From: a virus
DNA length: 64,000 nucleotides
Strand: one strand, 5' to 3'
IMG/VR virus record: IMGVR_UViG_2843860951_000002
Location: 16,041 to 80,040 of that record
The translations under genes and the position numbers were made by a program. The notes below the pieces were generated by a model. It searched no databases, was not told the DNA's origin, and saw nothing but the letters and a program-made list of their open reading frames with translations. Shown here piece by piece: positions 1 through 64,000 of this stretch (position 1 is the first letter of the stretch; every line of letters starts with the position of its first letter).

Positions 1-3
1 CAC

Positions 4-819
4 TTACGCTGGTGGATTTGCAAAAGGGCGCAAGAACTCAATAGCTGATGGTTTCCACTTGAGTTGTTGCTGAGAACCTTTGCCGCCCTTCCGGGTGCTG
101 TCGAACATCTTCCCGAAAGCGAGGCCCTTTTCGGTCATGCTCCAATCACTCCCAGAAGATGAACACGGGGTATGCACTTGCAGATGGGCCTCCTCACAAA
201 GGATCTGATTTACACGCCGACCCGATAAACCAACCTGACGGCCAAGCTCCGTTGGCGTCAAATAGTTATCCTGGGTTGCGGCGGGAATGGCTGTGTATCC
301 CATCACCTCAAGCGGATTGATGCCGCAAAGCGCATGTGTCCCACGGGCTGCCATAAGCAGCTTCTGGTTTTCGTCCACGTTCGGCAGGAGAGCCACTACG
401 TTCATGCAGCGCGTGAAGGCAGTATCAAACGCAGGTTTGCGGATGCGTTTGGGTTTTGGGGAAGTATGAGCAATCTCACCGCGCTCATAAGCATCAAAGC
501 GATGGATAATCTCGATCGTAATATCAGTCGCTTCTGCTGTTTCAGATTTGGCCGTGATGAAGATCGCCTGCTTGCGGTTGAGGTAATATTCCGTGGCATC
601 CTGCCCGCGCTTGACTGTCCCCACCGTGGGGACAGTGCCCATTTGCTCCAAAGAAGGCAGGTGGCGCTTAATCAGTTCACGGATTTTTACCGGTTTTGCA
701 AATCCAAGACGTTTGCCCAGATCAATGTCCAAAATACGCAGTTCGCCATTCATGGGCTGCGGATTTATTTGAGATGTGCTATTAGCCGCGATAGCTGTTG
801 TCATGGTGGTTGTGCCCAT
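4..819 (-). CDS. Phage antirepressor-like protein
   Basis: N-terminal LRILDIDLGKRLGF..P.KIRELIKRH DNA-binding motif; C-terminal YLTPTELG..VNQIL..W.MTEKG resembles KilAC/ANT. Confidence 0.75.
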   Translation of the reverse strand: MGTTTMTTAIAANSTSQINPQPMNGELRILDIDLGKRLGFAKPVKIRELIKRHLPSLEQMGTVPTVGTVKRGQDATEYYLNRKQAIFITAKSETAEATDITIEIIHRFDAYERGEIAHTSPKPKRIRKPAFDTAFTRCMNVVALLPNVDENQKLLMAARGTHALCGINPLEVMGYTAIPAATQDNYLTPTELGRQVGLSGRRVNQILCEEAHLQVHTPCSSSGSDWSMTEKGLAFGKMFDSTRKGGKGSQQQLKWKPSAIEFLRPFANPPA

Positions 820-833
820 TTGATTTCAGTTAG

Positions 834-874
834 GGCCGGTTGGAAGTTGCCCCTTCCTTCCGGCCTGTTTTTTT
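834..874 (+). terminator. Hairpin plus T-run in the leader between the antirepressor and RHH genes
   Basis: GGCCGG-TT-GGAAG-TTGCC-CTTCC-TT-CCGGCC followed by TGTTTTTTTT. Confidence 0.5.
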
Positions 875-888
875 GGTAACCGATAAAT

Positions 889-1086
889 ATGAGCAAGTCA
901 ATAACTGGTAACCAGAAAAAGAGAGGTCGCCCGAAAACAGGGGAACGCTCTCATATCGCCGCCCGTGTTACGGATGATGAAGCGCAGGCCATTGACGCAT
1001 GGGCGGAAGCTAACGGCGTAACGCGGGCAGAGGCTATTCGCCGCCTGATTGCGAAGGGACTTTCTGCTACTAAAGGCCAGCAGTAA
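889..1086 (+). CDS. Ribbon-helix-helix (Arc/CopG-like) repressor
   Basis: 65 aa, KRGRPKTG..HIAARV..E..AIDAWA...GVTRAEAIRRLI; divergent from the antirepressor. Confidence 0.8.
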   Translation: MSKSITGNQKKRGRPKTGERSHIAARVTDDEAQAIDAWAEANGVTRAEAIRRLIAKGLSATKGQQ

Positions 1087-1154
1087 AAAGCCAACCAAAA
1101 GCGCATGACTAGCCAGACTCGGCCCTCAGTTGCCAAAATCCGGCAGGAGGAACC

Positions 1155-1781
1155 ATGCGATTCACTACCCTAAGCCTGCTCAGCCTGCTGTTGCCGAACA
1201 CCGCCATAGCGGGAACATCCACGGAGCGGGATGCCGTCGAAATATGCGCGTCATATGACCCGACAAGCCCGGAAGATTTTCAAAAAGAGTTTTCGTTTGG
1301 GGATATTTTGATCCCGGCAGGAACTGTGTTCGACGGTGCGTGGCATATGTTCAATGGTCTGAAAGACCCCGGTGACATGCAGCACATCGTAAACGATTCC
1401 GAAAATCATGGCGGTAAAATATGGCAGTCCATCAGTGACGCAGAAGAGAAAAGGCGCGAGGCGTATCTACGGACAGATCACGAAACAGGGCACCCACATC
1501 AAGCATTTATCACCGATGGCCAGATCAAGCTCAGCAAGCGCCACCCTTGTGGCAAGACAGCCGCCCACGTCATAGTATCCTCACAATGGGATTGGCATAC
1601 CCGCACGATCAGCGCATCTCCAGACCTGTATTATCAGGCATATGGCGTGGTTTCCGACGATAAGATCGACACCTCATTCGATGCCGAACCTATGCCGTTC
1701 CAATGGAACGCGCAGGCAGGAACCATAAATGCTGCGGTGATCAGGCCACTGAATATGGTTTATGAACTTCCGCCGGATTGA
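1155..1781 (+). CDS. Hypothetical exported protein (moron)
   Basis: AGGAGG RBS, signal-peptide-like N-terminus (LSLLSLLLPNTAIA), 208 aa. Confidence 0.65.
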   Translation: MRFTTLSLLSLLLPNTAIAGTSTERDAVEICASYDPTSPEDFQKEFSFGDILIPAGTVFDGAWHMFNGLKDPGDMQHIVNDSENHGGKIWQSISDAEEKRREAYLRTDHETGHPHQAFITDGQIKLSKRHPCGKTAAHVIVSSQWDWHTRTISASPDLYYQAYGVVSDDKIDTSFDAEPMPFQWNAQAGTINAAVIRPLNMVYELPPD

Positions 1782-2133
1782 TCTCTCATTTGGGGAGCAA
1801 AATTGGCAGATCAGCATCTCAAGACCACCTCAGAAAGCACGCTCTAATATTCCCAACCGTAGTAGGTGAAGCCCCTACCTACCATCTGGGCAACTGCTCG
1901 TAGTGGCATGCGCAGCCCCTCCGCAGTTTGCAGTATCCGCACCACCTCCGCCCGGCGCTTTGTAGCAGTATCCAAGTTGGACAGAGGGGATGAGGCTGAA
2001 TTCGGACGCGTCTTATTCCCCAAATCTGGGGAATCTATAACATGGGGATTTCCCATGTTTTGAACTTCTGAGGTGGCGCGGTTTTCGGGGTCACCCAGTT
2101 TCTCACATTCTGCATTTTTTCTACTCAAGCCTC

Positions 2134-2394
2134 GTGGGCCATGATAAGACTTTGATAATTCATTCTAACCAAGGAGAGGGAAAGATTATGCACAACCTGT
2201 TTTCAGCATGCGCGCGTGTTTTATCCTCTTTTGGTGATATGATGGCGTTTGCTGCTCCGGCTAAGAAATACCCCACGGTCAGCGCAGAAGAAATCAACGC
2301 CGCAGCATGGGGAGCTACCGGCCATGCCATGCGCCAAGCTATGAGAACTGTTGATGAGCAACTCACCTCAGAACAACGTCAACACCTCGTCTAA
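2134..2394 (+). CDS. Small hypothetical protein
   Basis: Overlaps the next gene; likely start at MHNLF (2188). Confidence 0.45.
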   Translation: MGHDKTLIIHSNQGEGKIMHNLFSACARVLSSFGDMMAFAAPAKKYPTVSAEEINAAAWGATGHAMRQAMRTVDEQLTSEQRQHLV

Positions 2395-2794
2395 CGCGCC
2401 GCATAGGCCCACGAATTATATCCCCCCGCATCAATCATCGCATCAGCCGCCGCAAATAGCGCTTGGCTTCCAGATACCGGCTCCACGCCCTGCATTGCCA
2501 AACGCAGAAGAGTTAGCTGCATTCGGAAAGATAGACGCATCTTTCCCTGAACGCCTGCTGGCCATGACTGAGCAGAATGCTGAAACTGAACGCACGGCCA
2601 AACTGCAAGCGCAGAAACTTCAGTGGCGCGAATCTATCATCAGCCGCCTTCTGGGTTTTACATTCTCTGTCGGGGCATTACTGACCATTCTGCTACTTGC
2701 ATGGTGGGGCGCATATTCTGTTGCGATAGCAGTAGCGGCGGCTATTGGCATCACCACATCCGCCATTGTCTGGCGGGAACGCTCCAAGAAATAA
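2351..2794 (+). CDS. DUF2335-like membrane protein
   Basis: LPNAEELAAF..ID..FPERLLAMTEQ motif followed by two TM helices. Confidence 0.7.
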   Translation: MMSNSPQNNVNTSSNAPHRPTNYIPPHQSSHQPPQIALGFQIPAPRPALPNAEELAAFGKIDASFPERLLAMTEQNAETERTAKLQAQKLQWRESIISRLLGFTFSVGALLTILLLAWWGAYSVAIAVAAAIGITTSAIVWRERSKK

Positions 2795-2851
2795 CTCCTG
2801 ACTCCCCAACCCCTCCCCGTACAGGCAAACTCTGCGGGAAGGGAGATTCGA

Positions 2852-3181
2852 ATGAAAAAATCGATATTTAAGCGGTTACTGGCTGGGGCTTTTGTTGCGT
2901 CATTATTCGCCACCCCAGCTCTCGCATTTGATCCATCAACATACCAAGGCCAGCAGACACAAACTGCGCCATACCAATACCAAGAGCCCGATGAAAACCA
3001 GCTAGAAGAACACCGCCGCTACAGAAACGTAGACGGTCGCACGATCCATTCCCCTGCGCACACTCGCAACGGGCAAGCCCCATCAGGAGCCACAGCAAAG
3101 TGCGGCGATGGCACGTTCAGCTTTAGCCAGCACCATCGGGGCACTTGTTCACGGCATGGGGGTGTGGATCAGTGGTTGTGA
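2852..3181 (+). CDS. DUF3761-like secreted protein
   Basis: Signal peptide; C-terminal ATAKCGDGTFSFSQHHRGTCSRHGGV. Confidence 0.8.
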   Translation: MKKSIFKRLLAGAFVASLFATPALAFDPSTYQGQQTQTAPYQYQEPDENQLEEHRRYRNVDGRTIHSPAHTRNGQAPSGATAKCGDGTFSFSQHHRGTCSRHGGVDQWL

Positions 3182-3197
3182 TAAGGCTTGAGCGATC

Positions 3198-4337
3198 CTA
3201 TTCTTGAATAGACATCCCCGCTTTTTCTGCCGCTAAACGCATAGCGCTTGTTATATCTAATTTTGGGTTTGCGTGACACTGAGCAAGGAACCCTATTAAA
3301 AGGCGGGGATAATCATTTCCAATTGTGTCAGCATCTATATGCGCAGAAAACATCAATGTCCCTAAAAACACATTATTATGGCTTGTGTCGGCGGGCGATA
3401 AATTTTTGTGCATATCTATGAATTTGATAAAGCTTTCGCATGAATCCGAAGATGAAATATCCGATGCAATCAGATTGCGTGCGTTAAAGTTAATCGGTGG
3501 CCGCCGCTTTTCGTCCGGCAAAATATAAGAAAAATCTCCAGACCTAATGCATCCACGAACCAAATCTGTGCCATTGTCGCTTTGCAAACAAGCTTCAGCA
3601 CTATTTACATCGTTTTTATTCTCAATGGTAGTTATGCCAATACGCCTCCCATCAATGGAATCCTGAGATAGCATATAAGTGCTTTTAGGTTGATATTGCC
3701 ATGATGAGGGCAAATGGTAGCGGTTGACCACAAATTTTCTTGCCGCTTCTTCTTGCTTTTTATTTAAACGCTCCAAAGCATTATCAGATAACCCCGTGGG
3801 GATGGCGTCAGCTAGTTCGTTAACATACTCATCATATACCATGAGAGGCCAAGGCGCGATTTCCGTGGCAGGGAAAACATCAAATCCGCTCCCTACCCGC
3901 TCTCCTTCTGGCCGCAGATCAAAATAAGCATCTGCAAGATTTTTATATTCTGTAGGTGCCCTATCCCCCCATGGATTATTTAAGAAAATCCTTACTTTCC
4001 CAGTAACGGCACCATTTTTTGTTGCTAAACGCGCAAGGTAAGCCGCTGTAGCCGCCCAGTCCTCCATGCGCCCACCATCTTCAATCATAACCGAAATTTG
4101 GGCGTCAGGAACGCTGGGATTCGTATAGTTACGTACTGCTTCAATAATCGTAAATGGCAAAACATTACCTGAAAAAACAAGCGGTCTCCCCTCTGTTTGC
4201 GGAGCCACTTGCTCGTTTTGGGGGCGTCCAAGCGAACTGGCGTGTTCATTTTTGTATTGATTATAAAAATAGAGACTTCCGACTGTAGTAATTGCAACTG
4301 CGGCAATTACCGTCCTCCACATAGATTTATCGTCCAT
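3198..4337 (-). CDS. Membrane-anchored hypothetical protein (AT-rich moron after the TMP gene)
   Basis: 379 aa ORF, single N-terminal TM (TVIAAVAITTVGSLYFY), AT-richer than flanking tail genes. Confidence 0.65.
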   Translation of the reverse strand: MDDKSMWRTVIAAVAITTVGSLYFYNQYKNEHASSLGRPQNEQVAPQTEGRPLVFSGNVLPFTIIEAVRNYTNPSVPDAQISVMIEDGGRMEDWAATAAYLARLATKNGAVTGKVRIFLNNPWGDRAPTEYKNLADAYFDLRPEGERVGSGFDVFPATEIAPWPLMVYDEYVNELADAIPTGLSDNALERLNKKQEEAARKFVVNRYHLPSSWQYQPKSTYMLSQDSIDGRRIGITTIENKNDVNSAEACLQSDNGTDLVRGCIRSGDFSYILPDEKRRPPINFNARNLIASDISSSDSCESFIKFIDMHKNLSPADTSHNNVFLGTLMFSAHIDADTIGNDYPRLLIGFLAQCHANPKLDITSAMRLAAEKAGMSIQE

Positions 4338-4390
4338 ATTACGCTCTTTTTTTTGCGTTCAAAGGACACTAATACCAAACCCTTGGGGAA

Positions 4391-4519
4391 CAATCATCAC
4401 CAGCCCGGAACACCCGGCACCCGTGGCGTTGAAAGTGGATCTGGCATAGCATTACTTGCCCGCATTTCGCGGTCATAATCCTTCCTAACCACACTTTGCA
4501 CATGCCCGGCGATCTGCTT
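4391..4519. repeat. 129-bp perfect direct repeat, copy 1 (3' end of helper TMP gene)
   Basis: Base-by-base identical to 21256-21384. Confidence 0.97.
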
Positions 4520-6718
4520 ACCATCTAGGTAAACAGATACATGCGTGTCACCTTCCTGAATTGTTGTAGGTTGATTGCGCATTTGCACTGGGGGCGTCCA
4601 TGCACCTGTCGGAGTTACATTTACCCTGCGAGCAATGTTATTGCTTTGGAGGTAACCTTCATTAATTGTATCTGCTGCAACACCGATAAGCCCCCCACCA
4701 AAAGCGCCGACAGCCGTGCCTAGCCCGGGAATGAAAGACCCCGCCGCAGCGCCTGTTGCTGCTCCTGTCGCACCAGACTCAATCAAGCGCCTAACCCAGC
4801 CCGGCAAGGTATCCATAACCTTCCCAATCATATTGCCGATACCTGTAACCACATTCAGCAACATATAAACATCATTGGCAAACATGCGGATATCGTCAGG
4901 ATGTTTCTCAGCGAAGTCTGCCATGCCGTTAAAGGTTTGGGTCAGCAGATTGATGGACTTCACAAACGGTCCCTGAGTAATACGGCCTATTGTAAACTCT
5001 AGACGTTCGAAGGAAGTATCCATCGCCAACTGGGCGGCTTTCGGACCTTTCGCCAGAGCATCAAGCGTTTTGGCTGCATCTGTGCGCCTTACTGCGGCAG
5101 CCTGCCGAGCAATATTCCCCTCTGCCCCGGTTGTCTCATTAGCCAAGCCCTGAATGTTCATGCGCTGGAGATATCCAATTAACTCAGGGTGTGTCCTAAG
5201 TAGAGGAGAGATATGCTTCGTAATCCATCCAATCGGATCTTCGGCAATCATTTGCTGATCGACAAACTGACCGTTGCGACCAACTAATCCGAACTTTTTC
5301 TGGCTAAAATACGCAAAATCTTTGTCTTTCATGCGGGTATGGTTGCCGAGAAATAAATCTTCAAAAGATTTAACGGCTGTAGAAGCGTTCGCTGGGTTCA
5401 CGTCGATAAAGTGCGCCATATTCAGCATCCCTTCATCAGACATACGCATTCCTGCCGCACCGGCTGACTTAGCGAATGTCAGAAAGTTCTGCCCGCGCAT
5501 GAACTGACGATTGGCAATAACCATAGCCAACGCTGTATTCGTACTTTTTTCTGCGCGATCGAGCGAAAACTGACCCGTCTTCTTATCGTAAAATCTGTTG
5601 GCGATATCTTGAGCTCGAATAAACGCAATGCTTTCCCGCATGGCGTCTTCCGGGCTCTTACCCAACAAAAGAAAAGATTTATCAACCCGGTTTAGAAGGC
5701 TGGCAATGTGTGGCGACTCTCCCATTTCGCCCCCAGACAATTCGTACGCTTCCTGTGCAATCCGGGCAGCATCATTAGGCGCAAGAAACGGGTTATCCTT
5801 CATGGATTGCTGCGCGATTGCCTGAATGGCCCCCATATTCTGCGCTGCCACAGGGTCACCACTCATCCCCCGGAATGTCTGGTCATACCCGGCGGCCTGA
5901 TCAAACCCACTGGCGGCAAAGTGCGCTACACTGTGAACGCCCTCGTAAGCTGCTAGAGGACCCACCCAATGCGGCAGACGTGCTGCGGCTGCTATGGTTG
6001 CGCCACGCTCGGCCATGTTTGCGGCAGGTGAGCCAGAAGGCGCGTTAGAAATCGGCTTCCACGGCCCGTAGGTCTGGTTCCCGCCCATCCACTTGCCATC
6101 CATACGCAAGTTTCCCGGATACGGGATAAGCGCGGTGCCCGGGACAGGCTCACTCTGCGTCCAGTTTGGCCGATAATCAGCAGGATTTTCAACGCGACGA
6201 AAGTTAGGGGTATTCCCCATACTATCGCCCTGCCCCGGCAGCGGAATAAGCGCAGTTCCGGTCTGTGGAGGTGGTAATAGCGGAACCGGAGCGCCCGGCA
6301 CATTCATAGCCGCAGCAGAATACGGAGAAACGTAAGAGCCCCCGGCATCTGTAATGGGAGTGGCTGATGGCGGAACGGGAGATGTCGCACGCGCGCGACC
6401 AGTCGGCACAGGGGATACGAAGGGCGCAAAGCCTCCAGCGCCCTCGCCAGATTGCGGAGCAACAGGCGCACGAAACTTAGTGGAAGCCGCAGCAATCGTG
6501 CGCGCTGCCCGTGCTGCACGCTCCATATCAGAGGCCATACCAGCGGTTAGTCGCCGCGCGCCGCCCAGAGACGAAACCATGTTGTTGAAGCCCATCTGGG
6601 CATCTTTCTGGGCGGTCGCCAGACGCTCCAGCGCGCGGATCATTTCGCCAACAGGGCCAACAACCTGCGTGGCATCAGCGACTAGCGAGACGCCGATTTT
6701 ATAGGCTTCAACAGTCAT
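4397..6718 (-). CDS. Tail tape measure protein (helper), 773 aa
   Basis: Long Ala/Gly-rich helical protein downstream of tube and chaperones; N-terminus M..EAYKIGVSLV; glycine-zipper TM region. Confidence 0.85.
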   Translation of the reverse strand: MTVEAYKIGVSLVADATQVVGPVGEMIRALERLATAQKDAQMGFNNMVSSLGGARRLTAGMASDMERAARAARTIAAASTKFRAPVAPQSGEGAGGFAPFVSPVPTGRARATSPVPPSATPITDAGGSYVSPYSAAAMNVPGAPVPLLPPPQTGTALIPLPGQGDSMGNTPNFRRVENPADYRPNWTQSEPVPGTALIPYPGNLRMDGKWMGGNQTYGPWKPISNAPSGSPAANMAERGATIAAAARLPHWVGPLAAYEGVHSVAHFAASGFDQAAGYDQTFRGMSGDPVAAQNMGAIQAIAQQSMKDNPFLAPNDAARIAQEAYELSGGEMGESPHIASLLNRVDKSFLLLGKSPEDAMRESIAFIRAQDIANRFYDKKTGQFSLDRAEKSTNTALAMVIANRQFMRGQNFLTFAKSAGAAGMRMSDEGMLNMAHFIDVNPANASTAVKSFEDLFLGNHTRMKDKDFAYFSQKKFGLVGRNGQFVDQQMIAEDPIGWITKHISPLLRTHPELIGYLQRMNIQGLANETTGAEGNIARQAAAVRRTDAAKTLDALAKGPKAAQLAMDTSFERLEFTIGRITQGPFVKSINLLTQTFNGMADFAEKHPDDIRMFANDVYMLLNVVTGIGNMIGKVMDTLPGWVRRLIESGATGAATGAAAGSFIPGLGTAVGAFGGGLIGVAADTINEGYLQSNNIARRVNVTPTGAWTPPVQMRNQPTTIQEGDTHVSVYLDGKQIAGHVQSVVRKDYDREMRASNAMPDPLSTPRVPGVPGW

Positions 6719-6861
6719 AATTCTTTCCTACTGGAGAGCATAGGTGGGCGTATCTGGGGAATGGTGACATTTGCCTCTAATCTCCCACTTATTCAAAATG
6801 CATGTTGACTCTACATTTTAACTTGCTTAACTTTGCAAGTTCGATTCAGAAAGGAACTTGC

Positions 6862-7866
6862 ATGTCGGAGTCTAAAAGAGCTGGGGGATTGGCGAGAAAG
6901 AAAGCTCTCACCCCATTGCAACGGAAACAAATCGCCCAAAAGGCTGGCCTTGCATCAGCAAAAATGAGATCAAAACCCCTTATAAAAGCAACGCATGGTA
7001 CGGCAGACCATCCACTTAAAATAGGGAATCTGGAAATACCGTGTTATGTCCTTGAGGATGGTACACGCGTCCTGACACAAGGGGGCGTGCTTAGCGCTAT
7101 GTCTCTACCAAACAAAGGGGGATCTGAAGGTAGAACTCGCCTTGCAAGATTCTTTGATGGTCAGGCGTTTGCACCTTACGTATCCGAAGATCTGGCCAAC
7201 AGCACTAATGATCCTATCCGGTTCAGAACTACATCAGGTGCGATTGCTTATGGCTTCCCGGCGGAAATGCTCGTGCATCTCTGTGAAGCTATTTTAAAAG
7301 CAAGAGATGCCGGACTATCAGATAGATATGCGCGTATAATCGCTCAAGCTGATATTATAATGCGCGGCTTGGCAACGACTGGTATCGTTGCATTAGTTGA
7401 TGAAGTCACAGGTTATCAACGCGATCGCCCGCGCGATGCTCTTGCAAAAATATTCGAAGCTTTCGTTAATAAAGAAATTCAAAGATGGATTCGTAGATTC
7501 CCTCCTGAATTTTACGAAAACTTATTTAGATTGCGCGGAATCCCATATTCCGTTGAGCAAGGGCAAAGGCGCCCCGCTTATTTTGGACATCTGACAAATG
7601 ATATAGTCTACAAAAGGTTGGCGCCAAATATTCTTGAAGAGCTGCAGCGCGTAAATCCTGTTGACCCCGATAAAGGGACAAGGAAAAGCACGCACCATCA
7701 ACGGCTGACAAACGATATAGGGATTAATGCGTTAAACTCTCATATAGGGTCAGTAGTTGCGCTTATGGCTATTACTCCCGATGGAGAGTATGATCAATTC
7801 ATAGAACTTCTGGATAAAGTTAAGCCAAGACTCAATGGGCATGACGCAGAAGACTTTCGAGATTAG
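6862..7866 (+). CDS. P63C-domain protein (moron, antisense within the tail operon)
   Basis: IPCYVLEDGTRVL, A.TGIVALVDEVTGYQ..R..DAL.KI.E.F..KE...W.R.FP.EFY, GHLTNDIVY.RLAP; start set at MSES (6862). Confidence 0.85.
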   Translation: MSESKRAGGLARKKALTPLQRKQIAQKAGLASAKMRSKPLIKATHGTADHPLKIGNLEIPCYVLEDGTRVLTQGGVLSAMSLPNKGGSEGRTRLARFFDGQAFAPYVSEDLANSTNDPIRFRTTSGAIAYGFPAEMLVHLCEAILKARDAGLSDRYARIIAQADIIMRGLATTGIVALVDEVTGYQRDRPRDALAKIFEAFVNKEIQRWIRRFPPEFYENLFRLRGIPYSVEQGQRRPAYFGHLTNDIVYKRLAPNILEELQRVNPVDPDKGTRKSTHHQRLTNDIGINALNSHIGSVVALMAITPDGEYDQFIELLDKVKPRLNGHDAEDFRD

Positions 7867-8038
7867 CACTGTACGAACATGTGTGTTTTTTAGTCAAAAT
7901 TGTGAAATACCATTATATATAAATGATACTTTCTATAGTACCAAACTGCGCAAGGAAGCTAATTCCGCCTCCCTGCACAGCGCCACGCGAATGTAACCCT
8001 GCTTTTCTTCGGACATCTTCACCCCGCATTAAACCGAC

Positions 8039-8545
8039 TCACTCATCCCCTTCCCTCTGGTTGGGGAGAGGTAGCCCACACATCGCACGAACAGCAAGCG
8101 CACCAATACGCCGTACGATCTTGTGCTCATTCCTAAAGGCCGCAACGGAAAGCTCTGGGCGTGGCGGCTGATAGTTTTTCTGCTCCATGCGGCCGAGTTC
8201 AAACACTACGGCCTTGATATCGTCAGAACCGATGGAAGCATGCACCACAGACCCGGCCTCGGATATACGCACGCCGTAGCTCTCACGCATATCGCCGGTT
8301 CGCAACCCCGGATCATCCGGCGTAAATCCCAACCTGATACGCTCATCTATGGTGCTGTCTGCCAGTGGAGCAGTTGGAAGGCCGGGTTCAGGCCCATCCA
8401 AGTAATGTCCGATCTGCTCTTTCGTGTCGCGTTCAATAAGGGTGGCGCCTTCTTCCACGCCACGATGAACGGCCACATCAACCGCAAGCCCCCTTGCCGC
8501 CAGATGGCTTATGAACCCCTCAATGGTCTTAAACTGCCGCGCCAT
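8039..8545 (-). CDS. HK97 gp10-like tail component
   Basis: PLADSTI..R...G...D.PGLRTG.MR.S, A...ELG....PPRP; homologous to satellite 23355-23816. Confidence 0.7.
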   Translation of the reverse strand: MARQFKTIEGFISHLAARGLAVDVAVHRGVEEGATLIERDTKEQIGHYLDGPEPGLPTAPLADSTIDERIRLGFTPDDPGLRTGDMRESYGVRISEAGSVVHASIGSDDIKAVVFELGRMEQKNYQPPRPELSVAAFRNEHKIVRRIGALAVRAMCGLPLPNQREGDE

Positions 8546-8723
8546 CTGGCACCTCAATGAACATCATGGCATCCCAATCGAACGTTTCTCCACGCATCTC
8601 GCGTAGAGCTACGCAGGCGGCCAACCTGCGCTTATCGCTCCATTTCCCGCAAACTTCCCACGGCACCCCATTCTGAACGAGAAACAGCATTTCCCTAAAA
8701 ATGGGGTGCTCGCTCAGTTTTTT
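8529..8723 (-). CDS. Tail chaperone -1 frameshift extension (gpGT-like), missing from the ORF track
   Basis: In-frame slippery heptamer A AAA AAC (8717-8723) just before the chaperone stop; -1 frame reads LSEHPIFREMLFLVQNGVPWEVCGKWSDKRRLAACVALREMRGETFDW..AV*. Confidence 0.8.
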   Translation of the reverse strand, partial: KKLSEHPIFREMLFLVQNGVPWEVCGKWSDKRRLAACVALREMRGETFDWDAMMFIEVPDGAAV

Positions 8724-9037
8724 ACTGCGGCCTTTTCATCGGCTGAACTGGCATCTTTCTTGCCGTAAAAAATCGGCATAAGCGCAGCTACGCCATCATT
8801 GCCGATATCGTTGGCCAGTTCCTTCACTTCGTCTTTCGTGATCGGCATCTGCACAGGCACACCATCAATAGCCGTCACAGAGCAGACCATCTGCGCATAC
8901 CCCAGCCACGCACCGGCAGACTGTGAACTCATGGCAGAGCCTGCAGCCTCAATCAGATCCAGCATACTGCCCGGATCAATTTCTTTCAGGGAAAGAGTTT
9001 TACCTGCTGCCGTTTTAACTTCTGCTGGAATGCTCAT
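8714..9037 (-). CDS. Tail assembly chaperone (gpG-like)
   Basis: 107 aa between tube and TMP, ends at a slippery site; homologous to 23994-24425. Confidence 0.8.
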   Translation of the reverse strand: MSIPAEVKTAAGKTLSLKEIDPGSMLDLIEAAGSAMSSQSAGAWLGYAQMVCSVTAIDGVPVQMPITKDEVKELANDIGNDGVAALMPIFYGKKDASSADEKAAVKN

Positions 9038-9465
9038 GAAATTTTAGTCCGAATTGGAGAGAAGAAGCTGAGGGTCTGGTAAACAATCCCCTCTTTTTGC
9101 CATGTGCCGCCCGCTGAAAGCGAAAGCCCTACCTGGCTGAACTGCCATTTGGACGTGCTGCCGTCTGGCTCGCTGATATACTGGTAAATGGTGCCGGAAT
9201 TGATCGTACCAGCAGACCAGAATCCTTCTTCAATGGCCGCAATCAAATCATCAACAGCGCGATTAGCACGGGCAATCGTAAAGCTTCCGCGCCAACCATT
9301 CGGTGTTGCAAATTCAATCGGCGTGCTGTTGAGCGGATCTGCACGCTGTGTTGTAGTTTCCTGATTGGCGGTAAAACCGGTCACGTCCCGCAGATCAATG
9401 CGGGTGCCTGCCCAAAGGAGGGTAAGCCGACAGTTCCGGCCAATGCTGTATGGGTTGGTAGCCAT
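9034..9465 (-). CDS. Tail tube protein
   Basis: 143 aa, beta-rich, directly after sheath (GW.GSFTI.R motif). Confidence 0.75.
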   Translation of the reverse strand: MATNPYSIGRNCRLTLLWAGTRIDLRDVTGFTANQETTTQRADPLNSTPIEFATPNGWRGSFTIARANRAVDDLIAAIEEGFWSAGTINSGTIYQYISEPDGSTSKWQFSQVGLSLSAGGTWQKEGIVYQTLSFFSPIRTKIS

Positions 9466-9468
9466 TTC

Positions 9469-10953
9469 TTAGCCCCCAGAAGCCACAGTGACAGTCACAC
9501 CCTGACCGCCCTGCAAGTTGACGATGAAGTAGCGCAGGATGCCCATGTATTTGACCTTCACATCGGCCTGCACATAACCAAGGGCTGTACGACTATCCGG
9601 GTTGTTGCTGGTGTCGCACACGACCGAATACGGAGTGCTACCGTCCGTGCTGCCAAGAACACCTTCCGTCAGCATATTGGCTAGGAAACCCAGCAGCGTA
9701 GCTTCAATGTTGGTGAACAGATCGGCATTAATCGTCTGGCCGATATAGGAACCCATCCCTGTGGCAAATGTCTCTGCCAGATAGTTCGTCAGGCGTGTGT
9801 AATTATCGCCATTTACTGCTGCGGATGTGGAGCAATTGATGCCACCACGCACAGCCCAATAGTTCCCGCCTGGTGCTGGATAACAGATCACATCAATCCC
9901 GGCTTCAAACAAGGCTGACAACTCTGCATCAGAATACGAAAGCAGCGTGCCAGAACTTGTCAAACCTGCCTTCTGGCTACCGATGATCCCGTAAAGCTGC
10001 TTGTTCAGCGTTGACTGTTCGGGAGAAAGAGCTGCCAGCAGCCCTGCTGCAAATGCAGCGGGAGATACCAGCATATTGCCGTTGGTATCATCATCCCACC
10101 AGATCCAGTCACCATGCATCACCTTCATGGCGTAACTGTCGGCACCCGCTCCGGAAAGCGCAGAAGTGGCGGCAGAAACACTCGTGCCAGATGGTAAGGC
10201 TGCAATCATATACAGCCCCTCACCCAGCCCGAAATCAATCTGGGCAGAGAACGAGGTTGTATCGGACAACCCGCACAGCAACCCAATGGCGCAACCCTGA
10301 TTACGCAGCGCATACATGCCCGTGCGGGATGTGCCGTCTGTGCCGATGAAGGCTGTTTCTGCAGGAGTGCCGCCGTCTGCACCGCCCGCCAGCGTGACAT
10401 TGCCAGCAGCAAGGGTCGTGCCGCCTGTAACGACAACCAGAGCCGATGCATCGGCATTGACCGCAGCAACAATATCGGCCCATGTCGTGCCCTGATACGT
10501 GCCCGTTCCCAACACGCTATGCGTCACAGTCAATGTCCACATAGCCGCGTTAAGCGTGCCCTGAGACAGCGTGGCAGTAATCGCGTTCCCTGCTGTGCCG
10601 GTATAGACTGCCGTGATCGTAGCGCCTGAAATCGTGCCGGTGGCAGCCTTATCTGTCCCATCGGTCACACGCACACAACGGAAGTCAGAAGCACCCTGAT
10701 ACACGCAGATATTGACGTTTACGCCCATATCTGTCGCCAGCGCCTGCTTAGCACCAAACACGAGCAGATAATCAGGCATGCCGCCAACCACGACTGGCGT
10801 ATTAACCGGCCCCCATGAGGATGTGCCAACAACACCAATGCGGCTGGATGAAACGCCATTCAGAAGCGTTACAGGCGCTTGGATCTGCACATACACATTC
10901 GGAACGGTAAGGGACGTGGTATTCAGCGCTCCCTGTTGGTAAATTTTCGCCAT
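9469..10953 (-). CDS. Contractile tail sheath protein
   Basis: ~494 aa; PNVYVQI, GVVGT.SWGPVNTPV, LAGGADG, RLTNYLA, ADVKVKYMGILRYFIVNLQGG. Confidence 0.88.
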   Translation of the reverse strand: MAKIYQQGALNTTSLTVPNVYVQIQAPVTLLNGVSSSRIGVVGTSSWGPVNTPVVVGGMPDYLLVFGAKQALATDMGVNVNICVYQGASDFRCVRVTDGTDKAATGTISGATITAVYTGTAGNAITATLSQGTLNAAMWTLTVTHSVLGTGTYQGTTWADIVAAVNADASALVVVTGGTTLAAGNVTLAGGADGGTPAETAFIGTDGTSRTGMYALRNQGCAIGLLCGLSDTTSFSAQIDFGLGEGLYMIAALPSGTSVSAATSALSGAGADSYAMKVMHGDWIWWDDDTNGNMLVSPAAFAAGLLAALSPEQSTLNKQLYGIIGSQKAGLTSSGTLLSYSDAELSALFEAGIDVICYPAPGGNYWAVRGGINCSTSAAVNGDNYTRLTNYLAETFATGMGSYIGQTINADLFTNIEATLLGFLANMLTEGVLGSTDGSTPYSVVCDTSNNPDSRTALGYVQADVKVKYMGILRYFIVNLQGGQGVTVTVASGG

Positions 10954-11159
10954 CACACGCCTCCAACGGGCACAGCAAAGCGCCGAATGTCTGCGCCGTG
11001 CTTCTTGATTTCATCGGGGTCTGAAATGGTCGCACCTACCGCATAGCCATATCCGGGCTGCGTCACGCGATAGAGCACGCTTCCCTGTGCCTGTGCGGTA
11101 AGCGCAACGGCAGCTTTCGCACTCGCCTGAGCGGGTGCGCTTCCCTGTGTATCCGTCAT
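10953..11159 (-). CDS. Small hypothetical phage protein
   Basis: Coupled to the sheath gene start. Confidence 0.6.
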   Translation of the reverse strand: MTDTQGSAPAQASAKAAVALTAQAQGSVLYRVTQPGYGYAVGATISDPDEIKKHGADIRRFAVPVGGV

Positions 11160-11173
11160 ATTGTCTCGCTGAT

Positions 11174-12220
11174 TTAAGCCGGTTGTCCGGCAAGATTGGT
11201 GGCCGCGTCCTGTAGGACAACATCGCCAGCCTGATTAAGCATGAGGCCCGCGTAGGGCTGCTCAACCGCAAACACGAGGTTCCCGGCGGCATCTTTGTAG
11301 AACGTTGCCATATCGTCAGTGCTGATTGCTCCGACATTACCTGGCACATCGCCAAACGTATGAAGCGCCACGCCAACATGGGTGATTGTATGGGCAAGCC
11401 CAACACCAAACATCATCTGCGCTGCTGTCTGGGTATTGAGTGTGTCGAACGTGATCTTAAAACGGAAGTCACGCCGATAAACGCCGCTGGTCTGCATGGC
11501 GTCTACATCGCTAGCCCCGGCAAACAGCATCAGGGCATTTTGCCCATCCAGTGTGGGTAACCATGACTGCGCAGAAAGCGCCGCGTCCAATGCGCTCCCT
11601 AAATTATCACGCGCATTCCCGCCATTTGTGAAAATGGAGACAGTGAAAAGCTGCTCCTGCCTGCGTGTTACGCGCGTGATCTGTCCATATCCTGCGGTAG
11701 CCGCTTCCACCAGAGCCGCATTCGGCACAATCACCGTGGCTCCGCTGGTGTAGGCTCCATCAATCAGGCCTGCCAGCGATTGCGCGATAAGCTCCGGGGT
11801 ATCATCTGATTGCACCGCATATGCCACGCTTGTTTTGTCGGGTATCAGGCCGCTTCGATCTGGAATGACGCGCAACCCTACAACGCCACTGGGCGTAGCC
11901 CCGTCTGCAATACTGACAGTGGCCTGATTGCCAGAGGCTGTGAGCGTAACGGTGCAAGGGCTGATTGCACCTTCGCGCCATGGCCAGCCAAGAGGCTCGG
12001 CAATCTGGCGGTAAGCCGTTGAATAAGCCGTCACCCCCACATAGTCGATGCCATTCTTGATACTGCATGCGCCTGTGTAATCAGCATTGTTCAGCCATCC
12101 ACGCCGCACAATCGTACGCCTGCCAGTCAACGGCGAAACACCGGCACCAATACCGTTGGGATACAGTATCTGCGCTATGGTGTAGGCCAGAGCCTTAGAA
12201 ATGGTGCCAACATCAGCCAT
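11174..12220 (-). CDS. Putative neck/tail terminator protein
   Basis: 348 aa between head-tail genes and sheath; function from synteny only. Confidence 0.55.
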   Translation of the reverse strand: MADVGTISKALAYTIAQILYPNGIGAGVSPLTGRRTIVRRGWLNNADYTGACSIKNGIDYVGVTAYSTAYRQIAEPLGWPWREGAISPCTVTLTASGNQATVSIADGATPSGVVGLRVIPDRSGLIPDKTSVAYAVQSDDTPELIAQSLAGLIDGAYTSGATVIVPNAALVEAATAGYGQITRVTRRQEQLFTVSIFTNGGNARDNLGSALDAALSAQSWLPTLDGQNALMLFAGASDVDAMQTSGVYRRDFRFKITFDTLNTQTAAQMMFGVGLAHTITHVGVALHTFGDVPGNVGAISTDDMATFYKDAAGNLVFAVEQPYAGLMLNQAGDVVLQDAATNLAGQPA

Positions 12221-12906
12221 TAAATCTGGTTCACCGAAATCATGAGCCGGTTGCCATATTGCGAAGGCTCCACAGCATCAACCGTATATTCCGTGCCCAT
12301 ATCATCAGTAACCGTCATGTAAGGACGCGGCGTGAAACCGGGGACAACAGGTGCGAGCATCTCAAACTGGCCGGAACGCAAATTACCAGGTAGCCCGCTG
12401 GAAACACGCTCACCCTTATTTTTCAGGATAATGCTTACTGGCCAACCCGATGCCTCAACAGATCCGGAACCGTCAGTAGATTGACCGTTATATCCATCCT
12501 GATAACCGGCAAGATTACAGGCATCGCCAGAACTACCGCCAGTCGCGCCTGATCCGCTCTGGTCCGTAGCTGCAAAACTGACAGTGCGGTTTGTCAGAAC
12601 GCACACAGCCGGACAAAATGGCTCAAACCGTGCCACGAAATACGTGCCCATAGGTGCAACAAGAATATCACCTGCCTGCACATCAGTCGTATCAAACAAC
12701 CCGAAAACCGTAGGCTTATCCCACAGCGGCGGCTTCCTGAATGAGAACGCTGCATCAGAGGCAAAATCAGCAAACAGCGTTGTATGTGCCTCACCCATGG
12801 GATCAGTCAGGCTTGTAGGCCGATATTGCGTGGTTAACGCACCAACACGCTGTGCTGCTTTGCCATATCCCTTGGCAACTTTGGCCTGTAGACGTGCCTG
12901 ATCCAT
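12220..12906 (-). CDS. Putative head-closure/head-tail joining protein
   Basis: 228 aa, TAATG coupling; function from synteny. Confidence 0.55.
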   Translation of the reverse strand: MDQARLQAKVAKGYGKAAQRVGALTTQYRPTSLTDPMGEAHTTLFADFASDAAFSFRKPPLWDKPTVFGLFDTTDVQAGDILVAPMGTYFVARFEPFCPAVCVLTNRTVSFAATDQSGSGATGGSSGDACNLAGYQDGYNGQSTDGSGSVEASGWPVSIILKNKGERVSSGLPGNLRSGQFEMLAPVVPGFTPRPYMTVTDDMGTEYTVDAVEPSQYGNRLMISVNQI

Positions 12907-13097
12907 TACTTGCGTTTCGTACGCTGCTGGTTCAGCGCTACAACATCACGATCAATAGAACGCGCCTGCGGTGTTTTCTTGAATTCCCGCATCGTCATTC
13001 CCGTCAGGTTGGACATGAACCGGTCTTCTTTCCTATCCTGCATTGAGCGCAGATACGCATTCATACTGGTCGGACGTTTTGGGGCTTTTGCCATCAC
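12906..13097 (-). CDS. Small basic protein
   Basis: 63 aa, K/R-rich, coupled at both ends. Confidence 0.55.
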   Translation of the reverse strand: MMAKAPKRPTSMNAYLRSMQDRKEDRFMSNLTGMTMREFKKTPQARSIDRDVVALNQQRTKRK

Positions 13098-13303
13098 TTC
13101 TTCTTCCGAATAACCTTGTTGGCTGCCGCTTTGATCTTGGCTGCAGTGGAGGCCGAAAGGTTGCCCTTTTTCACTTCCTGCGTAGCTCTTGCTTTGGCGT
13201 TGGCCGCACGCGCTTTCGTATCAATCGGATAACGCCGAGAACCGGGCAAAGCGAATGCACTTTTAGGCAGCCGGTTGCGGCGTGCTGTTGTCAGCTTGGC
13301 CAT
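13094..13303 (-). CDS. Small, highly basic putative DNA-binding protein
   Basis: MAKLTTARRNRLPKSAFALPGSRRYPIDTKARAANAKARA; GGAGG RBS before 13303. Confidence 0.7.
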   Translation of the reverse strand: MAKLTTARRNRLPKSAFALPGSRRYPIDTKARAANAKARATQEVKKGNLSASTAAKIKAAANKVIRKKK

Positions 13304-13652
13304 TACCTGCCTCCTGCTTTGCGTGCTCAGCTTCCTGCCGTTCTTCATCCTCGGACGGATGAACATTCGCCGCTGCTAGAGCGACAGACAGCACACCCGA
13401 TGGAGGCGCAGGAACGCCACAAGGAGCGCAGTATGCCGCCTCACCCTCCATCAACTCAGGCCGCCCGTTCCGTGGAGCCACATTCCCATGATGGTCCGCA
13501 ATGAATCCAATTTCACAGGGCACGCCAGCCACGCGAATGGCACGGCCTTCGCTCCAAGGCGCAGGCTGCCCCGCTTCAACAGAGCGGATGTCCACCACAA
13601 CGCCATTTTCTACCCGTGCCCATCTCTGGGGCGGAACTTTGTTGATTGTCAT
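13263..13652 (-). CDS. Hypothetical virion-region protein
   Basis: 129 aa ORF in the late operon. Confidence 0.55.
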   Translation of the reverse strand: MTINKVPPQRWARVENGVVVDIRSVEAGQPAPWSEGRAIRVAGVPCEIGFIADHHGNVAPRNGRPELMEGEAAYCAPCGVPAPPSGVLSVALAAANVHPSEDEERQEAEHAKQEAGNGQADNSTPQPAA

Positions 13653-13658
13653 ATTCCC

Positions 13659-14048
13659 TCAGATCACCACGCGATTTGCAGAACGCAGGCCGGGGCCCGG
13701 CGGCACACCAAGAAACTGGCACAATTGCCGCCGCCACCGATTAAACAGGCCCATCCTGTCCTGCACTTCGTTCTTGTTGTGCGTCCACACAGCAGCCTGA
13801 TCCGTATCCAGATTGTCGCTGGCAGTCAGAATGGCCGTTTCCAAACTGGCAATGTCTTTCACATATTGTCGCACTTGTGCGACTTCGGCATCAGCAAGGT
13901 TACGCAGACGCCATTCATTGAAGCCATATACCCGAAAGAAGCGCCAAGACTGCTGGCTGCTGTTAATGCCGCCCATTGCGGGATAGCCCATGAAGCGGCG
14001 TACCGTTACAAGTTCATCATCCGTCAAAGGGTCGGTTGCATCTGCCAT
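13659..14048 (-). CDS. Putative head-tail adaptor
   Basis: 129 aa helical protein two genes after the capsid gene (VRRFMGYP; W..N..E...R..LF..WRR.LC.FLGVPPGPGL). Confidence 0.6.
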   Translation of the reverse strand: MADATDPLTDDELVTVRRFMGYPAMGGINSSQQSWRFFRVYGFNEWRLRNLADAEVAQVRQYVKDIASLETAILTASDNLDTDQAAVWTHNKNEVQDRMGLFNRWRRQLCQFLGVPPGPGLRSANRVVI

Positions 14049-14269
14049 TATGCTGTCTCCAGCGGCGCTCCACGAGAACGCAGCAGTTCTATTTCTGCAG
14101 GGTTAGTCACAACCTCCCCTGCGCTCCATTCGAACCGGCCACGATTGAATTCTTCCTCAATGAAGCCAAAAGGCCGCAGAAGCCGCACTGCCTGCACAGG
14201 AGCGGGTTTTTTCTCGTCCTGCGCAGGAGGAACGGCTGGTTTAGCCGCCCCGCGCCGCGCTTGGCTCAT
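14048..14269 (-). CDS. Small hypothetical protein after the capsid gene
   Basis: 73 aa, coupled to the capsid stop codon. Confidence 0.6.
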   Translation of the reverse strand: MSQARRGAAKPAVPPAQDEKKPAPVQAVRLLRPFGFIEEEFNRGRFEWSAGEVVTNPAEIELLRSRGAPLETA

Positions 14270-15348
14270 CAGGCTGTAGCGCCCAGAGATGTTGCGCCAA
14301 GGCTTTCAATCACCACGCCACGCTTAAGGTAGCTGTTGGTCGCCGTGGGAATGATCGTTGTATTGGCCGTCAGGTCAGTTGGCAGAGCAAAGCCACCAAT
14401 CCAAGACCAAGACTGCGCAATGATCTGCCCCAGACGATCCAGCGGCGGACGGGTAACCATCAGCACATCATCAATATGCTCCACCTCACCCGGAAGATCG
14501 GCATATGCCTGCGCCATGTTGGCATAGTCGCCCTCGATCAGCGCACCCGCACCACAGATGATGGCACGATGAATCTGGCCCTGCCCCAGAGACGCCTGCT
14601 GCGGGGCTTCCGTGGTCGGGATAAACCGGATGCCCAGCAGTTCGAACACCTGACCTGTCCGGTATTCATCAGACCCATACTGACCGCGATACAGCAGCTT
14701 GAAATCAGGATCGCGGAATAGGCCGAGAAGCTGGGAGTTGTCGAGAAAGCAGTTGAAGCAACCACCAATCGTCGGAACGTTGTTGTTGCGCAACGCAGCA
14801 ACTGCCCCCAGCATGGTGTCGATGGTCAGGTAATCACCTGTCACCACATTGCCATTGGCGTCTTTGGAGCCCGATGCCAGAAGTCCTGCTGTTGTGGCAC
14901 GACCATTCGGGCGCAGAACCAGAGGTGCAGTTGCGGCAACCACCGCGGCATTCAATGCCGCATCAGTTGTCGCAACATTCTCAGAGAACGTCAGCGTGCC
15001 AGAAATACCGCCCGGTGCATTGCTGACGTTTGTCGCATCCGCAGCAACATTAACCAGCGTATAAGAGCCGGAACCAACGGTAACAGTCATGCCACTGGTT
15101 GCAGAAACCGGGATAACCTGCCCCATGCTATTCATGACGCGCTGGAAACCACGGATATCATCAACCTGAACGGTTGTGCCTGCGGCTGCCAGTGCTGTGG
15201 TTACGCGGGTGTTCCCGCCCAGATACCCACCAACACCACCAATAGCGCCACCGAACAAGGAATTACGCGCCAAACGGTCAAGAGACTGACGGGCGTTAAT
15301 ACCCAGAACCTGTGCATTTTCGACAAACTGGTTCGCAATTCCGACACC
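14269..15348 (-). pseudogene. Major capsid protein, 3' part (codons 106-464 of the restored gene)
   Basis: GVGIANQF..NA..LG..ARQSLD.LARN.LF..GGNTRV continues in frame from ..DLNQVTE (28885-29199) once the insert is removed. Confidence 0.88.
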
Positions 15349-15356
15349 TTCCGTGA
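15344..15356. repeat. Satellite att site, integrase side
   Basis: ACACCTTCCGTGA vs ACACATTCCGTGA at 28880-28892; identical core TTCCGTGA at 15349-15356. Confidence 0.88.
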
Positions 15357-15375
15357 GGGTGTTGTATCCTATATA

Positions 15376-15388
15376 AATCAATAACTTA
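15376..15388 (+). promoter_or_regulatory. IHF-consensus site in the left att arm
   Basis: AATCAATAACTTA matches WATCAANNNNTTR exactly; inverted copy at 28842-28854. Confidence 0.75.
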
Positions 15389-15415
15389 TGTATAAATGTC
15401 GCGGATTTGTTGCAC

Positions 15416-16621
15416 TCAGTCAGTCTCCGGCAGCATCAATGATGCAATCTTTTGTATTTCCGCTTGTTGCTTGTGCTCCGTAAGTAGTGGGTGAGCATAA
15501 CGCTGAAGGGTCATATCAAAAGATGCATGCCCTAGTAATTTAGCTACATCTGTAACTGGCATTCCTCCACCAACCATAGCACTGGCAGCAAAATGCCTTA
15601 GGGCATGGAAATGATAACTAGGTCCTTTTTTCTCGGTCTCTAATCCAGCCCTGATTAAAAGATTACGCCATACTTCATGCATGTCAGCACGTGTGATCCC
15701 TTTGCTTCCTGTTTTGTCATGCATTTTGGAACGTTGCGTCTTGCAGAACAGCAAATTTCGATTATCTGGGATTAGGTGATGATCTAACCAATCAGTAAAT
15801 AACGCGCGTACATGTTGTGGCATTGGCACATCTCTAAATCCGGCGCGAGTTTTGGGGCCCTTTAGTTCATTCAGCGAAGTAAGAGAGTTTCTGATGCGTA
15901 AAATTCCATTCTGTAAATCAACATTTTGAACAGTAATCCCTGATATCTCACCAAATCTGAGTCCACAAAACACAGCGGAATGCACAAAAATCCGTAATTT
16001 CAGCCATGAACGAATAGACACATTTGGCTGCCGTATATCTACTGTCTTTATAAGCTGTTGTATTTGTTCAATAGAAAAAGTCGCGATCTTGTCAGATTCA
16101 CCGCCACGCCAATCTTTCAGCACTGCATCGAAGGGCTGCCCTTTGGCATAACCTCGTTTGATACCGAACTCGCAAACTTGCCTAGCCGTATTTAAGACTT
16201 CGCGTATCGTAACTTTTTTATATCCAGCTTTTGCCATTTTTCTTGCAATGGCATCACCTTCGTTAAAACCTAGATCTTTTTGCAAAATATCGCCGACTAC
16301 GGGGAGTATATGATTACGAATATACCCCTCACGTCCACGTCTATACAGTTCGCCAACACCGTGCCCTGCCTGTGAGCGAAGAATTGCATCGTCTATGAAT
16401 TCTTGAGCAACTCGCTCCATAGTGGCACTTTTCTTATCTGAAACATGCCGCCCCTCTAAAACATCGACCACAATAGACGATCGAAAGAGATCAGCTTCCT
16501 TCTTGAGTTTGAACGATTTTTGCGTTCTATTCCCCATCTCATCGGTATAATCCACTACCCATGCACTACGATTTTTTCCGCCCGTAACCCAATTACGCTT
16601 TCTAACTGATGCTCGTGCCAC
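15416..16621 (-). CDS. int: Tyrosine integrase of the satellite
   Basis: N-terminal arm-binding region; catalytic set GLRFGE, PKT, HALRH, LLGH, QRY present. Confidence 0.95.
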   Translation of the reverse strand: MARASVRKRNWVTGGKNRSAWVVDYTDEMGNRTQKSFKLKKEADLFRSSIVVDVLEGRHVSDKKSATMERVAQEFIDDAILRSQAGHGVGELYRRGREGYIRNHILPVVGDILQKDLGFNEGDAIARKMAKAGYKKVTIREVLNTARQVCEFGIKRGYAKGQPFDAVLKDWRGGESDKIATFSIEQIQQLIKTVDIRQPNVSIRSWLKLRIFVHSAVFCGLRFGEISGITVQNVDLQNGILRIRNSLTSLNELKGPKTRAGFRDVPMPQHVRALFTDWLDHHLIPDNRNLLFCKTQRSKMHDKTGSKGITRADMHEVWRNLLIRAGLETEKKGPSYHFHALRHFAASAMVGGGMPVTDVAKLLGHASFDMTLQRYAHPLLTEHKQQAEIQKIASLMLPETD

Positions 16622-16626
16622 AACTT

Positions 16627-16920
16627 TTATCCTATCCTATTCATTGAATGCTGCCCCTGAGGAACTGCGTTAGACAGTTCCTCATCTATCGACGCACATC
16701 GGCGTTCCATTTCACCGGATAGCCATTCCAGAGCCATGCCCACAGCACTCATGTTGGGGCCGCTTTCTTCCGAACCAGTAAGCATGCCATTGCTCATGGC
16801 CTGAAGGCATATCCCGATGCAGGACAATTCGCTGGTTGCGTCCTGAATGACGCTCAGTCGGTCGGGTGTTGCCACGGGGCTTTTGCGCCGTTGTGGTGCA
16901 GAAGTGTGTTTCTGGCTCAT
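16627..16920 (-). CDS. Small helical-hairpin protein (paralog 4)
   Basis: ALEWLSGEMERRCASI motif; coupled ORF chain upstream of int. Confidence 0.6.
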   Translation of the reverse strand: MSQKHTSAPQRRKSPVATPDRLSVIQDATSELSCIGICLQAMSNGMLTGSEESGPNMSAVGMALEWLSGEMERRCASIDEELSNAVPQGQHSMNRIG

Positions 16921-17177
16921 GCCTTTACCCCTGTAAGTGCCAGAACATCCCTCGCCAGACTGGCTTCCATACTTCTGTCATCTTCGGACACAAGAAGAAC
17001 CAGACGGGCCTTACATTGCATATCCTTGATGTTCCGGGCTTTGGTGTTCGCAACAGCGCGACAGGCCTTCACGAAGCGACGGCTTTCCGTTTCTCCTTCC
17101 TTGAAATTATGAGCTTTCCAGCTACGGCGATCAGAATTGATGGCGGCGACCGTGGCGGCTTGTATTGGAGTGGTCAT
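16917..17177 (-). CDS. Small hypothetical protein
   Basis: Start MTTPIQ, overlapping neighbours at both ends. Confidence 0.6.
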   Translation of the reverse strand: MTTPIQAATVAAINSDRRSWKAHNFKEGETESRRFVKACRAVANTKARNIKDMQCKARLVLLVSEDDRSMEASLARDVLALTGVKA

Positions 17178-17440
17178 GCCACTTCCTCCGGCAACATCCA
17201 GCCTGGCGCATCTTTCACGCCTGTATGCGCTGCCAGCAGATCCAGATGATCCTGCAACCGGTGGCTCAACCAATGGAGCGCTTCGGGTTCGGTGATGTCG
17301 CATTCATCACAGCTCCATCCGGCTGTCACTTCCACTATAATGGCGGCCATCATCCGTGCGTCACGCAAAATGCAGCTTTGGATACGCATGTTTTTGAAGG
17401 TTTCCTGTTCGAAACCTGTGAGAGACATCTGGTTGCTCAT
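17174..17440 (-). CDS. Small helical-hairpin protein (paralog 3)
   Basis: ALHWLSHRLQDHLDLL motif. Confidence 0.6.
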   Translation of the reverse strand: MSNQMSLTGFEQETFKNMRIQSCILRDARMMAAIIVEVTAGWSCDECDITEPEALHWLSHRLQDHLDLLAAHTGVKDAPGWMLPEEVA

Positions 17441-17676
17441 TTCTGCGGCCTCCACGTCTCGCCGCCAGTAACTTCCTGCAGACGACTTAGCGTTGAGCAG
17501 AGTTCATCTGCCAGCCAGTGCCGGACTTCGGGAAAGACCACTTCATTTTCTGGATGGCTCAAGTCATGGATAGCGCGTGCAATTTGCTCGGCCTTATGAA
17601 GCAAAAGGTGCGGTTTCTTATAGTTGGCAAGATGATCGCGTTCGGCCTCTGTCATGGCTGTAGGTGTGTTGCTCAT
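17437..17676 (-). CDS. Small helical-hairpin protein (paralog 2)
   Basis: VRHWLADELCSTLSRL motif. Confidence 0.6.
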   Translation of the reverse strand: MSNTPTAMTEAERDHLANYKKPHLLLHKAEQIARAIHDLSHPENEVVFPEVRHWLADELCSTLSRLQEVTGGETWRPQK

Positions 17677-17882
17677 TATCGGGCACCTCGCGCCTTAAGG
17701 TCTTCCAGAATGGCGCCATCAAGTTCGTGGTGCAGACGCTCCACCCATTTGTGCAGCCATTCTAATGGCGGACGCTCTCCGCAAGCTTGTAAGCCATCCA
17801 ACACGTCAGACAGGCCCGCCAGCTCACACATGACGCTATGAGCTTTATGATTGAGAGAATTATCCGTTGGCATCTTGCTCAT
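17676..17882 (-). CDS. Small helical-hairpin protein (paralog 1)
   Basis: PLEWLHKWVERLHHEL motif. Confidence 0.6.
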   Translation of the reverse strand: MSKMPTDNSLNHKAHSVMCELAGLSDVLDGLQACGERPPLEWLHKWVERLHHELDGAILEDLKARGAR

Positions 17883-18058
17883 CGTACAGCCTCCAGCTTC
17901 TGGGCTGCGTGGCCAGTTACGACAGGATCAGGCATTGCTGCCCATATCAGGGCTAGCACAGCAAGAACTGGGAAAATCAAAGGTGGTAAATTTCCCCACA
18001 CAGGGGAAAAAATGAATGTACAGGCGCGAACCCGTACGCTATGGGCGTGTTTAGCCAT
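17879..18058 (-). CDS. 59-aa single-TM protein, missing from the ORF track
   Basis: MAKHAHSVRVRACTFIFSPVWGNLPPLIFPVLAVLALIWAAMPDPVVTGHAAQKLEAVR; GAGG RBS; ATGA overlap with 17882. Confidence 0.55.
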   Translation of the reverse strand: MAKHAHSVRVRACTFIFSPVWGNLPPLIFPVLAVLALIWAAMPDPVVTGHAAQKLEAVR

Positions 18059-18140
18059 TAGCTTGTGTCCTCAAGTTTGTGGTCAGGTCTGCTCTGGAAA
18101 TCTCACCTTCCAAAGCAGACCGTTTGGCTTTCCAACCAAA

Positions 18141-18159
18141 GTCAGTTATAAAGACTGAC
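18141..18159. promoter_or_regulatory. Candidate operator of the satellite XRE regulator
   Basis: GTCAGT-N7-ACTGAC inverted repeat in the divergent promoter region. Confidence 0.5.
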
Positions 18160-18186
18160 ATTGTATAAAGTCAAGTGTGAGAACTA

Positions 18187-18426
18187 ATGTCAGACATAAC
18201 ATCTGAGCAATGCCTCGGAGCCCGAGCAATGCTGCGTATGACACGCAATGAATTGGCAGAGGCATCAGAAGTAGCCGTTGCTACATTATCTGACTTTGAA
18301 TCTGGAAAGCGATCACCTCACCCCCGCACCCTTGGCGCCATTCGCTCCGCCTTAGAAGCCGCGGGTATTGAATTCATTACTAAAAATGACAAGGGAGTTG
18401 GATTACTATTGAAGTATAAAAAATAA
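18187..18426 (+). CDS. XRE-family HTH regulator (satellite repressor candidate)
   Basis: Q..GARAML.MTR.ELAEASEVAVATLSDFESGKRSP; divergent from the int-linked operon. Confidence 0.9.
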   Translation: MSDITSEQCLGARAMLRMTRNELAEASEVAVATLSDFESGKRSPHPRTLGAIRSALEAAGIEFITKNDKGVGLLLKYKK

Positions 18427-18530
18427 TACTTGTTTTTAATAAGATATATTCAGAATTTATCTATGGTTATAATTTTAAAACCGTTTTTAATCTCAATTGA
18501 TATAGACACAAAAATTTAGGATGCACTTTT

Positions 18531-19028
18531 ATGAACTTACGTCAGAAAATAAACGCCCAAGCCACACAAAAGGACGCAGAAGAGGCGTTTGAAAATAGTA
18601 GACCGGAAAGAGAACAGGCAATCCGTTCTCAAATGGATTTCTTAATAAAAAAAATTGAATCATTTTTAACTGAATATATTAGAGAAGGGCACGTAAAAAT
18701 AGATTTCTCTACTTCAATTTATAAAATGGATGGCACAGAACATACTGCGATGCCTTCGTTAATAATTAATTTCCCAAAGGAAGAACTTATTCTGGTGTTG
18801 GATAATGAGCACGGTGCTGCCTCATACAGACTCTCTGCAACACTACGCCACCAACCGTTCACGAGAAACCCGCGAAAAGTGAAATTTCTTTTCAAAAACA
18901 ATTCGTGGCTCCTAAACGGAAAGCTTGTTCCTTCTGATGGCGGCTATGCTTTTTTTCAGGACAATCACAACACTGTAGAGATTACCCCAGACAGCCTAAA
19001 TTGCGCTATTGCATCCATTCTAGCGTGA
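18531..19028 (+). CDS. AT-rich hypothetical cargo protein
   Basis: 165 aa, opposite strand to the structural genes, AT-rich. Confidence 0.65.
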   Translation: MNLRQKINAQATQKDAEEAFENSRPEREQAIRSQMDFLIKKIESFLTEYIREGHVKIDFSTSIYKMDGTEHTAMPSLIINFPKEELILVLDNEHGAASYRLSATLRHQPFTRNPRKVKFLFKNNSWLLNGKLVPSDGGYAFFQDNHNTVEITPDSLNCAIASILA

Positions 19029-19076
19029 AAACATAAATATGTGACGAGATTACCTATCTCGTCACATAACCCCAAT

Positions 19077-20420
19077 TTACCGAGCGAGGCTAAAGCGTTT
19101 GCTTGAAACCCAGCGAGCAGGCACAGGCCGGCTTTCAACCATAAGTTCCGTGAGCCCCCAAACCAAAGCGTCCATTCTGTCTGGGGAATTTCCTGATCCA
19201 GGCACCCATTCCACCATTTGATCTTCAAGGGTGGGAAAAGCGCCGACATGATGCACTTTTTCCTGCTCGTATAGTGCCATAATAGGTTCTGCCCTAACGA
19301 GCTTCCCCCGACTGGCATGCACGACTTTTACAGGTACAGTGCCGTCTTCACTGTGAATTGTTGCTGTAACCATCTCGCCGCCGAAATTGTTTTCAGCCAC
19401 AATTTTATCAGCGTTCCAGTGTTTATATGCCCGAACTGCTTGGCGAGCCCACCCGCCAGGGCTGTAACGGCCAGACAAATCCTCCAGAATGTATCCTTTG
19501 TTATCGGTACCGTAGGCGCAGACGATAATGCCAGTTTCATCAGACCTTTCATGAGATGATCCTGCTGGATCTATAGCAATAACGATTCGCCTGAATATCC
19601 GGTCTGATGATGGTTCAACACGAAGCGCATCCAGCATTTCACGAGTCCAGAGAGTTCCGCTTCCATCATCCAGTAATTCACCATCAAGTTCTTGCCTGCC
19701 CAACGTTGTGCCGCCGTATTTTTCCATAAGCTGGGCTAGAGCTGTACGGCTCAAATTCGCTGCATTATCCTGCGTCCGTGAACGTGTCACGACCGTCAAA
19801 TCACTCTTGGCCAGAGAACGAATAAGAGGAATCGGCTTTGGCGTAGTGGAGCACACAATTCTCGGTGCATCTCCCAGAGGACCATCTACGCGGATTGCCA
19901 TACTGAGCACGTCCCAAGCGTACTCACATTTTCCCCACGTTACGATTTCGTCGCACCATGCGCCATCAAGATTCAGGCCGCGTAATCGTTCCGGTTCTTC
20001 TGCTGAACATAGATGGCAAAGGGCTCCGTTTGGATACAACAATTTCCCTGTGGACGGCTCATAAGTAGGCCTGAACTCAGGCGGAGATATCGCCAGCATT
20101 CCACTAGGGCCTTCAATTTGAACACGGCGAAGGGCATTGGCCGTGGGGCCAACGATTGCCATTTCCTTCCGGCGCCCGCTTTCAATCTCACCACGAACCC
20201 ATTCAGCAGCGGTTCTCGTTTTCCCGCTGCCTCGTCCGCCGAGCAAGAGCCAGACAAACCAGTCACCTGCCGGTGGCAACTGGTCTGGACGAGCCCAGAA
20301 AGACCAGACGTAATGAAGCGCAGCCAGTTCTTCGGATGAAAGTGAACTGAGAACAGCACGGCGTTCATCAGGTGGCAGATCTGCCACCCGTGAAGCTAAA
20401 GATATTTTCAGATCGTCCAA
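19077..20420 (-). CDS. terL: Terminase large subunit of the satellite
   Basis: WARPDQLPP..W.VWLLLGGRGSGKT (Walker A), AWCDEI (Walker B), IAIDPA nuclease motif, DRMDALVW. Confidence 0.93.
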   Translation of the reverse strand: MDDLKISLASRVADLPPDERRAVLSSLSSEELAALHYVWSFWARPDQLPPAGDWFVWLLLGGRGSGKTRTAAEWVRGEIESGRRKEMAIVGPTANALRRVQIEGPSGMLAISPPEFRPTYEPSTGKLLYPNGALCHLCSAEEPERLRGLNLDGAWCDEIVTWGKCEYAWDVLSMAIRVDGPLGDAPRIVCSTTPKPIPLIRSLAKSDLTVVTRSRTQDNAANLSRTALAQLMEKYGGTTLGRQELDGELLDDGSGTLWTREMLDALRVEPSSDRIFRRIVIAIDPAGSSHERSDETGIIVCAYGTDNKGYILEDLSGRYSPGGWARQAVRAYKHWNADKIVAENNFGGEMVTATIHSEDGTVPVKVVHASRGKLVRAEPIMALYEQEKVHHVGAFPTLEDQMVEWVPGSGNSPDRMDALVWGLTELMVESRPVPARWVSSKRFSLAR

Positions 20421-20920
20421 GCGTCTCTCCGGCGTTCAATCTCTGCCATGATTTCTTTTTTGCGAGGCATCACTACTCGCCTGTCTTGTTCTGTCAGTTT
20501 GGCTGCTGGAAACAGAATAAGATTTCCAGGGTGAATAACTTCAAACGAAATTCCCTTGGCCATCAGCCTTTCGACTAGATCAGAAATACTTTCATGAGAT
20601 TGCTGCCGTTGGTCAGGGCTTGCATTCGTAAAGGTTGCATTCGCAAATACGATTGCAGCTAATTCGTTCTCAGGAGCATTTCGTACAGAAATAAAGAATA
20701 CTTCTGCTTCTTTCATTTCTTTATCATATTGCTCTTTAGCCATTTTTGCCCGAACAGCATCCCCTGAATGCTGCTCACGATAATAAATTCCCATCCTTTG
20801 CCGGAGAAGATTAAAACGTGGATCCAATACACGAAAGAGGTCGTGTCCACGTGCGCGCGCCTCTTTGTAGGCGATTGCTACCCTATCTTCGATTGAGAGA
20901 TTCGCATTTAGCTGCGTCAT
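20408..20920 (-). CDS. Hypothetical helical protein
   Basis: 170 aa, overlaps both neighbours. Confidence 0.6.
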   Translation of the reverse strand: MTQLNANLSIEDRVAIAYKEARARGHDLFRVLDPRFNLLRQRMGIYYREQHSGDAVRAKMAKEQYDKEMKEAEVFFISVRNAPENELAAIVFANATFTNASPDQRQQSHESISDLVERLMAKGISFEVIHPGNLILFPAAKLTEQDRRVVMPRKKEIMAEIERRRDAWTI

Positions 20921-21192
20921 TTTTTGCTACCCCATTTTTTTGCCCATTTTTGCAAAGACCGCGAATTAATGCTGTCGCGCATATTGCTCTGGATATCAGC
21001 GTTGATGCGCTTCAGTTGTTTTTTGCATTCTTCTTCGGATGCCATGCGTGCGTTGAATGTAAACGCATCTGGATACCTGTCCTGCAAACAAGAAACTGCT
21101 TGTTCAGGAGAGAGATTTTCATCAGCAATTTTTAGTAAAGTCATATCGTTCAGGCCCGCTTTGATAGCGGCCTGCTCTAATTTTGTGCACAT
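20917..21192 (-). CDS. Mini scaffold-like protein (homolog of the helper scaffold C-terminal domain)
   Basis: LEQAAIKAGLND..LLKIAD..AV..LQDRYPDAF-TFNARMASEEE vs helper AKALATKLGAVSPDDVVRLID..VMDAAKESRGYLF..PFNARKATPEE. Confidence 0.6.
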   Translation of the reverse strand: MCTKLEQAAIKAGLNDMTLLKIADENLSPEQAVSCLQDRYPDAFTFNARMASEEECKKQLKRINADIQSNMRDSINSRSLQKWAKKWGSKK

Positions 21193-21255
21193 GATTTTCT
21201 CTTATAAGTAAGATTATTACTCAAGGAATAGGCTTAATTAAAAGCTTACCCCTGC

Positions 21256-21384
21256 CAATCATCACCAGCCCGGAACACCCGGCACCCGTGGCGTTGAAAG
21301 TGGATCTGGCATAGCATTACTTGCCCGCATTTCGCGGTCATAATCCTTCCTAACCACACTTTGCACATGCCCGGCGATCTGCTT
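21256..21384. repeat. 129-bp perfect direct repeat, copy 2 (3' end of satellite TMP gene)
   Basis: Identical to 4391-4519; similarity extends 9 bp further with two synonymous changes. Confidence 0.97.
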
Positions 21385-23349
21385 GCCGTCTAGATTCACA
21401 GTTACATTTATAGGTGCAGTTCCAAATAACCCTCCTGAGTATTTACCTAAAAACCCATCAATACTTTTTAATGTTTCATTGTTTTTTTCTAAGCTAGCTT
21501 GGAGTTTGTTCGCCCAAGGTGAGAGCACATCCCACGCAGCAAGGCCTGCAGCTAGCGGCATAAATCCTTTAGACGCTCCTTTAGTAACTGTGCCGAATTT
21601 CGACATTCCACTCGGAAGGTATTTTTCAAGAGCGCCACCTACCCAATGGAAGAACCCCACAGCTAAGGCTGTAACGCCTAGATCTACGCCGGCTGTTGCT
21701 AGAGGGGGCACAACATTGGGGTGTTTTTCCGCCTGCCGAGCAGTAAAATTCAGAGTATTGGTTAAAAGTCCCAGTGCGGCCAAACCATCTTTGAAGGGTT
21801 TATCTCCTAAGACAGTTGTGAGGTTTTTAATCGAAGCCGTAAACGCATCAATTTGAACAGACGGAGAATTCTTCATAATACCAACAATATCAGCATGAGA
21901 AAGCTTGCCAGTAGCTGAAGAATCTCGCTCAGCAAGAAGGTAAGTTCGCAGAGTCTCAATCATACTCACGCCTCCTGGAATGCGAGAAGCAACCTGAGAA
22001 AGGCCTTTTGCTTCCATAGCTAATTTCATTTCCGGCGAAGCATCAGTAAATTTTTTCCCATACACCTTAGCCATATATTTATCGATTTTAGGTTTGAGCG
22101 TTTTCTCAATAAATTCATGCGGCGAGAAAATAATCTTAGCCATGTCGTCTGGATCAAGTGCCCCATCCAACATCATGAACTGGCCCATGCCCATTTTCCG
22201 CAAATATTTGTTCGATTTAGCATCACCACCACCATGGATGATTCCCATATCGATCAACATATTTGCTCCTGCCTCTGACATTCTCCCCGCCATAAATTGC
22301 TGAGAAAACCCCTGAAGGCCGGTTCCTGCCCTTGCGGTCCCCATCGACTGAAGTAGTGGAATAAACCATGGCAAATCCTCAGCTTTAAGGGTTGCACCCG
22401 CTGCGCCCGCTGAACGACTAAATTGCAGATATTTCTTGAAATCAACATTTCCCAAAGTGGCAACTTCAGCAGCTAATAACAGAGTACCTAGATTCCGGGC
22501 GCCCTCCACATCCACTTCTTGTTTGCCGGTTTTTTTATCTGTTTTAACTAGAGCTCCACGAAATTCGGCTAGCTGCATAAGGGACTCAAGCTGTGCTGCA
22601 TAATTACCAGACTCAGGATGGTAAGCCCCTGCGGCAATGCCAATTGGTAGGAATGTCGGTAACAAAGTACGAGCTTCAGAAGCACTTTGAGTTATCCGTT
22701 TAAGAACAGAGTATACTTCCAAGTTCCCCATGACATCTGAACCGGCAACTTTCTTTTGAAGGTCCCGAGCCAAAACAATCGCTTTGTCAGCATCCTTAGT
22801 ATCTCCGCCATCATTAGCAATAAGGCGCTGCCGCATTTGCTGAAGATCCATAGCTGGCCTCAAAGCAGTCTTCGCCATATCTCCATACATCTGAAGATCA
22901 AACCCAACTGCCATGGCTTTATTAGCCGCATGTCCAAAGGAGGTCTCTGGCCTCCCAGGGACCCTTCTTCCCTCAGGCTCGGGAGTTAAAGGGGGTTTGG
23001 GCGAAGGGAGAGGAACCTCACTCGGCACCGACACCTTAGGATTTATAATCTGTACTTTCCGCAATTCCTCAAGAGCCTTACGAGCAGAACCCGCAGAAGA
23101 CGTAATATTATCCAGAGACGCCGACATTGTTCTTGTCTGGCTATCAATTCCTCCCAGATTGATACCTTCAATTTCTTTTAACTGCCTGCCAAGGCGAGAA
23201 AGATTGGCACGCCCTAAGGCCTCGAGAAGACTCCTAAGATCATTCCCTGCATCTAATGTCATGCGGAATTGACGCGCGATCTCTTTCAGTAACGCCGGCG
23301 CATTTGAAACAAGTTTATACTCGCCTTGGACTGCATAGCTTGTCGTCAT
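21262..23349 (-). CDS. Tail tape measure protein of the satellite, 695 aa
   Basis: Follows chaperones and a gp10-like gene; N-terminus MTTSYAVQGEYKLV resembles helper MTVEAYKIGVSLV; last 43 aa identical to the helper TMP. Confidence 0.85.
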   Translation of the reverse strand: MTTSYAVQGEYKLVSNAPALLKEIARQFRMTLDAGNDLRSLLEALGRANLSRLGRQLKEIEGINLGGIDSQTRTMSASLDNITSSAGSARKALEELRKVQIINPKVSVPSEVPLPSPKPPLTPEPEGRRVPGRPETSFGHAANKAMAVGFDLQMYGDMAKTALRPAMDLQQMRQRLIANDGGDTKDADKAIVLARDLQKKVAGSDVMGNLEVYSVLKRITQSASEARTLLPTFLPIGIAAGAYHPESGNYAAQLESLMQLAEFRGALVKTDKKTGKQEVDVEGARNLGTLLLAAEVATLGNVDFKKYLQFSRSAGAAGATLKAEDLPWFIPLLQSMGTARAGTGLQGFSQQFMAGRMSEAGANMLIDMGIIHGGGDAKSNKYLRKMGMGQFMMLDGALDPDDMAKIIFSPHEFIEKTLKPKIDKYMAKVYGKKFTDASPEMKLAMEAKGLSQVASRIPGGVSMIETLRTYLLAERDSSATGKLSHADIVGIMKNSPSVQIDAFTASIKNLTTVLGDKPFKDGLAALGLLTNTLNFTARQAEKHPNVVPPLATAGVDLGVTALAVGFFHWVGGALEKYLPSGMSKFGTVTKGASKGFMPLAAGLAAWDVLSPWANKLQASLEKNNETLKSIDGFLGKYSGGLFGTAPINVTVNLDGKQIAGHVQSVVRKDYDREMRASNAMPDPLSTPRVPGVPGW

Positions 23350-23354
23350 TATTG

Positions 23355-23816
23355 TTACTCTTTCAGGCCAGCTATTTCTGTGATTTTTTTTGCAATTTTC
23401 TTTGTAATACTGTGTTCTTTGCGGAATAACGCTGTCGCGATAACTGGACGCGGAGGCTGTTTCATCGTTCCTTCTTCAAACCATTTTGCCACCACATCGG
23501 GATTCCCAATAATCACCTTTGACCCATCTTCAATATAAGATGAATAAAGCGCTCGCATCTCACCTGTTCGCAAGCCCGGTTCATTTTCGGAAAACCCGCG
23601 GGCTAACCTATCCTGTTTGGTACTGATAGCCAGTTCATCCCAAGGGGGAAGGTGACCCATATTTGCCCTTTGGTAGGTACCTACTTCTTCTTTGCAATCA
23701 GCAACAAGCAATATGGCGGCTTTTTCCAAGGCAATCAGTTGCGCTCGTTCTACCACCTCTGGAATTTTTTCCATTTGAGACAAAAAACTTTGTTCACTAA
23801 GCGGATTAGCCGCCAT
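23355..23816 (-). CDS. HK97 gp10-like tail component (satellite copy)
   Basis: ELA.STK..RLARGFSENEPGLRTGEMR, FEEGT.KQPPRP; homologous to 8039-8545; start at MAANP mirrors the helper overlap. Confidence 0.72.
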   Translation of the reverse strand: MAANPLSEQSFLSQMEKIPEVVERAQLIALEKAAILLVADCKEEVGTYQRANMGHLPPWDELAISTKQDRLARGFSENEPGLRTGEMRALYSSYIEDGSKVIIGNPDVVAKWFEEGTMKQPPRPVIATALFRKEHSITKKIAKKITEIAGLKE

Positions 23817-24006
23817 CACTATTGCGCCTATGAAAGCGCCCCTCTCCCAAACTCCATTCGATTTCACCACATGAATCAAGTTCTTTGTTCATAATGCATG
23901 CAGCTGAAATCATCTCGTCTGACCATGTATCAAGAACATGGATGGGGATCCCATTCCGGGCGAGATAAACCAACGCCCGGAAGTTAGGATCCCTTAGGAA
24001 TTTCCC
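23806..24006 (-). CDS. Satellite tail chaperone -1 frameshift extension, missing from the ORF track
   Basis: Slippery G GGA AAT (24000-24006); -1 frame GKFLRDPNFRALVYLARNGIPIHVLDTWSDEMISAACIMNKELDSCGEIEW..DGG* is homologous to the helper extension. Confidence 0.8.
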   Translation of the reverse strand, partial: GKFLRDPNFRALVYLARNGIPIHVLDTWSDEMISAACIMNKELDSCGEIEWSLGEGRFHRRNSDGG

Positions 24007-24425
24007 AGCTTTTCTTCTGGAGCCTCCTGCGTCTTGGCTTGACCTCCGGCTATATCTTCAACAAGCGCTCGCATGTAGGCTTGCTGTCCTATATTCCCGA
24101 TCTTATCCAAAAGATCGCAAATTTCACTTTTGCTCTCTGGGGTCATTTCAGGCTCGCCATCAAGGTCAACAACTGAAACCGCCATCATGACTGCAAAGCT
24201 CACATCGTCATTCTGGATGTTACCCCACATGTCTAAGGCCCTCACCCGTAAACTTAACGGGATAGATTTAAGGAATTGGATCTCCCTTCCTTTTTTATCC
24301 TCTTCAAATTTAACCGTAATACAAGAAGGTTTTTTTCCTCCAATTTTATACTTTGCAGGCCCTTCTTCCCACGAAAAGCCAGCGATTTTAGGGAGTTTAT
24401 CTTTGGAGGTCTTTTCTTTTGTCAT
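23994..24425 (-). CDS. Tail assembly chaperone (satellite copy)
   Basis: MMAVSVVDLDGEPEMTPESKSEICDLLDKIGNIG vs helper MVCSVTAIDGVPVQMPITKDEVKELANDIGNDG. Confidence 0.78.
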   Translation of the reverse strand: MTKEKTSKDKLPKIAGFSWEEGPAKYKIGGKKPSCITVKFEEDKKGREIQFLKSIPLSLRVRALDMWGNIQNDDVSFAVMMAVSVVDLDGEPEMTPESKSEICDLLDKIGNIGQQAYMRALVEDIAGGQAKTQEAPEEKLGNS

Positions 24426-24625
24426 TTGCGGGGCCCTGCTTTATCAGAATGATTATTAAAAATATTACATGACGGGGAAACTTCGTAAGCAGCTCCATAT
24501 GGGATAGGGATACCAGATATCCGGGCGCTGTTATTCTGGCACCCAATCACGATGTATGCCGCGCTACGGGCTGGCTCAATTGGCTCTGCTGTAGCAATAG
24601 TTTCAAGAGTGTCTCGTGAAAACAT
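24422..24625 (-). CDS. Small hypothetical protein
   Basis: GGAGG RBS, ATGA coupling to the chaperone gene. Confidence 0.55.
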   Translation of the reverse strand: MFSRDTLETIATAEPIEPARSAAYIVIGCQNNSARISGIPIPYGAAYEVSPSCNIFNNHSDKAGPRK

Positions 24626-24642
24626 TGTCCCTCCGTGGACAT

Positions 24643-24666
24643 AAAAAAACCCGCTGTAAAGCGGGA
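24643..24666 (-). terminator. Intrinsic terminator upstream of the satellite tail module
   Basis: CCCGC-TTTACA-GCGGG followed by a T7 run on the minus strand. Confidence 0.65.
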
Positions 24667-25095
24667 TTAAAAACTAACTTTTGCATCTGTTCGTTCAGGC
24701 GGATCTAGTAAATCCGCATAACAAAAAGTGCCCGGCAATATGGTGAAGGGGCCGCCAACATACGTGATTCCTTCTCCGCCTTTCAGGTCTGTTAAGTAGG
24801 CGACCTGCCCAGGGGGAATTGTCTTATTCCCTGTGCCAGTTTCAAAGCCATTTACTGGTGGAGATAGCTGAAGCTGCGGCGCTTCTGGATTTCCGGGGGT
24901 GTAAAATAGTGTCAGATTACCTTTACCACCATTACGGATTGCCATGACTGCGGCATCCTGTAGCTGATCAGGTACCGTGATAGTAGCTGTCCCGCAGATG
25001 GGAGCAGCGGGCACAGCCATCGCGCCACTTACGCCGCCTGGTGCATCTGGATAAGCACTTGGATTTTGTGATGTCGTGATAAACAATCTTTTCAT
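24667..25095 (-). CDS. Hypothetical Pro/Gly-rich, beta-rich protein
   Basis: Start MKRLF with AAGGA RBS; no family recognised. Confidence 0.6.
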   Translation of the reverse strand: MKRLFITTSQNPSAYPDAPGGVSGAMAVPAAPICGTATITVPDQLQDAAVMAIRNGGKGNLTLFYTPGNPEAPQLQLSPPVNGFETGTGNKTIPPGQVAYLTDLKGGEGITYVGGPFTILPGTFCYADLLDPPERTDAKVSF

Positions 25096-25106
25096 ATCGT
25101 TTCCTT

Positions 25107-25769
25107 TTATTCGCTGGACAAAACTCCAGATACCGCTTTGGCTGTCCACTTCCCTCCACGGGGAGTGCGGACAGATCGCTGGTCAAGTTCGTTCGCGATA
25201 GTTTGCAAACTCATTCCTTGGCCGCGCAATTCCTTGATCAGAGGGCGAACAGAAGCCCGGAACTCTTCTTTTTTCCGTCTCACAGCTGCTGTGCCGGCTT
25301 TCTGATCCACTTTTGGGCCGCCTCTATAACCACCTAGCTTAACGCCACGTGCCTTGGCAGCAGCCAACGCCTCTTTCGTGCGCTGGGATATGGCTTCCCG
25401 TTCTTGTTGGGCCACAAGCGCCATAATCCCTATAGTCATCTGATTGGCGCCGGGCATATCTGCGGCGACGAAATTGATGCCTGCGTCTTTTAAGCCGATA
25501 AGGAATGCAGCGTTACGAGAAAGCCGGTCGATTTTGGCTATGACAAGCGTTGCACCTGTCAGACGACATTCTTTCATGGCCAATTCTAATTGAGGACGGG
25601 CATCATTCTTCCCAGTTTCAATTTCAGTGAATTCGGCCAGCAATTCCCAATCACCGCCATTTAGGAAATTTCGGACAGTGTGCTGCTGTGCCTCTATTCC
25701 AAGACCAGATTTTCCTTGTTTTTCAGTGCTTACGCGGTAGTAGGCGACAAATTTTCCGTTCATGTTCAA
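25107..25769 (-). CDS. Serine recombinase (resolvase/invertase family)
   Basis: FVAYYRVSTEKQ, DRLSR, ERE.IS.RTK.AL..AKARG, C-terminal helical DNA-binding region. Confidence 0.93.
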   Translation of the reverse strand: MNMNGKFVAYYRVSTEKQGKSGLGIEAQQHTVRNFLNGGDWELLAEFTEIETGKNDARPQLELAMKECRLTGATLVIAKIDRLSRNAAFLIGLKDAGINFVAADMPGANQMTIGIMALVAQQEREAISQRTKEALAAAKARGVKLGGYRGGPKVDQKAGTAAVRRKKEEFRASVRPLIKELRGQGMSLQTIANELDQRSVRTPRGGKWTAKAVSGVLSSE

Positions 25770-25798
25770 ATCCAGACGACGAAGGTTGTCTGATTTTG

Positions 25799-26227
25799 CT
25801 ACGGACTTTTCTCACTATTTGCAATCGTTTTTTTTGTCTCATTTTCTGGCTCAAGATCAATTACTGGCTTCTGTTGCGGTTTGAATGCTTCCAGCATCTG
25901 ACTGATCTTTTCTACCATGTGTGTACCAGAGACTTCCTGCTGACCATCCTTTGGCGTTGCATCCGCTGTAACCTGCATGGAAAGCCTTGGCCGACAATAT
26001 GGAAGTGCTGCTTGATAAGCTTTCACGCGCAATTCTAAGGGCGTTTCTGGACTGTCAGCAATTTCCAGCAGCGAAAGAAGCGGATCTCGGCCTTCTTCCA
26101 TAATCTGCACCAATGTCTGCCGCGCTTTAACCATAACTTTTTGTGGTCGTTTGCTCTGCCACTCAGCACCTGATTTACGGCCAGCGCCTTTACGCTTTCC
26201 TCCTGAGCCGCTCGAGGTTCCTGGCAT
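25799..26227 (-). CDS. terS: Putative terminase small subunit of the satellite
   Basis: GGKRKGAGRK..., DPL..LLEIA....PLELRVKAYQAALPYCRPRL, a motif I associate with small packaging subunits. Confidence 0.55.
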   Translation of the reverse strand: MPGTSSGSGGKRKGAGRKSGAEWQSKRPQKVMVKARQTLVQIMEEGRDPLLSLLEIADSPETPLELRVKAYQAALPYCRPRLSMQVTADATPKDGQQEVSGTHMVEKISQMLEAFKPQQKPVIDLEPENETKKTIANSEKSP

Positions 26228-26417
26228 TCAATACTCCTATTTCCCCCGATCTTGGGGTTTCACGCACGCGCTGCGCGCAGAAGCCAGAATGCTCCTACGC
26301 CAACGGGCGGGGCAAGCGGGGCTATGCACAGCCTCGCGCCTGATTTGATTATAACGGGGCTGGCAGTTGGCAACGCATGCCCAATTCACCTATGCAGAAT
26401 TCCTAAACACTGGAAAC

Positions 26418-26535
26418 TTTGCACGGAACTGCACGGAACCCGCACGGGTGAGTGATCCGCACGCACGGATCATCTCCCCTATAGGGTTCCGAGATCCATG
26501 CGCGCGCGGATTTGCACGGAACCTGCACAGATCAT
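26418..26535. repeat. Candidate satellite replication origin
   Basis: GCACGG at 26421, 26431, 26442, 26463 and 26514; hairpin TGATCCG-N6-CGGATCA; palindrome CCCTATAGGG; directly after the helicase gene. Confidence 0.6.
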
Positions 26536-27740
26536 TCCTCCCCTCCTCCATCAGTCCAAACTACACAGGAAGGCTTTCCATCGGGGGTTCGTATTCCCTG
26601 AGCAGTACCTCGGTTATCACGCCTAAATGTCGCCACCTCATATCCCTCGTGGAGTAGATCGTTCAGAACCTTCTTCTGCCCATCAGCCGTGCTTACGCCA
26701 CAGTCAGTCAAAAGCTTCCTGATAGACCGTTGATCTTTTGACAATTTAGGGCTCCAAGGGCCTACAGGACTTCCTTTCGCGACCCCTGCTTCAATAAGGT
26801 TCATTTGCTCCAATGAGACGCTATCCTGCGGAGGCATCCATGGCTTCATGACTGCCACTCGGTCACCATTATTTAGTTCGTAAGACTGCCGTTCAAACCA
26901 TTCTTCCTTGCCGATCGGAGCCGCATTGATCTTGGCCCCATCGACGCGAGAGAAGAACCGCCTATGGTCAGCCGGTAACCCAAAGTTTTGTGCTTCTGCT
27001 TCTGACATAACACTAACCGTCAACACTACGCGGGCGGCACCAACAACGGCAGATGCACCTCGGGACACGTCAGGATCTCCTGGAATGGCAGCTACTCCTT
27101 TCCGTGTATGATGCAAGAGAACGACGGCCATATCATACCGCACAGCCAAGGCACGGAAATGAGCCATTACCTTGCGAACTGCAGTATTGTCGTTTTCTTC
27201 TGCTTCATGCAATTCAACCAACGGATCCAGCATCAACACATCGGGCCTGCGCTTTTGGATTTCAGCTTCCATTTGTTTCATTGCCGGAGTGTCAAACATC
27301 TCTTTGCTATCTTTCTCCTGCTCAAGCAACGTTCCGATAGTCTCCGTGCCTACGCGGGCAACATACCCATTCAAATCTGCCGGGCACTTACCCATGAACC
27401 GCAAAGCAGCAGAGAACCGCCGACGCTGTTCGTCACGATCATCCTCAACATTGTAAGTCATGACCTTCATGCGCTTATCTGGGGTCAATCGCCCATAGCT
27501 CTCTCCTAGTGCAAGAGACGCTGCCCATCCCACCATTAGGCTTGACTTCCCCGAAGCAGGTGCACCCACCACAACAGTGACAGCACCACGCAGGAGGATC
27601 CCAGAAGCTACCCAAGGGCGGGAGGGAATATCGTTTTCGTCCCAGTTCTGATCATCTATTACAAGAGGGAGAACAGGCGTATGCTGCTTATTCTGCGCTT
27701 CAATTACGCTTTGGTGGACAATTTCTCCGATTTCATTCAT
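26532..27740 (-). CDS. RepA-like replicative helicase (AAA_25 type)
   Basis: Walker A GAPASGKS, NVED, LMLDPL, LLHHTRKG, SRGASAVVGAAR. Confidence 0.88.
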   Translation of the reverse strand: MNEIGEIVHQSVIEAQNKQHTPVLPLVIDDQNWDENDIPSRPWVASGILLRGAVTVVVGAPASGKSSLMVGWAASLALGESYGRLTPDKRMKVMTYNVEDDRDEQRRRFSAALRFMGKCPADLNGYVARVGTETIGTLLEQEKDSKEMFDTPAMKQMEAEIQKRRPDVLMLDPLVELHEAEENDNTAVRKVMAHFRALAVRYDMAVVLLHHTRKGVAAIPGDPDVSRGASAVVGAARVVLTVSVMSEAEAQNFGLPADHRRFFSRVDGAKINAAPIGKEEWFERQSYELNNGDRVAVMKPWMPPQDSVSLEQMNLIEAGVAKGSPVGPWSPKLSKDQRSIRKLLTDCGVSTADGQKKVLNDLLHEGYEVATFRRDNRGTAQGIRTPDGKPSCVVWTDGGGEE

Positions 27741-28519
27741 CCACCCATCCTTGCCCTCAACGCAGATGCGATGGTCTTTTCAACTTCAGTTGCACTTAGG
27801 CCTGCTTCTAACCCAGCAGCCGCCATGACAACTGCAATTTCATTGGCTGATAGATAACCTTCGGCAATGAACCTTCCTAATGCAAAGGTTTCGGCATTAA
27901 GAGTTTGATTTCTTAACCCATTGCCTGCGGTAGCAACCTGCCGAGCAGCTGAACGAAGAGCAGATTGGACATAGCGATTTGCGTTTTCTATGCCGTGTTG
28001 CAATCTTTCAAGTTTAGGTTTGGGAGGTGGCGAAGGTGTTGCAAGTTCTACTAGCCATGCCGGCCATTGCTGGATGCGAGCACGCTCAACTATCTCTAGC
28101 CCAGCCGCAGGCCACCAAATGATATATCCTCCATCAGCCCTAACATCCACGCCCGGCGCTATCCGGCCGGCACTGTTCCTCATGCCTTCTCGGTGCCTGA
28201 ACAATAAATGAAGCCCCCCAGAACGGGTGCGATTAATCCGGGTGCCGGTCAGTCGGGCGCAGTGTTCTTGGTAAAAATCGTCACCACCCTTTCCCCAGTC
28301 CAGATCAAGTGCATCAAACCCAGACACAGAACCTGTAACTGCTCCAATAAGAGCCCCTGGATGAGCGCGCCAGAGCATGGCAACAGTTTCCGGGCATTTG
28401 CTCGACAATTTAGTCCATTTGCAAGTAGGTCGCTTCTGCTCATCACAGGGGAATACCTGTACCCCGCAGCGCGCTAATTGTTGGGCATAGACCACAACAG
28501 AACCATTTGCCGTAGTCAT
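27737..28519 (-). CDS. Bifunctional primase/polymerase (Prim-Pol) with primase C-terminal region
   Basis: VFPC..KRP, ALDLD, RTRSGGLHLLF, GVDVRADGGYI, GLRNQTLN..F.LGR; start MTTANG by ATGA overlap. Confidence 0.88.
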   Translation of the reverse strand: MTTANGSVVVYAQQLARCGVQVFPCDEQKRPTCKWTKLSSKCPETVAMLWRAHPGALIGAVTGSVSGFDALDLDWGKGGDDFYQEHCARLTGTRINRTRSGGLHLLFRHREGMRNSAGRIAPGVDVRADGGYIIWWPAAGLEIVERARIQQWPAWLVELATPSPPPKPKLERLQHGIENANRYVQSALRSAARQVATAGNGLRNQTLNAETFALGRFIAEGYLSANEIAVVMAAAGLEAGLSATEVEKTIASALRARMGG

Positions 28520-28716
28520 GACTGCCCCGCTTCGCAGTTTTTCAACCACTGGCGCAGCGTTTCAGGTCGCGCACAAATAGTCTTCCCAATACGAAAGCAT
28601 GGGATACGCCCCTGCTCATTCCAATAGGCAACTTGACGAGGAGATGTGCCGAGGAACTCCGCAATCGCTCTCGTCCCTGCTAGAATTTCGACAGAGAAAG
28701 TAACACTATTTTTCAT
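28516..28716 (-). CDS. AlpA/excisionase-like winged-HTH protein
   Basis: G.RAIAEFLG.SPRQV.YW...GRIP.FRIGKTICAR...L.QWL; first gene inside the right att. Confidence 0.8.
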   Translation of the reverse strand: MKNSVTFSVEILAGTRAIAEFLGTSPRQVAYWNEQGRIPCFRIGKTICARPETLRQWLKNCEAGQS

Positions 28717-28841
28717 GTCGCAGTTTGCCTGATATTTGTCGCATGCATGCAGCACGGAAATGCCGTGCATTGTCGTAACTCCTTGGTTTTCATCGTTCTT
28801 ATCGAACAGAGCGAATAGGCAAGAAATCTCACGACATTTTT

Positions 28842-28854
28842 TAAGTTATTGATT
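28842..28854 (-). promoter_or_regulatory. IHF-consensus site in the right att arm
   Basis: TAAGTTATTGATT, reverse complement of 15376-15388. Confidence 0.75.
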
Positions 28855-28879
28855 TTGTTATAATTATTGAAGGATATAA

Positions 28880-28892
28880 ACACATTCCGTGA
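28880..28892. repeat. Satellite att site, xis side
   Basis: ACACATTCCGTGA; core TTCCGTGA at 28885-28892. Confidence 0.88.
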
Positions 28893-29199
28893 CCTGATTG
28901 AGGTCCATCGTGTTACCGAACTGCGCAATTTCCAGCGTGTACTGTTCCACAGACCATTCCGTGGGAGACATGCCGTTATCGAAATTGCTGTTGGCCGCGG
29001 GATTGAGCGGAGTTTCAACCGGAGCCAGCAAACCACGACGGGTGTCCGTAATGGTCTGACCGATACGAGCCGGAAATTCCATGCGGTCAGCAACGGAACG
29101 AAAGCCAAGTTTGGATTCAAGGCTGGCTTCAAACGCACGGGCCAGAAAGCCCTGCTGGATAATGGGTTGTAGTGCTGCGGGGAAATCGGCAATTGCCAT
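28885..29199 (-). pseudogene. Major capsid protein, 5' part (codons 1-105)
   Basis: MAIADFPAALQPIIQQGFL.R.F...L..KLGFR..ADR.EF..IG.TIT.TR; follows the scaffold gene; frame diverts into element sequence (CVYILQ*) right after the att core. Confidence 0.9.
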
Positions 29200-29279
29200 T
29201 TCGTTATCTCACTGTTTGCAGAGTCATTGCTACAGCGCCCGCAGCATCAGCCGCTGGGCGAGACTGCATCAGCAGTCGG

Positions 29280-29924
29280 TTAGGAGGGTGTAAAAAGTTT
29301 GGGGTTAAGCCCTGCTGCCTGCGCTTTGGCTGCCACTTCTTCTGGCGTTGCCTTACGCGCATTAAACGGTTCAGCCTTACCCGGCTTAGGGTCTGGCGCT
29401 GTTTTGGTGGTGCCGGTTTTGGTGCCGGGTTCAACGAGTTGAGTGAACAGATAGCCACGGCTTTCTTTCGCTGCGTCCATCACAGCATCCAGCCCTTCGA
29501 TCTGCCCATTCTCGCCCATCTTGACCTCAGAAAGATCAATCAGCCGCACCACATCATCGGGAGAAACAGCGCCCAGCTTGGTTGCCAGCGCCTTGGCTTC
29601 TGCCCGAATGACGGCCTGATCCGCTTGCGCCTTGGACTGCGCGACTGCCGTTTGCGCCTCAGTCTTCGAAGCTTCAACGGCCTGCTGTGCCTCAGCCAGC
29701 TTACCTTCAAAGTCGGACTTCTGCTGCGCAAGCTGCCCTTTGAAACCATCACGGGCTTTAATGGCCGCATCACGCTCAGCGCGCACTGCATCCCCATCTT
29801 CCCGCGCGGCCTTAAGTTCATTGCGCAAAGTCACAATGTCAGCACGCGCACGCGCCAATTCACGCGGCGTGTTAGGGTCAGCACCACCGTTCCCAGCATC
29901 AGCCGGGTTTGCATTGTCGGACAT
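29280..29924 (-). CDS. Capsid scaffolding protein
   Basis: Ala-rich coiled coil plus C-terminal D.VRLIDLS.VK..E.G.I.GLDA.M...KE.R.YLF; lies between portal and capsid genes. Confidence 0.8.
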   Translation of the reverse strand: MSDNANPADAGNGGADPNTPRELARARADIVTLRNELKAAREDGDAVRAERDAAIKARDGFKGQLAQQKSDFEGKLAEAQQAVEASKTEAQTAVAQSKAQADQAVIRAEAKALATKLGAVSPDDVVRLIDLSEVKMGENGQIEGLDAVMDAAKESRGYLFTQLVEPGTKTGTTKTAPDPKPGKAEPFNARKATPEEVAAKAQAAGLNPKLFTPS

Positions 29925-29944
29925 CAGTCCCTCACTTTTTGATT

Positions 29945-29966
29945 AAAAAAAACCGGCATCAGCCGG
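29945..29966 (-). terminator. Intrinsic terminator between portal and scaffold genes
   Basis: CCGGC-TGAT-GCCGG followed by T8 on the minus strand. Confidence 0.6.
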
Positions 29967-29971
29967 AAGCG

Positions 29972-31489
29972 TCAGGCCGTAACCTGATGCGTCTCTGTTT
30001 TCCCAACACCTGCCGCCGTGCGCACCGCTTTGGTCGCGGGTGCGTCTGCATTTCGAACAGCTTGTATTGTTGGGTCTTGAAGTTCTGCCTGCACCCGCAC
30101 CCACTCAGTGGCCGGGTCAGCACAACCAGTCTTGGCGGCGAATATCGAACATGCGCTTTCGTTCGAAAGGATACCGCCCTTTACCGCTGTCACAAGAGCC
30201 TGTGACAACTGCAAAATCTCACCATCAGTTGCGGGAAAATACGGCGGCCATTCCAACGCCAGACCAGCATCATCTAGCGTGACACGCTCGCCATCAACCT
30301 GAATACCACCCTCAATTGCCAGAGAGAAATCGCAGATCATCCGATACAGCGAAAGTAAAGCACCTTCGCCATAAGACAGACGCATCCGGTCCGCGAGCCA
30401 CACGAGTGACTGACACATCATCTCCATAGCCCGGCCAGATTGCGCAGCACTGATCTTATCAGCATGCGCCCTGTTGCCGTGCAGGATTTCCAGAACCAGC
30501 GCACGCAATTCGCGCCAGTATTCCATCACCGTGCCAGCAGAACTGCCGTTGATCTCCAGCATTTTCGCGCTGGCTTTCTCGGGCAGAACAATCGCCGTTG
30601 CAGAGCCACCTTCGCTGGCTGGTGCATCACCACCACCCGCAGGGTCGCCACCTACACCAGTAATCACCAGCTTAGGGTCAGAGCAGTATTTCAGACCACG
30701 TCCAACCTGCGAAAGCTGGTAATCACCCTCAATAACCGTATCAATCGCACGCTCAAAAGTGCATGGCCCATCTGGATCCTGCCCTGGCGGCGCTAGGTTT
30801 CGCACCCACACAATCGGCACAAAGCCCAAGCCGTGCGGCGGACCGCTGCGCTCAGTATCCACTTCCGGGTCAGCATCACTGGTTGCTAGCCATGGCTTGT
30901 AAACGCGGCTTTCAGTTCGCGTCCATTCACGGCGATACCAGTAATCGACAGCGTCGCTTCCCTCTGGAATAGCATACCCCAGAGCACGCACCTGACGGCC
31001 CTTGATAAGATACTGGCTGACAACCTGCGCCAGATCACCCTTGGCGTCCCATTCAGGCTCCAGATATGGCGTATCCAGCACAGAAACCGACAAAGCCCCG
31101 TCAACCGCCTCAACCAGCAATGCGGCAGAACCGATAGAGCCTTTGAGAACGGCTTCCATTAGAACCGCAGGCAACTGGCACTCTCGTGTAATGCTGGAAA
31201 GTGCTTCTGCTGTGTCAGGGCTATCGCATTTCAGTGTTGGCCAATGCGTTTCACCGAATGTCAGGCTGGCCGCATCCTCAACCACAACTGTGCATAGATG
31301 CGAACGCACAGACGGCCTGCGCTGGGAGAGCGGGATATACTCATCGTTATTCCACTCTTTCGAAAACGGATACGGCAGCGCGTCATACATCGTGCCGTCA
31401 CGCACAGCAGACAGACGCAGCAACCGCTGGGCGCGTGCAGATACCTGCTGCGGCACCAGAATTGTTTCCTGTAATTCCTGCCAGTCCAT
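29972..31489 (-). CDS. Portal protein
   Basis: 505 aa right after TerL; HGLGFVPIVWVRN, LKYCSDPKLVI, SAAQSGRAMEM. Confidence 0.82.
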   Translation of the reverse strand: MDWQELQETILVPQQVSARAQRLLRLSAVRDGTMYDALPYPFSKEWNNDEYIPLSQRRPSVRSHLCTVVVEDAASLTFGETHWPTLKCDSPDTAEALSSITRECQLPAVLMEAVLKGSIGSAALLVEAVDGALSVSVLDTPYLEPEWDAKGDLAQVVSQYLIKGRQVRALGYAIPEGSDAVDYWYRREWTRTESRVYKPWLATSDADPEVDTERSGPPHGLGFVPIVWVRNLAPPGQDPDGPCTFERAIDTVIEGDYQLSQVGRGLKYCSDPKLVITGVGGDPAGGGDAPASEGGSATAIVLPEKASAKMLEINGSSAGTVMEYWRELRALVLEILHGNRAHADKISAAQSGRAMEMMCQSLVWLADRMRLSYGEGALLSLYRMICDFSLAIEGGIQVDGERVTLDDAGLALEWPPYFPATDGEILQLSQALVTAVKGGILSNESACSIFAAKTGCADPATEWVRVQAELQDPTIQAVRNADAPATKAVRTAAGVGKTETHQVTA

Positions 31490-32988
31490 TATCTGCTCAG
31501 TGAGAACCGTTTGTTTGTTACGAAGCGGGCGGGAGCTTTGACCACCGGCCCTGGCGCAAAAGTAAGCCCCAAAGCATCGGCAATATCAGGAGAACGCAGG
31601 CCGCGCTTTTTCATGGCATCCTTGCTTTCCACCAGCAGATTGCCGGAACTGTCTAGGCCGTACCGAACCGTTGAAAGCTCGGCGGCCAGATCTTCTGCAT
31701 TGTCTTTGCTGTCTGCCTGAATGGAGGCATCACCAGTGCGCAGCCAAGCGGCCACCTGCAGCCAGAGATAATCGCGCAGTTTCGCGGGCTTGGCGTCTTC
31801 CGCAACGACCTCATCAGGCGCACGGCAGGCCACGTTCACATCCACGACCGGCAGCTTCTGTTCACGCAACCGATCAGCAACGCCAGCGCCCACACCAACA
31901 ACGTCAACGTAAACGCTGTCAGCCTTCCAGCGGCGAAAGAAATCTGCCGCCATCCCGGCTGTGGCCATCGTATCCTGCTTGGCTCTAATTTCTATTTTCT
32001 CAACACGCGGACCTTCGCGTAGGACAAATGTTGTTCTGTCGTCACCAAAGCGGGCAACGTCCACACCCAGCCTGCGCTCGTATTTTCCGTTCGCTGGTTC
32101 ACGTGCAAGCGCAGCCTCTGCCGTTTCCAACGGAATCAGAACGTCGTCGTCCTGCTTAGGGAAATCCCCATCAGCACGAACGCGAACAACATTTGACCCT
32201 TCCCCATACTTGCGCACCAAATTGGCGCGGTAGCTGGGGTCAACCAACGGGCTGTCAGAACAGCGAAAGTGAAGCGCCGTATACAGCGCCCTGTCCTGCT
32301 TCTGGGAGCGCGCAAAAAAGCCTGTGTTGCGCGTTGGGTTGCCAACCATGAGCAGGCGCGCACCGTGAGAAGAAAGCGCGCCTTCCGCAACCTCGAATAT
32401 CTCGTCGGGAACGCCGCTCGCTTCTTCAATCACGAACATGATTGAGCCGCCAGACGATGAACGCTCTACCGCCCTGTTATCATCCGTGATCTGCACGTCA
32501 GAAGCATGAAAGCCCTGCAATGCGTCAGGAGATTCCCGGCGGCTTGTGCGGGCAACGGCATACCACTCAGCGGGCTGCCCTTTGTCGGATATCCTGTCCT
32601 GATTGCGGTCAAACAGGTTTGCCAGCCACAATTCTTCCGGCAGGCCATCTGCACGCGCTCGCTCTTCAGACCGACGCCCCCACTTGGAAAGCTCTGCCCA
32701 AAGAACGTTGTAAAGCTGCGATGCAGTCGGAGCCGTGCATGGAATGCGACAGTATTCGTAACACTCCAGATGCCACCAGATCGCTGCAGAAGTAGAACCC
32801 GACTTGCCGACACCATGACCTGCCCGCACCGACACCTTGGCACCCGGCGGGGCAATAGCCTCCAGCAACTGACGCTGTTGAGTAGTCGGATTAAGCCCCA
32901 AGCGCTGACGGGCATACAGAACAGGATCTTTACGCCAGATACCGCGCAGCTTGCGGTAATCAGCAATATCAGCCTGAGTTAGAGCCAT
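31489..32988 (-). CDS. terL: Terminase large subunit (helper)
   Basis: VSVRAGHGVGKS (Walker A), VIEEASGV (Walker B), LGVDVARFGDD, RSPDIADAL; start set at MALTQ. Confidence 0.93.
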   Translation of the reverse strand: MALTQADIADYRKLRGIWRKDPVLYARQRLGLNPTTQQRQLLEAIAPPGAKVSVRAGHGVGKSGSTSAAIWWHLECYEYCRIPCTAPTASQLYNVLWAELSKWGRRSEERARADGLPEELWLANLFDRNQDRISDKGQPAEWYAVARTSRRESPDALQGFHASDVQITDDNRAVERSSSGGSIMFVIEEASGVPDEIFEVAEGALSSHGARLLMVGNPTRNTGFFARSQKQDRALYTALHFRCSDSPLVDPSYRANLVRKYGEGSNVVRVRADGDFPKQDDDVLIPLETAEAALAREPANGKYERRLGVDVARFGDDRTTFVLREGPRVEKIEIRAKQDTMATAGMAADFFRRWKADSVYVDVVGVGAGVADRLREQKLPVVDVNVACRAPDEVVAEDAKPAKLRDYLWLQVAAWLRTGDASIQADSKDNAEDLAAELSTVRYGLDSSGNLLVESKDAMKKRGLRSPDIADALGLTFAPGPVVKAPARFVTNKRFSLSR

Positions 32989-33442
32989 CTTCCTGCAATG
33001 CCGCGTTGAGCAAGCCGGAAACACCGCCGCCCTTCACTTCTATCGGGCCACCGTCTGGTCCGGAATGCTCTTGAGTAATCTTATCGCGCCATTTGTCTTT
33101 CTGGCGGTTTTTTAGCCAAAAGATACCTGCTGCAGTATCGGGGGGATAATGCTCTTCATAATCAACAACCAAAGGGCGTCCTTGATCATTAAAGATCTTC
33201 ACCGCCTTATGAGAATACCCAAGAGCGCGCTGGAAAAGGCGATCAGCCACCTCAGCGTCGGCTAAATCTTTCCCCTTTTTTATGGACTCAAGAAATTCGG
33301 GATGCGCAGATTTCCAAGCATTTATTGTCTGCTCACTTACCTCGAAAAAATCTGCTAAATCCTGATCTGTCGCACCGAGAAGGCACAACTTCCTTGCCTG
33401 CTCAGCAAACCCTTCTTGGTACTTGCTGGGCCGTCCGGCCAT
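32969..33442 (-). CDS. terS: Terminase small subunit (helper)
   Basis: MAGRPSKY...A.KLCLLGATD..LADFFEVS..TI..WK..HPEF..IK.GK..AD; PPDTAA.IFWLKNRQ..WRD. Confidence 0.88.
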   Translation of the reverse strand: MAGRPSKYQEGFAEQARKLCLLGATDQDLADFFEVSEQTINAWKSAHPEFLESIKKGKDLADAEVADRLFQRALGYSHKAVKIFNDQGRPLVVDYEEHYPPDTAAGIFWLKNRQKDKWRDKITQEHSGPDGGPIEVKGGGVSGLLNAALQEDGSNSG

Positions 33443-33586
33443 ATCCAACACTCCAGAATGAAAAATGCGCTTCCTGCCTTAACGCTGCTAATTTAAGGCG
33501 GCACGTTTTACCCATGCCGTTGACCAATACCTACTACACGGGAGCCAACGGTTAGAGAGAACAGGATTGCGATGTGCGCTACATCG

Positions 33587-33919
33587 TTAAGAGTGGCCGC
33601 CCCCGAAACTGTTTTCGAATTGCTGCAACATTGCTTCACGCTGAACACGCCCATCGACTGCAATCAGCAGCGCATTGGAAACGCGGCCTGATACATTCCC
33701 GCGCATCAAACCAAACCGTGGCCAACACCGAATACGCACATCAGGACGAAGCCCCGCGCTCGCGCATTCCATCATAGACAGCGGCAAGTCTGCACGGTGC
33801 CATGTATTTTCTGTTGCAGGCATGATGTCGCAAAGAAGCGACAGGCCGGACACAATACCAACACACAGGGAATCACGGCGCTTGAAACGCACGATGTCGC
33901 CACGCCTGAGTATCTGCAT
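33587..33919 (-). CDS. Hypothetical protein with a weak PemK/MazF-like pattern
   Basis: RRGDIV start; HR..L.L.....GL...V.I.C; G.V...L...V. Confidence 0.45.
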   Translation of the reverse strand: MQILRRGDIVRFKRRDSLCVGIVSGLSLLCDIMPATENTWHRADLPLSMMECASAGLRPDVRIRCWPRFGLMRGNVSGRVSNALLIAVDGRVQREAMLQQFENSFGGGHS

Positions 33920-33987
33920 TTTGTCCGGGCAAAGAAAAAGCCGCACTGTGGCGGCTTGTGAACATAAGTCTTGCGATGATAATGTTT

Positions 33988-34566
33988 TTATACTGGAAAA
34001 GGTACCGGGGTACAAGTTTCTTTTTTAGACTTCTTCGTGAGCCGTTCGTTTTGATAGAATTCAGATAACTGCTCTAGAACCAATGCGCATTGCGCTGAAA
34101 CTTTCTTACGCGCCAGATCTGGAGATATACGAGGAAATAAGGCACGCCCCATCGCGCTAAACGATAGCTTCTCCAGCAACATACCTTTAAGCCTCAATTC
34201 TCCGCACGCTCCAATGGCTTGACGAACATCATACAAATACCCCACAGCATCGCCACGCGTCATCAGCCATGAAAGAGCATCGTGCTTAATTTCTGTATTG
34301 GGCAGGTGATTTTCAGGAAACTCCTTGTACCCATCATAAGCAAATATCCACGTGCGCAACCATCGATCGGCTGCGTTGACTTCATCTTGCGAGATATCCC
34401 CTGCGTTGAGCATTGCATCAACAACAGTTTTTTCACGTGTAGGGCGTCCACCCGCAAACATACTCTTCGCCGCCCGTTCAGGCGTAGGCCCATTATCCTG
34501 AGCATGTGGGATAATGTAGCGTGGTTTTGTTGCGACCTTCTGCATATTACCCACCCAATCCTGCAA
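33988..34566 (-). CDS. Putative late-gene regulator
   Basis: Last early gene before the packaging genes; C-terminal HTH-like segment; function from position. Confidence 0.45.
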   Translation of the reverse strand: MQDWVGNMQKVATKPRYIIPHAQDNGPTPERAAKSMFAGGRPTREKTVVDAMLNAGDISQDEVNAADRWLRTWIFAYDGYKEFPENHLPNTEIKHDALSWLMTRGDAVGYLYDVRQAIGACGELRLKGMLLEKLSFSAMGRALFPRISPDLARKKVSAQCALVLEQLSEFYQNERLTKKSKKETCTPVPFPV

Positions 34567-34977
34567 TAATTTCGAAAAACGCCAACACCAGCCAGAGGCC
34601 GATCACGATGCGTGGCGGTGTGCGGTCAGTCGCGCGCATTCTCGACCAGCTCTTTCTGCGCATCAGTCAACGGCACACCAGCCCGCACATTCTGCAACGC
34701 ACAGGCCACATTCCAATCAACCGGCGCTGTGTATGTTTCCACATTGCCGGGCTTTAGAAAGTCTGGGAGGTTTTCGCGCCATTTCATACGCAGATGGAAT
34801 CACAAACCGCCCAGAAAGTACAGGGGAAACAGCAGCCAAAAGAAAAGCCGCCCAGTGCGGGAACACTGAGCGGCCTTCTATTGGATTTGTGCCTTAACTG
34901 AACGGAGACGGTGATTGACACACCGAACATCTGTACAGAAAGCCACGATACCTTTGACGAGGGTTCGTAAGCTTTCT

Positions 34978-35178
34978 TTACCGTACATGATACGATTGTA
35001 CAACCCCTTTCGGTCCCTTCATCCAATCATCCCGGAGCGGCAGGATTTCCTCATCCAGTAATCCCGGCTCTGGCTCGTGTATGGGCGGCAGATCGGCGCG
35101 TGTCTGCTGTGTGACATCACGCCGGTTTGTCGGCCATTCGTGCCAGCCTATTAGGTCAGTTTTTGCAGTAATCATCAT
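34978..35178 (-). CDS. Small hypothetical phage protein
   Basis: Coupled ORF in the replication operon. Confidence 0.45.
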   Translation of the reverse strand: MMITAKTDLIGWHEWPTNRRDVTQQTRADLPPIHEPEPGLLDEEILPLRDDWMKGPKGVVQSYHVR

Positions 35179-35392
35179 CTAGTTCCTCAAACCCCAAAAA
35201 ATAAAACTCTCCGCCGTCCTCTGTCTCAACGCCGAGTTCATAAATCCCATTTTTATGCGGTGCCCCCTTCGGCCTAAACCGGACTACGTATCCAGTTGCG
35301 GTGTAAGGAAGCTCCCGCCATTCGCCATCAAGCGGGCCGCCTACCATCAGGACTTTTGAGAAATTCCGGCCCCGGCTTGCCAATTCAGACAT
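35156..35392 (-). CDS. Small hypothetical phage protein
   Basis: MSELA start; VGGPLDG motif common in small phage ORFs. Confidence 0.5.
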   Translation of the reverse strand: MSELASRGRNFSKVLMVGGPLDGEWRELPYTATGYVVRFRPKGAPHKNGIYELGVETEDGGEFYFLGFEELDDDYCKN

Positions 35393-35500
35393 ACCCCTAA
35401 AACCCCCATATCTTCCCGCAGAGTGTGCCGCAGCCATTCATGCGGTCATTTATCGTCCTCATGCTTGCGCCGCACTCTCCGCGAAACCTCGCGGCTGTTT

Positions 35501-37000
35501 TCACCATGCTGGGCTTTCTTCACCCTCGGACATGTCGCGGAACCATGTCTGAGGGCCATTGAACAGCATCGGGATATCGCCGGTGCTTCCTTGTCGGTTC
35601 TTGTCCACAATCCATGTGGCTTTGCCACGTGACGCATCCAGCTTGCGGTAGTAGTCGTCCTGCCGCTGCATGAATTTATCCATCGTCTCGCCCGGCTTTT
35701 GCTCCGGCAGCCCCTCTTTCGCGAGATAGTATTCCTCTCGGTAAAGCAGCACGATCATGGAGGCGTCCTGCTCCAAGTTGCCGCTATCTCGCAGGTCAGC
35801 CCCTGTTGGCCGCTTGTTGTCCCGTTTCTCCACGTCTCGGTTCAACTGCTGCAACGCGATCACTGGCACGTTTAGGGATTTTGCCATGGCCAGCAGATCA
35901 GCAGAGATTTCGGAAACTTCCGCATAGCGCCCTTGCTTCCGCGCCGTTTGGGATCCGCGCATCAGAGCCAGATAATCCACCACAACCATGGCAAGCCCCT
36001 TCTTGGAGCGCGCCATACGCCGCGCAACGCTGTAGAGCTTTGCAACCGTGATTGCCGGGGTGTCGTTGATCACCAGCGGGATCTTGGCTGCGTCTATCTG
36101 GGCTGACACAATCCGATCCCACTGCTCCTGCCTCAACGGTGTGCCTGGCGCGTATTCGCCTTGCCCGACTTCTTCGCCACGGTTCTTGCCGGAGCGGATG
36201 CACTGAACGGGAATATTGGTTTTTGCCGCAAGGAGGCGTTGGGAAATCTGCCGGTCACTCACTTCGCCAGACCAGTAGAGAACCTGCTTGCCCGTTGCTT
36301 TGGCTGCCCGGATGGCAATTCCAACCCCCGCTGCGGTTTTTCCCATTGCTGGACGACCTGCCAGAATGGTCAGCGTGCCATTTTCCAGACCGCCGGATAT
36401 GGCATCGAACCGAGCATATCCCGTTGGCGTTCCTATTACGCCATCGATCTGCGAAGCCCTTTGCGCCGCCTCTAGCACGGACGCCATGGAATCACTCACG
36501 CCAACCGTCCGAATGTCCGAACGATCACGGCTGATGGTCAGCATAGCTTCCTCAACGTGATCGACAACATCCTGCGCCGTCCGACCATCTGGGCGCGTCA
36601 CCATCTCCCGCATATCACCCGACAGTTCGAGCATCTGCCTACGCACCCACAGATCCCGAACTGTTTCCGCGTAACGCCGGTTCCCCATCACGCCCACAAG
36701 GCTTCCAGTGATGATCGGAGCAATCTTCTCCCATCCACCGGCGGCCTCCACTTCCGGGCTGCCGACCAAGACCTGTCGCAGCATGATGGGGTTTGGATCT
36801 GTCCCGGCGATGATCAGGCGCTCGGATGTTTCGTAAATCAGCCGATTGAGCGGCGAGTAGAAATACCTCGGCTCCAGCACATCGCAAACATCGTCGTAAA
36901 CGCGGGAATTGGTCATGAGGCCGCCAAGGATGGCCTGCTCAGCCTGCAGATCGAACGGCATTTCAGCGCCTAGCTCTGCCCGGTCAAATGTGCCGCTCAT
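35501..37000 (-). CDS. dnaB: DnaB-family replicative helicase
   Basis: P.DLQAEQAILGGL, ILAGRPAMGKT, VVVDYL.L, SAD.LAMAK.LNVPVIAL.QLNR, DLRDSG.LEQDA, KNRQG.TG. Confidence 0.95.
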   Translation of the reverse strand: MSGTFDRAELGAEMPFDLQAEQAILGGLMTNSRVYDDVCDVLEPRYFYSPLNRLIYETSERLIIAGTDPNPIMLRQVLVGSPEVEAAGGWEKIAPIITGSLVGVMGNRRYAETVRDLWVRRQMLELSGDMREMVTRPDGRTAQDVVDHVEEAMLTISRDRSDIRTVGVSDSMASVLEAAQRASQIDGVIGTPTGYARFDAISGGLENGTLTILAGRPAMGKTAAGVGIAIRAAKATGKQVLYWSGEVSDRQISQRLLAAKTNIPVQCIRSGKNRGEEVGQGEYAPGTPLRQEQWDRIVSAQIDAAKIPLVINDTPAITVAKLYSVARRMARSKKGLAMVVVDYLALMRGSQTARKQGRYAEVSEISADLLAMAKSLNVPVIALQQLNRDVEKRDNKRPTGADLRDSGNLEQDASMIVLLYREEYYLAKEGLPEQKPGETMDKFMQRQDDYYRKLDASRGKATWIVDKNRQGSTGDIPMLFNGPQTWFRDMSEGEESPAW

Positions 37001-37890
37001 GCCGCCTCTCCCTGCGGGATGTTGTGCTGCGCCATCCACGCGGTTTGAAACTCACGCATCGAAATGGGCCGCTCCTGACGACCGATCGCATTGCGAGCGT
37101 AGAGCGTGTAATCCTTGCCCATCTGGCGCGTCCATTCCGGCTCTGCAGCAGCAGCAGCGGCTTCGGACGCAGCGATGGCGCCAGAGGCCAGAGCTTCCTG
37201 CACGGGAATGCGGAACCATGCTGGCGGCTTGCCTTGCCCGGCGCCGCGCTCGCATTTCTCGCGGATGGCGGAAAGGATCACCTCTCGTGCAGCATCGTAT
37301 CCGTAACCCCGGTCTCGGGCATCAGCCAGCCATTGGCGAACCTCTCCCGTTCGAACCATCGACTTCGCCGGGTCAACGCCAGCCGCATCGAGAACCTCGT
37401 TGCCAAGACGCATCCAGTTTGCACTCACCCAATCAGCGTCCAGCGCATGCTTAGCGCTTAATGGTTCTTTACGGTTCTTTACGGTTTGTCGGTACGTCGT
37501 GCCGGTCTGACCGGTACCAGATACCGGTTGGGTGGTATGTGGTACCGGGTAACCGGTATCTGGTACCGCGGTATCTCGTACCGGTTGACTGGTATCTCGT
37601 ACCGGTTGATCGGTACCAGATACCGGTATCTCATTCTGGCTTTCGATGCTCAGACGGTATGTTTTGGAGCGCGTTCCACTCGAAACACGAGTAATAAATT
37701 CCCCCTGCTCAAGCTGCTTGAGGGCGTTCCGAACAGCCTTGTCACAGGCACCGGTCATGTCGCAAATGGTACGCACAGACGGCCAAGCAAGCCCATCGTC
37801 ATTCGCACGCTCAGCAAGCGCCACAAGCACGAATTTCTGACAAATAGGCAGATGCACAGAATAGGCCCAATCTCTCGCCCGGGCGCTCAT
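36997..37890 (-). CDS. Phage replication initiator (N-terminal HTH, lambda O-like layout)
   Basis: K.VL.ALAERAND.G.AWPSV.TI..MTG..KAV..ALK.LE..FI; internal iterons; upstream of DnaB. Confidence 0.8.
   Translation of the reverse strand: MSARARDWAYSVHLPICQKFVLVALAERANDDGLAWPSVRTICDMTGACDKAVRNALKQLEQGEFITRVSSGTRSKTYRLSIESQNEIPVSGTDQPVRDTSQPVRDTAVPDTGYPVPHTTQPVSGTGQTGTTYRQTVKNRKEPLSAKHALDADWVSANWMRLGNEVLDAAGVDPAKSMVRTGEVRQWLADARDRGYGYDAAREVILSAIREKCERGAGQGKPPAWFRIPVQEALASGAIAASEAAAAAAEPEWTRQMGKDYTLYARNAIGRQERPISMREFQTAWMAQHNIPQGEAA
37494..37632. repeat. Iteron cluster (prophage ori) inside the initiator gene
   Basis: CGGTACCAGATACCGGT x2 plus an inverted copy at 37552-37568; GGTATCTCGTACCGGTTGA x2. 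Confidence 0.8.
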
Positions 37891-38117
37891 CACAGCGCCT
37901 CCCATTCACGCATATTTTTGAAAACAGATGCCTCTGTCTCATACAGTTCATCTATCTCGGCATCTGAATAGCCATAGTTGATGGCATCTTTCAGCGCAGA
38001 CATGAGCGCACGTCGGCAGGCCAATATTCGGCGCATACCTTCTGTCCTGATGATGTTTTCAGGGGTGGAAATCAGCTTCAAATCATTGTACACTGGCGCT
38101 ACAGTGTGATTAGCCAT
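37890..38117 (-). CDS. Small hypothetical phage protein
   Basis: 75 aa, abuts the initiator start. Confidence 0.5.
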   Translation of the reverse strand: MANHTVAPVYNDLKLISTPENIIRTEGMRRILACRRALMSALKDAINYGYSDAEIDELYETEASVFKNMREWEAL

Positions 38118-38123
38118 GTCTTG

Positions 38124-38846
38124 TTACTCCAAGATTGTGGTCAGAAGGCCGCCCGGTTCCCCCGAACCAGCGGCCTTCGTCATATTAGCAGGGTTGCGCC
38201 CCGTTGGGTACTCCGCAGGGGTGGGATTGTTGGTGCTTTCTTCTTGATTTTTGCCAGCATCAGGTAGCCATCCAATTACAGGCAGGCCACGGTATCCATG
38301 CTCAAAAACAAACCAAGCGTAGGCAATAGCGCCTCCCTTTGCGGGAACGCCCGAACCACCAGGCGGCATTGAGATACGCTTGGAGGAAACCCATACCCGC
38401 GCCAGAGGAACGGACTTAAACCATTCCCTACGCTTTTGGCCCTCTAGGAATGCGAGGCGCAGAAGAACGCAGACACGATCCATCGTGCCTGTAAGGGCTG
38501 TTTCAACAAAATCCTGCGCGTCACCATATGGCGGGTTACTGACAATGCTTTTTGGTCCAACAATTCCAATTGCATCATGATAGTCAGCCACAATATCGAC
38601 GGGACCGCCGCCCCTATCAACGATATCTGTATTGACGGTATAGACGCCTGCGCAAGTGAGGCGTTTGCCAATATTCCCACCCCCGCAGCATGGGTCCAGA
38701 ACCGCACCAATGAACGGGCGCTCCACCTGAATGAGCGCATCTACACACCAAGCTGGCTCGACATACCAGTCGTCTGCGTGGCGGTCGTATCCTGAGGCTC
38801 TCACGGCAATATCTCCGTAATCGTCACGACGGTTTTCTGGTCGCAT
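38124..38846 (-). CDS. Orphan amino-DNA methyltransferase
   Basis: SAM-binding VLDPCCGGG and catalytic SNPPY motifs; start may be GTG near 38804. Confidence 0.78.
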   Translation of the reverse strand: MRPENRRDDYGDIAVRASGYDRHADDWYVEPAWCVDALIQVERPFIGAVLDPCCGGGNIGKRLTCAGVYTVNTDIVDRGGGPVDIVADYHDAIGIVGPKSIVSNPPYGDAQDFVETALTGTMDRVCVLLRLAFLEGQKRREWFKSVPLARVWVSSKRISMPPGGSGVPAKGGAIAYAWFVFEHGYRGLPVIGWLPDAGKNQEESTNNPTPAEYPTGRNPANMTKAAGSGEPGGLLTTILE

Positions 38847-39223
38847 AAACGGCTTTTGACAGCGCGAATATCAAACGTGGCATATTCCGGCCCATCGTCC
38901 ACAATGAAGCCTAGGCCGCGTTTATTCCGTACACGCTGGCGTGCTCCCGGCTTCCTTACATTGAGCAACTTTGGGGTAGTCAGGCTATCAATTAGGAACT
39001 TGGCGCCACCCTGGACGCCGTCATGATCTGGGGTGCCGCAGGAATGACGCTCAATAGATACATGTGCTTTCTGAAATGGCTCAGGGACGCGCATGTTAAC
39101 AGTCGCGCTGGCAACAGCACGGGCCATCTTCTGGCGCATCCGCGTAAGTGCAAAACGACTTTGCCCTATGCTGTGGTTGAGTAGAGGATAGGGTTCAGGA
39201 AGTTCAAAGCGAATTACCCTCAC
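38801..39223 (-). CDS. RusA-like Holliday junction resolvase candidate
   Basis: F.LP.P.P..N, PD.D...G.K.LIDSL, LGFIVDD. Confidence 0.6.
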   Translation of the reverse strand: MRVIRFELPEPYPLLNHSIGQSRFALTRMRQKMARAVASATVNMRVPEPFQKAHVSIERHSCGTPDHDGVQGGAKFLIDSLTTPKLLNVRKPGARQRVRNKRGLGFIVDDGPEYATFDIRAVKSRLCDQKTVVTITEILP

Positions 39224-39423
39224 GCGAACCGTCCCGCACCATCACGGCGGCGGCCAAGGCGTAGCGCATTGTTCTGCAAACGTAGCTGCCGGTTTTCTTC
39301 ACGCAATCTGATGTTTTCAGAATTCCGGCGCGTGACAGCTTCCAGAAATCGGGCATTTTCTGCCCGCAGTTGAGTGTTCTCACGCTGGAGTTTAGCGTCT
39401 GGGGATAGGAGCGTTTTCAACAT
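39220..39423 (-). CDS. Small coiled-coil protein
   Basis: LQRENTQLRAEN heptads. Confidence 0.5.
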   Translation of the reverse strand: MLKTLLSPDAKLQRENTQLRAENARFLEAVTRRNSENIRLREENRQLRLQNNALRLGRRRDGAGRFA

Positions 39424-39426
39424 GGC

Positions 39427-39699
39427 TTACATCCCAAGCGCACGGCGATACACGTCAAGCAAGGTTTCCTGCTCTTCCACTTCGGCAGGTTCCTGCTTAC
39501 GAATACGGATGATCTGGCGCAGCACTTTCACATCGAAGCCAGCGCTTTTGGCTTCTGTGAAAATGTCCTTAATGTCACCTGAAAGAGCCTTGCGTTCTTC
39601 TTCCAGGCGCTCAACGCGTTCAATTATGGAGCGCAGGCGGTCGGCAGCAATGCCGCCAACATCGGCTGCTTCATTATGATCTTTTGGAAATTCAGACAT
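39427..39699 (-). CDS. DUF2312/GapR-like nucleoid-associated protein
   Basis: ADRLRSIIERVERLEEE.KAL..DIKDIF.EAKS.GFDVKVLRQII.IRK....E.EEQE.LLD.Y..ALGM. Confidence 0.92.
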   Translation of the reverse strand: MSEFPKDHNEAADVGGIAADRLRSIIERVERLEEERKALSGDIKDIFTEAKSAGFDVKVLRQIIRIRKQEPAEVEEQETLLDVYRRALGM

Positions 39700-39941
39700 C
39701 AGATTTCATCCATCAGGTAATATTCGGTAGGCGGCTGAAAGCGCTTGATCCCGGCGGCGAGAAGAACCTCATTGGTATATCCCTTGGCCGTTTTGGCATT
39801 GTGTTGCTTGCAGAGCGCTGAACGGGTTATCCCAACCTTTCTCGCAAAGGCTGATTGTGACCCGGCTTTGTTGATTGCGCGGTCAACAATTCTGAAAACA
39901 TCAGCGTCATCCATGCTGTTGCCGCGCTTCATTCTCTGCAC
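39699..39941 (-). CDS. Small HTH protein
   Basis: AINKAGSQSAFARKVGITRSALCK. Confidence 0.6.
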   Translation of the reverse strand: MQRMKRGNSMDDADVFRIVDRAINKAGSQSAFARKVGITRSALCKQHNAKTAKGYTNEVLLAAGIKRFQPPTEYYLMDEI

Positions 39942-39990
39942 TCCCGCGCCAACCTATCCGCTCGCACCTGCAATTTATCCGCCTTGGTGT

Positions 39991-40380
39991 TCAGCCATTG
40001 GGCAAGCTCTCGGAAATAGAAGGCTCGATTGAGCGCACGGCAGGCGCGCCAGCGGGTGATGCGGATGTGCCATTGGAGGAATAGTCGCCCCATTTGCGAT
40101 CCCATTCTTCACTTCTGGCGCGATACAGAGCGGCTTGATGTTCAGACCGCGCACGCATCTGCGCCAGATGATTTCGGTAAAGCCGTTCTACATTCAGGAA
40201 AATGTGCGCTGGAATAACGCTCCATTCTCCATAGAACAGCCGCTTGATTTGCCCTTCCGTCAGCCCAGTCTTACGGGCGATAGAAGCGAACGATTGCTTC
40301 AGGCAGGAGCGTTCTCCGGTTGCGTCAACAACCTCACGCAACTGGCCCTGAACCTGCCGTGCAATAGCTTCAGGCGTCAT
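39991..40380 (-). CDS. CII-like HTH protein
   Basis: F.SIARKTGLTEGQIKRLFYGE; downstream of cro. Confidence 0.55.
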   Translation of the reverse strand: MTPEAIARQVQGQLREVVDATGERSCLKQSFASIARKTGLTEGQIKRLFYGEWSVIPAHIFLNVERLYRNHLAQMRARSEHQAALYRARSEEWDRKWGDYSSNGTSASPAGAPAVRSIEPSISESLPNG

Positions 40381-40719
40381 GTCGTGACCCCTTTCTGCTC
40401 TCACGGAAAACTTTTCTCTCTCCACGGAATTCATCCCTGCCACATTCACGATTGTTGAGGTCGTGAACTGGAGAAACGATGAAGAAGGAGACTGAATTCG
40501 GAACTGTAGAGTTCGGGGGCACATACTCCCCCGATTTACTGAACGCCTGCGATGCAGCGCCAGACTTGCCGTTTGGCACACCGTTCCTCTGGAACGCTAT
40601 TGTGCGCAGTGCGATCATCTGGGCGCAGCTCAACCCCCACGCCACCATCAGGCAGCGCGTGCTTTTGCTACAGGATGTAGCCGACAAGCTGGGGGTTGAT
40701 GCGGCATGCATTGGGTGAG

Positions 40720-41139
40720 TTACCAGCCCAAGCTTGATGCATATGAATTGCAGCTATTGCACATGAAGCGGCATTTATGCGGCGTTGTAAAAACAGTGCG
40801 GCACCTGCTGCAAGCGCGCGTGCGAAGATCAAGATTTTCAGCGCTCGCATGGCCATTGATAGCTGTTGCCTTCTTCCATCTGCGAGCCCTGCCCCGCTGC
40901 GCTGCCCCCTGTTTTTTCCTGCTATCTTCCCAACGCTTTTTCTTTGCTGCATCAGAAATGACAAGGGACACGCGCGCTTTATATTGGCATCCCTTAGGCG
41001 TGCGATTAAGCACGTTGCCAATGACTTCCCAACTTTCTCCCGCATTCGCCATGCGGTTAAGAAGTTCCACCTCTTCCTGTTTCCATGGAGTTCCCACCAT
41101 CACGGGGCCTCCCCGTCTGTGCGGGTATGCTTCGAGCAC
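40720..41139 (-). CDS. GcrA-like N-terminal HTH plus C-terminal Zn-finger protein
   Basis: W..E.VELL..M..AG.S...IG..L.RT...C..KA.; CxxC..CxxC. Confidence 0.55.
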   Translation of the reverse strand: MLEAYPHRRGGPVMVGTPWKQEEVELLNRMANAGESWEVIGNVLNRTPKGCQYKARVSLVISDAAKKKRWEDSRKKQGAAQRGRARRWKKATAINGHASAENLDLRTRACSRCRTVFTTPHKCRFMCNSCNSYASSLGW

Positions 41140-41548
41140 TGATTGACCAGCGCCCGAAGCCCCACCACCATGGTAATCGCCACAACCACCATGGAGATTC
41201 GAAAAAATGGAATTTGTTTTGACAGCTTGGTCTGAGCGCGCTTTGAACGAGCACGAAAGACCTCACAAAGACATGCCAATGATGGAAATAACCGCCGAAT
41301 GGGACATTCTGCCCACCTCTGCGCCAAAGGATTTGTCTGATCCCCGCCGGATAAAAGGCGCGATGAAATGGACCGCGCCAATGACTCCCGATCTCTCTCC
41401 GAAAGAGCGCACGGCTTGGTTAAAGAAAATCCTCCGCGAGGCGCTCGATAATAAGCAACCTCCTCGTCTGACATCCAGTCAGGAGCAGTAATAAACCCTG
41501 TGAGCGTAGGAATTAGCCTTTCTGGCCGTGGCGTGGCTATTCCTGCAC

Positions 41549-41764
41549 TCATCGCGCCGCCTCCTGCGCTGGGGTGCGCTTGAACAGGTCGGGGCGCAGT
41601 TCTTCGCGCGGGATGCCGGTTGCGGCTTCAGCGGTAGCCACATGCCTATGCGGTATATGACCTAATCTTCTCCAAAAAAGGACGGATGTCCTATGCAAAC
41701 CGCACTTCTTACTTAGTTCGGAAGCACCGCCTGCCGCCTTAATGGCTCGTTCAACAATCGACAT
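41549..41764 (-). CDS. cro: Cro-like regulator
   Basis: AIKAAGG..EL.K.CGL....V..W....IP..H....E.ATGIPREELRPDLF; divergent from cI. Confidence 0.85.
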   Translation of the reverse strand: MSIVERAIKAAGGASELSKKCGLHRTSVLFWRRLGHIPHRHVATAEAATGIPREELRPDLFKRTPAQEAAR

Positions 41765-41770
41765 GCCATT

Positions 41771-41823
41771 ATGTTAGATTATCCAACATTCATAGGCAAG
41801 GAATATGTTGGAAAATCCATCCC
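41771..41823. promoter_or_regulatory. Two operators between cro and cI (OR-like)
   Basis: ATGTTAGATTATCCAACAT (41771-41789) and ATGTTGGAAAATCCATCCC (41805-41823); same consensus recurs at 43647-43700. Confidence 0.75.
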
Positions 41824-41854
41824 AAGGATTTTTTATTTGTCGTCACCTGCCAAC

Positions 41855-42229
41855 ATGAAGAATGCAGAAACAGTCGGAGCACGCCTCAAAGCCTCTCGCT
41901 TATCAAAAGGTGAGAAAGAAGGTAGGCGCATAACTCAAGCGGAAGCTGCTGAGGCTGTTGGCATTAGCCGCAGCACTTTGACGGCTTACGAGCGGGGCCA
42001 TGACGTACCCGGCCGAGATACCATTCGCGCATTAGCCAATTTTTATGATGTTTCCACTGATTACCTTCTTGGAGATTCTCTCCCTTCTCCCACTAATTCT
42101 GATGATGTCGCGCATAATGAAGAGGAGCGAACTCTCCTCCATCTTTGGCGCGTCATAGGCGAGGAAGAGAGGCACTCTCTGATGGTTCTCTTGCGTGCGC
42201 AAATTATCTCTAAGGATAACGTCGCCTAA
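41855..42229 (+). CDS. cI: CI-like repressor (XRE HTH)
   Basis: VGARLK..R....ITQAE.AE.VGISRSTL..YERG...PG...I..LA.FY.VS.DYLLG; start set at MKNAE. Confidence 0.88.
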   Translation: MKNAETVGARLKASRLSKGEKEGRRITQAEAAEAVGISRSTLTAYERGHDVPGRDTIRALANFYDVSTDYLLGDSLPSPTNSDDVAHNEEERTLLHLWRVIGEEERHSLMVLLRAQIISKDNVA

Positions 42230-42353
42230 CCCCTCGCCAGTGATTCTGTGTGCCCGTACCATGTGGCGAGTATGTCAGAACGAAACGTGAACATCAAGAG
42301 CTCAAAATTTCTGAAAAATAGGCCTTGAAGAAAAGTAATTATGGAGAATTTAA

Positions 42354-43283
42354 GTGACCCCTAGTAACCAATCTGATAATTTTCAAGATATGAGCAAGGC
42401 CACATTCACCATTGCCTATGATGGTCCAGCATTGAGAAATCATGCAATGGATGTACGTGCGCTTGCGCCTGCCCTATTGGGATTTGGTGCGCTTTTTGAT
42501 GCTGCCAATTTTACATTAAATGGGGATAGCGCAAAAACAAAAGTTAAGGTGTCAGCACTTGAGAGTGGCAGCTTTCAAATTTCATTTGAAGTTATCCAGA
42601 CATTCTATGATCATCTAATCACTTTCCTATCTAGTCCTACCGTATCTGCCGCCGTTAATCTGCAAAGTTTATTAGGATTTGGTAGCGCAATTGGTGGTGT
42701 AATATATCTTATCAAACGATTCCGCGGGAAGTCTCCAGATAAAGTCATCCCTCTTAAAGATGGGCTTGTTAGATTGCAGTACGGAGATGAAACCATTGAT
42801 TTATCTATAGAATGTCTGAAGTTATTTCAGAGTATTCCCGTTAGGGACGCCCTTCAAAAGATTATAGAAGAACCATTAAAAATCGAAGGAATAGATACAT
42901 TCGAAGTTAGAAAAAATGGGAAAGCTATTGAGACTATTAATAGGAATGAATCTGTATATTTTGCCAAACCATCACTGCCAGATGAAATATTAGTTGATGA
43001 TCACAGGCGTGCAGCTTTTTCCATTATGGCTCTTGCATTTAAAGACGATAATAAATGGCGCTTATATGATGGGACAAATACTCTTAGCGTAAAAATTGAT
43101 GATAAAGACTTTCTCGATCGAGTTCACAAAAGTGAAATATCTTTTTCGCAAGGAGATGTGTTGGTATGCGATATGCACATCGTTCAACGGCAAACAGACT
43201 CTGGCCTGAAAACTGAATATACAGTTGAGAAAGTTATCGACCATAAACCGGCGGCAAGACAGATACCGTTTAAATTTGAATAA
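42354..43283 (+). CDS. AT-rich hypothetical protein in the immunity region
   Basis: 309 aa directly downstream of cI, followed by its own terminator. Confidence 0.7.
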   Translation: MTPSNQSDNFQDMSKATFTIAYDGPALRNHAMDVRALAPALLGFGALFDAANFTLNGDSAKTKVKVSALESGSFQISFEVIQTFYDHLITFLSSPTVSAAVNLQSLLGFGSAIGGVIYLIKRFRGKSPDKVIPLKDGLVRLQYGDETIDLSIECLKLFQSIPVRDALQKIIEEPLKIEGIDTFEVRKNGKAIETINRNESVYFAKPSLPDEILVDDHRRAAFSIMALAFKDDNKWRLYDGTNTLSVKIDDKDFLDRVHKSEISFSQGDVLVCDMHIVQRQTDSGLKTEYTVEKVIDHKPAARQIPFKFE

Positions 43284-43305
43284 AAAGAATTTCATTCCCA
43301 ACATC

Positions 43306-43336
43306 AATCCCGGCCTAACCAGCCGGGATTTTTTTT
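43306..43336 (+). terminator. Intrinsic terminator
   Basis: AATCCCGGC-CTAACCA-GCCGGGATT plus T-run. Confidence 0.8.
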
Positions 43337-43646
43337 GCCCAATCCCTGCCCTTTTCTCGCCCAAGCACGGGCAAAGTCACCTGCCAACCTCCTCTTATCC
43401 AATAAGAGGACAAGGTCAGATGAAACGCATTTCTTACTACGTGATTGACATTACCAGGCAGGCTTTCTCACTCCTGTCTGTGTCCAAATGGTTCGGTGTA
43501 GAGCGCATGATGGCTTACGCACCTCGGCATTAAAATAGCCTTGCCATCCCCCAGAAGTTAAGGCCATTTTATCCTTGGCGAATAAGCCTCGCTAAAGGAT
43601 AAAATGGCCTTAACTGACTTCATGCCGGGATATTTTTTGCCTGAAT

Positions 43647-43700
43647 ATGTTGGATTTTCCAACTTTTCTATTGACTGCATTATGTTGGATAATCTAACAA
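43647..43700. promoter_or_regulatory. Two operators at the early promoter (OL-like)
   Basis: ATGTTGGATTTTCCAACTT and ATGTTGGATAATCTAACAA flanking TTGACT. Confidence 0.75.
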
Positions 43701-43730
43701 TAACCCATCACGAACGAAAGGTGATGGGCG

Positions 43731-44444
43731 ATGACTTCTCTCTCAATTCTCGGAACGAAGATACGGCAGGATGCAGAAGGCCGGTTCTGCCTGAATGACT
43801 GCCATAAGGCTTCTGGCGGTGAAAATAAGAACCGTCCTTCAATCTGGGTGGATAACTCCCAGACAAAAGCATTGATCGCTGAAATTCAGGCCGAAGCAGG
43901 AATTCCTGCTTTGACATCAATCAAGGGCGGCAATGCCTCTGGAACCTACGCTTGCAAAGAACTGGTCTACGCTTACGCCATGTGGATCAGCCCAGCTTTT
44001 CACTTGCAGGTCATTCGCGCCTTCGATGCGCTGGTGACGGGCCAGATCGCCGCACCCGCACTAAGCGAACAGGAAATTGTCGCACAAGCGCTTCAGATCA
44101 CAGTCCGGCAGATTGAAGAACTCAAGGCAGAGAACGCCATCCTCGCTCCCAAAGCGGAAGTGGCTGAAAAGATCGCAGACAGTGATGGCCTCTACACGCT
44201 GAACCTGTCAGCCAAAGCTGCGCAAATGCCCTTGAGCCAGTTCACACGCGCAGCACATGCAAACGGATTCATCTTTAAGCAGAACGGAAAATGGAACGCC
44301 TACTCCGACAAGGTGAAGGCTGGATATTGCTACGTAAAGTTTCACCCATACCGCGACCGTGACGGCGATGAGCGCTTTAGCCCACAGGTGTTTTTCACAC
44401 CAAAGGGCATTACGCGCCTCGTTAAAATCTCTGGCCAGCACTGA
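43731..44444 (+). CDS. KilA-N domain antirepressor with KilAC/ANT C-terminus
   Basis: IRQDAEGRFCLNDCHKASG..RP..W, GTYA.KELV..YAMWISP.F.L.VI.AF; LAPKA...; Q..FTPKG. Confidence 0.88.
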   Translation: MTSLSILGTKIRQDAEGRFCLNDCHKASGGENKNRPSIWVDNSQTKALIAEIQAEAGIPALTSIKGGNASGTYACKELVYAYAMWISPAFHLQVIRAFDALVTGQIAAPALSEQEIVAQALQITVRQIEELKAENAILAPKAEVAEKIADSDGLYTLNLSAKAAQMPLSQFTRAAHANGFIFKQNGKWNAYSDKVKAGYCYVKFHPYRDRDGDERFSPQVFFTPKGITRLVKISGQH

Positions 44445-44455
44445 GGGTAAAGCAA

Positions 44456-44689
44456 ATGAACACTCTCCAAAACAAAGAATGGCCAGAACGCATCGGCAGC
44501 GGTGCGCGGGATGTGTGCGACTGGTTGCAGTTTACGGCACTGGGGCAGTTGTTCTGTCTGGCAGTATTTTTCTACGGCCTGTTTGCGCTCATCGTTTTCA
44601 CGGAACCGGGCCTCAAAATAGCTGAATACCTGATCGAGCTGGTCGTCATGATCGGCTGCAATCTGTTTGGCGCGCCCTACCCCTACTGA
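44456..44689 (+). CDS. Small membrane protein
   Basis: Two hydrophobic segments. Confidence 0.5.
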   Translation: MNTLQNKEWPERIGSGARDVCDWLQFTALGQLFCLAVFFYGLFALIVFTEPGLKIAEYLIELVVMIGCNLFGAPYPY

Positions 44690-44767
44690 TGCCGCAATGT
44701 TTCCCGCTGTCCGCAGCGGGTTGCATGGCCGCATTGGCCGAATGTTTCTCCACGCTAGGAGTAGAAA

Positions 44768-45088
44768 ATGGCTTACACAAACAAGACGTACGCAAACGCC
44801 GTGCGTGATGGCATGTTTAATACGGATGATGTGTCGGCGCATGTAGCGCGTGAAATCCGTGAATATGAAGCAGCAATAGATCAGCACTGCCAGATCATCA
44901 TGCGTATGCAGCGGGATGAATTTTCAGACCGTGATTTTGCAGACACGATGATCGAATACTCAGAAGAAGCAATCTCGGAAATGGTCTGCGCTGTGCATGA
45001 GCTGCGCGAAAAGCGGAAGGAAAGCATTAAGTCTGCTGCCCTGTCGCATAATGACGACATGCGCAAAGTTGCGGAGTGCGCGGCATGA
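44768..45088 (+). CDS. Hypothetical phage protein
   Basis: AGGAG RBS, early operon. Confidence 0.6.
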   Translation: MAYTNKTYANAVRDGMFNTDDVSAHVAREIREYEAAIDQHCQIIMRMQRDEFSDRDFADTMIEYSEEAISEMVCAVHELREKRKESIKSAALSHNDDMRKVAECAA

Positions 45089-45279
45089 GCGCGTGGAATG
45101 AACACGAGGCAGTCGTGCACTCCCTCATCCTGCAACATGTCCCAGACAATAAACGTGACATGGCAATGAAGGCACTTTCCAATCTGACACGCGAATACGT
45201 GCGGCTGGAATTGCAAAACCGCGATGCCATGGAAGCAGTGCGGCGCGTGCATCCGTTTCGTGCTCTGGAGGCTGCGTGA
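45076..45279 (+). CDS. Small hypothetical phage protein
   Basis: Overlap chain in the early operon. Confidence 0.5.
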   Translation: MRGMSAWNEHEAVVHSLILQHVPDNKRDMAMKALSNLTREYVRLELQNRDAMEAVRRVHPFRALEAA

Positions 45280-46037
45280 TGAGTGAAGTTATGACACGCC
45301 CTCAGGAGGCGCAAAAACAGGTAGCCCCACCAAACCAAGGTGATCAGCTTCTTTCCATCATCACCCAAGCGGCAAGTAACCCTCAATGCGATGTGGAAAA
45401 ACTTCGTGCCCTGTTAGATATGAAAAAGCAGGTCATGGAGATGGATGACCGCAAAGAATTTAGCGAAGCTATGTCTGCTGCAATGGGTGAAATGCCGCAG
45501 ATATTCAAGGCCGGCATCAAGGAGATGAATGGCAAGGGCTCATATAGGTTCGCGCGCTGGGAAGATATGGATAGCGCCATTCGCCCCGTCTTGTTGCGCC
45601 ATGGTCTGCGCCTGTCTTTTACTACGGAAAGAGCAGAGGGGAATTATATACGTGTTATTGGCAGAATAACGCATGCTAACGGTCAATTTCAGGAATCATC
45701 CATGGAATTGCCTATTGATAATGGGCCAGGCCGAACGGAAGTTCAGGCACGGGGCTCAACAATTTCCTATGGTAAGCGGTATTGCGCAGAAATGTTGCTC
45801 AACATTGTCCGCACAAATGAGGACAATGACGGCGCATATACCCCGCAAAAACAGGAAATAAAGTTAATAACACCAGACCAAAAAGATGAGCTTGTGGATC
45901 TTTTGCAAAAGTCTGGCGCCAATACATCAGCATTCCTCGCGTATTTCCACTGCAAAACCTTGGATGCAATGCCCGAAAAAGCGTTTAGCAATGCTAAAGC
46001 GAAGTTGCTCCAAAAAATAAATGGGGGCAGCAAATGA
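45276..46037 (+). CDS. ERF-family single-strand annealing protein
   Basis: Y.FA..EDM..AI.PVL..HGL.LSF, Q..GS..SYG.RY; paired with the exonuclease. Confidence 0.85.
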   Translation: MMSEVMTRPQEAQKQVAPPNQGDQLLSIITQAASNPQCDVEKLRALLDMKKQVMEMDDRKEFSEAMSAAMGEMPQIFKAGIKEMNGKGSYRFARWEDMDSAIRPVLLRHGLRLSFTTERAEGNYIRVIGRITHANGQFQESSMELPIDNGPGRTEVQARGSTISYGKRYCAEMLLNIVRTNEDNDGAYTPQKQEIKLITPDQKDELVDLLQKSGANTSAFLAYFHCKTLDAMPEKAFSNAKAKLLQKINGGSK

Positions 46038-46660
46038 AAATTCACAATGTAGAACAAGGCTCGCAAGCGTGGCATGACTTACGCCTTGGAATACCGACGG
46101 CATCGGAATTTTCTCTTGTCCTGACCAAGTCTGGGAAACCATCTGATCAGGCAAAGAGGTATGCGGCACGCCTAGTCGCTGAGATTGTTCTCGGACGATC
46201 GATGGATAAGGATTTGTCGCATGTTGAGGCTGTACAGCGTGGGCATGAACTGGAGCCTACAGCGGCATTGGCTTATGAGTTTGCGACAGACCTCAAGACA
46301 GAACAGGTTGGTTTTATAACAAATAATGAAGGCACGGTTGGCGTAAGCCCAGACCGTCTGGTTGGCGCCGATGGGCTTGTGGAAATTAAATGCCCACTGC
46401 CTACCAATCACATCCTGTATATGACCATGGGCTTTGAGAAAGATTACTACATTCAAGCCCAAGGCCAACTGCTTTTCGCTGAGCGTGAATGGAATGATCG
46501 CGTTTCATATAGCGATGAATTGCCAATACATATCGAGCGAACATATCGAGATGAACCATTCCTGAAGAAGTTATCTCAGGCGCTCAAAGACTTTCACGAA
46601 ATGAAAATGGAAATGCTGCACAAAGTGCGTGCAGCTCAGATTGAAGGGGTGGCTGCATGA
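46034..46660 (+). CDS. YqaJ/lambda-type exonuclease
   Basis: QGS..W..LR.G.PTAS, RG.ELEP.A..YE, G.SPD.LV..GLVEIKCP, Y..Q.QGQL. Confidence 0.92.
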   Translation: MKIHNVEQGSQAWHDLRLGIPTASEFSLVLTKSGKPSDQAKRYAARLVAEIVLGRSMDKDLSHVEAVQRGHELEPTAALAYEFATDLKTEQVGFITNNEGTVGVSPDRLVGADGLVEIKCPLPTNHILYMTMGFEKDYYIQAQGQLLFAEREWNDRVSYSDELPIHIERTYRDEPFLKKLSQALKDFHEMKMEMLHKVRAAQIEGVAA

Positions 46661-47247
46661 TCCTCTTTTTTGATACGGAGACTACAGGCCTACCCGACCG
46701 GTACACTCCCCTCAATTCCGACCGGCAGCCGCATTGCGTGCAGCTTGCCGCCCTGCTGACGGAAGACGATGGCACAGAACGCGCAAGCCTGAACCTGATC
46801 GTTCACCCTGATGGGTGGACGATACCGGAAGCGGCGGCAAAGGTTCATGGTATCACAACAGAAATGGCGCAGCGTTGCGGTGTACGTGAAGCAATAGCCG
46901 CAGCGGCCTTCTATGATCTGACCAAAAAGGCCAATCTTCTGGTTGCGCACAATATCAAATTCGATGTGCAGATCATCGACATTATGTTTGCGCGTGTGCC
47001 GCGTGGCTGGCGTCTGCTGGGCGAGAAGTTCTGCACAATGGATGCAGCGGCCCCGCTGGTGAACCTGCCACCAACAGAACGCATGATCGCTGCGGGCATC
47101 GACAAGCCCAAAGCACCGAAACTGGAAGAATGTATCAAGCACTTCTTCAATGAAGAACTCAAAGGCGCACACGATGCCATGGTAGACGTTCGAGCCTGCG
47201 CTCGTCTGTTCTTCCATCTGCGTGATGTGGAAGGAGCTGGAGCATGA
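46657..47247 (+). CDS. DEDDh 3'-5' exonuclease (DnaQ-like)
   Basis: FFDTETTGL, AHN..FD, AHDA..DV. Confidence 0.9.
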   Translation: MILFFDTETTGLPDRYTPLNSDRQPHCVQLAALLTEDDGTERASLNLIVHPDGWTIPEAAAKVHGITTEMAQRCGVREAIAAAAFYDLTKKANLLVAHNIKFDVQIIDIMFARVPRGWRLLGEKFCTMDAAAPLVNLPPTERMIAAGIDKPKAPKLEECIKHFFNEELKGAHDAMVDVRACARLFFHLRDVEGAGA

Positions 47248-47546
47248 CGGTGAAATTTGATGCCACCAAGAAAGAAATTACAAATGTGGATGCAATCGTG
47301 GCCCGTATTGTTCCTAAAATTTGCGCTGCTACCGGTGCAAATGCAGATGAGCTTTCGTTGTCCACGCGGATGGATCTGCTTGCCACTCATGCAAACGGAT
47401 GCCCGATGGATTTTGAACGTATGCGGGAGGCAGATGACTTCAATATTTTGCATGACATTGCGGGCATCAGAAATTACCTGAACCGGGAAACTGGAAGGAT
47501 TGTTGGCTTTTTTGTCCCTCGTTTTGCGAAAGCAATCGCCAAATGA
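47244..47546 (+). CDS. Conserved hypothetical phage protein
   Basis: MDL.A.H.NGCP.D...M..ADDFN..HDI.GI...LNRETG.....F.PRFA. Confidence 0.65.
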   Translation: MTVKFDATKKEITNVDAIVARIVPKICAATGANADELSLSTRMDLLATHANGCPMDFERMREADDFNILHDIAGIRNYLNRETGRIVGFFVPRFAKAIAK

Positions 47547-47920
47547 CCCACCTCCCCATTGTTGGCTACATCAACCCACTGGTGGCAGACGCCCTACGCG
47601 ACCCAACCAGCGGCATCAATGTTACGCAATTACGGGCAGAGCGTAATGGGCCTGTGTCAGCGCCGCTTGTTTTGAAGGCTGATGCGGATGCGGTGATTGG
47701 TATTCTTAAACTTGAGATTACACACAAAGATGAAAACATCTCGACACTAAAAGAAAGTCTTCAATCCGCACAGAAAGAAAGAGATGCCGCTTTAGGATAT
47801 GTGAATTCTTTGCAGAGCGCACTCGCAGAGATCCAAAAAGGAGTGGAAGCCCTTAATGATCCAATAGAAGCACTTGAAGCCCGTACTAGCAGGAACACCC
47901 GCGCAGGAGAGAAGGCGTGA
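47543..47920 (+). CDS. Coiled-coil hypothetical phage protein
   Basis: ATGA-coupled; heptad C-terminus. Confidence 0.55.
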   Translation: MTHLPIVGYINPLVADALRDPTSGINVTQLRAERNGPVSAPLVLKADADAVIGILKLEITHKDENISTLKESLQSAQKERDAALGYVNSLQSALAEIQKGVEALNDPIEALEARTSRNTRAGEKA

Positions 47921-48162
47921 TGCAGACGAAATCAGATCTGTTCGGCTTTCAAAGGCCGAGATCACCCAGACGGTTTATGGCCCACATGGTTGACGTGGGC
48001 ATAAGTGACTGCACGCCGCAAGATAGCAACATGACCCAGATTGCAGAGTTCAAATGCAATCGCTGTGGTTGGGAAAGCGGCTGGATATACATGAAGAATG
48101 TGACAGCCGTTAAGCGTGGCGTGCCATGTGATGAATGTAATGGGAACAGTGAACATGAATGA
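47917..48162 (+). CDS. Small Zn-finger-like protein
   Basis: C.RC and C..C pairs. Confidence 0.55.
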   Translation: MMQTKSDLFGFQRPRSPRRFMAHMVDVGISDCTPQDSNMTQIAEFKCNRCGWESGWIYMKNVTAVKRGVPCDECNGNSEHE

Positions 48163-48559
48163 TAAAAACTGGCCCGACCCAAAGCGCCCCGGCGTGCCAT
48201 ATCGTTATGAAGACCCCCGACTGATTCTAGACCACATCCTTATGCGACGATCAGACAAAGCGTTAGTCAGGGCTCGTTTCCATTGGGATGCGGGGTCTGG
48301 GGGAAATTGGCAACTGCGTAATAGTCACTGGATGAGTGCCGCTGATGCAGCTTTGCGTTTCACCTATGTTTGCCCCGTCCTCACCCCCACGCAGATAAAC
48401 GAAATGCTGGCAGCGGAACGGGAGCGGTGTGCAAGTGTCGTTATTAGTCACGCCATTTCACCATCTCCAATAGATGACCCTCACCCAGACGCAGAATGGC
48501 TTAACGGGTGCTTATCATCATGTGTTGTAACAATCCGCAAATTAGGAACCGCCTCATGA
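48155..48559 (+). CDS. Hypothetical phage protein
   Basis: MNDKNWPDP.RPG start, coupled to neighbours. Confidence 0.55.
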   Translation: MNDKNWPDPKRPGVPYRYEDPRLILDHILMRRSDKALVRARFHWDAGSGGNWQLRNSHWMSAADAALRFTYVCPVLTPTQINEMLAAERERCASVVISHAISPSPIDDPHPDAEWLNGCLSSCVVTIRKLGTAS

Positions 48560-49065
48560 GGACGAGAGGCGAGCAGGTTTCTGATATTATTAATGTAATG
48601 CGCAACAGTTCATCGGATATTGATGTGGTTTGTGTTGTTAATAAAGTAATTACAGAAGCAGAGCAGCGTGGCTACGAACGCGCACAGGCAGAATGTGCGG
48701 CTGATACGCGGCGGTTGGATTGGTTGGATAAGGTGGAAAGAGAAGAAACAGGAAATATCCGCCTTTATGCCACTTTGCGTGAGGATTGGGTTCTTCTCAC
48801 AGATGGGGATGTTTCTCGCATGGGCGACGGGGAAACGGTTCGTGAAGCCATTGATGCCGCTATGGGGGTCTGGGAAATGACTGATGCACGCATTGATGCG
48901 GCCACAAAAGCTCATATCGTACCACACAACATTCCACCCGACCGCATGCGAGTGGCAAAGATCACTCTGCGCTGCTGGAAAGGTGGCGCGATCTCTGATG
49001 AAGATGCAATCGGTATGATTGTTTGTGCTGTTGCTCAACCACCAACCAAAGAGGCAACCCTATGA
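48556..49065 (+). CDS. Hypothetical phage protein
   Basis: ATGA-coupled at both ends. Confidence 0.55.
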   Translation: MRTRGEQVSDIINVMRNSSSDIDVVCVVNKVITEAEQRGYERAQAECAADTRRLDWLDKVEREETGNIRLYATLREDWVLLTDGDVSRMGDGETVREAIDAAMGVWEMTDARIDAATKAHIVPHNIPPDRMRVAKITLRCWKGGAISDEDAIGMIVCAVAQPPTKEATL

Positions 49066-49481
49066 ATGCCATAGCCCCCGACCACTACAAAACAGAAAAT
49101 GGTCTGCAAGTCTGGGATGTGACCCGCTATATGTCCGGCAACATGGCGCAGGCGTTCCAGTATGTTTACCGCGCTGGGCATAAGGGTAGCGAGGTTGAGG
49201 ATCTTCGGAAGGCTGTGGCTTTTCTAGAGGATTGGTATGGTCACAATGACGCGCCGATTATGGGGAATATATATCGGAATCTTGCACAACACGAAGCACC
49301 TTTGCGTGGTCTCTTGTGGTCAGCCGGAGAATGGAAGCGACCAATACTTAATGCGACTTGGTACATGGATTACTTTGGGGATGCTATTTATGGGGAAGAA
49401 GCTCGACATTATGCCTATCCCCAGATGATGGAGAAGTTAAAAGCCCGCATTACAACACTAGAAGGAGGCGGGAATGGGTGA
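49062..49481 (+). CDS. DUF3310-like protein
   Basis: P.HY...D......G....Y..RAG.KG...EDL.KA..FL. Confidence 0.75.
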   Translation: MNAIAPDHYKTENGLQVWDVTRYMSGNMAQAFQYVYRAGHKGSEVEDLRKAVAFLEDWYGHNDAPIMGNIYRNLAQHEAPLRGLLWSAGEWKRPILNATWYMDYFGDAIYGEEARHYAYPQMMEKLKARITTLEGGGNG

Positions 49482-49704
49482 GATTACACCACGGCTTTTG
49501 TCAGCAGAGGAAGCGGCGCGATATGTAGGCCTGTCCCGACCTGCATTTCAGGCTACTATCGGGAAAGAAATCCCGCCCATTAAGACCGGCGTGCGCCGCT
49601 TGATATGGGACAGGCTGGCTCTTGATCGCTGGATTGATTCCCAATCCGGTATCAATAATCAGGAAGCGCCCAAAGAAGTTAATCCATTAGACGCATTGAT
49701 GTGA
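49474..49704 (+). CDS. Excisionase-like HTH protein
   Basis: PRLLS.EEAA.YVGLS..F......P........WDR.ALD.WID; precedes the integrase. Confidence 0.8.
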   Translation: MGEITPRLLSAEEAARYVGLSRPAFQATIGKEIPPIKTGVRRLIWDRLALDRWIDSQSGINNQEAPKEVNPLDALM

Positions 49705-50741
49705 TTGCCGTTCGAATAAAATATGTTCAGAAACACAGGGGGAGAGATGGCAGGGTCAGGTATTATTTCCGACATCCCCGCCTGCCCCGTGTTTCTCTAC
49801 CCGATCTGCATAGTGATGATTTCTGGCCTGCGTATCAAAAAGCCTTGGCGCAAGATACGTTTCAAGAAAAACAGACTGCGAAAGAAGGTGATACATTCTC
49901 CGCTTTATGTGAGGCTTGGCTACGCTCAGCGCATTACATAGGGCTGAAACCATCAACACAACGCGGATACAGAAATATCGTGCGCCGTATGCAGTTGGAG
50001 GATTTCGCAGATCATCAGGTCAGATATTTTACCACTCCCCATATAAGAGCATTTATTGGCAGGAAGTCCAAAACACCAGCAGCGGCTAATCACTGGCTGA
50101 AAATGTTTGGTATGATTTTCCAGTATGCTGTCGATAGAGGAGAAATTGAACGGAACCCGGCCACAGGTATCTCTCGCATGAAAGAAAAGAGTGTTGGAGC
50201 AAAATCATGGGAAGATTCCGAAATAGCTCAATATGAAAACTATTGGCCATCTGGCTCCACAGCGCGGCTGGCGCTGTATCTGCTTCTTTACACCGGACAG
50301 AGGCGCAGTGATGTGGTTCGTATGGGATGGGCTGATATTCAGGAAGCCGGTCTGCTATCAGTGCAGCAAATGAAAACTGGCACTCGGTTACTCATCCCCC
50401 TCCATCCAGCGCTAGCAAGGGAAATTGACCAAGTCCCCAAAACGCACCCCACATTTCTTGCTACCGAAGAAGGGAAGCCTTTTTCGGTTCATGTGTTCTC
50501 CCACCGCATAGCGAAATGGGTTGAGATGTGCGGGATAAAGGAGCGGCTTTCACCACATGGTCTCCGTAAGGCAGCAGCTCGCAGGATGGCAGAAGCAGGA
50601 TGCTCGCCCCATCAAATTGCTTCCATTACTGGCCACAAGACATTGAGCGAGATAGAGCGCTACACGAAGGCGGCCGATCAAGCTCGGCTCGCAAGAGATG
50701 CGGTGCTAAAAATAGGACACGGGAGTTTTACAAAATCCTGA
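49701..50741 (+). CDS. int: Tyrosine integrase (helper prophage)
   Basis: YTGQRRSDV, Q.KTG, HGLRK, ITGH, RYT catalytic set present. Confidence 0.95.
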   Translation: MIAVRIKYVQKHRGRDGRVRYYFRHPRLPRVSLPDLHSDDFWPAYQKALAQDTFQEKQTAKEGDTFSALCEAWLRSAHYIGLKPSTQRGYRNIVRRMQLEDFADHQVRYFTTPHIRAFIGRKSKTPAAANHWLKMFGMIFQYAVDRGEIERNPATGISRMKEKSVGAKSWEDSEIAQYENYWPSGSTARLALYLLLYTGQRRSDVVRMGWADIQEAGLLSVQQMKTGTRLLIPLHPALAREIDQVPKTHPTFLATEEGKPFSVHVFSHRIAKWVEMCGIKERLSPHGLRKAAARRMAEAGCSPHQIASITGHKTLSEIERYTKAADQARLARDAVLKIGHGSFTKS

Positions 50742-50818
50742 AAGTTGCTGATTTTTAGAGTATAAAATATTTGAGTTTTACACTCTAACCCATTGACAAA
50801 TATACAGCCTAGAGTCGC

Positions 50819-50863
50819 CCACAGATTCTGCGGATGCTCCGGTGGGTAAGCCTGTGGATAACG
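50819..50863. repeat. 45-bp intergenic repeat, copy 1 (REP-like, contains TGTGGATAA)
   Basis: Identical to 52281-52325; CCACAG...CTGTGG terminal inverted repeat. Confidence 0.9.
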
Positions 50864-50911
50864 TGTACAACCTAAGTGAAAATCGTGATCTGTACAGACC
50901 CCTTCCCACGC

Positions 50912-51766
50912 TTACCGCCGTATTTTACGTGGTGACGGCAAGCGCCAGAAACTCTGCTTAATGTTATCCGCCACACCCGGAAACGGATCTACCCCTGTAT
51001 TGCGAATAAGGGTTGCTACAGTCACCTGATCGCAATGTGGAGAACGTTGTGCGTTCTTGCAGACATATACGCCCGCAGCTTGACGCCGGGCGGAATACAC
51101 AGCCTTCCATGTAGAAGACGGCACAAACACGTGGTCTGGCCCAATAGTTGGAATAGGATGACCATGAAAAGCAGGGCCGGTGACCACATATAAATCACCT
51201 TCCTGCACAGCCAGTTCCCGCACTGTATATTCAATACGTGCCCAAATGCCCTGATTGAGCGTAATGGATTGCGGTACCATGTTAGAATACGCAAAAGTTT
51301 CAAATTGTGCTGTAGGGGTTGGCTGATCCGCACTGGGCGCCATGTGCCCCCTGCTGTAGCCAGATTTTTTGTAATCCTGATCTCGGCTTCCATCTGGCCA
51401 GCGGGAATCTTCATAAAAAGTGCCAGCACGCATCAAGCGTTCTGCAAGGCGCACATTATTTACCTGCAAATGCTCCGCTGCCCACAAAGGTGTGTGCGTG
51501 ACAGATGAAACCAAAACAGCATAGCCGGTGTTACAAAGCAGTTCTGTCTGCTTCAACATGAAAGGCCGCGTTATTGTGGGCAATCTGTTTTCTGGCCCAA
51601 AAGCCTGACATGCTGCGTTTTCCTGCGCCCAAGCAGCAGAAACTGGCAGGCACGCCACAGCCATGCCCAAGCATATTTTAGCAACACGCAAACTCATTGA
51701 ACGGATACCAGCGTGGAGCCATGTTTTGAATACACAATGCTGCCTTTGTTGAATGCCATAAAACAC
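50912..51766 (-). CDS. DNA/RNA non-specific endonuclease (NucA/EndG family), exported
   Basis: Y..SGY.RGHMAPSAD, TF..SNMVPQ...LNQG.W, YVVTGP; signal peptide. Confidence 0.92.
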   Translation of the reverse strand: MFYGIQQRQHCVFKTWLHAGIRSMSLRVAKICLGMAVACLPVSAAWAQENAACQAFGPENRLPTITRPFMLKQTELLCNTGYAVLVSSVTHTPLWAAEHLQVNNVRLAERLMRAGTFYEDSRWPDGSRDQDYKKSGYSRGHMAPSADQPTPTAQFETFAYSNMVPQSITLNQGIWARIEYTVRELAVQEGDLYVVTGPAFHGHPIPTIGPDHVFVPSSTWKAVYSARRQAAGVYVCKNAQRSPHCDQVTVATLIRNTGVDPFPGVADNIKQSFWRLPSPRKIRR

Positions 51767-51841
51767 AGGATGTCTTTATAGAAAAGATAATGCCCAAACA
51801 AAGGCACATAAAACAAAATCAGCCATAGTTATGGAGCAGAA

Positions 51842-52234
51842 ATGGAGCAACCCACACCTTCCGGCCCGGATACGCCAGAAACCCTGCGCGAACACCGCAC
51901 GCAAATGATGACGGCAAAACTACCCACCAAAATGCGCCGTGGCATAGAGTGGTTACGCAAACCCGAGCAAAAATGGGTGCGTCTGCCTTCTGGGCTGTTA
52001 TTAATTTTGGGTGGGCTGCTTTCCTTTTTACCTGTGTTAGGTGTGTGGATGCTGCCTTTGGGGATTTTACTGCTGGCGGAAGATATTCCGCTCTTTCGTA
52101 GCCTGAGCGGTAAGATGTTGGGCTGGATTGCCCGGCGCAAGCCCTCGTGGTTGGGCATTGCCGAAAATGAAACGGAAGAAGAAGCCTTCCTGCGTATTAA
52201 AACCTTTCTGGAGCAGGATTTGTATCATCCCTGA
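51842..52234 (+). CDS. Small membrane protein (PGPGW-like family)
   Basis: W.RLP.G.LLI.GG.L.FLPVLG.WMLPLG..LLAED.P. Confidence 0.7.
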   Translation: MEQPTPSGPDTPETLREHRTQMMTAKLPTKMRRGIEWLRKPEQKWVRLPSGLLLILGGLLSFLPVLGVWMLPLGILLLAEDIPLFRSLSGKMLGWIARRKPSWLGIAENETEEEAFLRIKTFLEQDLYHP

Positions 52235-52280
52235 AGTTTTTGTCCGCAGGTATCTTGACTGCCAAGCTTAGCGCCCTTGT

Positions 52281-52325
52281 CCACAGATTCTGCGGATGCT
52301 CCGGTGGGTAAGCCTGTGGATAACG
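52281..52325. repeat. 45-bp intergenic repeat, copy 2
   Basis: Identical to 50819-50863. Confidence 0.9.
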
Positions 52326-52525
52326 GGCACAACCCGTGTGAGTCATGCTAATGATTTCCTCACACTCCGTATCAATCTCTGCATCTGGTTGAACATCTTT
52401 TCCATCATTTCACTTACTGTCCCGCATCATGCATGGCTGTGGTTTGCATGATATTCGGCGCAGAATCTGGTCAACCGCACCCCCGCCCGATATGAACCCT
52501 GCAAATATTAAAAAAGCAGGGTCAG

Positions 52526-53626
52526 ATGGCAGGCAAATATAACAAAAACATAGAAATACAGCTTATGCGCATTATCTCCATTGCCTTGGTTGTTATGGCG
52601 CATCAGGCATCACTCCGCACCAATATTCACCCACATTTTGGGGAAAGCCTCGGAACAGTTTTGCGCCCTTGGTTGGGTGTAGATATTTTCTTTGTCATAT
52701 CCGGTTATTTCATGGGTTATATGGTTTTGGGAAAATCCAAACCCAACATGGAATTGGCAGAAAAAGTTTCCTTCTCTCTTGAATTCTTCAAGAAAAGATT
52801 TCTCAGGCTTTTTCCCGCTGCCTTTTTCTGGATAACCGTGACACTGGCTGCGGGCCTTATTTCATCCAACCGCGGGTTATGGGGGGATCAAACCAGCCTG
52901 TTCTATAAATGGCTAACTTCTGTTTTTTATATCAGAAACTTTGAAAACGCAGCCTCTCCCAGTCCATTAGGCTGGTATTGGTCTTTATCGCTTGAAAATC
53001 AGTTTTATATTGTTTTGCCTCTTCTGTTCTTCACCATAGGCAAAAAGTTTTTCATTCCGTGCATTTATGCTCTGGCTGCACTGCTACTTTTCTGGTTGCC
53101 AGGTGGCGTTGATTGGGGATGGTACCGCCCCACAGGGTTTATATGGGGGCTTATTGCGTATCATCTTGTGAACACACAGGGGATAGGTGATGTTATACGT
53201 GCAAAAGCACCGCAAATTCCTGCAACGCTTTCTTTCTTCTTGCTGATCTTTGCTCTTGTTGCCTCAACAGCCATACCAGCCGCGTTTCAGAACCAAATGA
53301 TGCCTTTTTCCATCAGCATTGTCTCTATTCTGGCGTGTGTGTGCGTGGTGTATGCCGCCTTAAAATGCGACACCCTGACCGTACCAAAACCACTGGTATT
53401 TCTAAGTTACTGGGGTGGAGAAATTACTTACTCCTTTTATCTATGCCACATTGTTGTTTGGGATATCCTGCAGGACATTCGCCAGTCTTACGATTTAAGA
53501 ATATCGTCCGAACTTTTTGCAGTTTCAGGCATCAGCATGGCCATTCTTTTTGCCACGCTTTCTTATTTCTTTATCGAATTACCATTTTATAGAAAGAAAT
53601 CTGATCTGGAACCAACGTTGAAGTAA
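52526..53626 (+). CDS. Acyltransferase-3 (OafA-like) membrane O-acyltransferase
   Basis: MR.I.I..V..AH, GVDIFFVISGY, F..KR.LRL.P, WSLSLE.QFY, SYSFYL.H-like motif, E.PF; about ten TM segments. Confidence 0.92.
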   Translation: MAGKYNKNIEIQLMRIISIALVVMAHQASLRTNIHPHFGESLGTVLRPWLGVDIFFVISGYFMGYMVLGKSKPNMELAEKVSFSLEFFKKRFLRLFPAAFFWITVTLAAGLISSNRGLWGDQTSLFYKWLTSVFYIRNFENAASPSPLGWYWSLSLENQFYIVLPLLFFTIGKKFFIPCIYALAALLLFWLPGGVDWGWYRPTGFIWGLIAYHLVNTQGIGDVIRAKAPQIPATLSFFLLIFALVASTAIPAAFQNQMMPFSISIVSILACVCVVYAALKCDTLTVPKPLVFLSYWGGEITYSFYLCHIVVWDILQDIRQSYDLRISSELFAVSGISMAILFATLSYFFIELPFYRKKSDLEPTLK

Positions 53627-53630
53627 CCAC

Positions 53631-53658
53631 AAAAAAACCGCCAAATGGCGGTTTTTTT
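53631..53658. terminator. Bidirectional intrinsic terminator
   Basis: AAAAAAACCGCC-AAAT-GGCGGTTTTTTT between convergent genes. Confidence 0.85.
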
Positions 53659-53688
53659 CTTACCCAATGCTTGAAATATACCAGGGCT

Positions 53689-53901
53689 TTAAACGGCCTC
53701 AGACATTTCATACGGAATATTAGCTTTTGTTAGCTCTGCTAGAAAATCTCTCTCCACCACGGCATCCTTGTAATTCTCATCTTCCACACATTCCCGCCAG
53801 GAAAGTTCTGATGCAGAAGGCTTACTGGCTTTCCATGTCTGGTGCAGGGCGGATGCCTTGGAAACAAACTCTTTTAGAACAGAAATAGTAACTGTGCTCA
53901 T
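53689..53901 (-). CDS. Small hypothetical protein
   Basis: 70 aa, ends near the terminator. Confidence 0.5.
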   Translation of the reverse strand: MSTVTISVLKEFVSKASALHQTWKASKPSASELSWRECVEDENYKDAVVERDFLAELTKANIPYEMSEAV

Positions 53902-54033
53902 AGGGCAAACTTTCTCTTTAATCTTGGCAATTGTCTATATGTGGCCTTCACAGATGTGCGCTGCAAGGTATCAATTCACACTTTCCACAAGGTTGTACAC
54001 AGGTACACAAAACCTACACGCCCCGCACACCCC

Positions 54034-54891
54034 TTATGCCCGACGATGAGGCGGCCTTGCCTTACGCCAGTTCCCTTCAGCAGAAACTTTGTAAGCCAGT
54101 TCATCATGCCCATAGCTTGCTCCGGCACGGCTATGGTGGCCAAGCAAAAAACCATCGCCACAAACACGAGGCGCCCACTGCGGCGTCACCTCAAACAGAT
54201 ACTTTATAGCCCCAATGGTGGTTATGCCCGGCCCGGTATTCACCCAGATATTTTCAAAGCTGTTTGGATTGTTTTTATAACGGGTAAGAGACTCACAAAG
54301 CGCATGAATTATAGCTTCAATAACGGGATGCTTTTTTCTGGAAATAATTAATCCGTTTTCAATGCACCATGGCCTGCCCATGGCATACAGAAGAAAACAT
54401 TCATAAGACGCATGGCCAGTTATGTGCGCAAGAGGGGCATGCATGGAAATATCGACATCAACATAAATGCCACCATGAACATACATATCACACATACGCC
54501 ACAGATCAGACCGCATGGCAGGATGGAAACACACATCAAAAAGTGCAACCATATCCTGTCCAAAATGGGTGTGCAGAAAAGCCCGAGCAGATTCATCATG
54601 CGTAAGAACCAGATCAAAATCCGGATTGTTATTTTTTACCTTTTCAATGGAGCAAGCCACATCATCTGGCAGTGTTTCACTATGCCAGTATTGAGAAATT
54701 CTTTTGGGAATAGTCGGAGGCAGTATGCTTTGCTCAGGAGGATCAATATCTTCTTGAGTCAGTGTTGGAATCCAACTGCTTTCTATGCCTTCCTGCAAAC
54801 AACGGAAAAAATCCATTTTACCATGCGGCGGTTTAGGACGCTTAGACTGCGCACTTACATCTTTCATCATAAATATTGTTTTGTATGACAT
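54034..54891 (-). CDS. DXD-type glycosyltransferase (OCH1/GT32-like)
   Basis: IPKRI.QYW, AMRSDLWR...Y..GGIYVDVD, ENG.I, TGPG. Confidence 0.85.
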   Translation of the reverse strand: MSYKTIFMMKDVSAQSKRPKPPHGKMDFFRCLQEGIESSWIPTLTQEDIDPPEQSILPPTIPKRISQYWHSETLPDDVACSIEKVKNNNPDFDLVLTHDESARAFLHTHFGQDMVALFDVCFHPAMRSDLWRMCDMYVHGGIYVDVDISMHAPLAHITGHASYECFLLYAMGRPWCIENGLIISRKKHPVIEAIIHALCESLTRYKNNPNSFENIWVNTGPGITTIGAIKYLFEVTPQWAPRVCGDGFLLGHHSRAGASYGHDELAYKVSAEGNWRKARPPHRRA

Positions 54892-54998
54892 ATAGAATAT
54901 CGCATCTGTGATTATTTATTTTCAATAATAACAAATTACCCACCTTAAAGTAAAGGTATGAGCAAAAATGTACATCTGTTGGCAAGGGAACATGCCCC

Positions 54999-55832
54999 AT
55001 GCAAGGTATCCCGAGAACGATGTTGAAGAAAAGATCAAAATATTCCAATGTGGGGGTATACATAAATCCATATTATGGTCAGCCCTATCCAACCCCAAGA
55101 GCGCTCATGAACAGTCTAAAAAAAGCCAAAAGATCTGTAAAAGAGCTTCTCTCTTTACTCAAGTATTACCACCAGTTCAGGAATATCGCGCGGAGCGTTC
55201 ACGACTTTGAAGTGGTTTCTGTGGGAGATCATTGCCTGACAGCTTCTGTTCTCAAAAACCTTGGCCTTAAAAAGAAATCTTATCCATTTGATTGGATATT
55301 TAGCGATATCCGCATGGTCAACCATTGCATTCAGGATGGATTTTCAACATTTTTAGATAGATCACAGCACATAAAAATTGCTGACACTGAAAAACTCTCA
55401 CCGGATGCAAATTTTTGTGATCATGGATATTACAAAGAACACTATGGCGTTCTCTTTGCATTTAATCACTATGATATATCTGTTGATAATGTTTACAAAT
55501 ATTATCAACGCTGCGTTAACAGGTTTATAAACCTGTTAAATTCAGATACGGAAGTTATATTTATCTGTATTTCTCAAAGAATTTGTCAGAATGACTTTAA
55601 TGAGCTGTCAAAAACTCTAACGCTTTATAAAAACAAGTATCTCCTGGCTTTGAATTTTATTCAGCGTGATGATCATCTTTACACATGCAACATCACCGCA
55701 GAAACGGAGAATGCTCTTTTATATTCCATTTCCCGCAAAGAAAGTATTGACGGCACAGATTTTCAATCAACACAGGACTTTATGAGCTTTATGATGGTTT
55801 TTTCCTCATTTATTTTATCTAAAAATAAATAG
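54999..55832 (+). CDS. DUF1796 (putative papain-like peptidase) protein
   Basis: VSVG..C......K.LGL...SYPFDWIFS, F.H.D, Y.RC..RF. Confidence 0.8.
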   Translation: MQGIPRTMLKKRSKYSNVGVYINPYYGQPYPTPRALMNSLKKAKRSVKELLSLLKYYHQFRNIARSVHDFEVVSVGDHCLTASVLKNLGLKKKSYPFDWIFSDIRMVNHCIQDGFSTFLDRSQHIKIADTEKLSPDANFCDHGYYKEHYGVLFAFNHYDISVDNVYKYYQRCVNRFINLLNSDTEVIFICISQRICQNDFNELSKTLTLYKNKYLLALNFIQRDDHLYTCNITAETENALLYSISRKESIDGTDFQSTQDFMSFMMVFSSFILSKNK

Positions 55833-56173
55833 TAATTATAAAAACATCCATAAAATATTTTCACACTTATTATTGAGCGTTTTTAATTTATTGTGTTTTG
55901 AATTGTAACTTCTTTCCTACTTAATGGTAGCGAATGCTGCAACACATCAAAATACAAACAATTGATGAAAGCCTACCCCATCAAACTTTCGCCGCATATT
56001 CGTGGCATAAAACCCTCAGCCAAGAGCCTGTCCGCTACCTATGGCGGCTCTTGGTCACTTTTTTCTCCAAAAATCTGACCGCACCACTAGCAACCGCCAG
56101 CCCACAGCAAACACAATGATGGCGAGGAACATACCCCCGCCACCAACAATCATCCCGCATTCAAAATCCGGTG

Positions 56174-56374
56174 TCATGCCTCCTGAATATCCGCATTATC
56201 GGCCTTGCACTTGGCAAATATTGCTTCAATGTCTGCAACGGTAGGGCCAGTTTTGCTTTTGGACTGTTCAATGGCTTCTTTCACCGTTTCGTAAACTTCT
56301 GGCCCGTATTTCTCGGCCAGACCTGCCACAGTAGTTACAACACCCAGAATGGCACTGATTTCTGCTGCGTTCAT
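56174..56374 (-). CDS. Small phage lysis-region protein
   Basis: 66 aa after the lipoprotein gene. Confidence 0.55.
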   Translation of the reverse strand: MNAAEISAILGVVTTVAGLAEKYGPEVYETVKEAIEQSKSKTGPTVADIEAIFAKCKADNADIQEA

Positions 56375-56376
56375 AG

Positions 56377-56757
56377 TTACTTACTCCCGCCAATGGCTGC
56401 GCAGGCGTCCGGCGTGGTGCCAGTTTTCAGCCCTGCCCAGCATGTTTCAAAAGATGCGAAGTCTGTTTGCAATGCAGTTACTGCCGTTTCGGTAATGCTG
56501 TTACCGCCTTCAATAGAAGTTTCCAGAGACTGGATTTCATTGAACACAGTCTGGCTGGCCGTCTTGGCAATAGCCTTCTGCGTATCAGTCAGCGCCACTC
56601 CGGGCACTTTGCCTGCCATTACGTCTGGCATCGGATGAGCCAGAACATGGTAGGCACTGTCCACATCGTAAACAGCTTGGCGCAATTTGCCCTGTGAGGT
56701 ATCGGCACAGGCAGCCAGAAGGGGCAGCAGCCCCAGAGCGAGAAATACTTTCTTCAT
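56377..56757 (-). CDS. Lipoprotein (o-spanin candidate)
   Basis: MKKVFLALGLLPLLAAC lipobox; true start 56757. Confidence 0.7.
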   Translation of the reverse strand: MKKVFLALGLLPLLAACADTSQGKLRQAVYDVDSAYHVLAHPMPDVMAGKVPGVALTDTQKAIAKTASQTVFNEIQSLETSIEGGNSITETAVTALQTDFASFETCWAGLKTGTTPDACAAIGGSK

Positions 56758-57122
56758 TTCGTATCGTCTTTTGGAATGGTGACAACAGAACCTAGCCCTG
56801 TCTTGGATGTTTCGGATTTGGAAGACATGCTGCCGCGCAGAATAAGCACAGCATTTGCTGCATACTTCCAGTTGAGGGCAAGGAAGTTGAGGATCCGGTA
56901 AAGCAGCCACAGCTTGCCGGACTGATTGGCCGGAAGTGGGATCTGTGTTGCCGCCGCTCCTGCTGCTGCAAACACAACACAGGCATAAAGCACCCACGTC
57001 GCTTCCGGCTGAGGGAGTGCCGTAACCATAGCTGGCAGAGACAAGCCAGCCGTAACGGCTTTGGCTGTCTGTGCCAGAACGGCAGAGCGTTTTGGCACTA
57101 CGGGAACCGGTGCATCAGTCAT
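56754..57122 (-). CDS. Membrane protein (holin or i-spanin candidate)
   Basis: Hydrophobic helices; L...LN.LALN..YA.N. Confidence 0.55.
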   Translation of the reverse strand: MTDAPVPVVPKRSAVLAQTAKAVTAGLSLPAMVTALPQPEATWVLYACVVFAAAGAAATQIPLPANQSGKLWLLYRILNFLALNWKYAANAVLILRGSMSSKSETSKTGLGSVVTIPKDDTK

Positions 57123-57278
57123 GCGCCATGCCTCCACGCAGGCTGGTAGGCAGCGTGTTGATCTCTACAACTTCAATCGTGAGGTTCCCGTTCGGGCTAC
57201 GGTGCATTCTTGAACCCCATCGCACGTCTAGCTCGTCGGCGACAGCGCGTGCGATTTCTCTTATTTCGTTTTTTGTCA

Positions 57279-57710
57279 TCAACCTTCTCCAAAAGGCCCC
57301 ACGCGGTAAAAGGCGTGATGACCAATCGTGCAGCAGTAAAATTGCGAAGAAGCCCAAGCAGGGCGTGGGGAGCGCGTGTCATAGTAATGATCCGCTCCTT
57401 TCGTCATGTCCGTGAGGTGTCCGCCCACAAGCGCCTGCGCTAATGCAAGGGCCTCACGAAACTGCGGGTCCATATCTGTGACGGTTAGAATCTTGGAAAG
57501 ATTCACATCCGCCGCATTCCAGCACGAAAACTGCCATGGATGCAGGAACACGCTACACAGATCATGCCCCCACCATGCAGGGCGGCTGGCACGGTTACGG
57601 CCAACGCACAGCACTGCGGCCATGCCGTTATTGCCCTCGCCCCGCGCCTCTCCCCATGCCGTGCGCGCACCAACCTGTACCGGGTCGGACATCCATGATG
57701 CGGGGATCAT
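57279..57710 (-). CDS. Endolysin, SleB-like cell wall hydrolase
   Basis: ARTAWGEARGEG..G..AV..V..NR, QFSCWN, T.GA.HYY, IG.H.FY. Confidence 0.9.
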   Translation of the reverse strand: MIPASWMSDPVQVGARTAWGEARGEGNNGMAAVLCVGRNRASRPAWWGHDLCSVFLHPWQFSCWNAADVNLSKILTVTDMDPQFREALALAQALVGGHLTDMTKGADHYYDTRSPRPAWASSQFYCCTIGHHAFYRVGPFGEG

Positions 57711-58213
57711 GCCACCTCCATTTCACGCGGGGGCAGAATGGACTGCGTTGTCTGAGGTTGGGGCGCGGGCTGCGTTGGCACATCCCACGGCTCGCGCCAG
57801 TGCAGCCATTTTACCCAGATCGTGCTGGCCACTTCCTGATCGGAAAGTAAGGTGGAACCAACTGCTGCGCCAAGTGTGCAGAAAATACCCACAATAACCG
57901 CCAGTTTTTTCCAACGTCGCAAACTGTCTTCTGCTAGCCTGTTGCGTTCTTCTTGCGCACCGGTATGCGCCGCCAACTGGCGGGTAAGGTCGGAAAGCTG
58001 AATACCAATCCGGTCCATACCGGCATTGGTGGCCTGCTGACGCGCATTGCCCTCTGCGCGCACCGCAGCAATATCCCGGCTGATGCTATCCAGTTTTCCG
58101 TCTGTAACGTCCTGCCTTTTTTCTACAGCAGCAAGGCGTTCTTCATGATCATCCAGACGTGCGTGCACACCATCAGCCACGCAGGGGGTGCCCGCGCTCT
58201 GTTCATCTGTCAT
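57707..58213 (-). CDS. Coiled-coil plus TM protein (holin-associated)
   Basis: Long heptad region then one TM helix; precedes the endolysin. Confidence 0.6.
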   Translation of the reverse strand: MTDEQSAGTPCVADGVHARLDDHEERLAAVEKRQDVTDGKLDSISRDIAAVRAEGNARQQATNAGMDRIGIQLSDLTRQLAAHTGAQEERNRLAEDSLRRWKKLAVIVGIFCTLGAAVGSTLLSDQEVASTIWVKWLHWREPWDVPTQPAPQPQTTQSILPPREMEVA

Positions 58214-58225
58214 TACTTTTGTCCG

Positions 58226-58259
58226 AAAAAAGGTGGGCCACCCGCTTAAGGGTGACCCA
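58226..58259 (-). terminator. Intrinsic terminator after the CotH-like gene
   Basis: GGGTCACCC-TTAAGC-GGGTGGCCC plus T-run on the minus strand. Confidence 0.6.
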
Positions 58260-58264
58260 TGCGG

Positions 58265-59743
58265 TTATGCCCCGCTATAGCCCCACTGCGCATCAATCCA
58301 TGCAATACGTGTAGATGCATAGTTCATGATGTAAGATACACTTTCTTTTTCAATATTCATGCTGACATCAATAGAACCCGTTGCACCGGTCAGTGACCAA
58401 TTCTCCAGATCCTGCTGCATCATTGTTGGATCAATCAGCCCAACATAATCAGCAATCCAACGCTGAATACGCCTTGCATCAATAATCCCTGCCTTACGTA
58501 ACTGAACCCAACGTGCACGCAGTTCTGGACGAAAAACACTGTGCATTAACTGAAAGAATCCAGGATTCTGCCACCCATAGTTGTTTGGGTTTTCCATAAC
58601 CCATCCAATCTGATCCGCATCCGATTGGGTGCCGCCCACGCCTATAATCAGACCCCATGTCTCATCACAGTCGTACAACCACATATGCCATACCCCAGAT
58701 GTGGCTGTAGCGTTCCAACTGCCCAGTTCAAAGTTATTCTGCATGCTGTCATACGAACCTGCCAGCTCACAGATCAGCACATAATCCAGAAATGACTGGA
58801 GATCGATATACTGATAATACGTTGCGCGGGCATCTATGTTTCCAGAAACACAATCACCCAACCACTTTACAATACGTGAACATGCGGCGTTGATACCTGG
58901 TGCAGATGTGGAAATATCATCCTGATCATCATACCCAGAAATCGCGGGGGACTGTACGGTCCATTCTGTAGATAAAAATGTACCGTTCCAGATATTACCC
59001 GCATGCTGCGGCTGAATTAAAACATGCTGGTTATTGCTATCATCCATAAGATAATCTGGAAGATCAGCAGGAGAACGCAGCACATACATACCTAGAAATG
59101 TACCATTCTGCCAAAGTTCGGCAGGAAAACCTTCTGTTGTAAGCAGGGCAGATGTATGGATACCCAGATCAGTGCCATCAAAATACTGGTAGGCTTCTTT
59201 AGGGGCCAATAAGCCTGTTGAAGCTTTGCGCATATCGCGCCAGATAGCCGTCGTCAGGCTATCACGCACAAGAGTGCGATCCGTACCATACCCTTTCAGC
59301 GTCACACTTGTCATGGGGAACCAGTCACCAATACGAAGTGATAACTTATTTCCTGTACTGGAATTTTTTAGTTTCAGTTTCCAGTTCTGTTTCAAAGCCC
59401 CTTGCGAAGATTGCCCTTGAGTCTGCCACGTACCAGAGGCTGAAAACAGCGGTGTTGTGCCTTCAAAAAAAGAAACAGACATGGAAGGCGTTGTGCTGGT
59501 TGTAGGCAGATCACCTTCAATCAGAATGCGCCATGGCCGCGTTGGTTTGGAAAGAGTAATGTAATCCCACTGGTCAGACGTATTATTCGCACCAAACTGA
59601 ACAAGCCCGCCGTTGCTGAATACACCTGTGGTCGGTGTTGCTACCTTAGCCAAAGATCTGTCTCCCGTAATAACGGGATGCACCATCCCACATAATTTCC
59701 ACACGGCAGACAGCACCAATACGGCTATCCACAAAGGCACCAC
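58265..59743 (-). CDS. CotH kinase-family protein
   Basis: K.NWKLKL, D.TL.RD, NG.FLGMY.L, IDL.SF.DY...E...D..NN, YD.D.TWG; start may be TTG near 59653. Confidence 0.75.
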   Translation of the reverse strand: MVPLWIAVLVLSAVWKLCGMVHPVITGDRSLAKVATPTTGVFSNGGLVQFGANNTSDQWDYITLSKPTRPWRILIEGDLPTTSTTPSMSVSFFEGTTPLFSASGTWQTQGQSSQGALKQNWKLKLKNSSTGNKLSLRIGDWFPMTSVTLKGYGTDRTLVRDSLTTAIWRDMRKASTGLLAPKEAYQYFDGTDLGIHTSALLTTEGFPAELWQNGTFLGMYVLRSPADLPDYLMDDSNNQHVLIQPQHAGNIWNGTFLSTEWTVQSPAISGYDDQDDISTSAPGINAACSRIVKWLGDCVSGNIDARATYYQYIDLQSFLDYVLICELAGSYDSMQNNFELGSWNATATSGVWHMWLYDCDETWGLIIGVGGTQSDADQIGWVMENPNNYGWQNPGFFQLMHSVFRPELRARWVQLRKAGIIDARRIQRWIADYVGLIDPTMMQQDLENWSLTGATGSIDVSMNIEKESVSYIMNYASTRIAWIDAQWGYSGA

Positions 59744-60056
59744 CTTCTGGCCAGACTACGTTATCCGACCAAGTAATTTCGCAATTACCACCATAAGGCT
59801 GCTGAATAACCACATGCATCATCTGCAATTCACCGGTATTGCCGCCACTAATATTAAGCGTGCAATTCTGGTTTGGAAGGATGCGATACCCGATATGGCC
59901 ACAAGTGGCGAATACAAGGTTACAAGCGGAACCAGAGTTTGGCAGGGTTAGCATTGGAATACCACTTGTTACGGCATCCACAACCTGAGCGCCGGAGAGG
60001 GTGTTTCCACCCGCTCCTGTTGCCACCCCTGCTGAAAAATCAAGCAGGGTTGGCAT
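59646..60056 (-). CDS. Phage tail-associated hypothetical protein
   Basis: L.Q...G...ITW...V.WP.G, a motif typical of fibre-associated proteins. Confidence 0.6.
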   Translation of the reverse strand: MPTLLDFSAGVATGAGGNTLSGAQVVDAVTSGIPMLTLPNSGSACNLVFATCGHIGYRILPNQNCTLNISGGNTGELQMMHVVIQQPYGGNCEITWSDNVVWPEGGAFVDSRIGAVCRVEIMWDGASRYYGRQIFG

Positions 60057-61094
60057 TATGCATTCCCCTTAGATTCAAGCGCTGCTACGCGTGTTGTCAG
60101 AGCAGAAATGCTGCCAGAAATACCGGCCAGAACAACCGGGAACACTTCTTCATAACGCAGCATCTGGATAGATTTCTGCGCGCCAGAGGCATCTACATTC
60201 GCCACTTGTGTTAACTTGCCATCCGTTTCTGTTACTGTGAACATGGCAGTTTTCGTCCACATGGCAAAATCAGATGGATTCAAACCTACATTGGTAATGG
60301 CAGCCTCAATATCCTGCGCCAGATAACCAACATGGAAACGGGCTTTATCTGCACCTTTTGCCACAATAGAAGAATTAAGCTGGTACACCTACCGGCTGAA
60401 CTGTAGCCAACGCGGCCACAAGTTTCTGGCCATCTGCATAAGCCGTATCACCCAGTTTGCCTACAACGGTTTTAAGATTGGCATCAGATGTTACTACAGC
60501 GGCATTCTGCGAATAAACGGTATTCACAGGCTGTGAGGCAAGACCAATATTCAGGGAGCCTGAAGAACGACCTGTCAGAACAGTACCGTCCAAATAACGT
60601 CCGAAATTCTTGGCACCATCCGGGCTGAGACAGTTCAGGTAGTCAGAAAACTGCTGCACACCAGAATCTGTTGTAATGGTATAAATTGGCCGAGCACTCT
60701 GCCCCAGCGTAATTGCAGAGGAAGTTGAGCCATAGTTCAGATAACTGCTGCCTGTTATAGGATTTACAGGAAGCGTAACACTGTTATCAGATGCAATGCC
60801 CAATACACCACTGGGTGCATTAATTGCAGACTGCGCAATATATGTGCTGCCCAGATTACTAATAGCTGTTTGTGCTGCCGTTGCCGTAGAAACAGCATTT
60901 GCAGCCGTTGTTTTTGCATCAGAAGCATCTGTTTGTGCTGCCGTTGCTGCGCTCTGTGCAGTTGCTACAGCCGTAGCATTATCCGAAACAGACTTGCCCA
61001 GAGCAGCAAGAGTCTGACTTGTTGTACTTCCTGTTGCCGTAATAGAACAAGCAGAAAGATCAAGGCCCGTAGGTGCGCCGTAAGTTGTAGCCAT
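60056..61094 (-). pseudogene. Tail-fibre protein with Peptidase_S74 chaperone domain, frameshifted
   Basis: SD.NLKT...L..VQPV in one frame, YQL...RFHVGYLAQDI in the next; ..CCG GTA [G] GTG TAC.. near 60385-60395. Confidence 0.75.
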
Positions 61095-61100
61095 GTGAAA

Positions 61101-61826
61101 TTACTCCGAAATGGCGCATAGAACGCCGATATTATTAAGGGTATTAGGAAAGAAAATACTGCCATCTGTCAGGACAATTCCGGTATCAGAATCTGCTGAC
61201 AAACCTGCGGGCATGGTGCTGGTGCCATTGGTATAAGCTGCCGGCGCGATATAGACATTTCCATTCATCGTGAAATCCGATGGAATGGCACCAACAACGG
61301 TGGGGCGCGATACAACAGAACCACCCAAAACAGTGAGGTAATCACCATCCTGCATAGCTGTAGACATTTCAGAAAGTGAAATATCTCCTGATTTTGTGCG
61401 CACCTTTGCGCTTTCGTCCAGAGTTAAAAGCGGCTTGAGTGTGGCTGTCTGGGTTTGCGTAGCGGGGGAAACAGAAATAGCAGACTGCAAAGTCGTACCA
61501 TCTGTCAGCGCCAAGTTTCCGCTGGCATCTAGGGCTGCCACGCCATTTGCTGTGCCACGGGCAGCATTTACGCCATTGGTTGCATTTTCTGTAGCCTGTG
61601 CTGCCTGTGCAGTAGCTGTGGTTGCTGCCGTCTGCGCCGCTGTTACTGCATCTGATAAACCGATAGTTTCAGAAATACCCTGAGCCAAAACAGAAACCGG
61701 AACCTGTTCGGCCTGCGTTGTGCCTGATGATGTAACAATACCCACAAGTGTATCCGTAGCGGATACAGCACTCGCCTGCGGCAAAGACGAGATAGGGGTG
61801 CCGGAGGACGTAGTCGTCCCCGACAT
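61101..61826 (-). CDS. Tail-fibre-associated Ala/Thr-rich protein
   Basis: IS.LPQAS.V..TD.L.G, GTANGVA.LD..G; start MSGTT. Confidence 0.6.
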   Translation of the reverse strand: MSGTTTSSGTPISSLPQASAVSATDTLVGIVTSSGTTQAEQVPVSVLAQGISETIGLSDAVTAAQTAATTATAQAAQATENATNGVNAARGTANGVAALDASGNLALTDGTTLQSAISVSPATQTQTATLKPLLTLDESAKVRTKSGDISLSEMSTAMQDGDYLTVLGGSVVSRPTVVGAIPSDFTMNGNVYIAPAAYTNGTSTMPAGLSADSDTGIVLTDGSIFFPNTLNNIGVLCAISE

Positions 61827-62224
61827 TATTTGCGTTCGCCCATAAGGACGCCTCCATTTTTTGAAACGGGATTCCGAGCGGCGATATGCGCCGTTATTCG
61901 GAAATCTCCTGAATTTTACATCTGGAATGATACTTTTCATTCCCGAGATGATGAAGCAGGAATAACAGTGACCACGCAGGAACGTCAAGAACAAAATGAG
62001 AACAAATGTTCTTGCCATGAGCAGAATATCCACCCGAGCTGGAAGAATCCCGTTTCAGAATAGAGACTTGCGGCGAATAACCTTGAGGTGACGTATTTTG
62101 CTGCTTAAAAGCCAATAGGTATGGCGATGCCTGATCTTATGATGCCGCAGACATATGTTACTGCACCTGCATGGAGCAATAAAAGCAAGCCACCCCGCAA
62201 ACATTTGGTCGAAAAAGGAAAAAA

Positions 62225-62614
62225 ATGCGCTATCCAATTGTAATTGAACCGGGAACTGAAACCACTTCTTATGGTGTCATATTCCCTGATCTTCCCGGAT
62301 GCTTCTCCGCCGGTGATACATTGGACCAAGCTGTTAAAAACGCATCGGAAGCTGCTGCACTGTAGATTGAAGATGCGTTGGATGGCGGTAGAAAAGTGCC
62401 TGCCCCTTCCTCTTTGGAGAAGGTTCGAGAGAATCCAGAATGGAAAAACTGGAGTGTTGGCTTTGCAGATGTTGATCCTATGCTGTTCGATACAACTGCC
62501 GAGCGTGTGAATATCACCCTGCCCCGTCGTGTTCTTGTCCGGCTGGATAGACGCGCAAAGGAGGAAGGTGAAACCCGCTCTGAATTTATCGCACGTCTGG
62601 TTATGAGCGCGTAA
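62225..62614 (+). pseudogene. hicB: HicB antitoxin with an internal stop codon
   Basis: MRYPIVIE..SYGVIFPDLPGCFSAGDTLDQAV.NASEA..L*IED..RVNITLP..L..LD; TAG at 62363-62365. Confidence 0.88.
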
Positions 62615-62732
62615 TAACGCCAGCAAGTACAGAGTGTGTATGCATGAATGGAAGCACTTACTATCTTAACTTATAGATATATAAATACAGGCTCTATTTA
62701 GAAAATAGAACCTGTATGAAAGAATGATCTAC

Positions 62733-64000
62733 TTAAGCAGAATATGCTTTTGCTATCTGCTGTTTATAAACCAAATAAGGCCCAGCAGCACGAACAGTAA
62801 TAGAAAGAATTCCCATTTTATCATGGGGCAAAAGATCACCAAGGGGCAATGCAGCATTGCCGTTGGTCCATGCACAATCCGTCCAATCTGTAGCGTGCCA
62901 GCCCTCGGGCTTTTCTACCTGTAAGTGTGCTGTAATGTTATGCTGCTGCTTGGCAGAAAGCAGATGTATATCTGTAACAGCAACTCCTAAGTAACGGCGA
63001 TCATCCACAAATGGCCCGATAACATCTGCTGGACGGCTGGCACGTGAAATAATGCGCACAGATTGCGTGCCGGAAGGCAGCATAAAGCTATACTGGTGCA
63101 TGGTTCGGCGCATGGGATGCACAATAGCACCTGTATCTGTTATTAAATGCAGGTCAGGATCATTGGTAATTTCCGATTTTTCCAGCGGCACCAAACAGCC
63201 AATCACACTATTTTCGCGCCACTCCAAAGCTCGGAACAAAGTCTCAACAAATGAGCGTTCAACACACAGAGGCGCTCCCGCATCCTTTTTCCAGCTTTTA
63301 GCTTCACCCCGCAATGTGACAACCTTACATTCCTGACGGAAAGACGAGCGGTTGCCGGTATCCAGATAGCTTTCTGTCAGTACGCCATCGGCAGTGATAA
63401 CAGAGTGCTGATCCGTTTCTACATGATAGTAATCATATGAAAAAATAGATTTATCGTAGAAAATGGATGCATTATTCACAAGCATCCGAACGGGCACAAA
63501 TCTATCTTTGAAAAATAGACAATGCTCCGGTGTAATCAGCATATCCTTGTAAGGAACGCCATCTGCAATAGCATCCTTAAGGATGCGCACTGGCCAGCCA
63601 GCCTCATCATCTGAACGTTCTGGATGGACTGTGGCATGCGCTTTACCAACCCATACAACCGACCGTGTGATGTTCTTGTTGCTTTTCCAATCAAAGGCAA
63701 CAAGTTGATCACCAATCTGGATGTCTTCTACCGCAACGTCACCATCCGCTGTGCGTATCATGCTTCCCGAGAGGAAACATGTAATTGTTACCGTATCTCC
63801 ATCAAAAACGTAGTCGTCCTTACTGTAACCGGGAGCAAATGTAACTTTGGCAACTATAGCCCCATTTTGATCAACAATTTCACTACCATCTCCGCTCCAG
63901 TGCAGAGTTTTTGACTGACCATTTTCAAAAACAATTTTATCCCGAGGGGAAAGATTGTTTATTGTAACTTCTGTACCGTAGTTTTTAATATTCAGGGTAT
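62733..64000 (-). CDS. Hint-domain protein (5' end off window)
   Basis: TCFLSGSMIRT.DG...VE.I.IGD, PVRI...A.....P..D...TPEH, YYHVET..HSVI.ADG..TESYLDTGNR; frame open to the window edge. Confidence 0.9.
   Translation of the reverse strand, partial: TLNIKNYGTEVTINNLSPRDKIVFENGQSKTLHWSGDGSEIVDQNGAIVAKVTFAPGYSKDDYVFDGDTVTITCFLSGSMIRTADGDVAVEDIQIGDQLVAFDWKSNKNITRSVVWVGKAHATVHPERSDDEAGWPVRILKDAIADGVPYKDMLITPEHCLFFKDRFVPVRMLVNNASIFYDKSIFSYDYYHVETDQHSVITADGVLTESYLDTGNRSSFRQECKVVTLRGEAKSWKKDAGAPLCVERSFVETLFRALEWRENSVIGCLVPLEKSEITNDPDLHLITDTGAIVHPMRRTMHQYSFMLPSGTQSVRIISRASRPADVIGPFVDDRRYLGVAVTDIHLLSAKQQHNITAHLQVEKPEGWHATDWTDCAWTNGNAALPLGDLLPHDKMGILSITVRAAGPYLVYKQQIAKAYSA

Follow-up and report, generated by a model that had tools for sequence, protein, structure and literature searches.

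[quoted passage not shown]

Introduction

Why would a satellite embedded in a helper prophage carry a diverged version of a tail cassette that the helper itself keeps intact? The question is raised by the window analyzed here, a 64,000-nt stretch of viral DNA (IMG/VR record IMGVR_UViG_2843860951_000002, positions 16,041 to 80,040), whose coordinates are used throughout. A preliminary description of this DNA placed on a satellite a block (21262–24425) of three consecutive genes, read as a chaperone, a gp10-like protein, and a tape measure protein (TMP). It proposed that they give satellite particles a hybrid tail, shorter than that of the helper. Here, we follow up these claims and weigh what the cassette might do for the satellite.

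Results

The satellite and its place in the helper

A 13.5-kb integrase-bearing satellite splits the major capsid gene of the helper at a 13-bp repeat. Its outline and the features just upstream of the cassette are as follows:

15344–28892, minus strand: whole satellite, with a 13-bp core at each end, within the helper major capsid gene
24650–24665, minus strand: terminator-like hairpin followed by T7, upstream of the cassette, seen in the sequence
24422–24625, minus strand: 67-aa ORF that overlaps the chaperone start, from the ORF list

The border core, TCACGGAA(G/T)GTGT, is found at 15344–15356 and again at 28880–28892. Two relatives of the helper (L004 and L006) are free of the satellite, and the intact 464-aa capsid gene of L006 aligns across the satellite junction. 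In a metagenome contig, position 15348 is joined to 28885. The insertion borders and the comparison with helper relatives thus bear out the placement of the block on a satellite; it is part of a genuine satellite embedded in a helper, and the satellite host is an acetic acid bacterium. [quoted passage not shown]

PHROG and Pfam scans of the satellite ORFs identified an integrase, TerL, a serine recombinase, a helicase, and a primase-polymerase. The integrase, at the downstream end of the element, is a tyrosine integrase (PF00589). The same scans, which left six small or medium-sized ORFs without assignment, found no capsid, portal, tube, sheath, or baseplate gene in the satellite. The baseplate genes of the helper lie upstream of the window, a region that encodes a 307-aa protein, a 398-aa protein, and a Phage_base_V protein, and the late genes of satellite and helper are all on the minus strand. 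A candidate late operon of the satellite runs from the 67-aa ORF through the chaperone, tail completion protein (TCP), TMP, a 91-aa ORF, and a 170-aa ORF to terL, bracketed by the hairpin listed above and another at 19038–19068. The 67-aa ORF had no family match in PHROG or Pfam and shows no homology to the small ORF that occupies its position in a related satellite (L008). The 91-aa ORF had been likened to the helper scaffold, a resemblance for which BLASTP gave no support. We also considered that the element might be a defective prophage and ruled this out, because it is compact, conserved, and precisely bounded.

Genes of the cassette

The cassette holds a tail assembly chaperone with a −1 frameshift extension, a TCP (the “gp10-like” gene), and a TMP. 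These features and their helper counterparts are listed below:

23994–24425, minus strand: satellite tail assembly chaperone (gpG-like, 143 aa); match to phrog_20383 (E 5e-7) and position directly before the extension, TCP, and TMP
24000–24006, minus strand: in-frame slippery heptamer G_GGA_AAT, 3 nt ahead of the chaperone stop, read from the sequence
23806–24000, minus strand: −1 frame extension (gpT-like, 64 codons), whose stop overlaps the TCP start; homology to other extensions
23355–23816, minus strand: TCP (HK97 gp10/lambda gpZ/80alpha gp51 family, 153 aa); fold match of an AF2 model
21262–23349, minus strand: satellite TMP (695 aa); position after the chaperone and TCP, and homologues in complete myoviruses
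21256–21407, no strand assigned: 152-nt stretch 96% identical to helper 4391–4542, reaching from ~48 codons before the TMP stop to 6 nt after it
8714–9037, minus strand: helper tail assembly chaperone (107 aa); phrog_20383, slippery site, and −1 extension
8039–8545, minus strand: helper TCP (168 aa); homology to the satellite TCP
4397–6718, minus strand: helper TMP (773 aa), in which residues ~84–235 make up a Pro/Gly-rich linker of ~150 aa; homology to the satellite TMP

As had been proposed, the three consecutive satellite genes are diverged homologues of these three helper genes in the same order, and the gene identities support reading the block as a chaperone/HK97-gp10-family/TMP cassette. 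The only interruption is in the helper, where a plus-strand moron (6802–7866) is inserted between the TCP and TMP genes. BLASTP marked the satellite TMP and chaperone as distinct from those of the helper, and megablast of the cassette region against phage and E. coli collections gave no match. Because the helper cassette is intact, the satellite copy is not strictly required for making a tail.

The satellite and helper chaperones are 26% identical (BLASTP, E 7e-7), and both match phrog_20383, a family of unknown function. This was the only family match of the satellite protein, with none in Pfam or NCBIfam. In the helper, the chaperone (8714–9037) follows the tube gene (9034–9465) and precedes the TMP, a position between tube and TMP that is also found in L009, L053, and L054. 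The helper slippery site, A_AAA_AAC, lies at 8717–8723, and its −1 frame runs for 62 codons to 8529. In both elements, the end of the frameshift frame overlaps the ATGGCG start of the next gene, as first described (23806 vs. a start at 23816 in the satellite, 8529 vs. 8545 in the helper). The satellite extension has homologues in the helper (8529–8717) and in L007, L008, L009, L052, L053, and L054, and shares the motif P.F...L..NG.P..V...WSD....AAC with that of the helper. All nine cassettes examined (three satellite and six phage) have an in-frame X_XXY_YYZ heptamer and an extension of 59–65 aa, with GGGAAAC or AAAAAAC at the place equivalent to the satellite site. From this arrangement, we predict a chaperone pair of the lambda gpG/gpGT type, with two products made by a −1 slip.

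The middle gene is 36% identical to the helper TCP (E 2e-25), and its homologues place its start at ATG 23816 rather than at TTG 23879 of the ORF list. By profile alone it is elusive: it matched no Pfam family (PF04883 included), and against TIGR01725 it scored 23.3 bits, under the cut-off of 30.8 (E 7.8e-5; profile positions 5–116 of 120). However, its homologues bear the name HK97 gp10 family or PF05069. An AF2 model built on a 55-sequence alignment (pLDDT 86.7; an 8-sequence alignment gave an unusable pLDDT of 52) matched PDB 9mu2 chain P with Z 10.3 and an rmsd of 2.5 Å over 108 of 109 residues. The second-best structure reached only Z 4.9, and chain P was the top Foldseek match as well. 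By predicted fold and homologue names, the middle gene appears to be a remote member of the TCP family.

The TMP was recognized by its neighborhood and its homologues. In the complete myoviruses L009 and L054, homologues 40–52% identical to it lie directly after the chaperones, and those noted behind sheath and tube are 46–52% identical. Indirect support came from tblastn, which found 26% identity to annotated Burkholderia phage TMPs (E 5e-6), and from protein-atlas features, which gave 0.97 to the PF10145 TMP clusters. Still, no Pfam, PHROG, or NCBIfam family matched (including PF10145, PF06791, PF20155, and PF09718), and a sequence search of the PDB with a TMP profile came back empty. Among species-representative genomes, a TMP profile scan detected two complete phages and nothing else.

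A TMP tip shared with the helper

In the body, the satellite and helper TMPs are 23% identical across 292 aa (E 9e-6). By contrast, the last 48 aa of the satellite TMP are 94% identical to those of the helper (E 3e-26), and the 152-nt stretch at the 3′ end of the gene is the sole DNA similarity of the satellite to the helper. The A. ghanensis satellite and helper likewise share DNA only over 67 nt at the 3′ end of the TMP gene (98.5% identical). Their last 22 residues are identical except for the terminal one, and this peptide is unlike that of the window. Judging by these alignments, the satellite TMP in each of the two independent pairs compared ends in the C-terminal peptide of its own helper, and the tip would be a copy taken from the helper. 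The TMP of L008, like that of L009, has the ancestral S-type ending. A search for a helper whose TMP ends as in L008 gave none, so there is no third pair.

A similar exchange occurs between helpers. The same type of cassette is present in complete myoviruses and is swapped as a unit among helpers: L052 and L053 lose DNA similarity after the tube gene and regain it in the final 168 nt of the TMP gene. The downstream breakpoint of the swap falls within the last ~50 TMP codons. Within the tail module, helpers that are 94% identical elsewhere differ most in the chaperone, TCP, and TMP body. [quoted passage not shown] However, a recombination hot spot where the modules meet could account for the C-terminal identity in place of selection for docking. 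In the moron region of L052, we also observed a stray copy of the TMP 3′ end.

Tape measure and tail length

The TMP lengths of 695 aa and 773 aa are as originally given. The arithmetic behind a satellite tail 11–12 nm shorter is also correct (78 aa × 0.15 nm), but the prediction drawn from it did not hold up. The Pro/Gly-rich linker is ~150 aa in the helper TMP and ~40 aa in that of the satellite. As the length difference lies in this linker, the helical bodies do not differ in that direction. Moreover, the A. ghanensis pair is reversed, with a satellite TMP of 686 aa and a helper TMP of 646 aa. We therefore regard the 11–12 nm difference as a weak prediction. From the linker and the A. ghanensis pair, we also reject the idea that satellites generally have the shorter TMP.

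Distribution and selection

The cassette is carried by four elements of the satellite family (the window, L007, L008, and L056). Wherever dS was unsaturated, dN/dS was 0.04–0.14, indicating purifying selection, and contigs from four metagenome studies contained no indels or frameshifting variants within 21262–24425. Between satellites, the TMP (52% identity) and chaperone (24%) are far more diverged than the backbone helicase (81%), which points to acquisition or replacement of the cassette. Two distant relatives of the satellite backbone (L034 and L049) lack it. Distant relatives of the satellite helicase, from 401 genomes of the bacterial family of Komagataeibacter oboediens (L011), mostly occur in other kinds of element without the cassette and were left out of the satellite family. 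A scan of IMG/VR with an alignment of the satellite helicase, based on poorly chosen patterns, gave no match.

Discussion

We consider a chimeric tail, in which baseplate, tube, and sheath come from the helper and the core within from the satellite, to be the best explanation of the cassette, with a probability of roughly 60%. After induction, ribosomes slipping into the −1 frame would give two forms of the chaperone, and these would hold the satellite TMP. The TMP would then dock on the helper baseplate hub through a C-terminal peptide of about 25–45 residues that came from the TMP of the resident helper. Helper tube and sheath would polymerize around it, and the satellite TCP would cap the TMP N-terminus at the head end and so close the top, yielding a chimeric tail for satellite particles. 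[quoted passage not shown] The hybrid tail of the preliminary description agrees with experiments on PLEs of Vibrio cholerae (PMC12987554); that the satellite TMP and TCP become part of virions is something we infer only, as is any consequence for tail length or for the helper.

The cassette could instead serve interference first, with the satellite TMP occupying helper baseplate hubs and lowering helper yield, and any structural use secondary or absent. With identical ends, the TMPs of satellite and helper would be rivals for a single binding partner. Interference with tail assembly by satellites and PICIs is on record, in Rta of PLE11 (PMC12987554) and in the Tai systems (PMC11364771). Yet a decoy would need no frameshifted chaperone, TCP, or full-length TMP, all of which are under purifying selection in four elements, and in PLEs the satellite TMP is structural (PMC12987554). 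We therefore think interference an unlikely primary role. That the cassette is a passenger without a role, left by recombination with a helper-like phage or a decaying prophage, is far less plausible still. Its GC content (45–47%, against 49–54% in the rest of the satellite) and its divergence between satellites beyond that of the helicase would fit such an origin. However, the ORFs, frameshift site, and translationally coupled starts are intact in all four elements, the low dN/dS and the lack of frameshifting variants in four metagenome studies speak against decay, and the element is compact and without pseudogenes.

A further possibility is that a private tail core evades blocks aimed at the helper TMP, whether these come from a superinfection-exclusion or defense protein of helper or host or from an inhibitor made by the satellite itself. 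Satellites in two species attach inside the capsid gene of the helper, so recipients presumably carry a helper already. The chaperone, TCP, and TMP body vary most within the tail, as an arms race predicts, the helper TMP is flanked by moron clusters, and PLE11 evades its own inhibitor Rta through its own TMP (PMC12987554). Against this, we found no exclusion or Rta-like gene, and the 67-aa ORF adjoining the cassette is not conserved. Escape from such blocks also says why the cassette exists rather than how it works and is compatible with a chimeric tail; as an explanation in its own right, we consider it unlikely. More specifically, and just as tentatively, a private tail core on a borrowed C-terminal peptide might be an entry device for invading helper lysogens. 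A satellite that integrates only in the helper capsid gene must enter cells already carrying the helper, where particles injecting by way of the helper’s own TMP may be shut out.

Chimeric tails built on a pirated core are already in print for PLEs and EPIPs. PLE1, PLE4, and PLE11, which exploit ICP1 in V. cholerae (Nature 2026, PMC12987554), likewise lack tube, sheath, and baseplate genes. They encode a chaperone and a TMP about 20% identical to those of their myovirus helper, the same in kind as here. In ICP1 tails, a chaperone, TMP, and baseplate hub protein of PLE origin take the place of those of the phage; deletion of the PLE tmp lowers transduction by 96–99.9%, and a TMP length difference (95 aa, 10 nm) was predicted and then shown to alter tail length (PMC12987554). 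By contrast, the satellite family and host described here are unrelated to these. The third PLE protein is the hub BhuB, whereas here it is a TCP and no hub is encoded, and compatibility with the helper hub seems, from sequence, to derive from the helper-derived C-terminal peptide of the TMP. ICP1 is virulent, whereas the satellite here is embedded in a helper that is a prophage, and we detected no Rta-like inhibitor.

HE-PICIs (NAR Genom Bioinform 2023, PMC10111431) also have the major capsid gene among their targets. However, they come from enterobacteria with lambdoid helpers, no tape measure is mentioned in PMC10111431, and the PICI layout is int, alpA, pri-rep, whereas the integrase here is at the downstream end. 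EPIPs of Mycolicibacterium (bioRxiv Dec 2025, PMC12822802) carry a TMP gene and have tails that differ in length from those of their helper. Unlike our satellite, they have head-tail adaptors, and their tails are described as longer and variable in length. The gene list there includes a major capsid protein, yet the abstract states that capsid proteins are absent. Putative tmp genes are also shown for PLE-like elements and some cf-PICIs (Extended Data Fig. 10, PMC12987554). The available parts of these two sources report no frameshifted chaperone, TCP, or helper-matching C-terminus for EPIPs, PLE-like elements, or cf-PICIs. The satellite TCP matches the fold of 80alpha gp51 over its whole length. 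What sets it apart from 80alpha gp51, lambda gpZ, HK97 gp10, and SPP1 gp16.1 is its location: the gene is flanked by those for the chaperone and the TMP instead of being part of the neck module, and it moves together with the TMP as a single exchangeable unit.

[quoted passage not shown] If the cassette is an entry device, this could explain why the chaperone, TCP, and TMP body are swapped faster than any other part of the tail among these phages. Moreover, in the two independent pairs only the last 22–48 residues of the satellite TMP are those of the helper, and complete helpers swap at the same boundary, which makes this short stretch a candidate for the part of the TMP that docks on the baseplate hub.

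Insertion of the satellite in the helper capsid gene

The window was taken from an 81-kb IMG/VR provirus, of which it spans bases 16041-80040. Its myovirus late genes all lie on the − strand, with the helper baseplate genes (Phage_base_V, Baseplate_J, fibres) immediately upstream of it. Past the scaffold gene, the helper late genes resume after 14 kb with the 3′ part of the major capsid gene, and the co-oriented satellite genes lie between the two. Beyond the helper tube gene come three genes, which are listed with their satellite counterparts.

32969-33451, −, helper terS
31489-33024, −, helper terL
29972-31489, −, helper portal
29280-29924, −, helper scaffold
23994-24425, −, satellite first gene (putative chaperone)
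23355-23816, −, satellite middle gene (putative tail completion protein, TCP)
21262-23349, −, satellite large gene (tape measure protein, TMP; 695 aa)
14269-15381, −, helper major capsid gene, 3′ part
9469-10956, −, helper sheath
9034-9465, −, helper tube
8714-9037, −, helper first gene (107 aa)
8039-8545, −, helper middle gene (168 aa)
4397-6718, −, helper TMP (773 aa)

The satellite also carries an HTH_17 gene, a primase-polymerase, an AAA_25 helicase, a serine recombinase, a complete TerL (Terminase_6N + 6C), and a tyrosine integrase. Directly after the helper TMP gene, window 3198-4337 (−) encodes a 379-aa protein with a hydrophobic N-terminus, which is kept in helper relatives and had no family match; a moron function is conceivable, as is a role in exclusion or lysis. 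The helper early region contains a 61-nt direct repeat (50819-50879 and 52281-52341; 92% identical, 1462 nt apart).

The preliminary description of the element as a satellite holds, and its insertion in the capsid gene is precise. In a helper relative (L006), whose proteins are 84-100% identical to those of the helper (most genes 93% or more), the capsid gene is uninterrupted (464 aa); in alignment, its bases 1-850 match window 29729-28880 and bases 838-2500 match 15356-13694. A 13-bp core, TCACGGAA(G/T)GTGT, occurs at both insert ends (15344-15356 and 28880-28892) with one mismatch. The empty site was seen in a fermentation-metagenome contig joining 15348 to 28885 (a 13,536-bp skip), from a sample that also contains the satellite. 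The satellite label is justified because the element has no recognisable gene for capsid, portal, tube, sheath, or baseplate. A related satellite in an Acetobacter ghanensis prophage (L007) has the same placement, between helper scaffold gene and capsid 3′ part. For enterobacteria, a 2023 paper described helper-embedded satellites in prophage late genes, capsid genes included (PMC10111431).

Identity of the three cassette genes

The three cassette genes are diverged homologues of helper genes, as initially proposed, with E-values of 9e-6 to 3e-26 across pairs. The first genes are 26% identical (E 7e-7), and both match phrog_20383. Each ends with an in-frame slippery heptamer (G_GGA_AAT at 24006-24000 in the satellite, A_AAA_AAC at 8723-8717 in the helper), and the −1 frame is open for 64 and 62 codons, respectively, with a motif common to both. 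The proposed overlap of this frame with the ATGGCG start of the middle gene was also seen, the stop falling just inside it in satellite and helper alike. A heptamer with a 59-65-codon extension was present in 9/9 cassettes examined; such an arrangement is a hallmark of a lambda gpG/gpGT-type tail assembly chaperone. The 67-aa ORF upstream of the cassette is not conserved. Terminator-like hairpins at 24665-24650 and 19068-19038 (pattern match only) suggest that one late operon may run between them, from this ORF through terL.

The middle genes are 36% identical (E 2e-25). The satellite gene had no Pfam match and hit TIGR01725 (HK97 gp10 family) at E 7.8e-5, below the model cut-off. A profile search found 273 relatives, among them proteins annotated as HK97 gp10 family or with PF05069. 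A structure model built from 55 of these relatives (pLDDT 86.7) aligned 108/109 residues with PDB 9mu2 chain P (Z 10.3, rmsd 2.5 Å; runner-up Z 4.9), which Foldseek also ranked top. Judged from modelled residues 7-115, this chain corresponds to 80alpha gp51, a TCP equivalent to lambda gpZ, HK97 gp10, and SPP1 gp16.1. The earlier "gp10-like" label thus agrees with the modelled fold, by which the middle gene is a predicted TCP; this would explain why it travels with the TMP. In the SaPI1/80alpha neck, a single gp51 sits inside the tail, and the TMP C-termini of this structure are bound to the tail tip protein (bioRxiv 10.1101/2024.12.10.627806).

The large gene is a TMP. Satellite and helper proteins are 23% identical over 292 aa of the body (E 9e-6) and 94% identical over the last 48 aa (E 3e-26). 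None of the curated TMP models matched the satellite protein. Its homologues (40-52% identical) follow sheath, tube, chaperone, and TCP in complete myoviruses (L009/L011 of Komagataeibacter oboediens, and L054), tblastn gave weak matches to annotated Burkholderia phage TMPs, and protein language model features placed it among PF10145 clusters (0.97).

Satellite tails had been predicted to be 11-12 nm shorter. The arithmetic stands (78 residues × 0.15 nm = 11.7 nm), but a Pro/Gly-rich stretch spans ~150 residues in the helper TMP (84-235) vs. ~40 in that of the satellite (96-135), and in A. ghanensis the direction is reversed (satellite 686 aa, helper 646 aa). We consider this specific prediction unlikely.

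Matching TMP C-termini

The sole satellite-helper DNA similarity in the window is a 152-nt stretch, 96% identical, that takes in the final ~48 codons of the TMP gene with the stop and continues for another 6 nt. In A. ghanensis, where the two TMPs are 25% identical overall, the sole DNA in common is a 67-nt stretch at the TMP 3′ end, with 98.5% identity; the last 22 residues are identical except the terminal one, and this peptide differs from that of the window. Two nearly identical helpers (L052 and L053), whose DNA is 94% identical between head and tube genes, have unrelated chaperone, TCP, and TMP bodies, and their similarity returns over the final 168 nt of the TMP gene. Together, these matches argue that the last ~25-50 TMP residues are, in genetic terms, part of the baseplate side.

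We infer that the TMP docks on the helper hub through this peptide and that satellites gain the peptide through recombination with the resident helper. Alternatively, the match could mark a module junction that is a hot spot of neutral recombination. A stray 69-nt copy of the TMP 3′ end (L052:10338-10406, 94% identical), in the moron cluster between TCP and TMP genes, shows the site to be recombinogenic and suggests repeated recombination there.

The helper TCP-TMP gap is a moron hot spot (window 6802-7866, +; L053:6339-12340; L052:7447-13279), occupied by a P63C/Ant-like gene in the window and, in relatives, by BrnT/BrnA, Arc, ANT, HicAB, and BstA_C. Nothing comparable separates TCP and TMP in the satellite cassette.

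Distribution and mosaicism of the cassette

Four elements have this satellite layout with the cassette: the window's, L007, L008 (a 15.4-kb metagenome contig), and L056, with TMPs of 686-701 aa. Cassette dN/dS was 0.04-0.14 where dS was unsaturated, and contigs of four metagenome studies had no indel within 21262-24425. By contrast, the 170-aa ORF (20408-20920, −) has in-frame 15-nt deletions at 20620-20644 in metagenome contigs as natural variants. It overlaps the satellite terL start, gave weak atlas leads (0.84, TubC_N clusters), and from its position could be the small terminase subunit. Next to the satellite TMP gene, on its downstream side, a 91-aa ORF (20917-21192, −) had been proposed as a mini-scaffold. 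BLASTP does not support this, giving no alignment to the helper scaffold (29280-29924, −) at E up to 100. The ORF is nevertheless conserved, at 46% identity in L007 and L008, and also in L034, a distant backbone relative.

The window and L007/L008 are 70-86% identical in backbone vs. 52% in TMP, 50% in TCP, and 24% in chaperone, and the TMP and TCP of the L008 cassette are 89-94% identical to those of the complete K. oboediens phage. Window cassette GC is 45-47% vs. 49-54% in its neighbours. More distant backbone relatives lack the cassette, and in L034 homologues of the cassette-flanking ORFs adjoin each other. These mosaic identities, the low GC, and the cassette-free relatives point to an accessory module that phages and satellites exchange with one another.

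A probable chimeric tail

The likeliest mechanism is a chimeric tail, in which helper baseplate, tube, and sheath would be built around the satellite TMP, with the satellite chaperones assisting assembly and the satellite TCP capping the product. Exactly this strategy has been demonstrated for the PLE satellites of V. cholerae, with chaperone, TMP, and hub protein (PMC12987554). In PLE11, the TMP is shorter by 95 aa and the tails by 10 nm; tmp deletion lowers transduction by 96-99.9%, and the same paper shows putative tmp genes in further satellites. The EPIP satellites of mycobacteria have a TMP as well (PMC12822802). Tail-core satellites are therefore already known as a kind. Like the PLEs, our satellite encodes its own chaperone and TMP; the third protein is a hub protein in PLEs and a predicted TCP in our satellite. 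What is new is this cassette composition, with a TCP in place of the hub protein, the helper-embedded setting in Acetobacteraceae, and a TMP C-terminus matched to the resident helper.

What the first reader, a model, noticed from the sequence alone, without database searches (positions are those of the whole stretch)
21256..21393. The two tape measure genes share a perfect 129-bp 3' end despite being diverged elsewhere
Seen: 21256-21384 equals 4391-4519, covering the last 40 codons (KQIAGHVQSVVRKDYDREMRASNAMPDPLSTPRVPGVPGW), tandem TGA TGA and 3 bp beyond. Identity stops abruptly upstream. Established: the TMP C-terminus engages the baseplate or tail tip. Inference: recent recombination or gene conversion keeps the satellite TMP compatible with the resident helper baseplate, a possible helper-adaptation mechanism. 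Recombination between the copies would also delete 16,865 bp.
Basis: partly seen in the sequence, partly recalled or inferred. Interest (0 to 1): 0.85.

Follow-up and report, generated by a model that had tools for sequence, protein, structure and literature searches.

The report
Satellite tape-measure tail copied from helper
A small parasitic element sitting inside an Acetobacter prophage carries its own tail-length ("tape measure") gene, and the last 40 codons of that gene have been overwritten with an exact copy of the host phage's, most likely so that its protein still plugs into the phage's tail tip.

Summary
Window 21256-21384 equals 4391-4519 exactly (129 bp). It covers the last 40 codons, both stop codons and 3 further bases of two minus-strand genes whose remaining protein sequence is about 20-23% identical.

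One gene (4397-6718) is the tape measure gene of a Mu-like myovirus prophage of Acetobacter. The other (21262-23349) lies in a 13.5-kb satellite-like element inserted in that prophage's major capsid gene. The tract is the only significant DNA match between the element and the prophage.

The donor was the helper lineage. Satellite-free helper relatives carry the same tail, while the closest relatives of the satellite gene carry a different tail type.

An independent satellite-helper pair in Acetobacter ghanensis shows the same pattern with another tail type. There, a 67-bp tract at 98.5% identity is again the only significant shared DNA apart from the 19-bp att repeat. A second copy of the window's satellite, from another data set, has five synonymous changes in the tract, so exchange is probably recurrent.

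[quoted passage not shown] Selection for fit to the helper baseplate is therefore the best reading, but it is inferred.

Satellites that encode a tape measure are already described (Vibrio PLEs, mycobacterial EPIPs), and this scan noted others on other DNA. I found no description of tail-only overwriting.

The parts
21256..21384 (-). Satellite copy of the 129-bp tract: last 40 codons of the satellite tape measure gene, TGA TGA and 3 nt
   Evidence: Exact match to 4391-4519. Present in satellite context in independent assemblies.
4391..4519 (-). Helper copy of the tract (donor lineage)
   Evidence: The same 129 nt are 100% identical in helper relatives L028, L029, L031 and L056, and 122/129 in L025. 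In helper-to-helper comparisons with L028, L029 and L031, homology continues downstream.
21385..21407 (-). Upstream crossover zone in the satellite gene (includes the LDG codons), 17/23 identical to 4520-4542
   Evidence: Family D1 is 152 nt at 96%; base-by-base view.
21262..23349 (-). Satellite tape measure gene (695 aa, P0002)
   Evidence: Body is 53-54% identical to P0003-P0005-type proteins, one of which sits behind a sheath gene in a Komagataeibacter oboediens phage contig. Body versus helper gene: 23% identity, E 2e-5.
4397..6718 (-). Helper tape measure gene (773 aa, P0001)
   Evidence: It follows sheath 9469-10956, probable tube 9034-9465 and chaperone 8714-9037. There are 34 homologues in Acetobacteraceae prophages, one named a tape measure domain protein. 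No Pfam hit.
23355..24425 (-). Satellite chaperone (23994-24425) and 174-aa gene (23355-23879), which form one cassette with the tape measure gene
   Evidence: 26% identity (E 7e-7) and 36% identity (E 2e-25) to helper genes 8714-9037 and 8039-8557, in the same order.
8039..9037 (-). Helper counterparts of the cassette (chaperone 8714-9037, 172-aa gene 8039-8557)
15355..28879 (-). 13.5-kb satellite-like element: integrase 15416-16621, large terminase 19077-20420, resolvase 25107-25769, helicase 26532-27740, primase-polymerase 27737-28549
   Evidence: Pfam hits. Boundaries come from the intact 464-aa capsid gene of L025, which aligns to 29199-28880 and 15354-14269 with an 11-nt overlap.
14269..15354 (-). 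3' part of the helper major capsid gene, split by the element (5' part at 28880-29199)

Best explanation
A short recombination patch from a helper-type prophage replaced the 3' end of the satellite's tape measure gene. The satellite protein keeps its own diverged body, which it brings together with its own chaperone and a 174-aa partner gene, but it ends in the helper's C-terminal tail. In Mu-like tails this extreme C-terminus is the part held by the baseplate hub and spike. The satellite has no hub or spike gene, so its tape measure protein must dock on the helper's baseplate to start a chimeric tail. Tail-matched recombinants are therefore the ones that spread.

Shown: the patch, its direction, its uniqueness within the element, its independent recurrence in another species with another tail type, and strict amino-acid conservation. 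Inferred: that the tail docks on hub and spike in this phage, that matching is required for satellite transfer, and that chimeric tails are actually made.
For: The 129-bp tract is exact, and it is the only DNA shared between element and prophage.

Body and tail disagree. The window satellite's body is 53-54% identical to satellite-type proteins and 20% to its helper. Its last 25 residues are 100% identical to its helper and 28-36% to satellite-type proteins.

Satellite-free helper relatives carry this tail, and satellite-type relatives do not.

A. ghanensis gives a second case. The same architecture is present. The only significant shared DNA besides a 19-nt att repeat is a 67-nt, 98.5% identical tail tract. 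It is closer to the co-resident helper (66/67) than to a related helper (62/67).

A second copy of the window's satellite (L055) differs at 5 of 129 tract sites against 16 of 2321 in the rest of the tape measure gene and the sequence just downstream (Fisher p 0.004). All five changes are synonymous, and four of them are states seen in helper alleles.

All 7 L025 and all 5 L055 differences in the tract are synonymous.

Among 17 helper-type phages, tail identity tracks the tube-initiator-like 307-aa protein, sheath, tube, spike-like and hub-position proteins (rho 0.53-0.66). It tracks the tape measure body (0.36) and the 172-aa gene (0.20) poorly. Examples are L041 vs L049 (tail 96%, body 35%, hub 96%) and L014 vs L015 (body 28%, 3' 168 nt 93%).

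In the Mu virion only the C-terminal residues 674-690 of the tape measure protein are ordered, bound between hub gp44 and spike gp45 (PMC11915804).

The helper has a Mu-like baseplate gene order, with spike-like OB (below Pfam's cut-off) and baseplate J domains, downstream of the window.
Against: The window allele of the tract is shared by at least four other helper genomes, so the resident prophage cannot be singled out as donor.

In run X15 the satellite variant sits at a depth similar to a helper whose tail matches only over about the last 23 of 26 residues and ends differently, so perfect matching is not obligatory.

The rank correlations use non-independent pairs, and genes on both sides of the tape measure gene correlate with the tail about equally.

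The helper tape measure gene and the baseplate genes are separated by about 6 kb of accessory genes.
Confidence: 0.7

Rival explanations
1. Neutral by-product. Satellite and helper replicate in the same cell, and the tail-coding stretch is simply where occasional recombination happened. The patch drifted to fixation or hitch-hiked and has no effect on fitness.
For: Helper phages are themselves highly mosaic in this gene, with a breakpoint about 40 bp upstream of the satellite's. There is short residual similarity at the LDG codons (17/23 nt).
Against: The ancestral satellite tail type is only 28-36% identical to the helper tail, so there was little homology to seed exchange. The same small region was replaced independently in two species, and nothing else in 13.5 kb was exchanged. 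All 12 differences are synonymous.
Confidence: 0.17
2. The tail is matched to something other than the baseplate. Candidates are a helper factor acting on the tape measure C-terminus, or a host envelope or entry partner used during DNA injection, including evasion of or compliance with an exclusion protein.
For: A 379-aa gene of unknown function lies directly downstream of the helper gene (3198-4337). An unchecked first-reader note calls it membrane-anchored. Tape measure proteins are ejected into the envelope in Mu (PMC11915804).
Against: Tail type follows the phage's tail and baseplate backbone across species rather than the variable genes next to the tape measure gene. Those neighbours differ between L025, L028, L056 and L057, which have the same or a near-identical tail.
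Confidence: 0.1
3. Assembly or polishing artefact, or plain sequence conservation of a universally constrained motif.
For: None found. A 129-bp repeat does break short-read unitigs, as seen.
Against: There is an independent contig through the tract in satellite context, and both contexts are seen in four studies. Close helper alleles differ at up to 7 synonymous sites, and other helpers and satellite relatives lack the tract.
Confidence: 0.02

Closest known systems
Vibrio cholerae PLE satellites building chimeric tails with phage ICP1 (bioRxiv 10.1101/2025.01.29.635557, also held as PMC12987554)
   Same: A satellite encodes its own tail assembly chaperone and a shorter, diverged tape measure protein (about 20% identical to the helper's) that replaces the helper's in satellite virions. 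How it fits and is selected is stated there to be unknown.
   Different: PLEs also bring their own baseplate hub (BhuB). This element has no hub gene, and it carries the helper's own C-terminal tail as an exact DNA copy. The hosts are Acetobacteraceae, the helper is a temperate Mu-like prophage, and the element is integrated in the helper's capsid gene.
EPIP satellites of Mycolicibacterium (PMC12822802)
   Same: Satellites reported to carry a tape measure gene, with tail lengths that differ from the helper's.
   Different: They are siphovirus-type, use a serine integrase and have their own capsid genes. No helper-matched tail segment is reported in the passages read.
Phage Mu tail: tape measure gp42 C-terminus bound by hub gp44 and spike gp45 (PMC11915804)
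   Same: The gene order is sheath, probable tube, chaperone, tape measure, then a Mu-like baseplate gene order. The exchanged segment is the extreme C-terminus, the part ordered in the Mu baseplate.
   Different: No sequence similarity to gp42 was tested or claimed. About 6 kb of accessory genes separate the tape measure gene from the baseplate genes here.
Mosaic module exchange between temperate phages
   Same: An abrupt switch from unrelated to identical sequence at a gene-internal boundary. Helper phages in this family swap tape measure bodies while keeping the tail.
   Different: Here the exchange is between a parasite and its helper, is limited to 129 bp (or 67 bp), and recurs at the same functional segment.
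Earlier notes of this scan on other DNA (e1-2903449, e1-076971)
   Same: Satellite-like elements with their own tape measure gene. One has a rear part that is nearly identical to that of complete phages.
   Different: These are different hosts and families (Lachnospiraceae, E. coli). They were not checked here, and the matched part there is 60% of the gene, not a 40-codon tail.

Membership tests
Tail tape measure protein | Gene lies between the tail chaperone genes and the baseplate genes of a long-tailed phage | tested here: met
   Helper order is sheath, probable tube, chaperone, 172-aa gene, tape measure, then the baseplate genes in L003. The satellite has the same chaperone, 174-aa gene and tape measure order.
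Tail tape measure protein | Match to a curated tape measure profile | tested here: not met
   No Pfam hit for either protein and only weak PHROG hits of unknown function. One homologue is named a tape measure domain protein by its source.
Tail tape measure protein | Long, largely helical protein whose length sets tail length | not tested
   The lengths of 773 and 695 aa are compatible. No structure was predicted and no tails were measured.
Gene-conversion or recombination patch | Identical tract flanked on both sides by unrelated sequence | tested here: met
Gene-conversion or recombination patch | Donor and recipient lineages can be told apart through relatives | tested here: met
   The helper lineage has the tail and satellite-type relatives do not.
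Satellite with chimeric tail (PLE type) | Satellite encodes its own chaperone and tape measure, diverged from the helper's | tested here: met
Satellite with chimeric tail (PLE type) | Satellite encodes its own baseplate hub | tested here: not met
   No hub-like or spike-like gene appears among the element's ORFs or Pfam hits. Not every small ORF was searched.
Satellite with chimeric tail (PLE type) | Satellite tape measure protein is present in satellite virions and the helper's is excluded | not testable with these tools
   Needs purified particles and mass spectrometry.
Phage satellite (general) | Small integrative element with its own replication and packaging genes but without capsid, portal, tube, sheath or baseplate genes, dependent on a helper | tested here: inconclusive
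   Integrase, primase-polymerase, helicase and large terminase are present and no major virion gene was found in 13.5 kb. The same element sits at the same capsid-gene site in A. ghanensis and in L055. Dependence on a helper was not shown.

The most novel reading that the evidence does not exclude
Satellites of this Acetobacteraceae family keep pace with their helpers by repeatedly overwriting only the last 20-40 codons of their tape measure gene. This short tail would be the adaptor that decides which helper baseplate a satellite can use. It would then be the specificity determinant for chimeric tail assembly, and a sequence signature for pairing satellites with helpers.
Probability: 0.45. 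Interest if true: 0.75.

Novelty: new variant of a known kind. Interest (0 to 1): 0.65.

Why it matters
Satellites that build chimeric tails with their own tape measure protein were described only recently, and how such a foreign protein fits the helper's tail is stated to be unknown. This locus points to one short, movable segment as the fitting piece, replaced independently in two species. That gives a direct experiment (tail swaps, virion proteomics, hub-spike-tail structure). It also offers a possible way to predict helper-satellite pairs from genomes of vinegar and food-fermentation bacteria.

Tried and rejected
Megablast of both tape measure genes against the phage collection, and of the satellite gene against E. 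coli genomes, found no match.

Pfam and PHROG profiles give no named hit for either tape measure protein.

The K. oboediens pair first looked like a third satellite-helper pair. The 13-kb contig L005 is in fact a phage piece with a sheath gene in front of a satellite-type tape measure gene, so it is not a satellite. Its tail and that of the other prophage in that genome are of the same type but share no identical tract.

A search for more satellites through the helicase found mostly other elements without a tape measure gene (L051-L054).

An exact search for the L055 tract allele in viral and metagenome contigs found nothing.

Helper genes P0010 and P0013 come from other samples than L055, so the L055 helper tail remains unknown.

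No promoter-like or terminator-like site lies in the tract.

I considered the idea that the repeat is a site for the element's resolvase. I dropped it because the resolvase is 87% conserved between satellites whose tails differ completely.

Full report
**Observation.** Window 4391-4519 and 21256-21384 are identical over 129 nt, with a start-to-start spacing of 16,865. Both copies are the 3' ends of minus-strand ORFs: 4397-6718 (773 aa, P0001) and 21262-23349 (695 aa, P0002). The tract encodes the same last 40 residues, then TGA TGA and three more bases. Downstream of the genes the similarity stops at once. Upstream, 23 nt that include the codons of a shared LDG motif are 17/23 alike, and beyond that the sequences are unrelated. 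Without the tail the two proteins align at 23% identity (E 2e-5). A global alignment gives 20% for the bodies.

**Context.** The window is bases 16041-80040 of an 81-kb provirus record, and its relatives are from Acetobacter and Komagataeibacter.
- The helper gene lies behind a major head gene (14269-15381), a sheath gene (9469-10956), a probable tube gene and a chaperone.
- A Mu-like baseplate gene order follows outside the window in L003. It includes baseplate J and a spike-like OB protein whose Pfam score is just below the curated cut-off.
- The second gene lies in an element with integrase, large terminase, small serine recombinase, helicase and primase-polymerase.
- The intact 464-aa capsid gene of the satellite-free relative L025 aligns to 29199-28880 and 15354-14269 with an 11-nt overlap. 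The 13.5-kb element (about 15355-28879) is therefore inserted inside the helper's capsid gene.
- The element's chaperone and 174-aa gene are distant homologues of helper genes in the same order: 26% (E 7e-7) and 36% (E 2e-25).
- Over the whole element against the rest of the provirus, the tail tract is the only significant nucleotide match (E 1.6e-66, next best 0.06).

**The tract is real.**
- An independent 15.2-kb Logan contig (L055) runs from helper terminase, portal, scaffold and capsid 5' part into the same satellite, which is 98.8% identical. It passes through a tape measure gene with the same 40-residue tail.
- In contigs of four fermentation metagenomes from four studies, satellite-context pieces cross the tract's junctions. 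In three of these runs helper-context pieces enter the tract.

**Direction of transfer.**
- Helper-type proteins P0009-P0012 (86-94% identical overall) end in exactly this tail.
- Proviruses L028, L029, L031 and contig L056 carry the identical 129 nt, and L025 has 122/129.
- L025, L028 and L029 have an uninterrupted scaffold-capsid region, so they have no satellite.
- In helper-to-helper comparisons with L028, L029 and L031, homology continues past the stop codons.
- The closest relatives of the satellite protein (P0003-P0006, 46-52% identical over the whole length) end in a different tail type (...TGTAPD...PGR.IG.).
- Body against tail: the window satellite's body is 53-54% identical to satellite-type proteins and 20% to its helper. 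Its last 25 residues are 100% identical to its helper and 28-36% to satellite-type proteins.
- The tail is therefore native to the helper lineage and was imported into the satellite.

**Co-variation.** Acetobacter ghanensis GCA_050572975.1 has the same element family at the same capsid-gene site.
- Its helper tape measure gene (L015 12374-14314, 646 aa) has a body 22% identical to the satellite's (L011 10001-12061).
- The two genes share one 67-nt tract at 98.5% identity, covering the last 23 codons but one.
- Across the satellite and 28.8 kb of helper sequence, this tract and a 19-nt att repeat are the only matches.
- The tract is 66/67 against the co-resident helper and 62/67 against a related helper, L014.
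- This tail is of the other type, so it is an independent event.
- A third satellite (L012) has a tail closest to a helper-type protein (80% to L024, against 68% to its nearest body relative). Its helper is unknown.

**Recurrence and constraint.**
- L055's satellite differs from the window's at 5 of 129 tract sites, against 16 of 2321 in the rest of the tape measure gene and the sequence just downstream (Fisher p 0.004).
- All five changes are synonymous, and four of them are states found in helper alleles L025 or L057.
- The seven L025 differences are also synonymous.
- At least one further exchange after the two satellite copies diverged is the simplest reading.
- In run X15 this variant has a depth similar to a helper contig whose sequence upstream of the tail core is that of the P0014-like helper type. 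That type shares the last ~23 of 26 residues and ends in WGH, not GW. Matching is therefore not always complete.

**Module structure in the helper family.** These are descriptive comparisons, and the pairs are not independent.
- Helper phages swap tape measure bodies but keep the tail. L014 vs L015: bodies 28%, 3' 168 nt 93%. L041 vs L049: tail 96%, body 35%, hub 96%. L029 vs the window: 77% in the 200 nt before the tract and 100% within it.
- Over 17 phages, tail identity correlates with the tube-initiator-like 307-aa protein, sheath, tube, spike-like and hub-position proteins (rho 0.53-0.66). It correlates weakly with the body (0.36) and the 172-aa gene (0.20).
- Body, N-terminus, chaperone and the 172-aa gene correlate with each other (0.54-0.80).
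- The satellite's cassette is thus the unit that also moves between phages, and the tail lies outside it.

**Mechanism.** In the Mu virion only residues 674-690 of tape measure gp42 are ordered, as a trimer bound by hub gp44 and spike gp45. The spike binds weakly without gp42 (PMC11915804). The element here has no hub or spike gene. The best reading is that the helper tail lets the satellite protein dock on the helper baseplate and nucleate a chimeric, probably shorter, tail.

**Comparison with what is known.**
- Vibrio PLEs encode chaperone, tape measure and hub and build chimeric tails with ICP1. How the satellite protein is fitted and selected is stated to be unknown (10.1101/2025.01.29.635557).
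- Mycobacterial EPIPs also carry a tape measure gene (PMC12822802).
- This scan has noted tape-measure-bearing satellite-like elements on other DNA, one with a rear part nearly identical to complete phages (not checked here).
- What appears new here is a tail-only overwrite that recurs in independent pairs, in a satellite that has no hub gene and lives inside its helper's capsid gene.

**Verdict.** The patch, its direction and its recurrence are shown; the adaptive fit to the baseplate is inferred with about 0.7 confidence. It is a new variant of a known kind, interest 0.65.

Noticed in passing
window 14269-15354 and 28880-29199; L011 4336-4354; L055 3940-4275: The 13.5-kb element is inserted inside the helper's major capsid gene. 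The intact gene is 464 aa in L025, and there is an 11-nt overlap at the junctions. The same site is used in A. ghanensis (19-nt repeat) and in L055.
   Followed up: partly
L005 3120-8463 (K. oboediens LMG 18849, 13,146-bp contig): A satellite-type tape measure gene sits behind a helper-like sheath gene in what looks like a phage tail module. The satellite's cassette lineage therefore also exists in complete phages.
   Followed up: partly
window 1-4337 and 6802-7866; L013 15206-20672; L014 7447-13279: In this phage family the tape measure gene is flanked by variable accessory genes: a P63C-domain gene, a weak sub-threshold Rha-like match, BrnT/BrnA, HicA/HicB, an Arc-like gene, a BstA-like gene and an endonuclease. 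About 6-8 kb separate it from the baseplate genes.
   Followed up: no
L029 10001-12342: The helper tape measure gene of this provirus appears frameshifted: the reading frame ends after 685 aa and the tail is in another frame.
   Followed up: no
L052 1208-16733 (A. cerevisiae GCA_024158285.1): A different small chromosomal element has the same primase-polymerase, helicase, resolvase and terminase backbone but no tape measure cassette. It is a possible sister family of satellites.
   Followed up: no
window 50819-50879 and 52281-52341: A 61-nt direct repeat at 92% identity, spaced 1,462 nt apart, of unknown meaning.
   Followed up: no
window 25107-25769; L011 7520-8176; L012 3556-4212: A small serine recombinase is conserved at 87% across the satellites, although each also has a tyrosine integrase. 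Its role is unknown.
   Followed up: no
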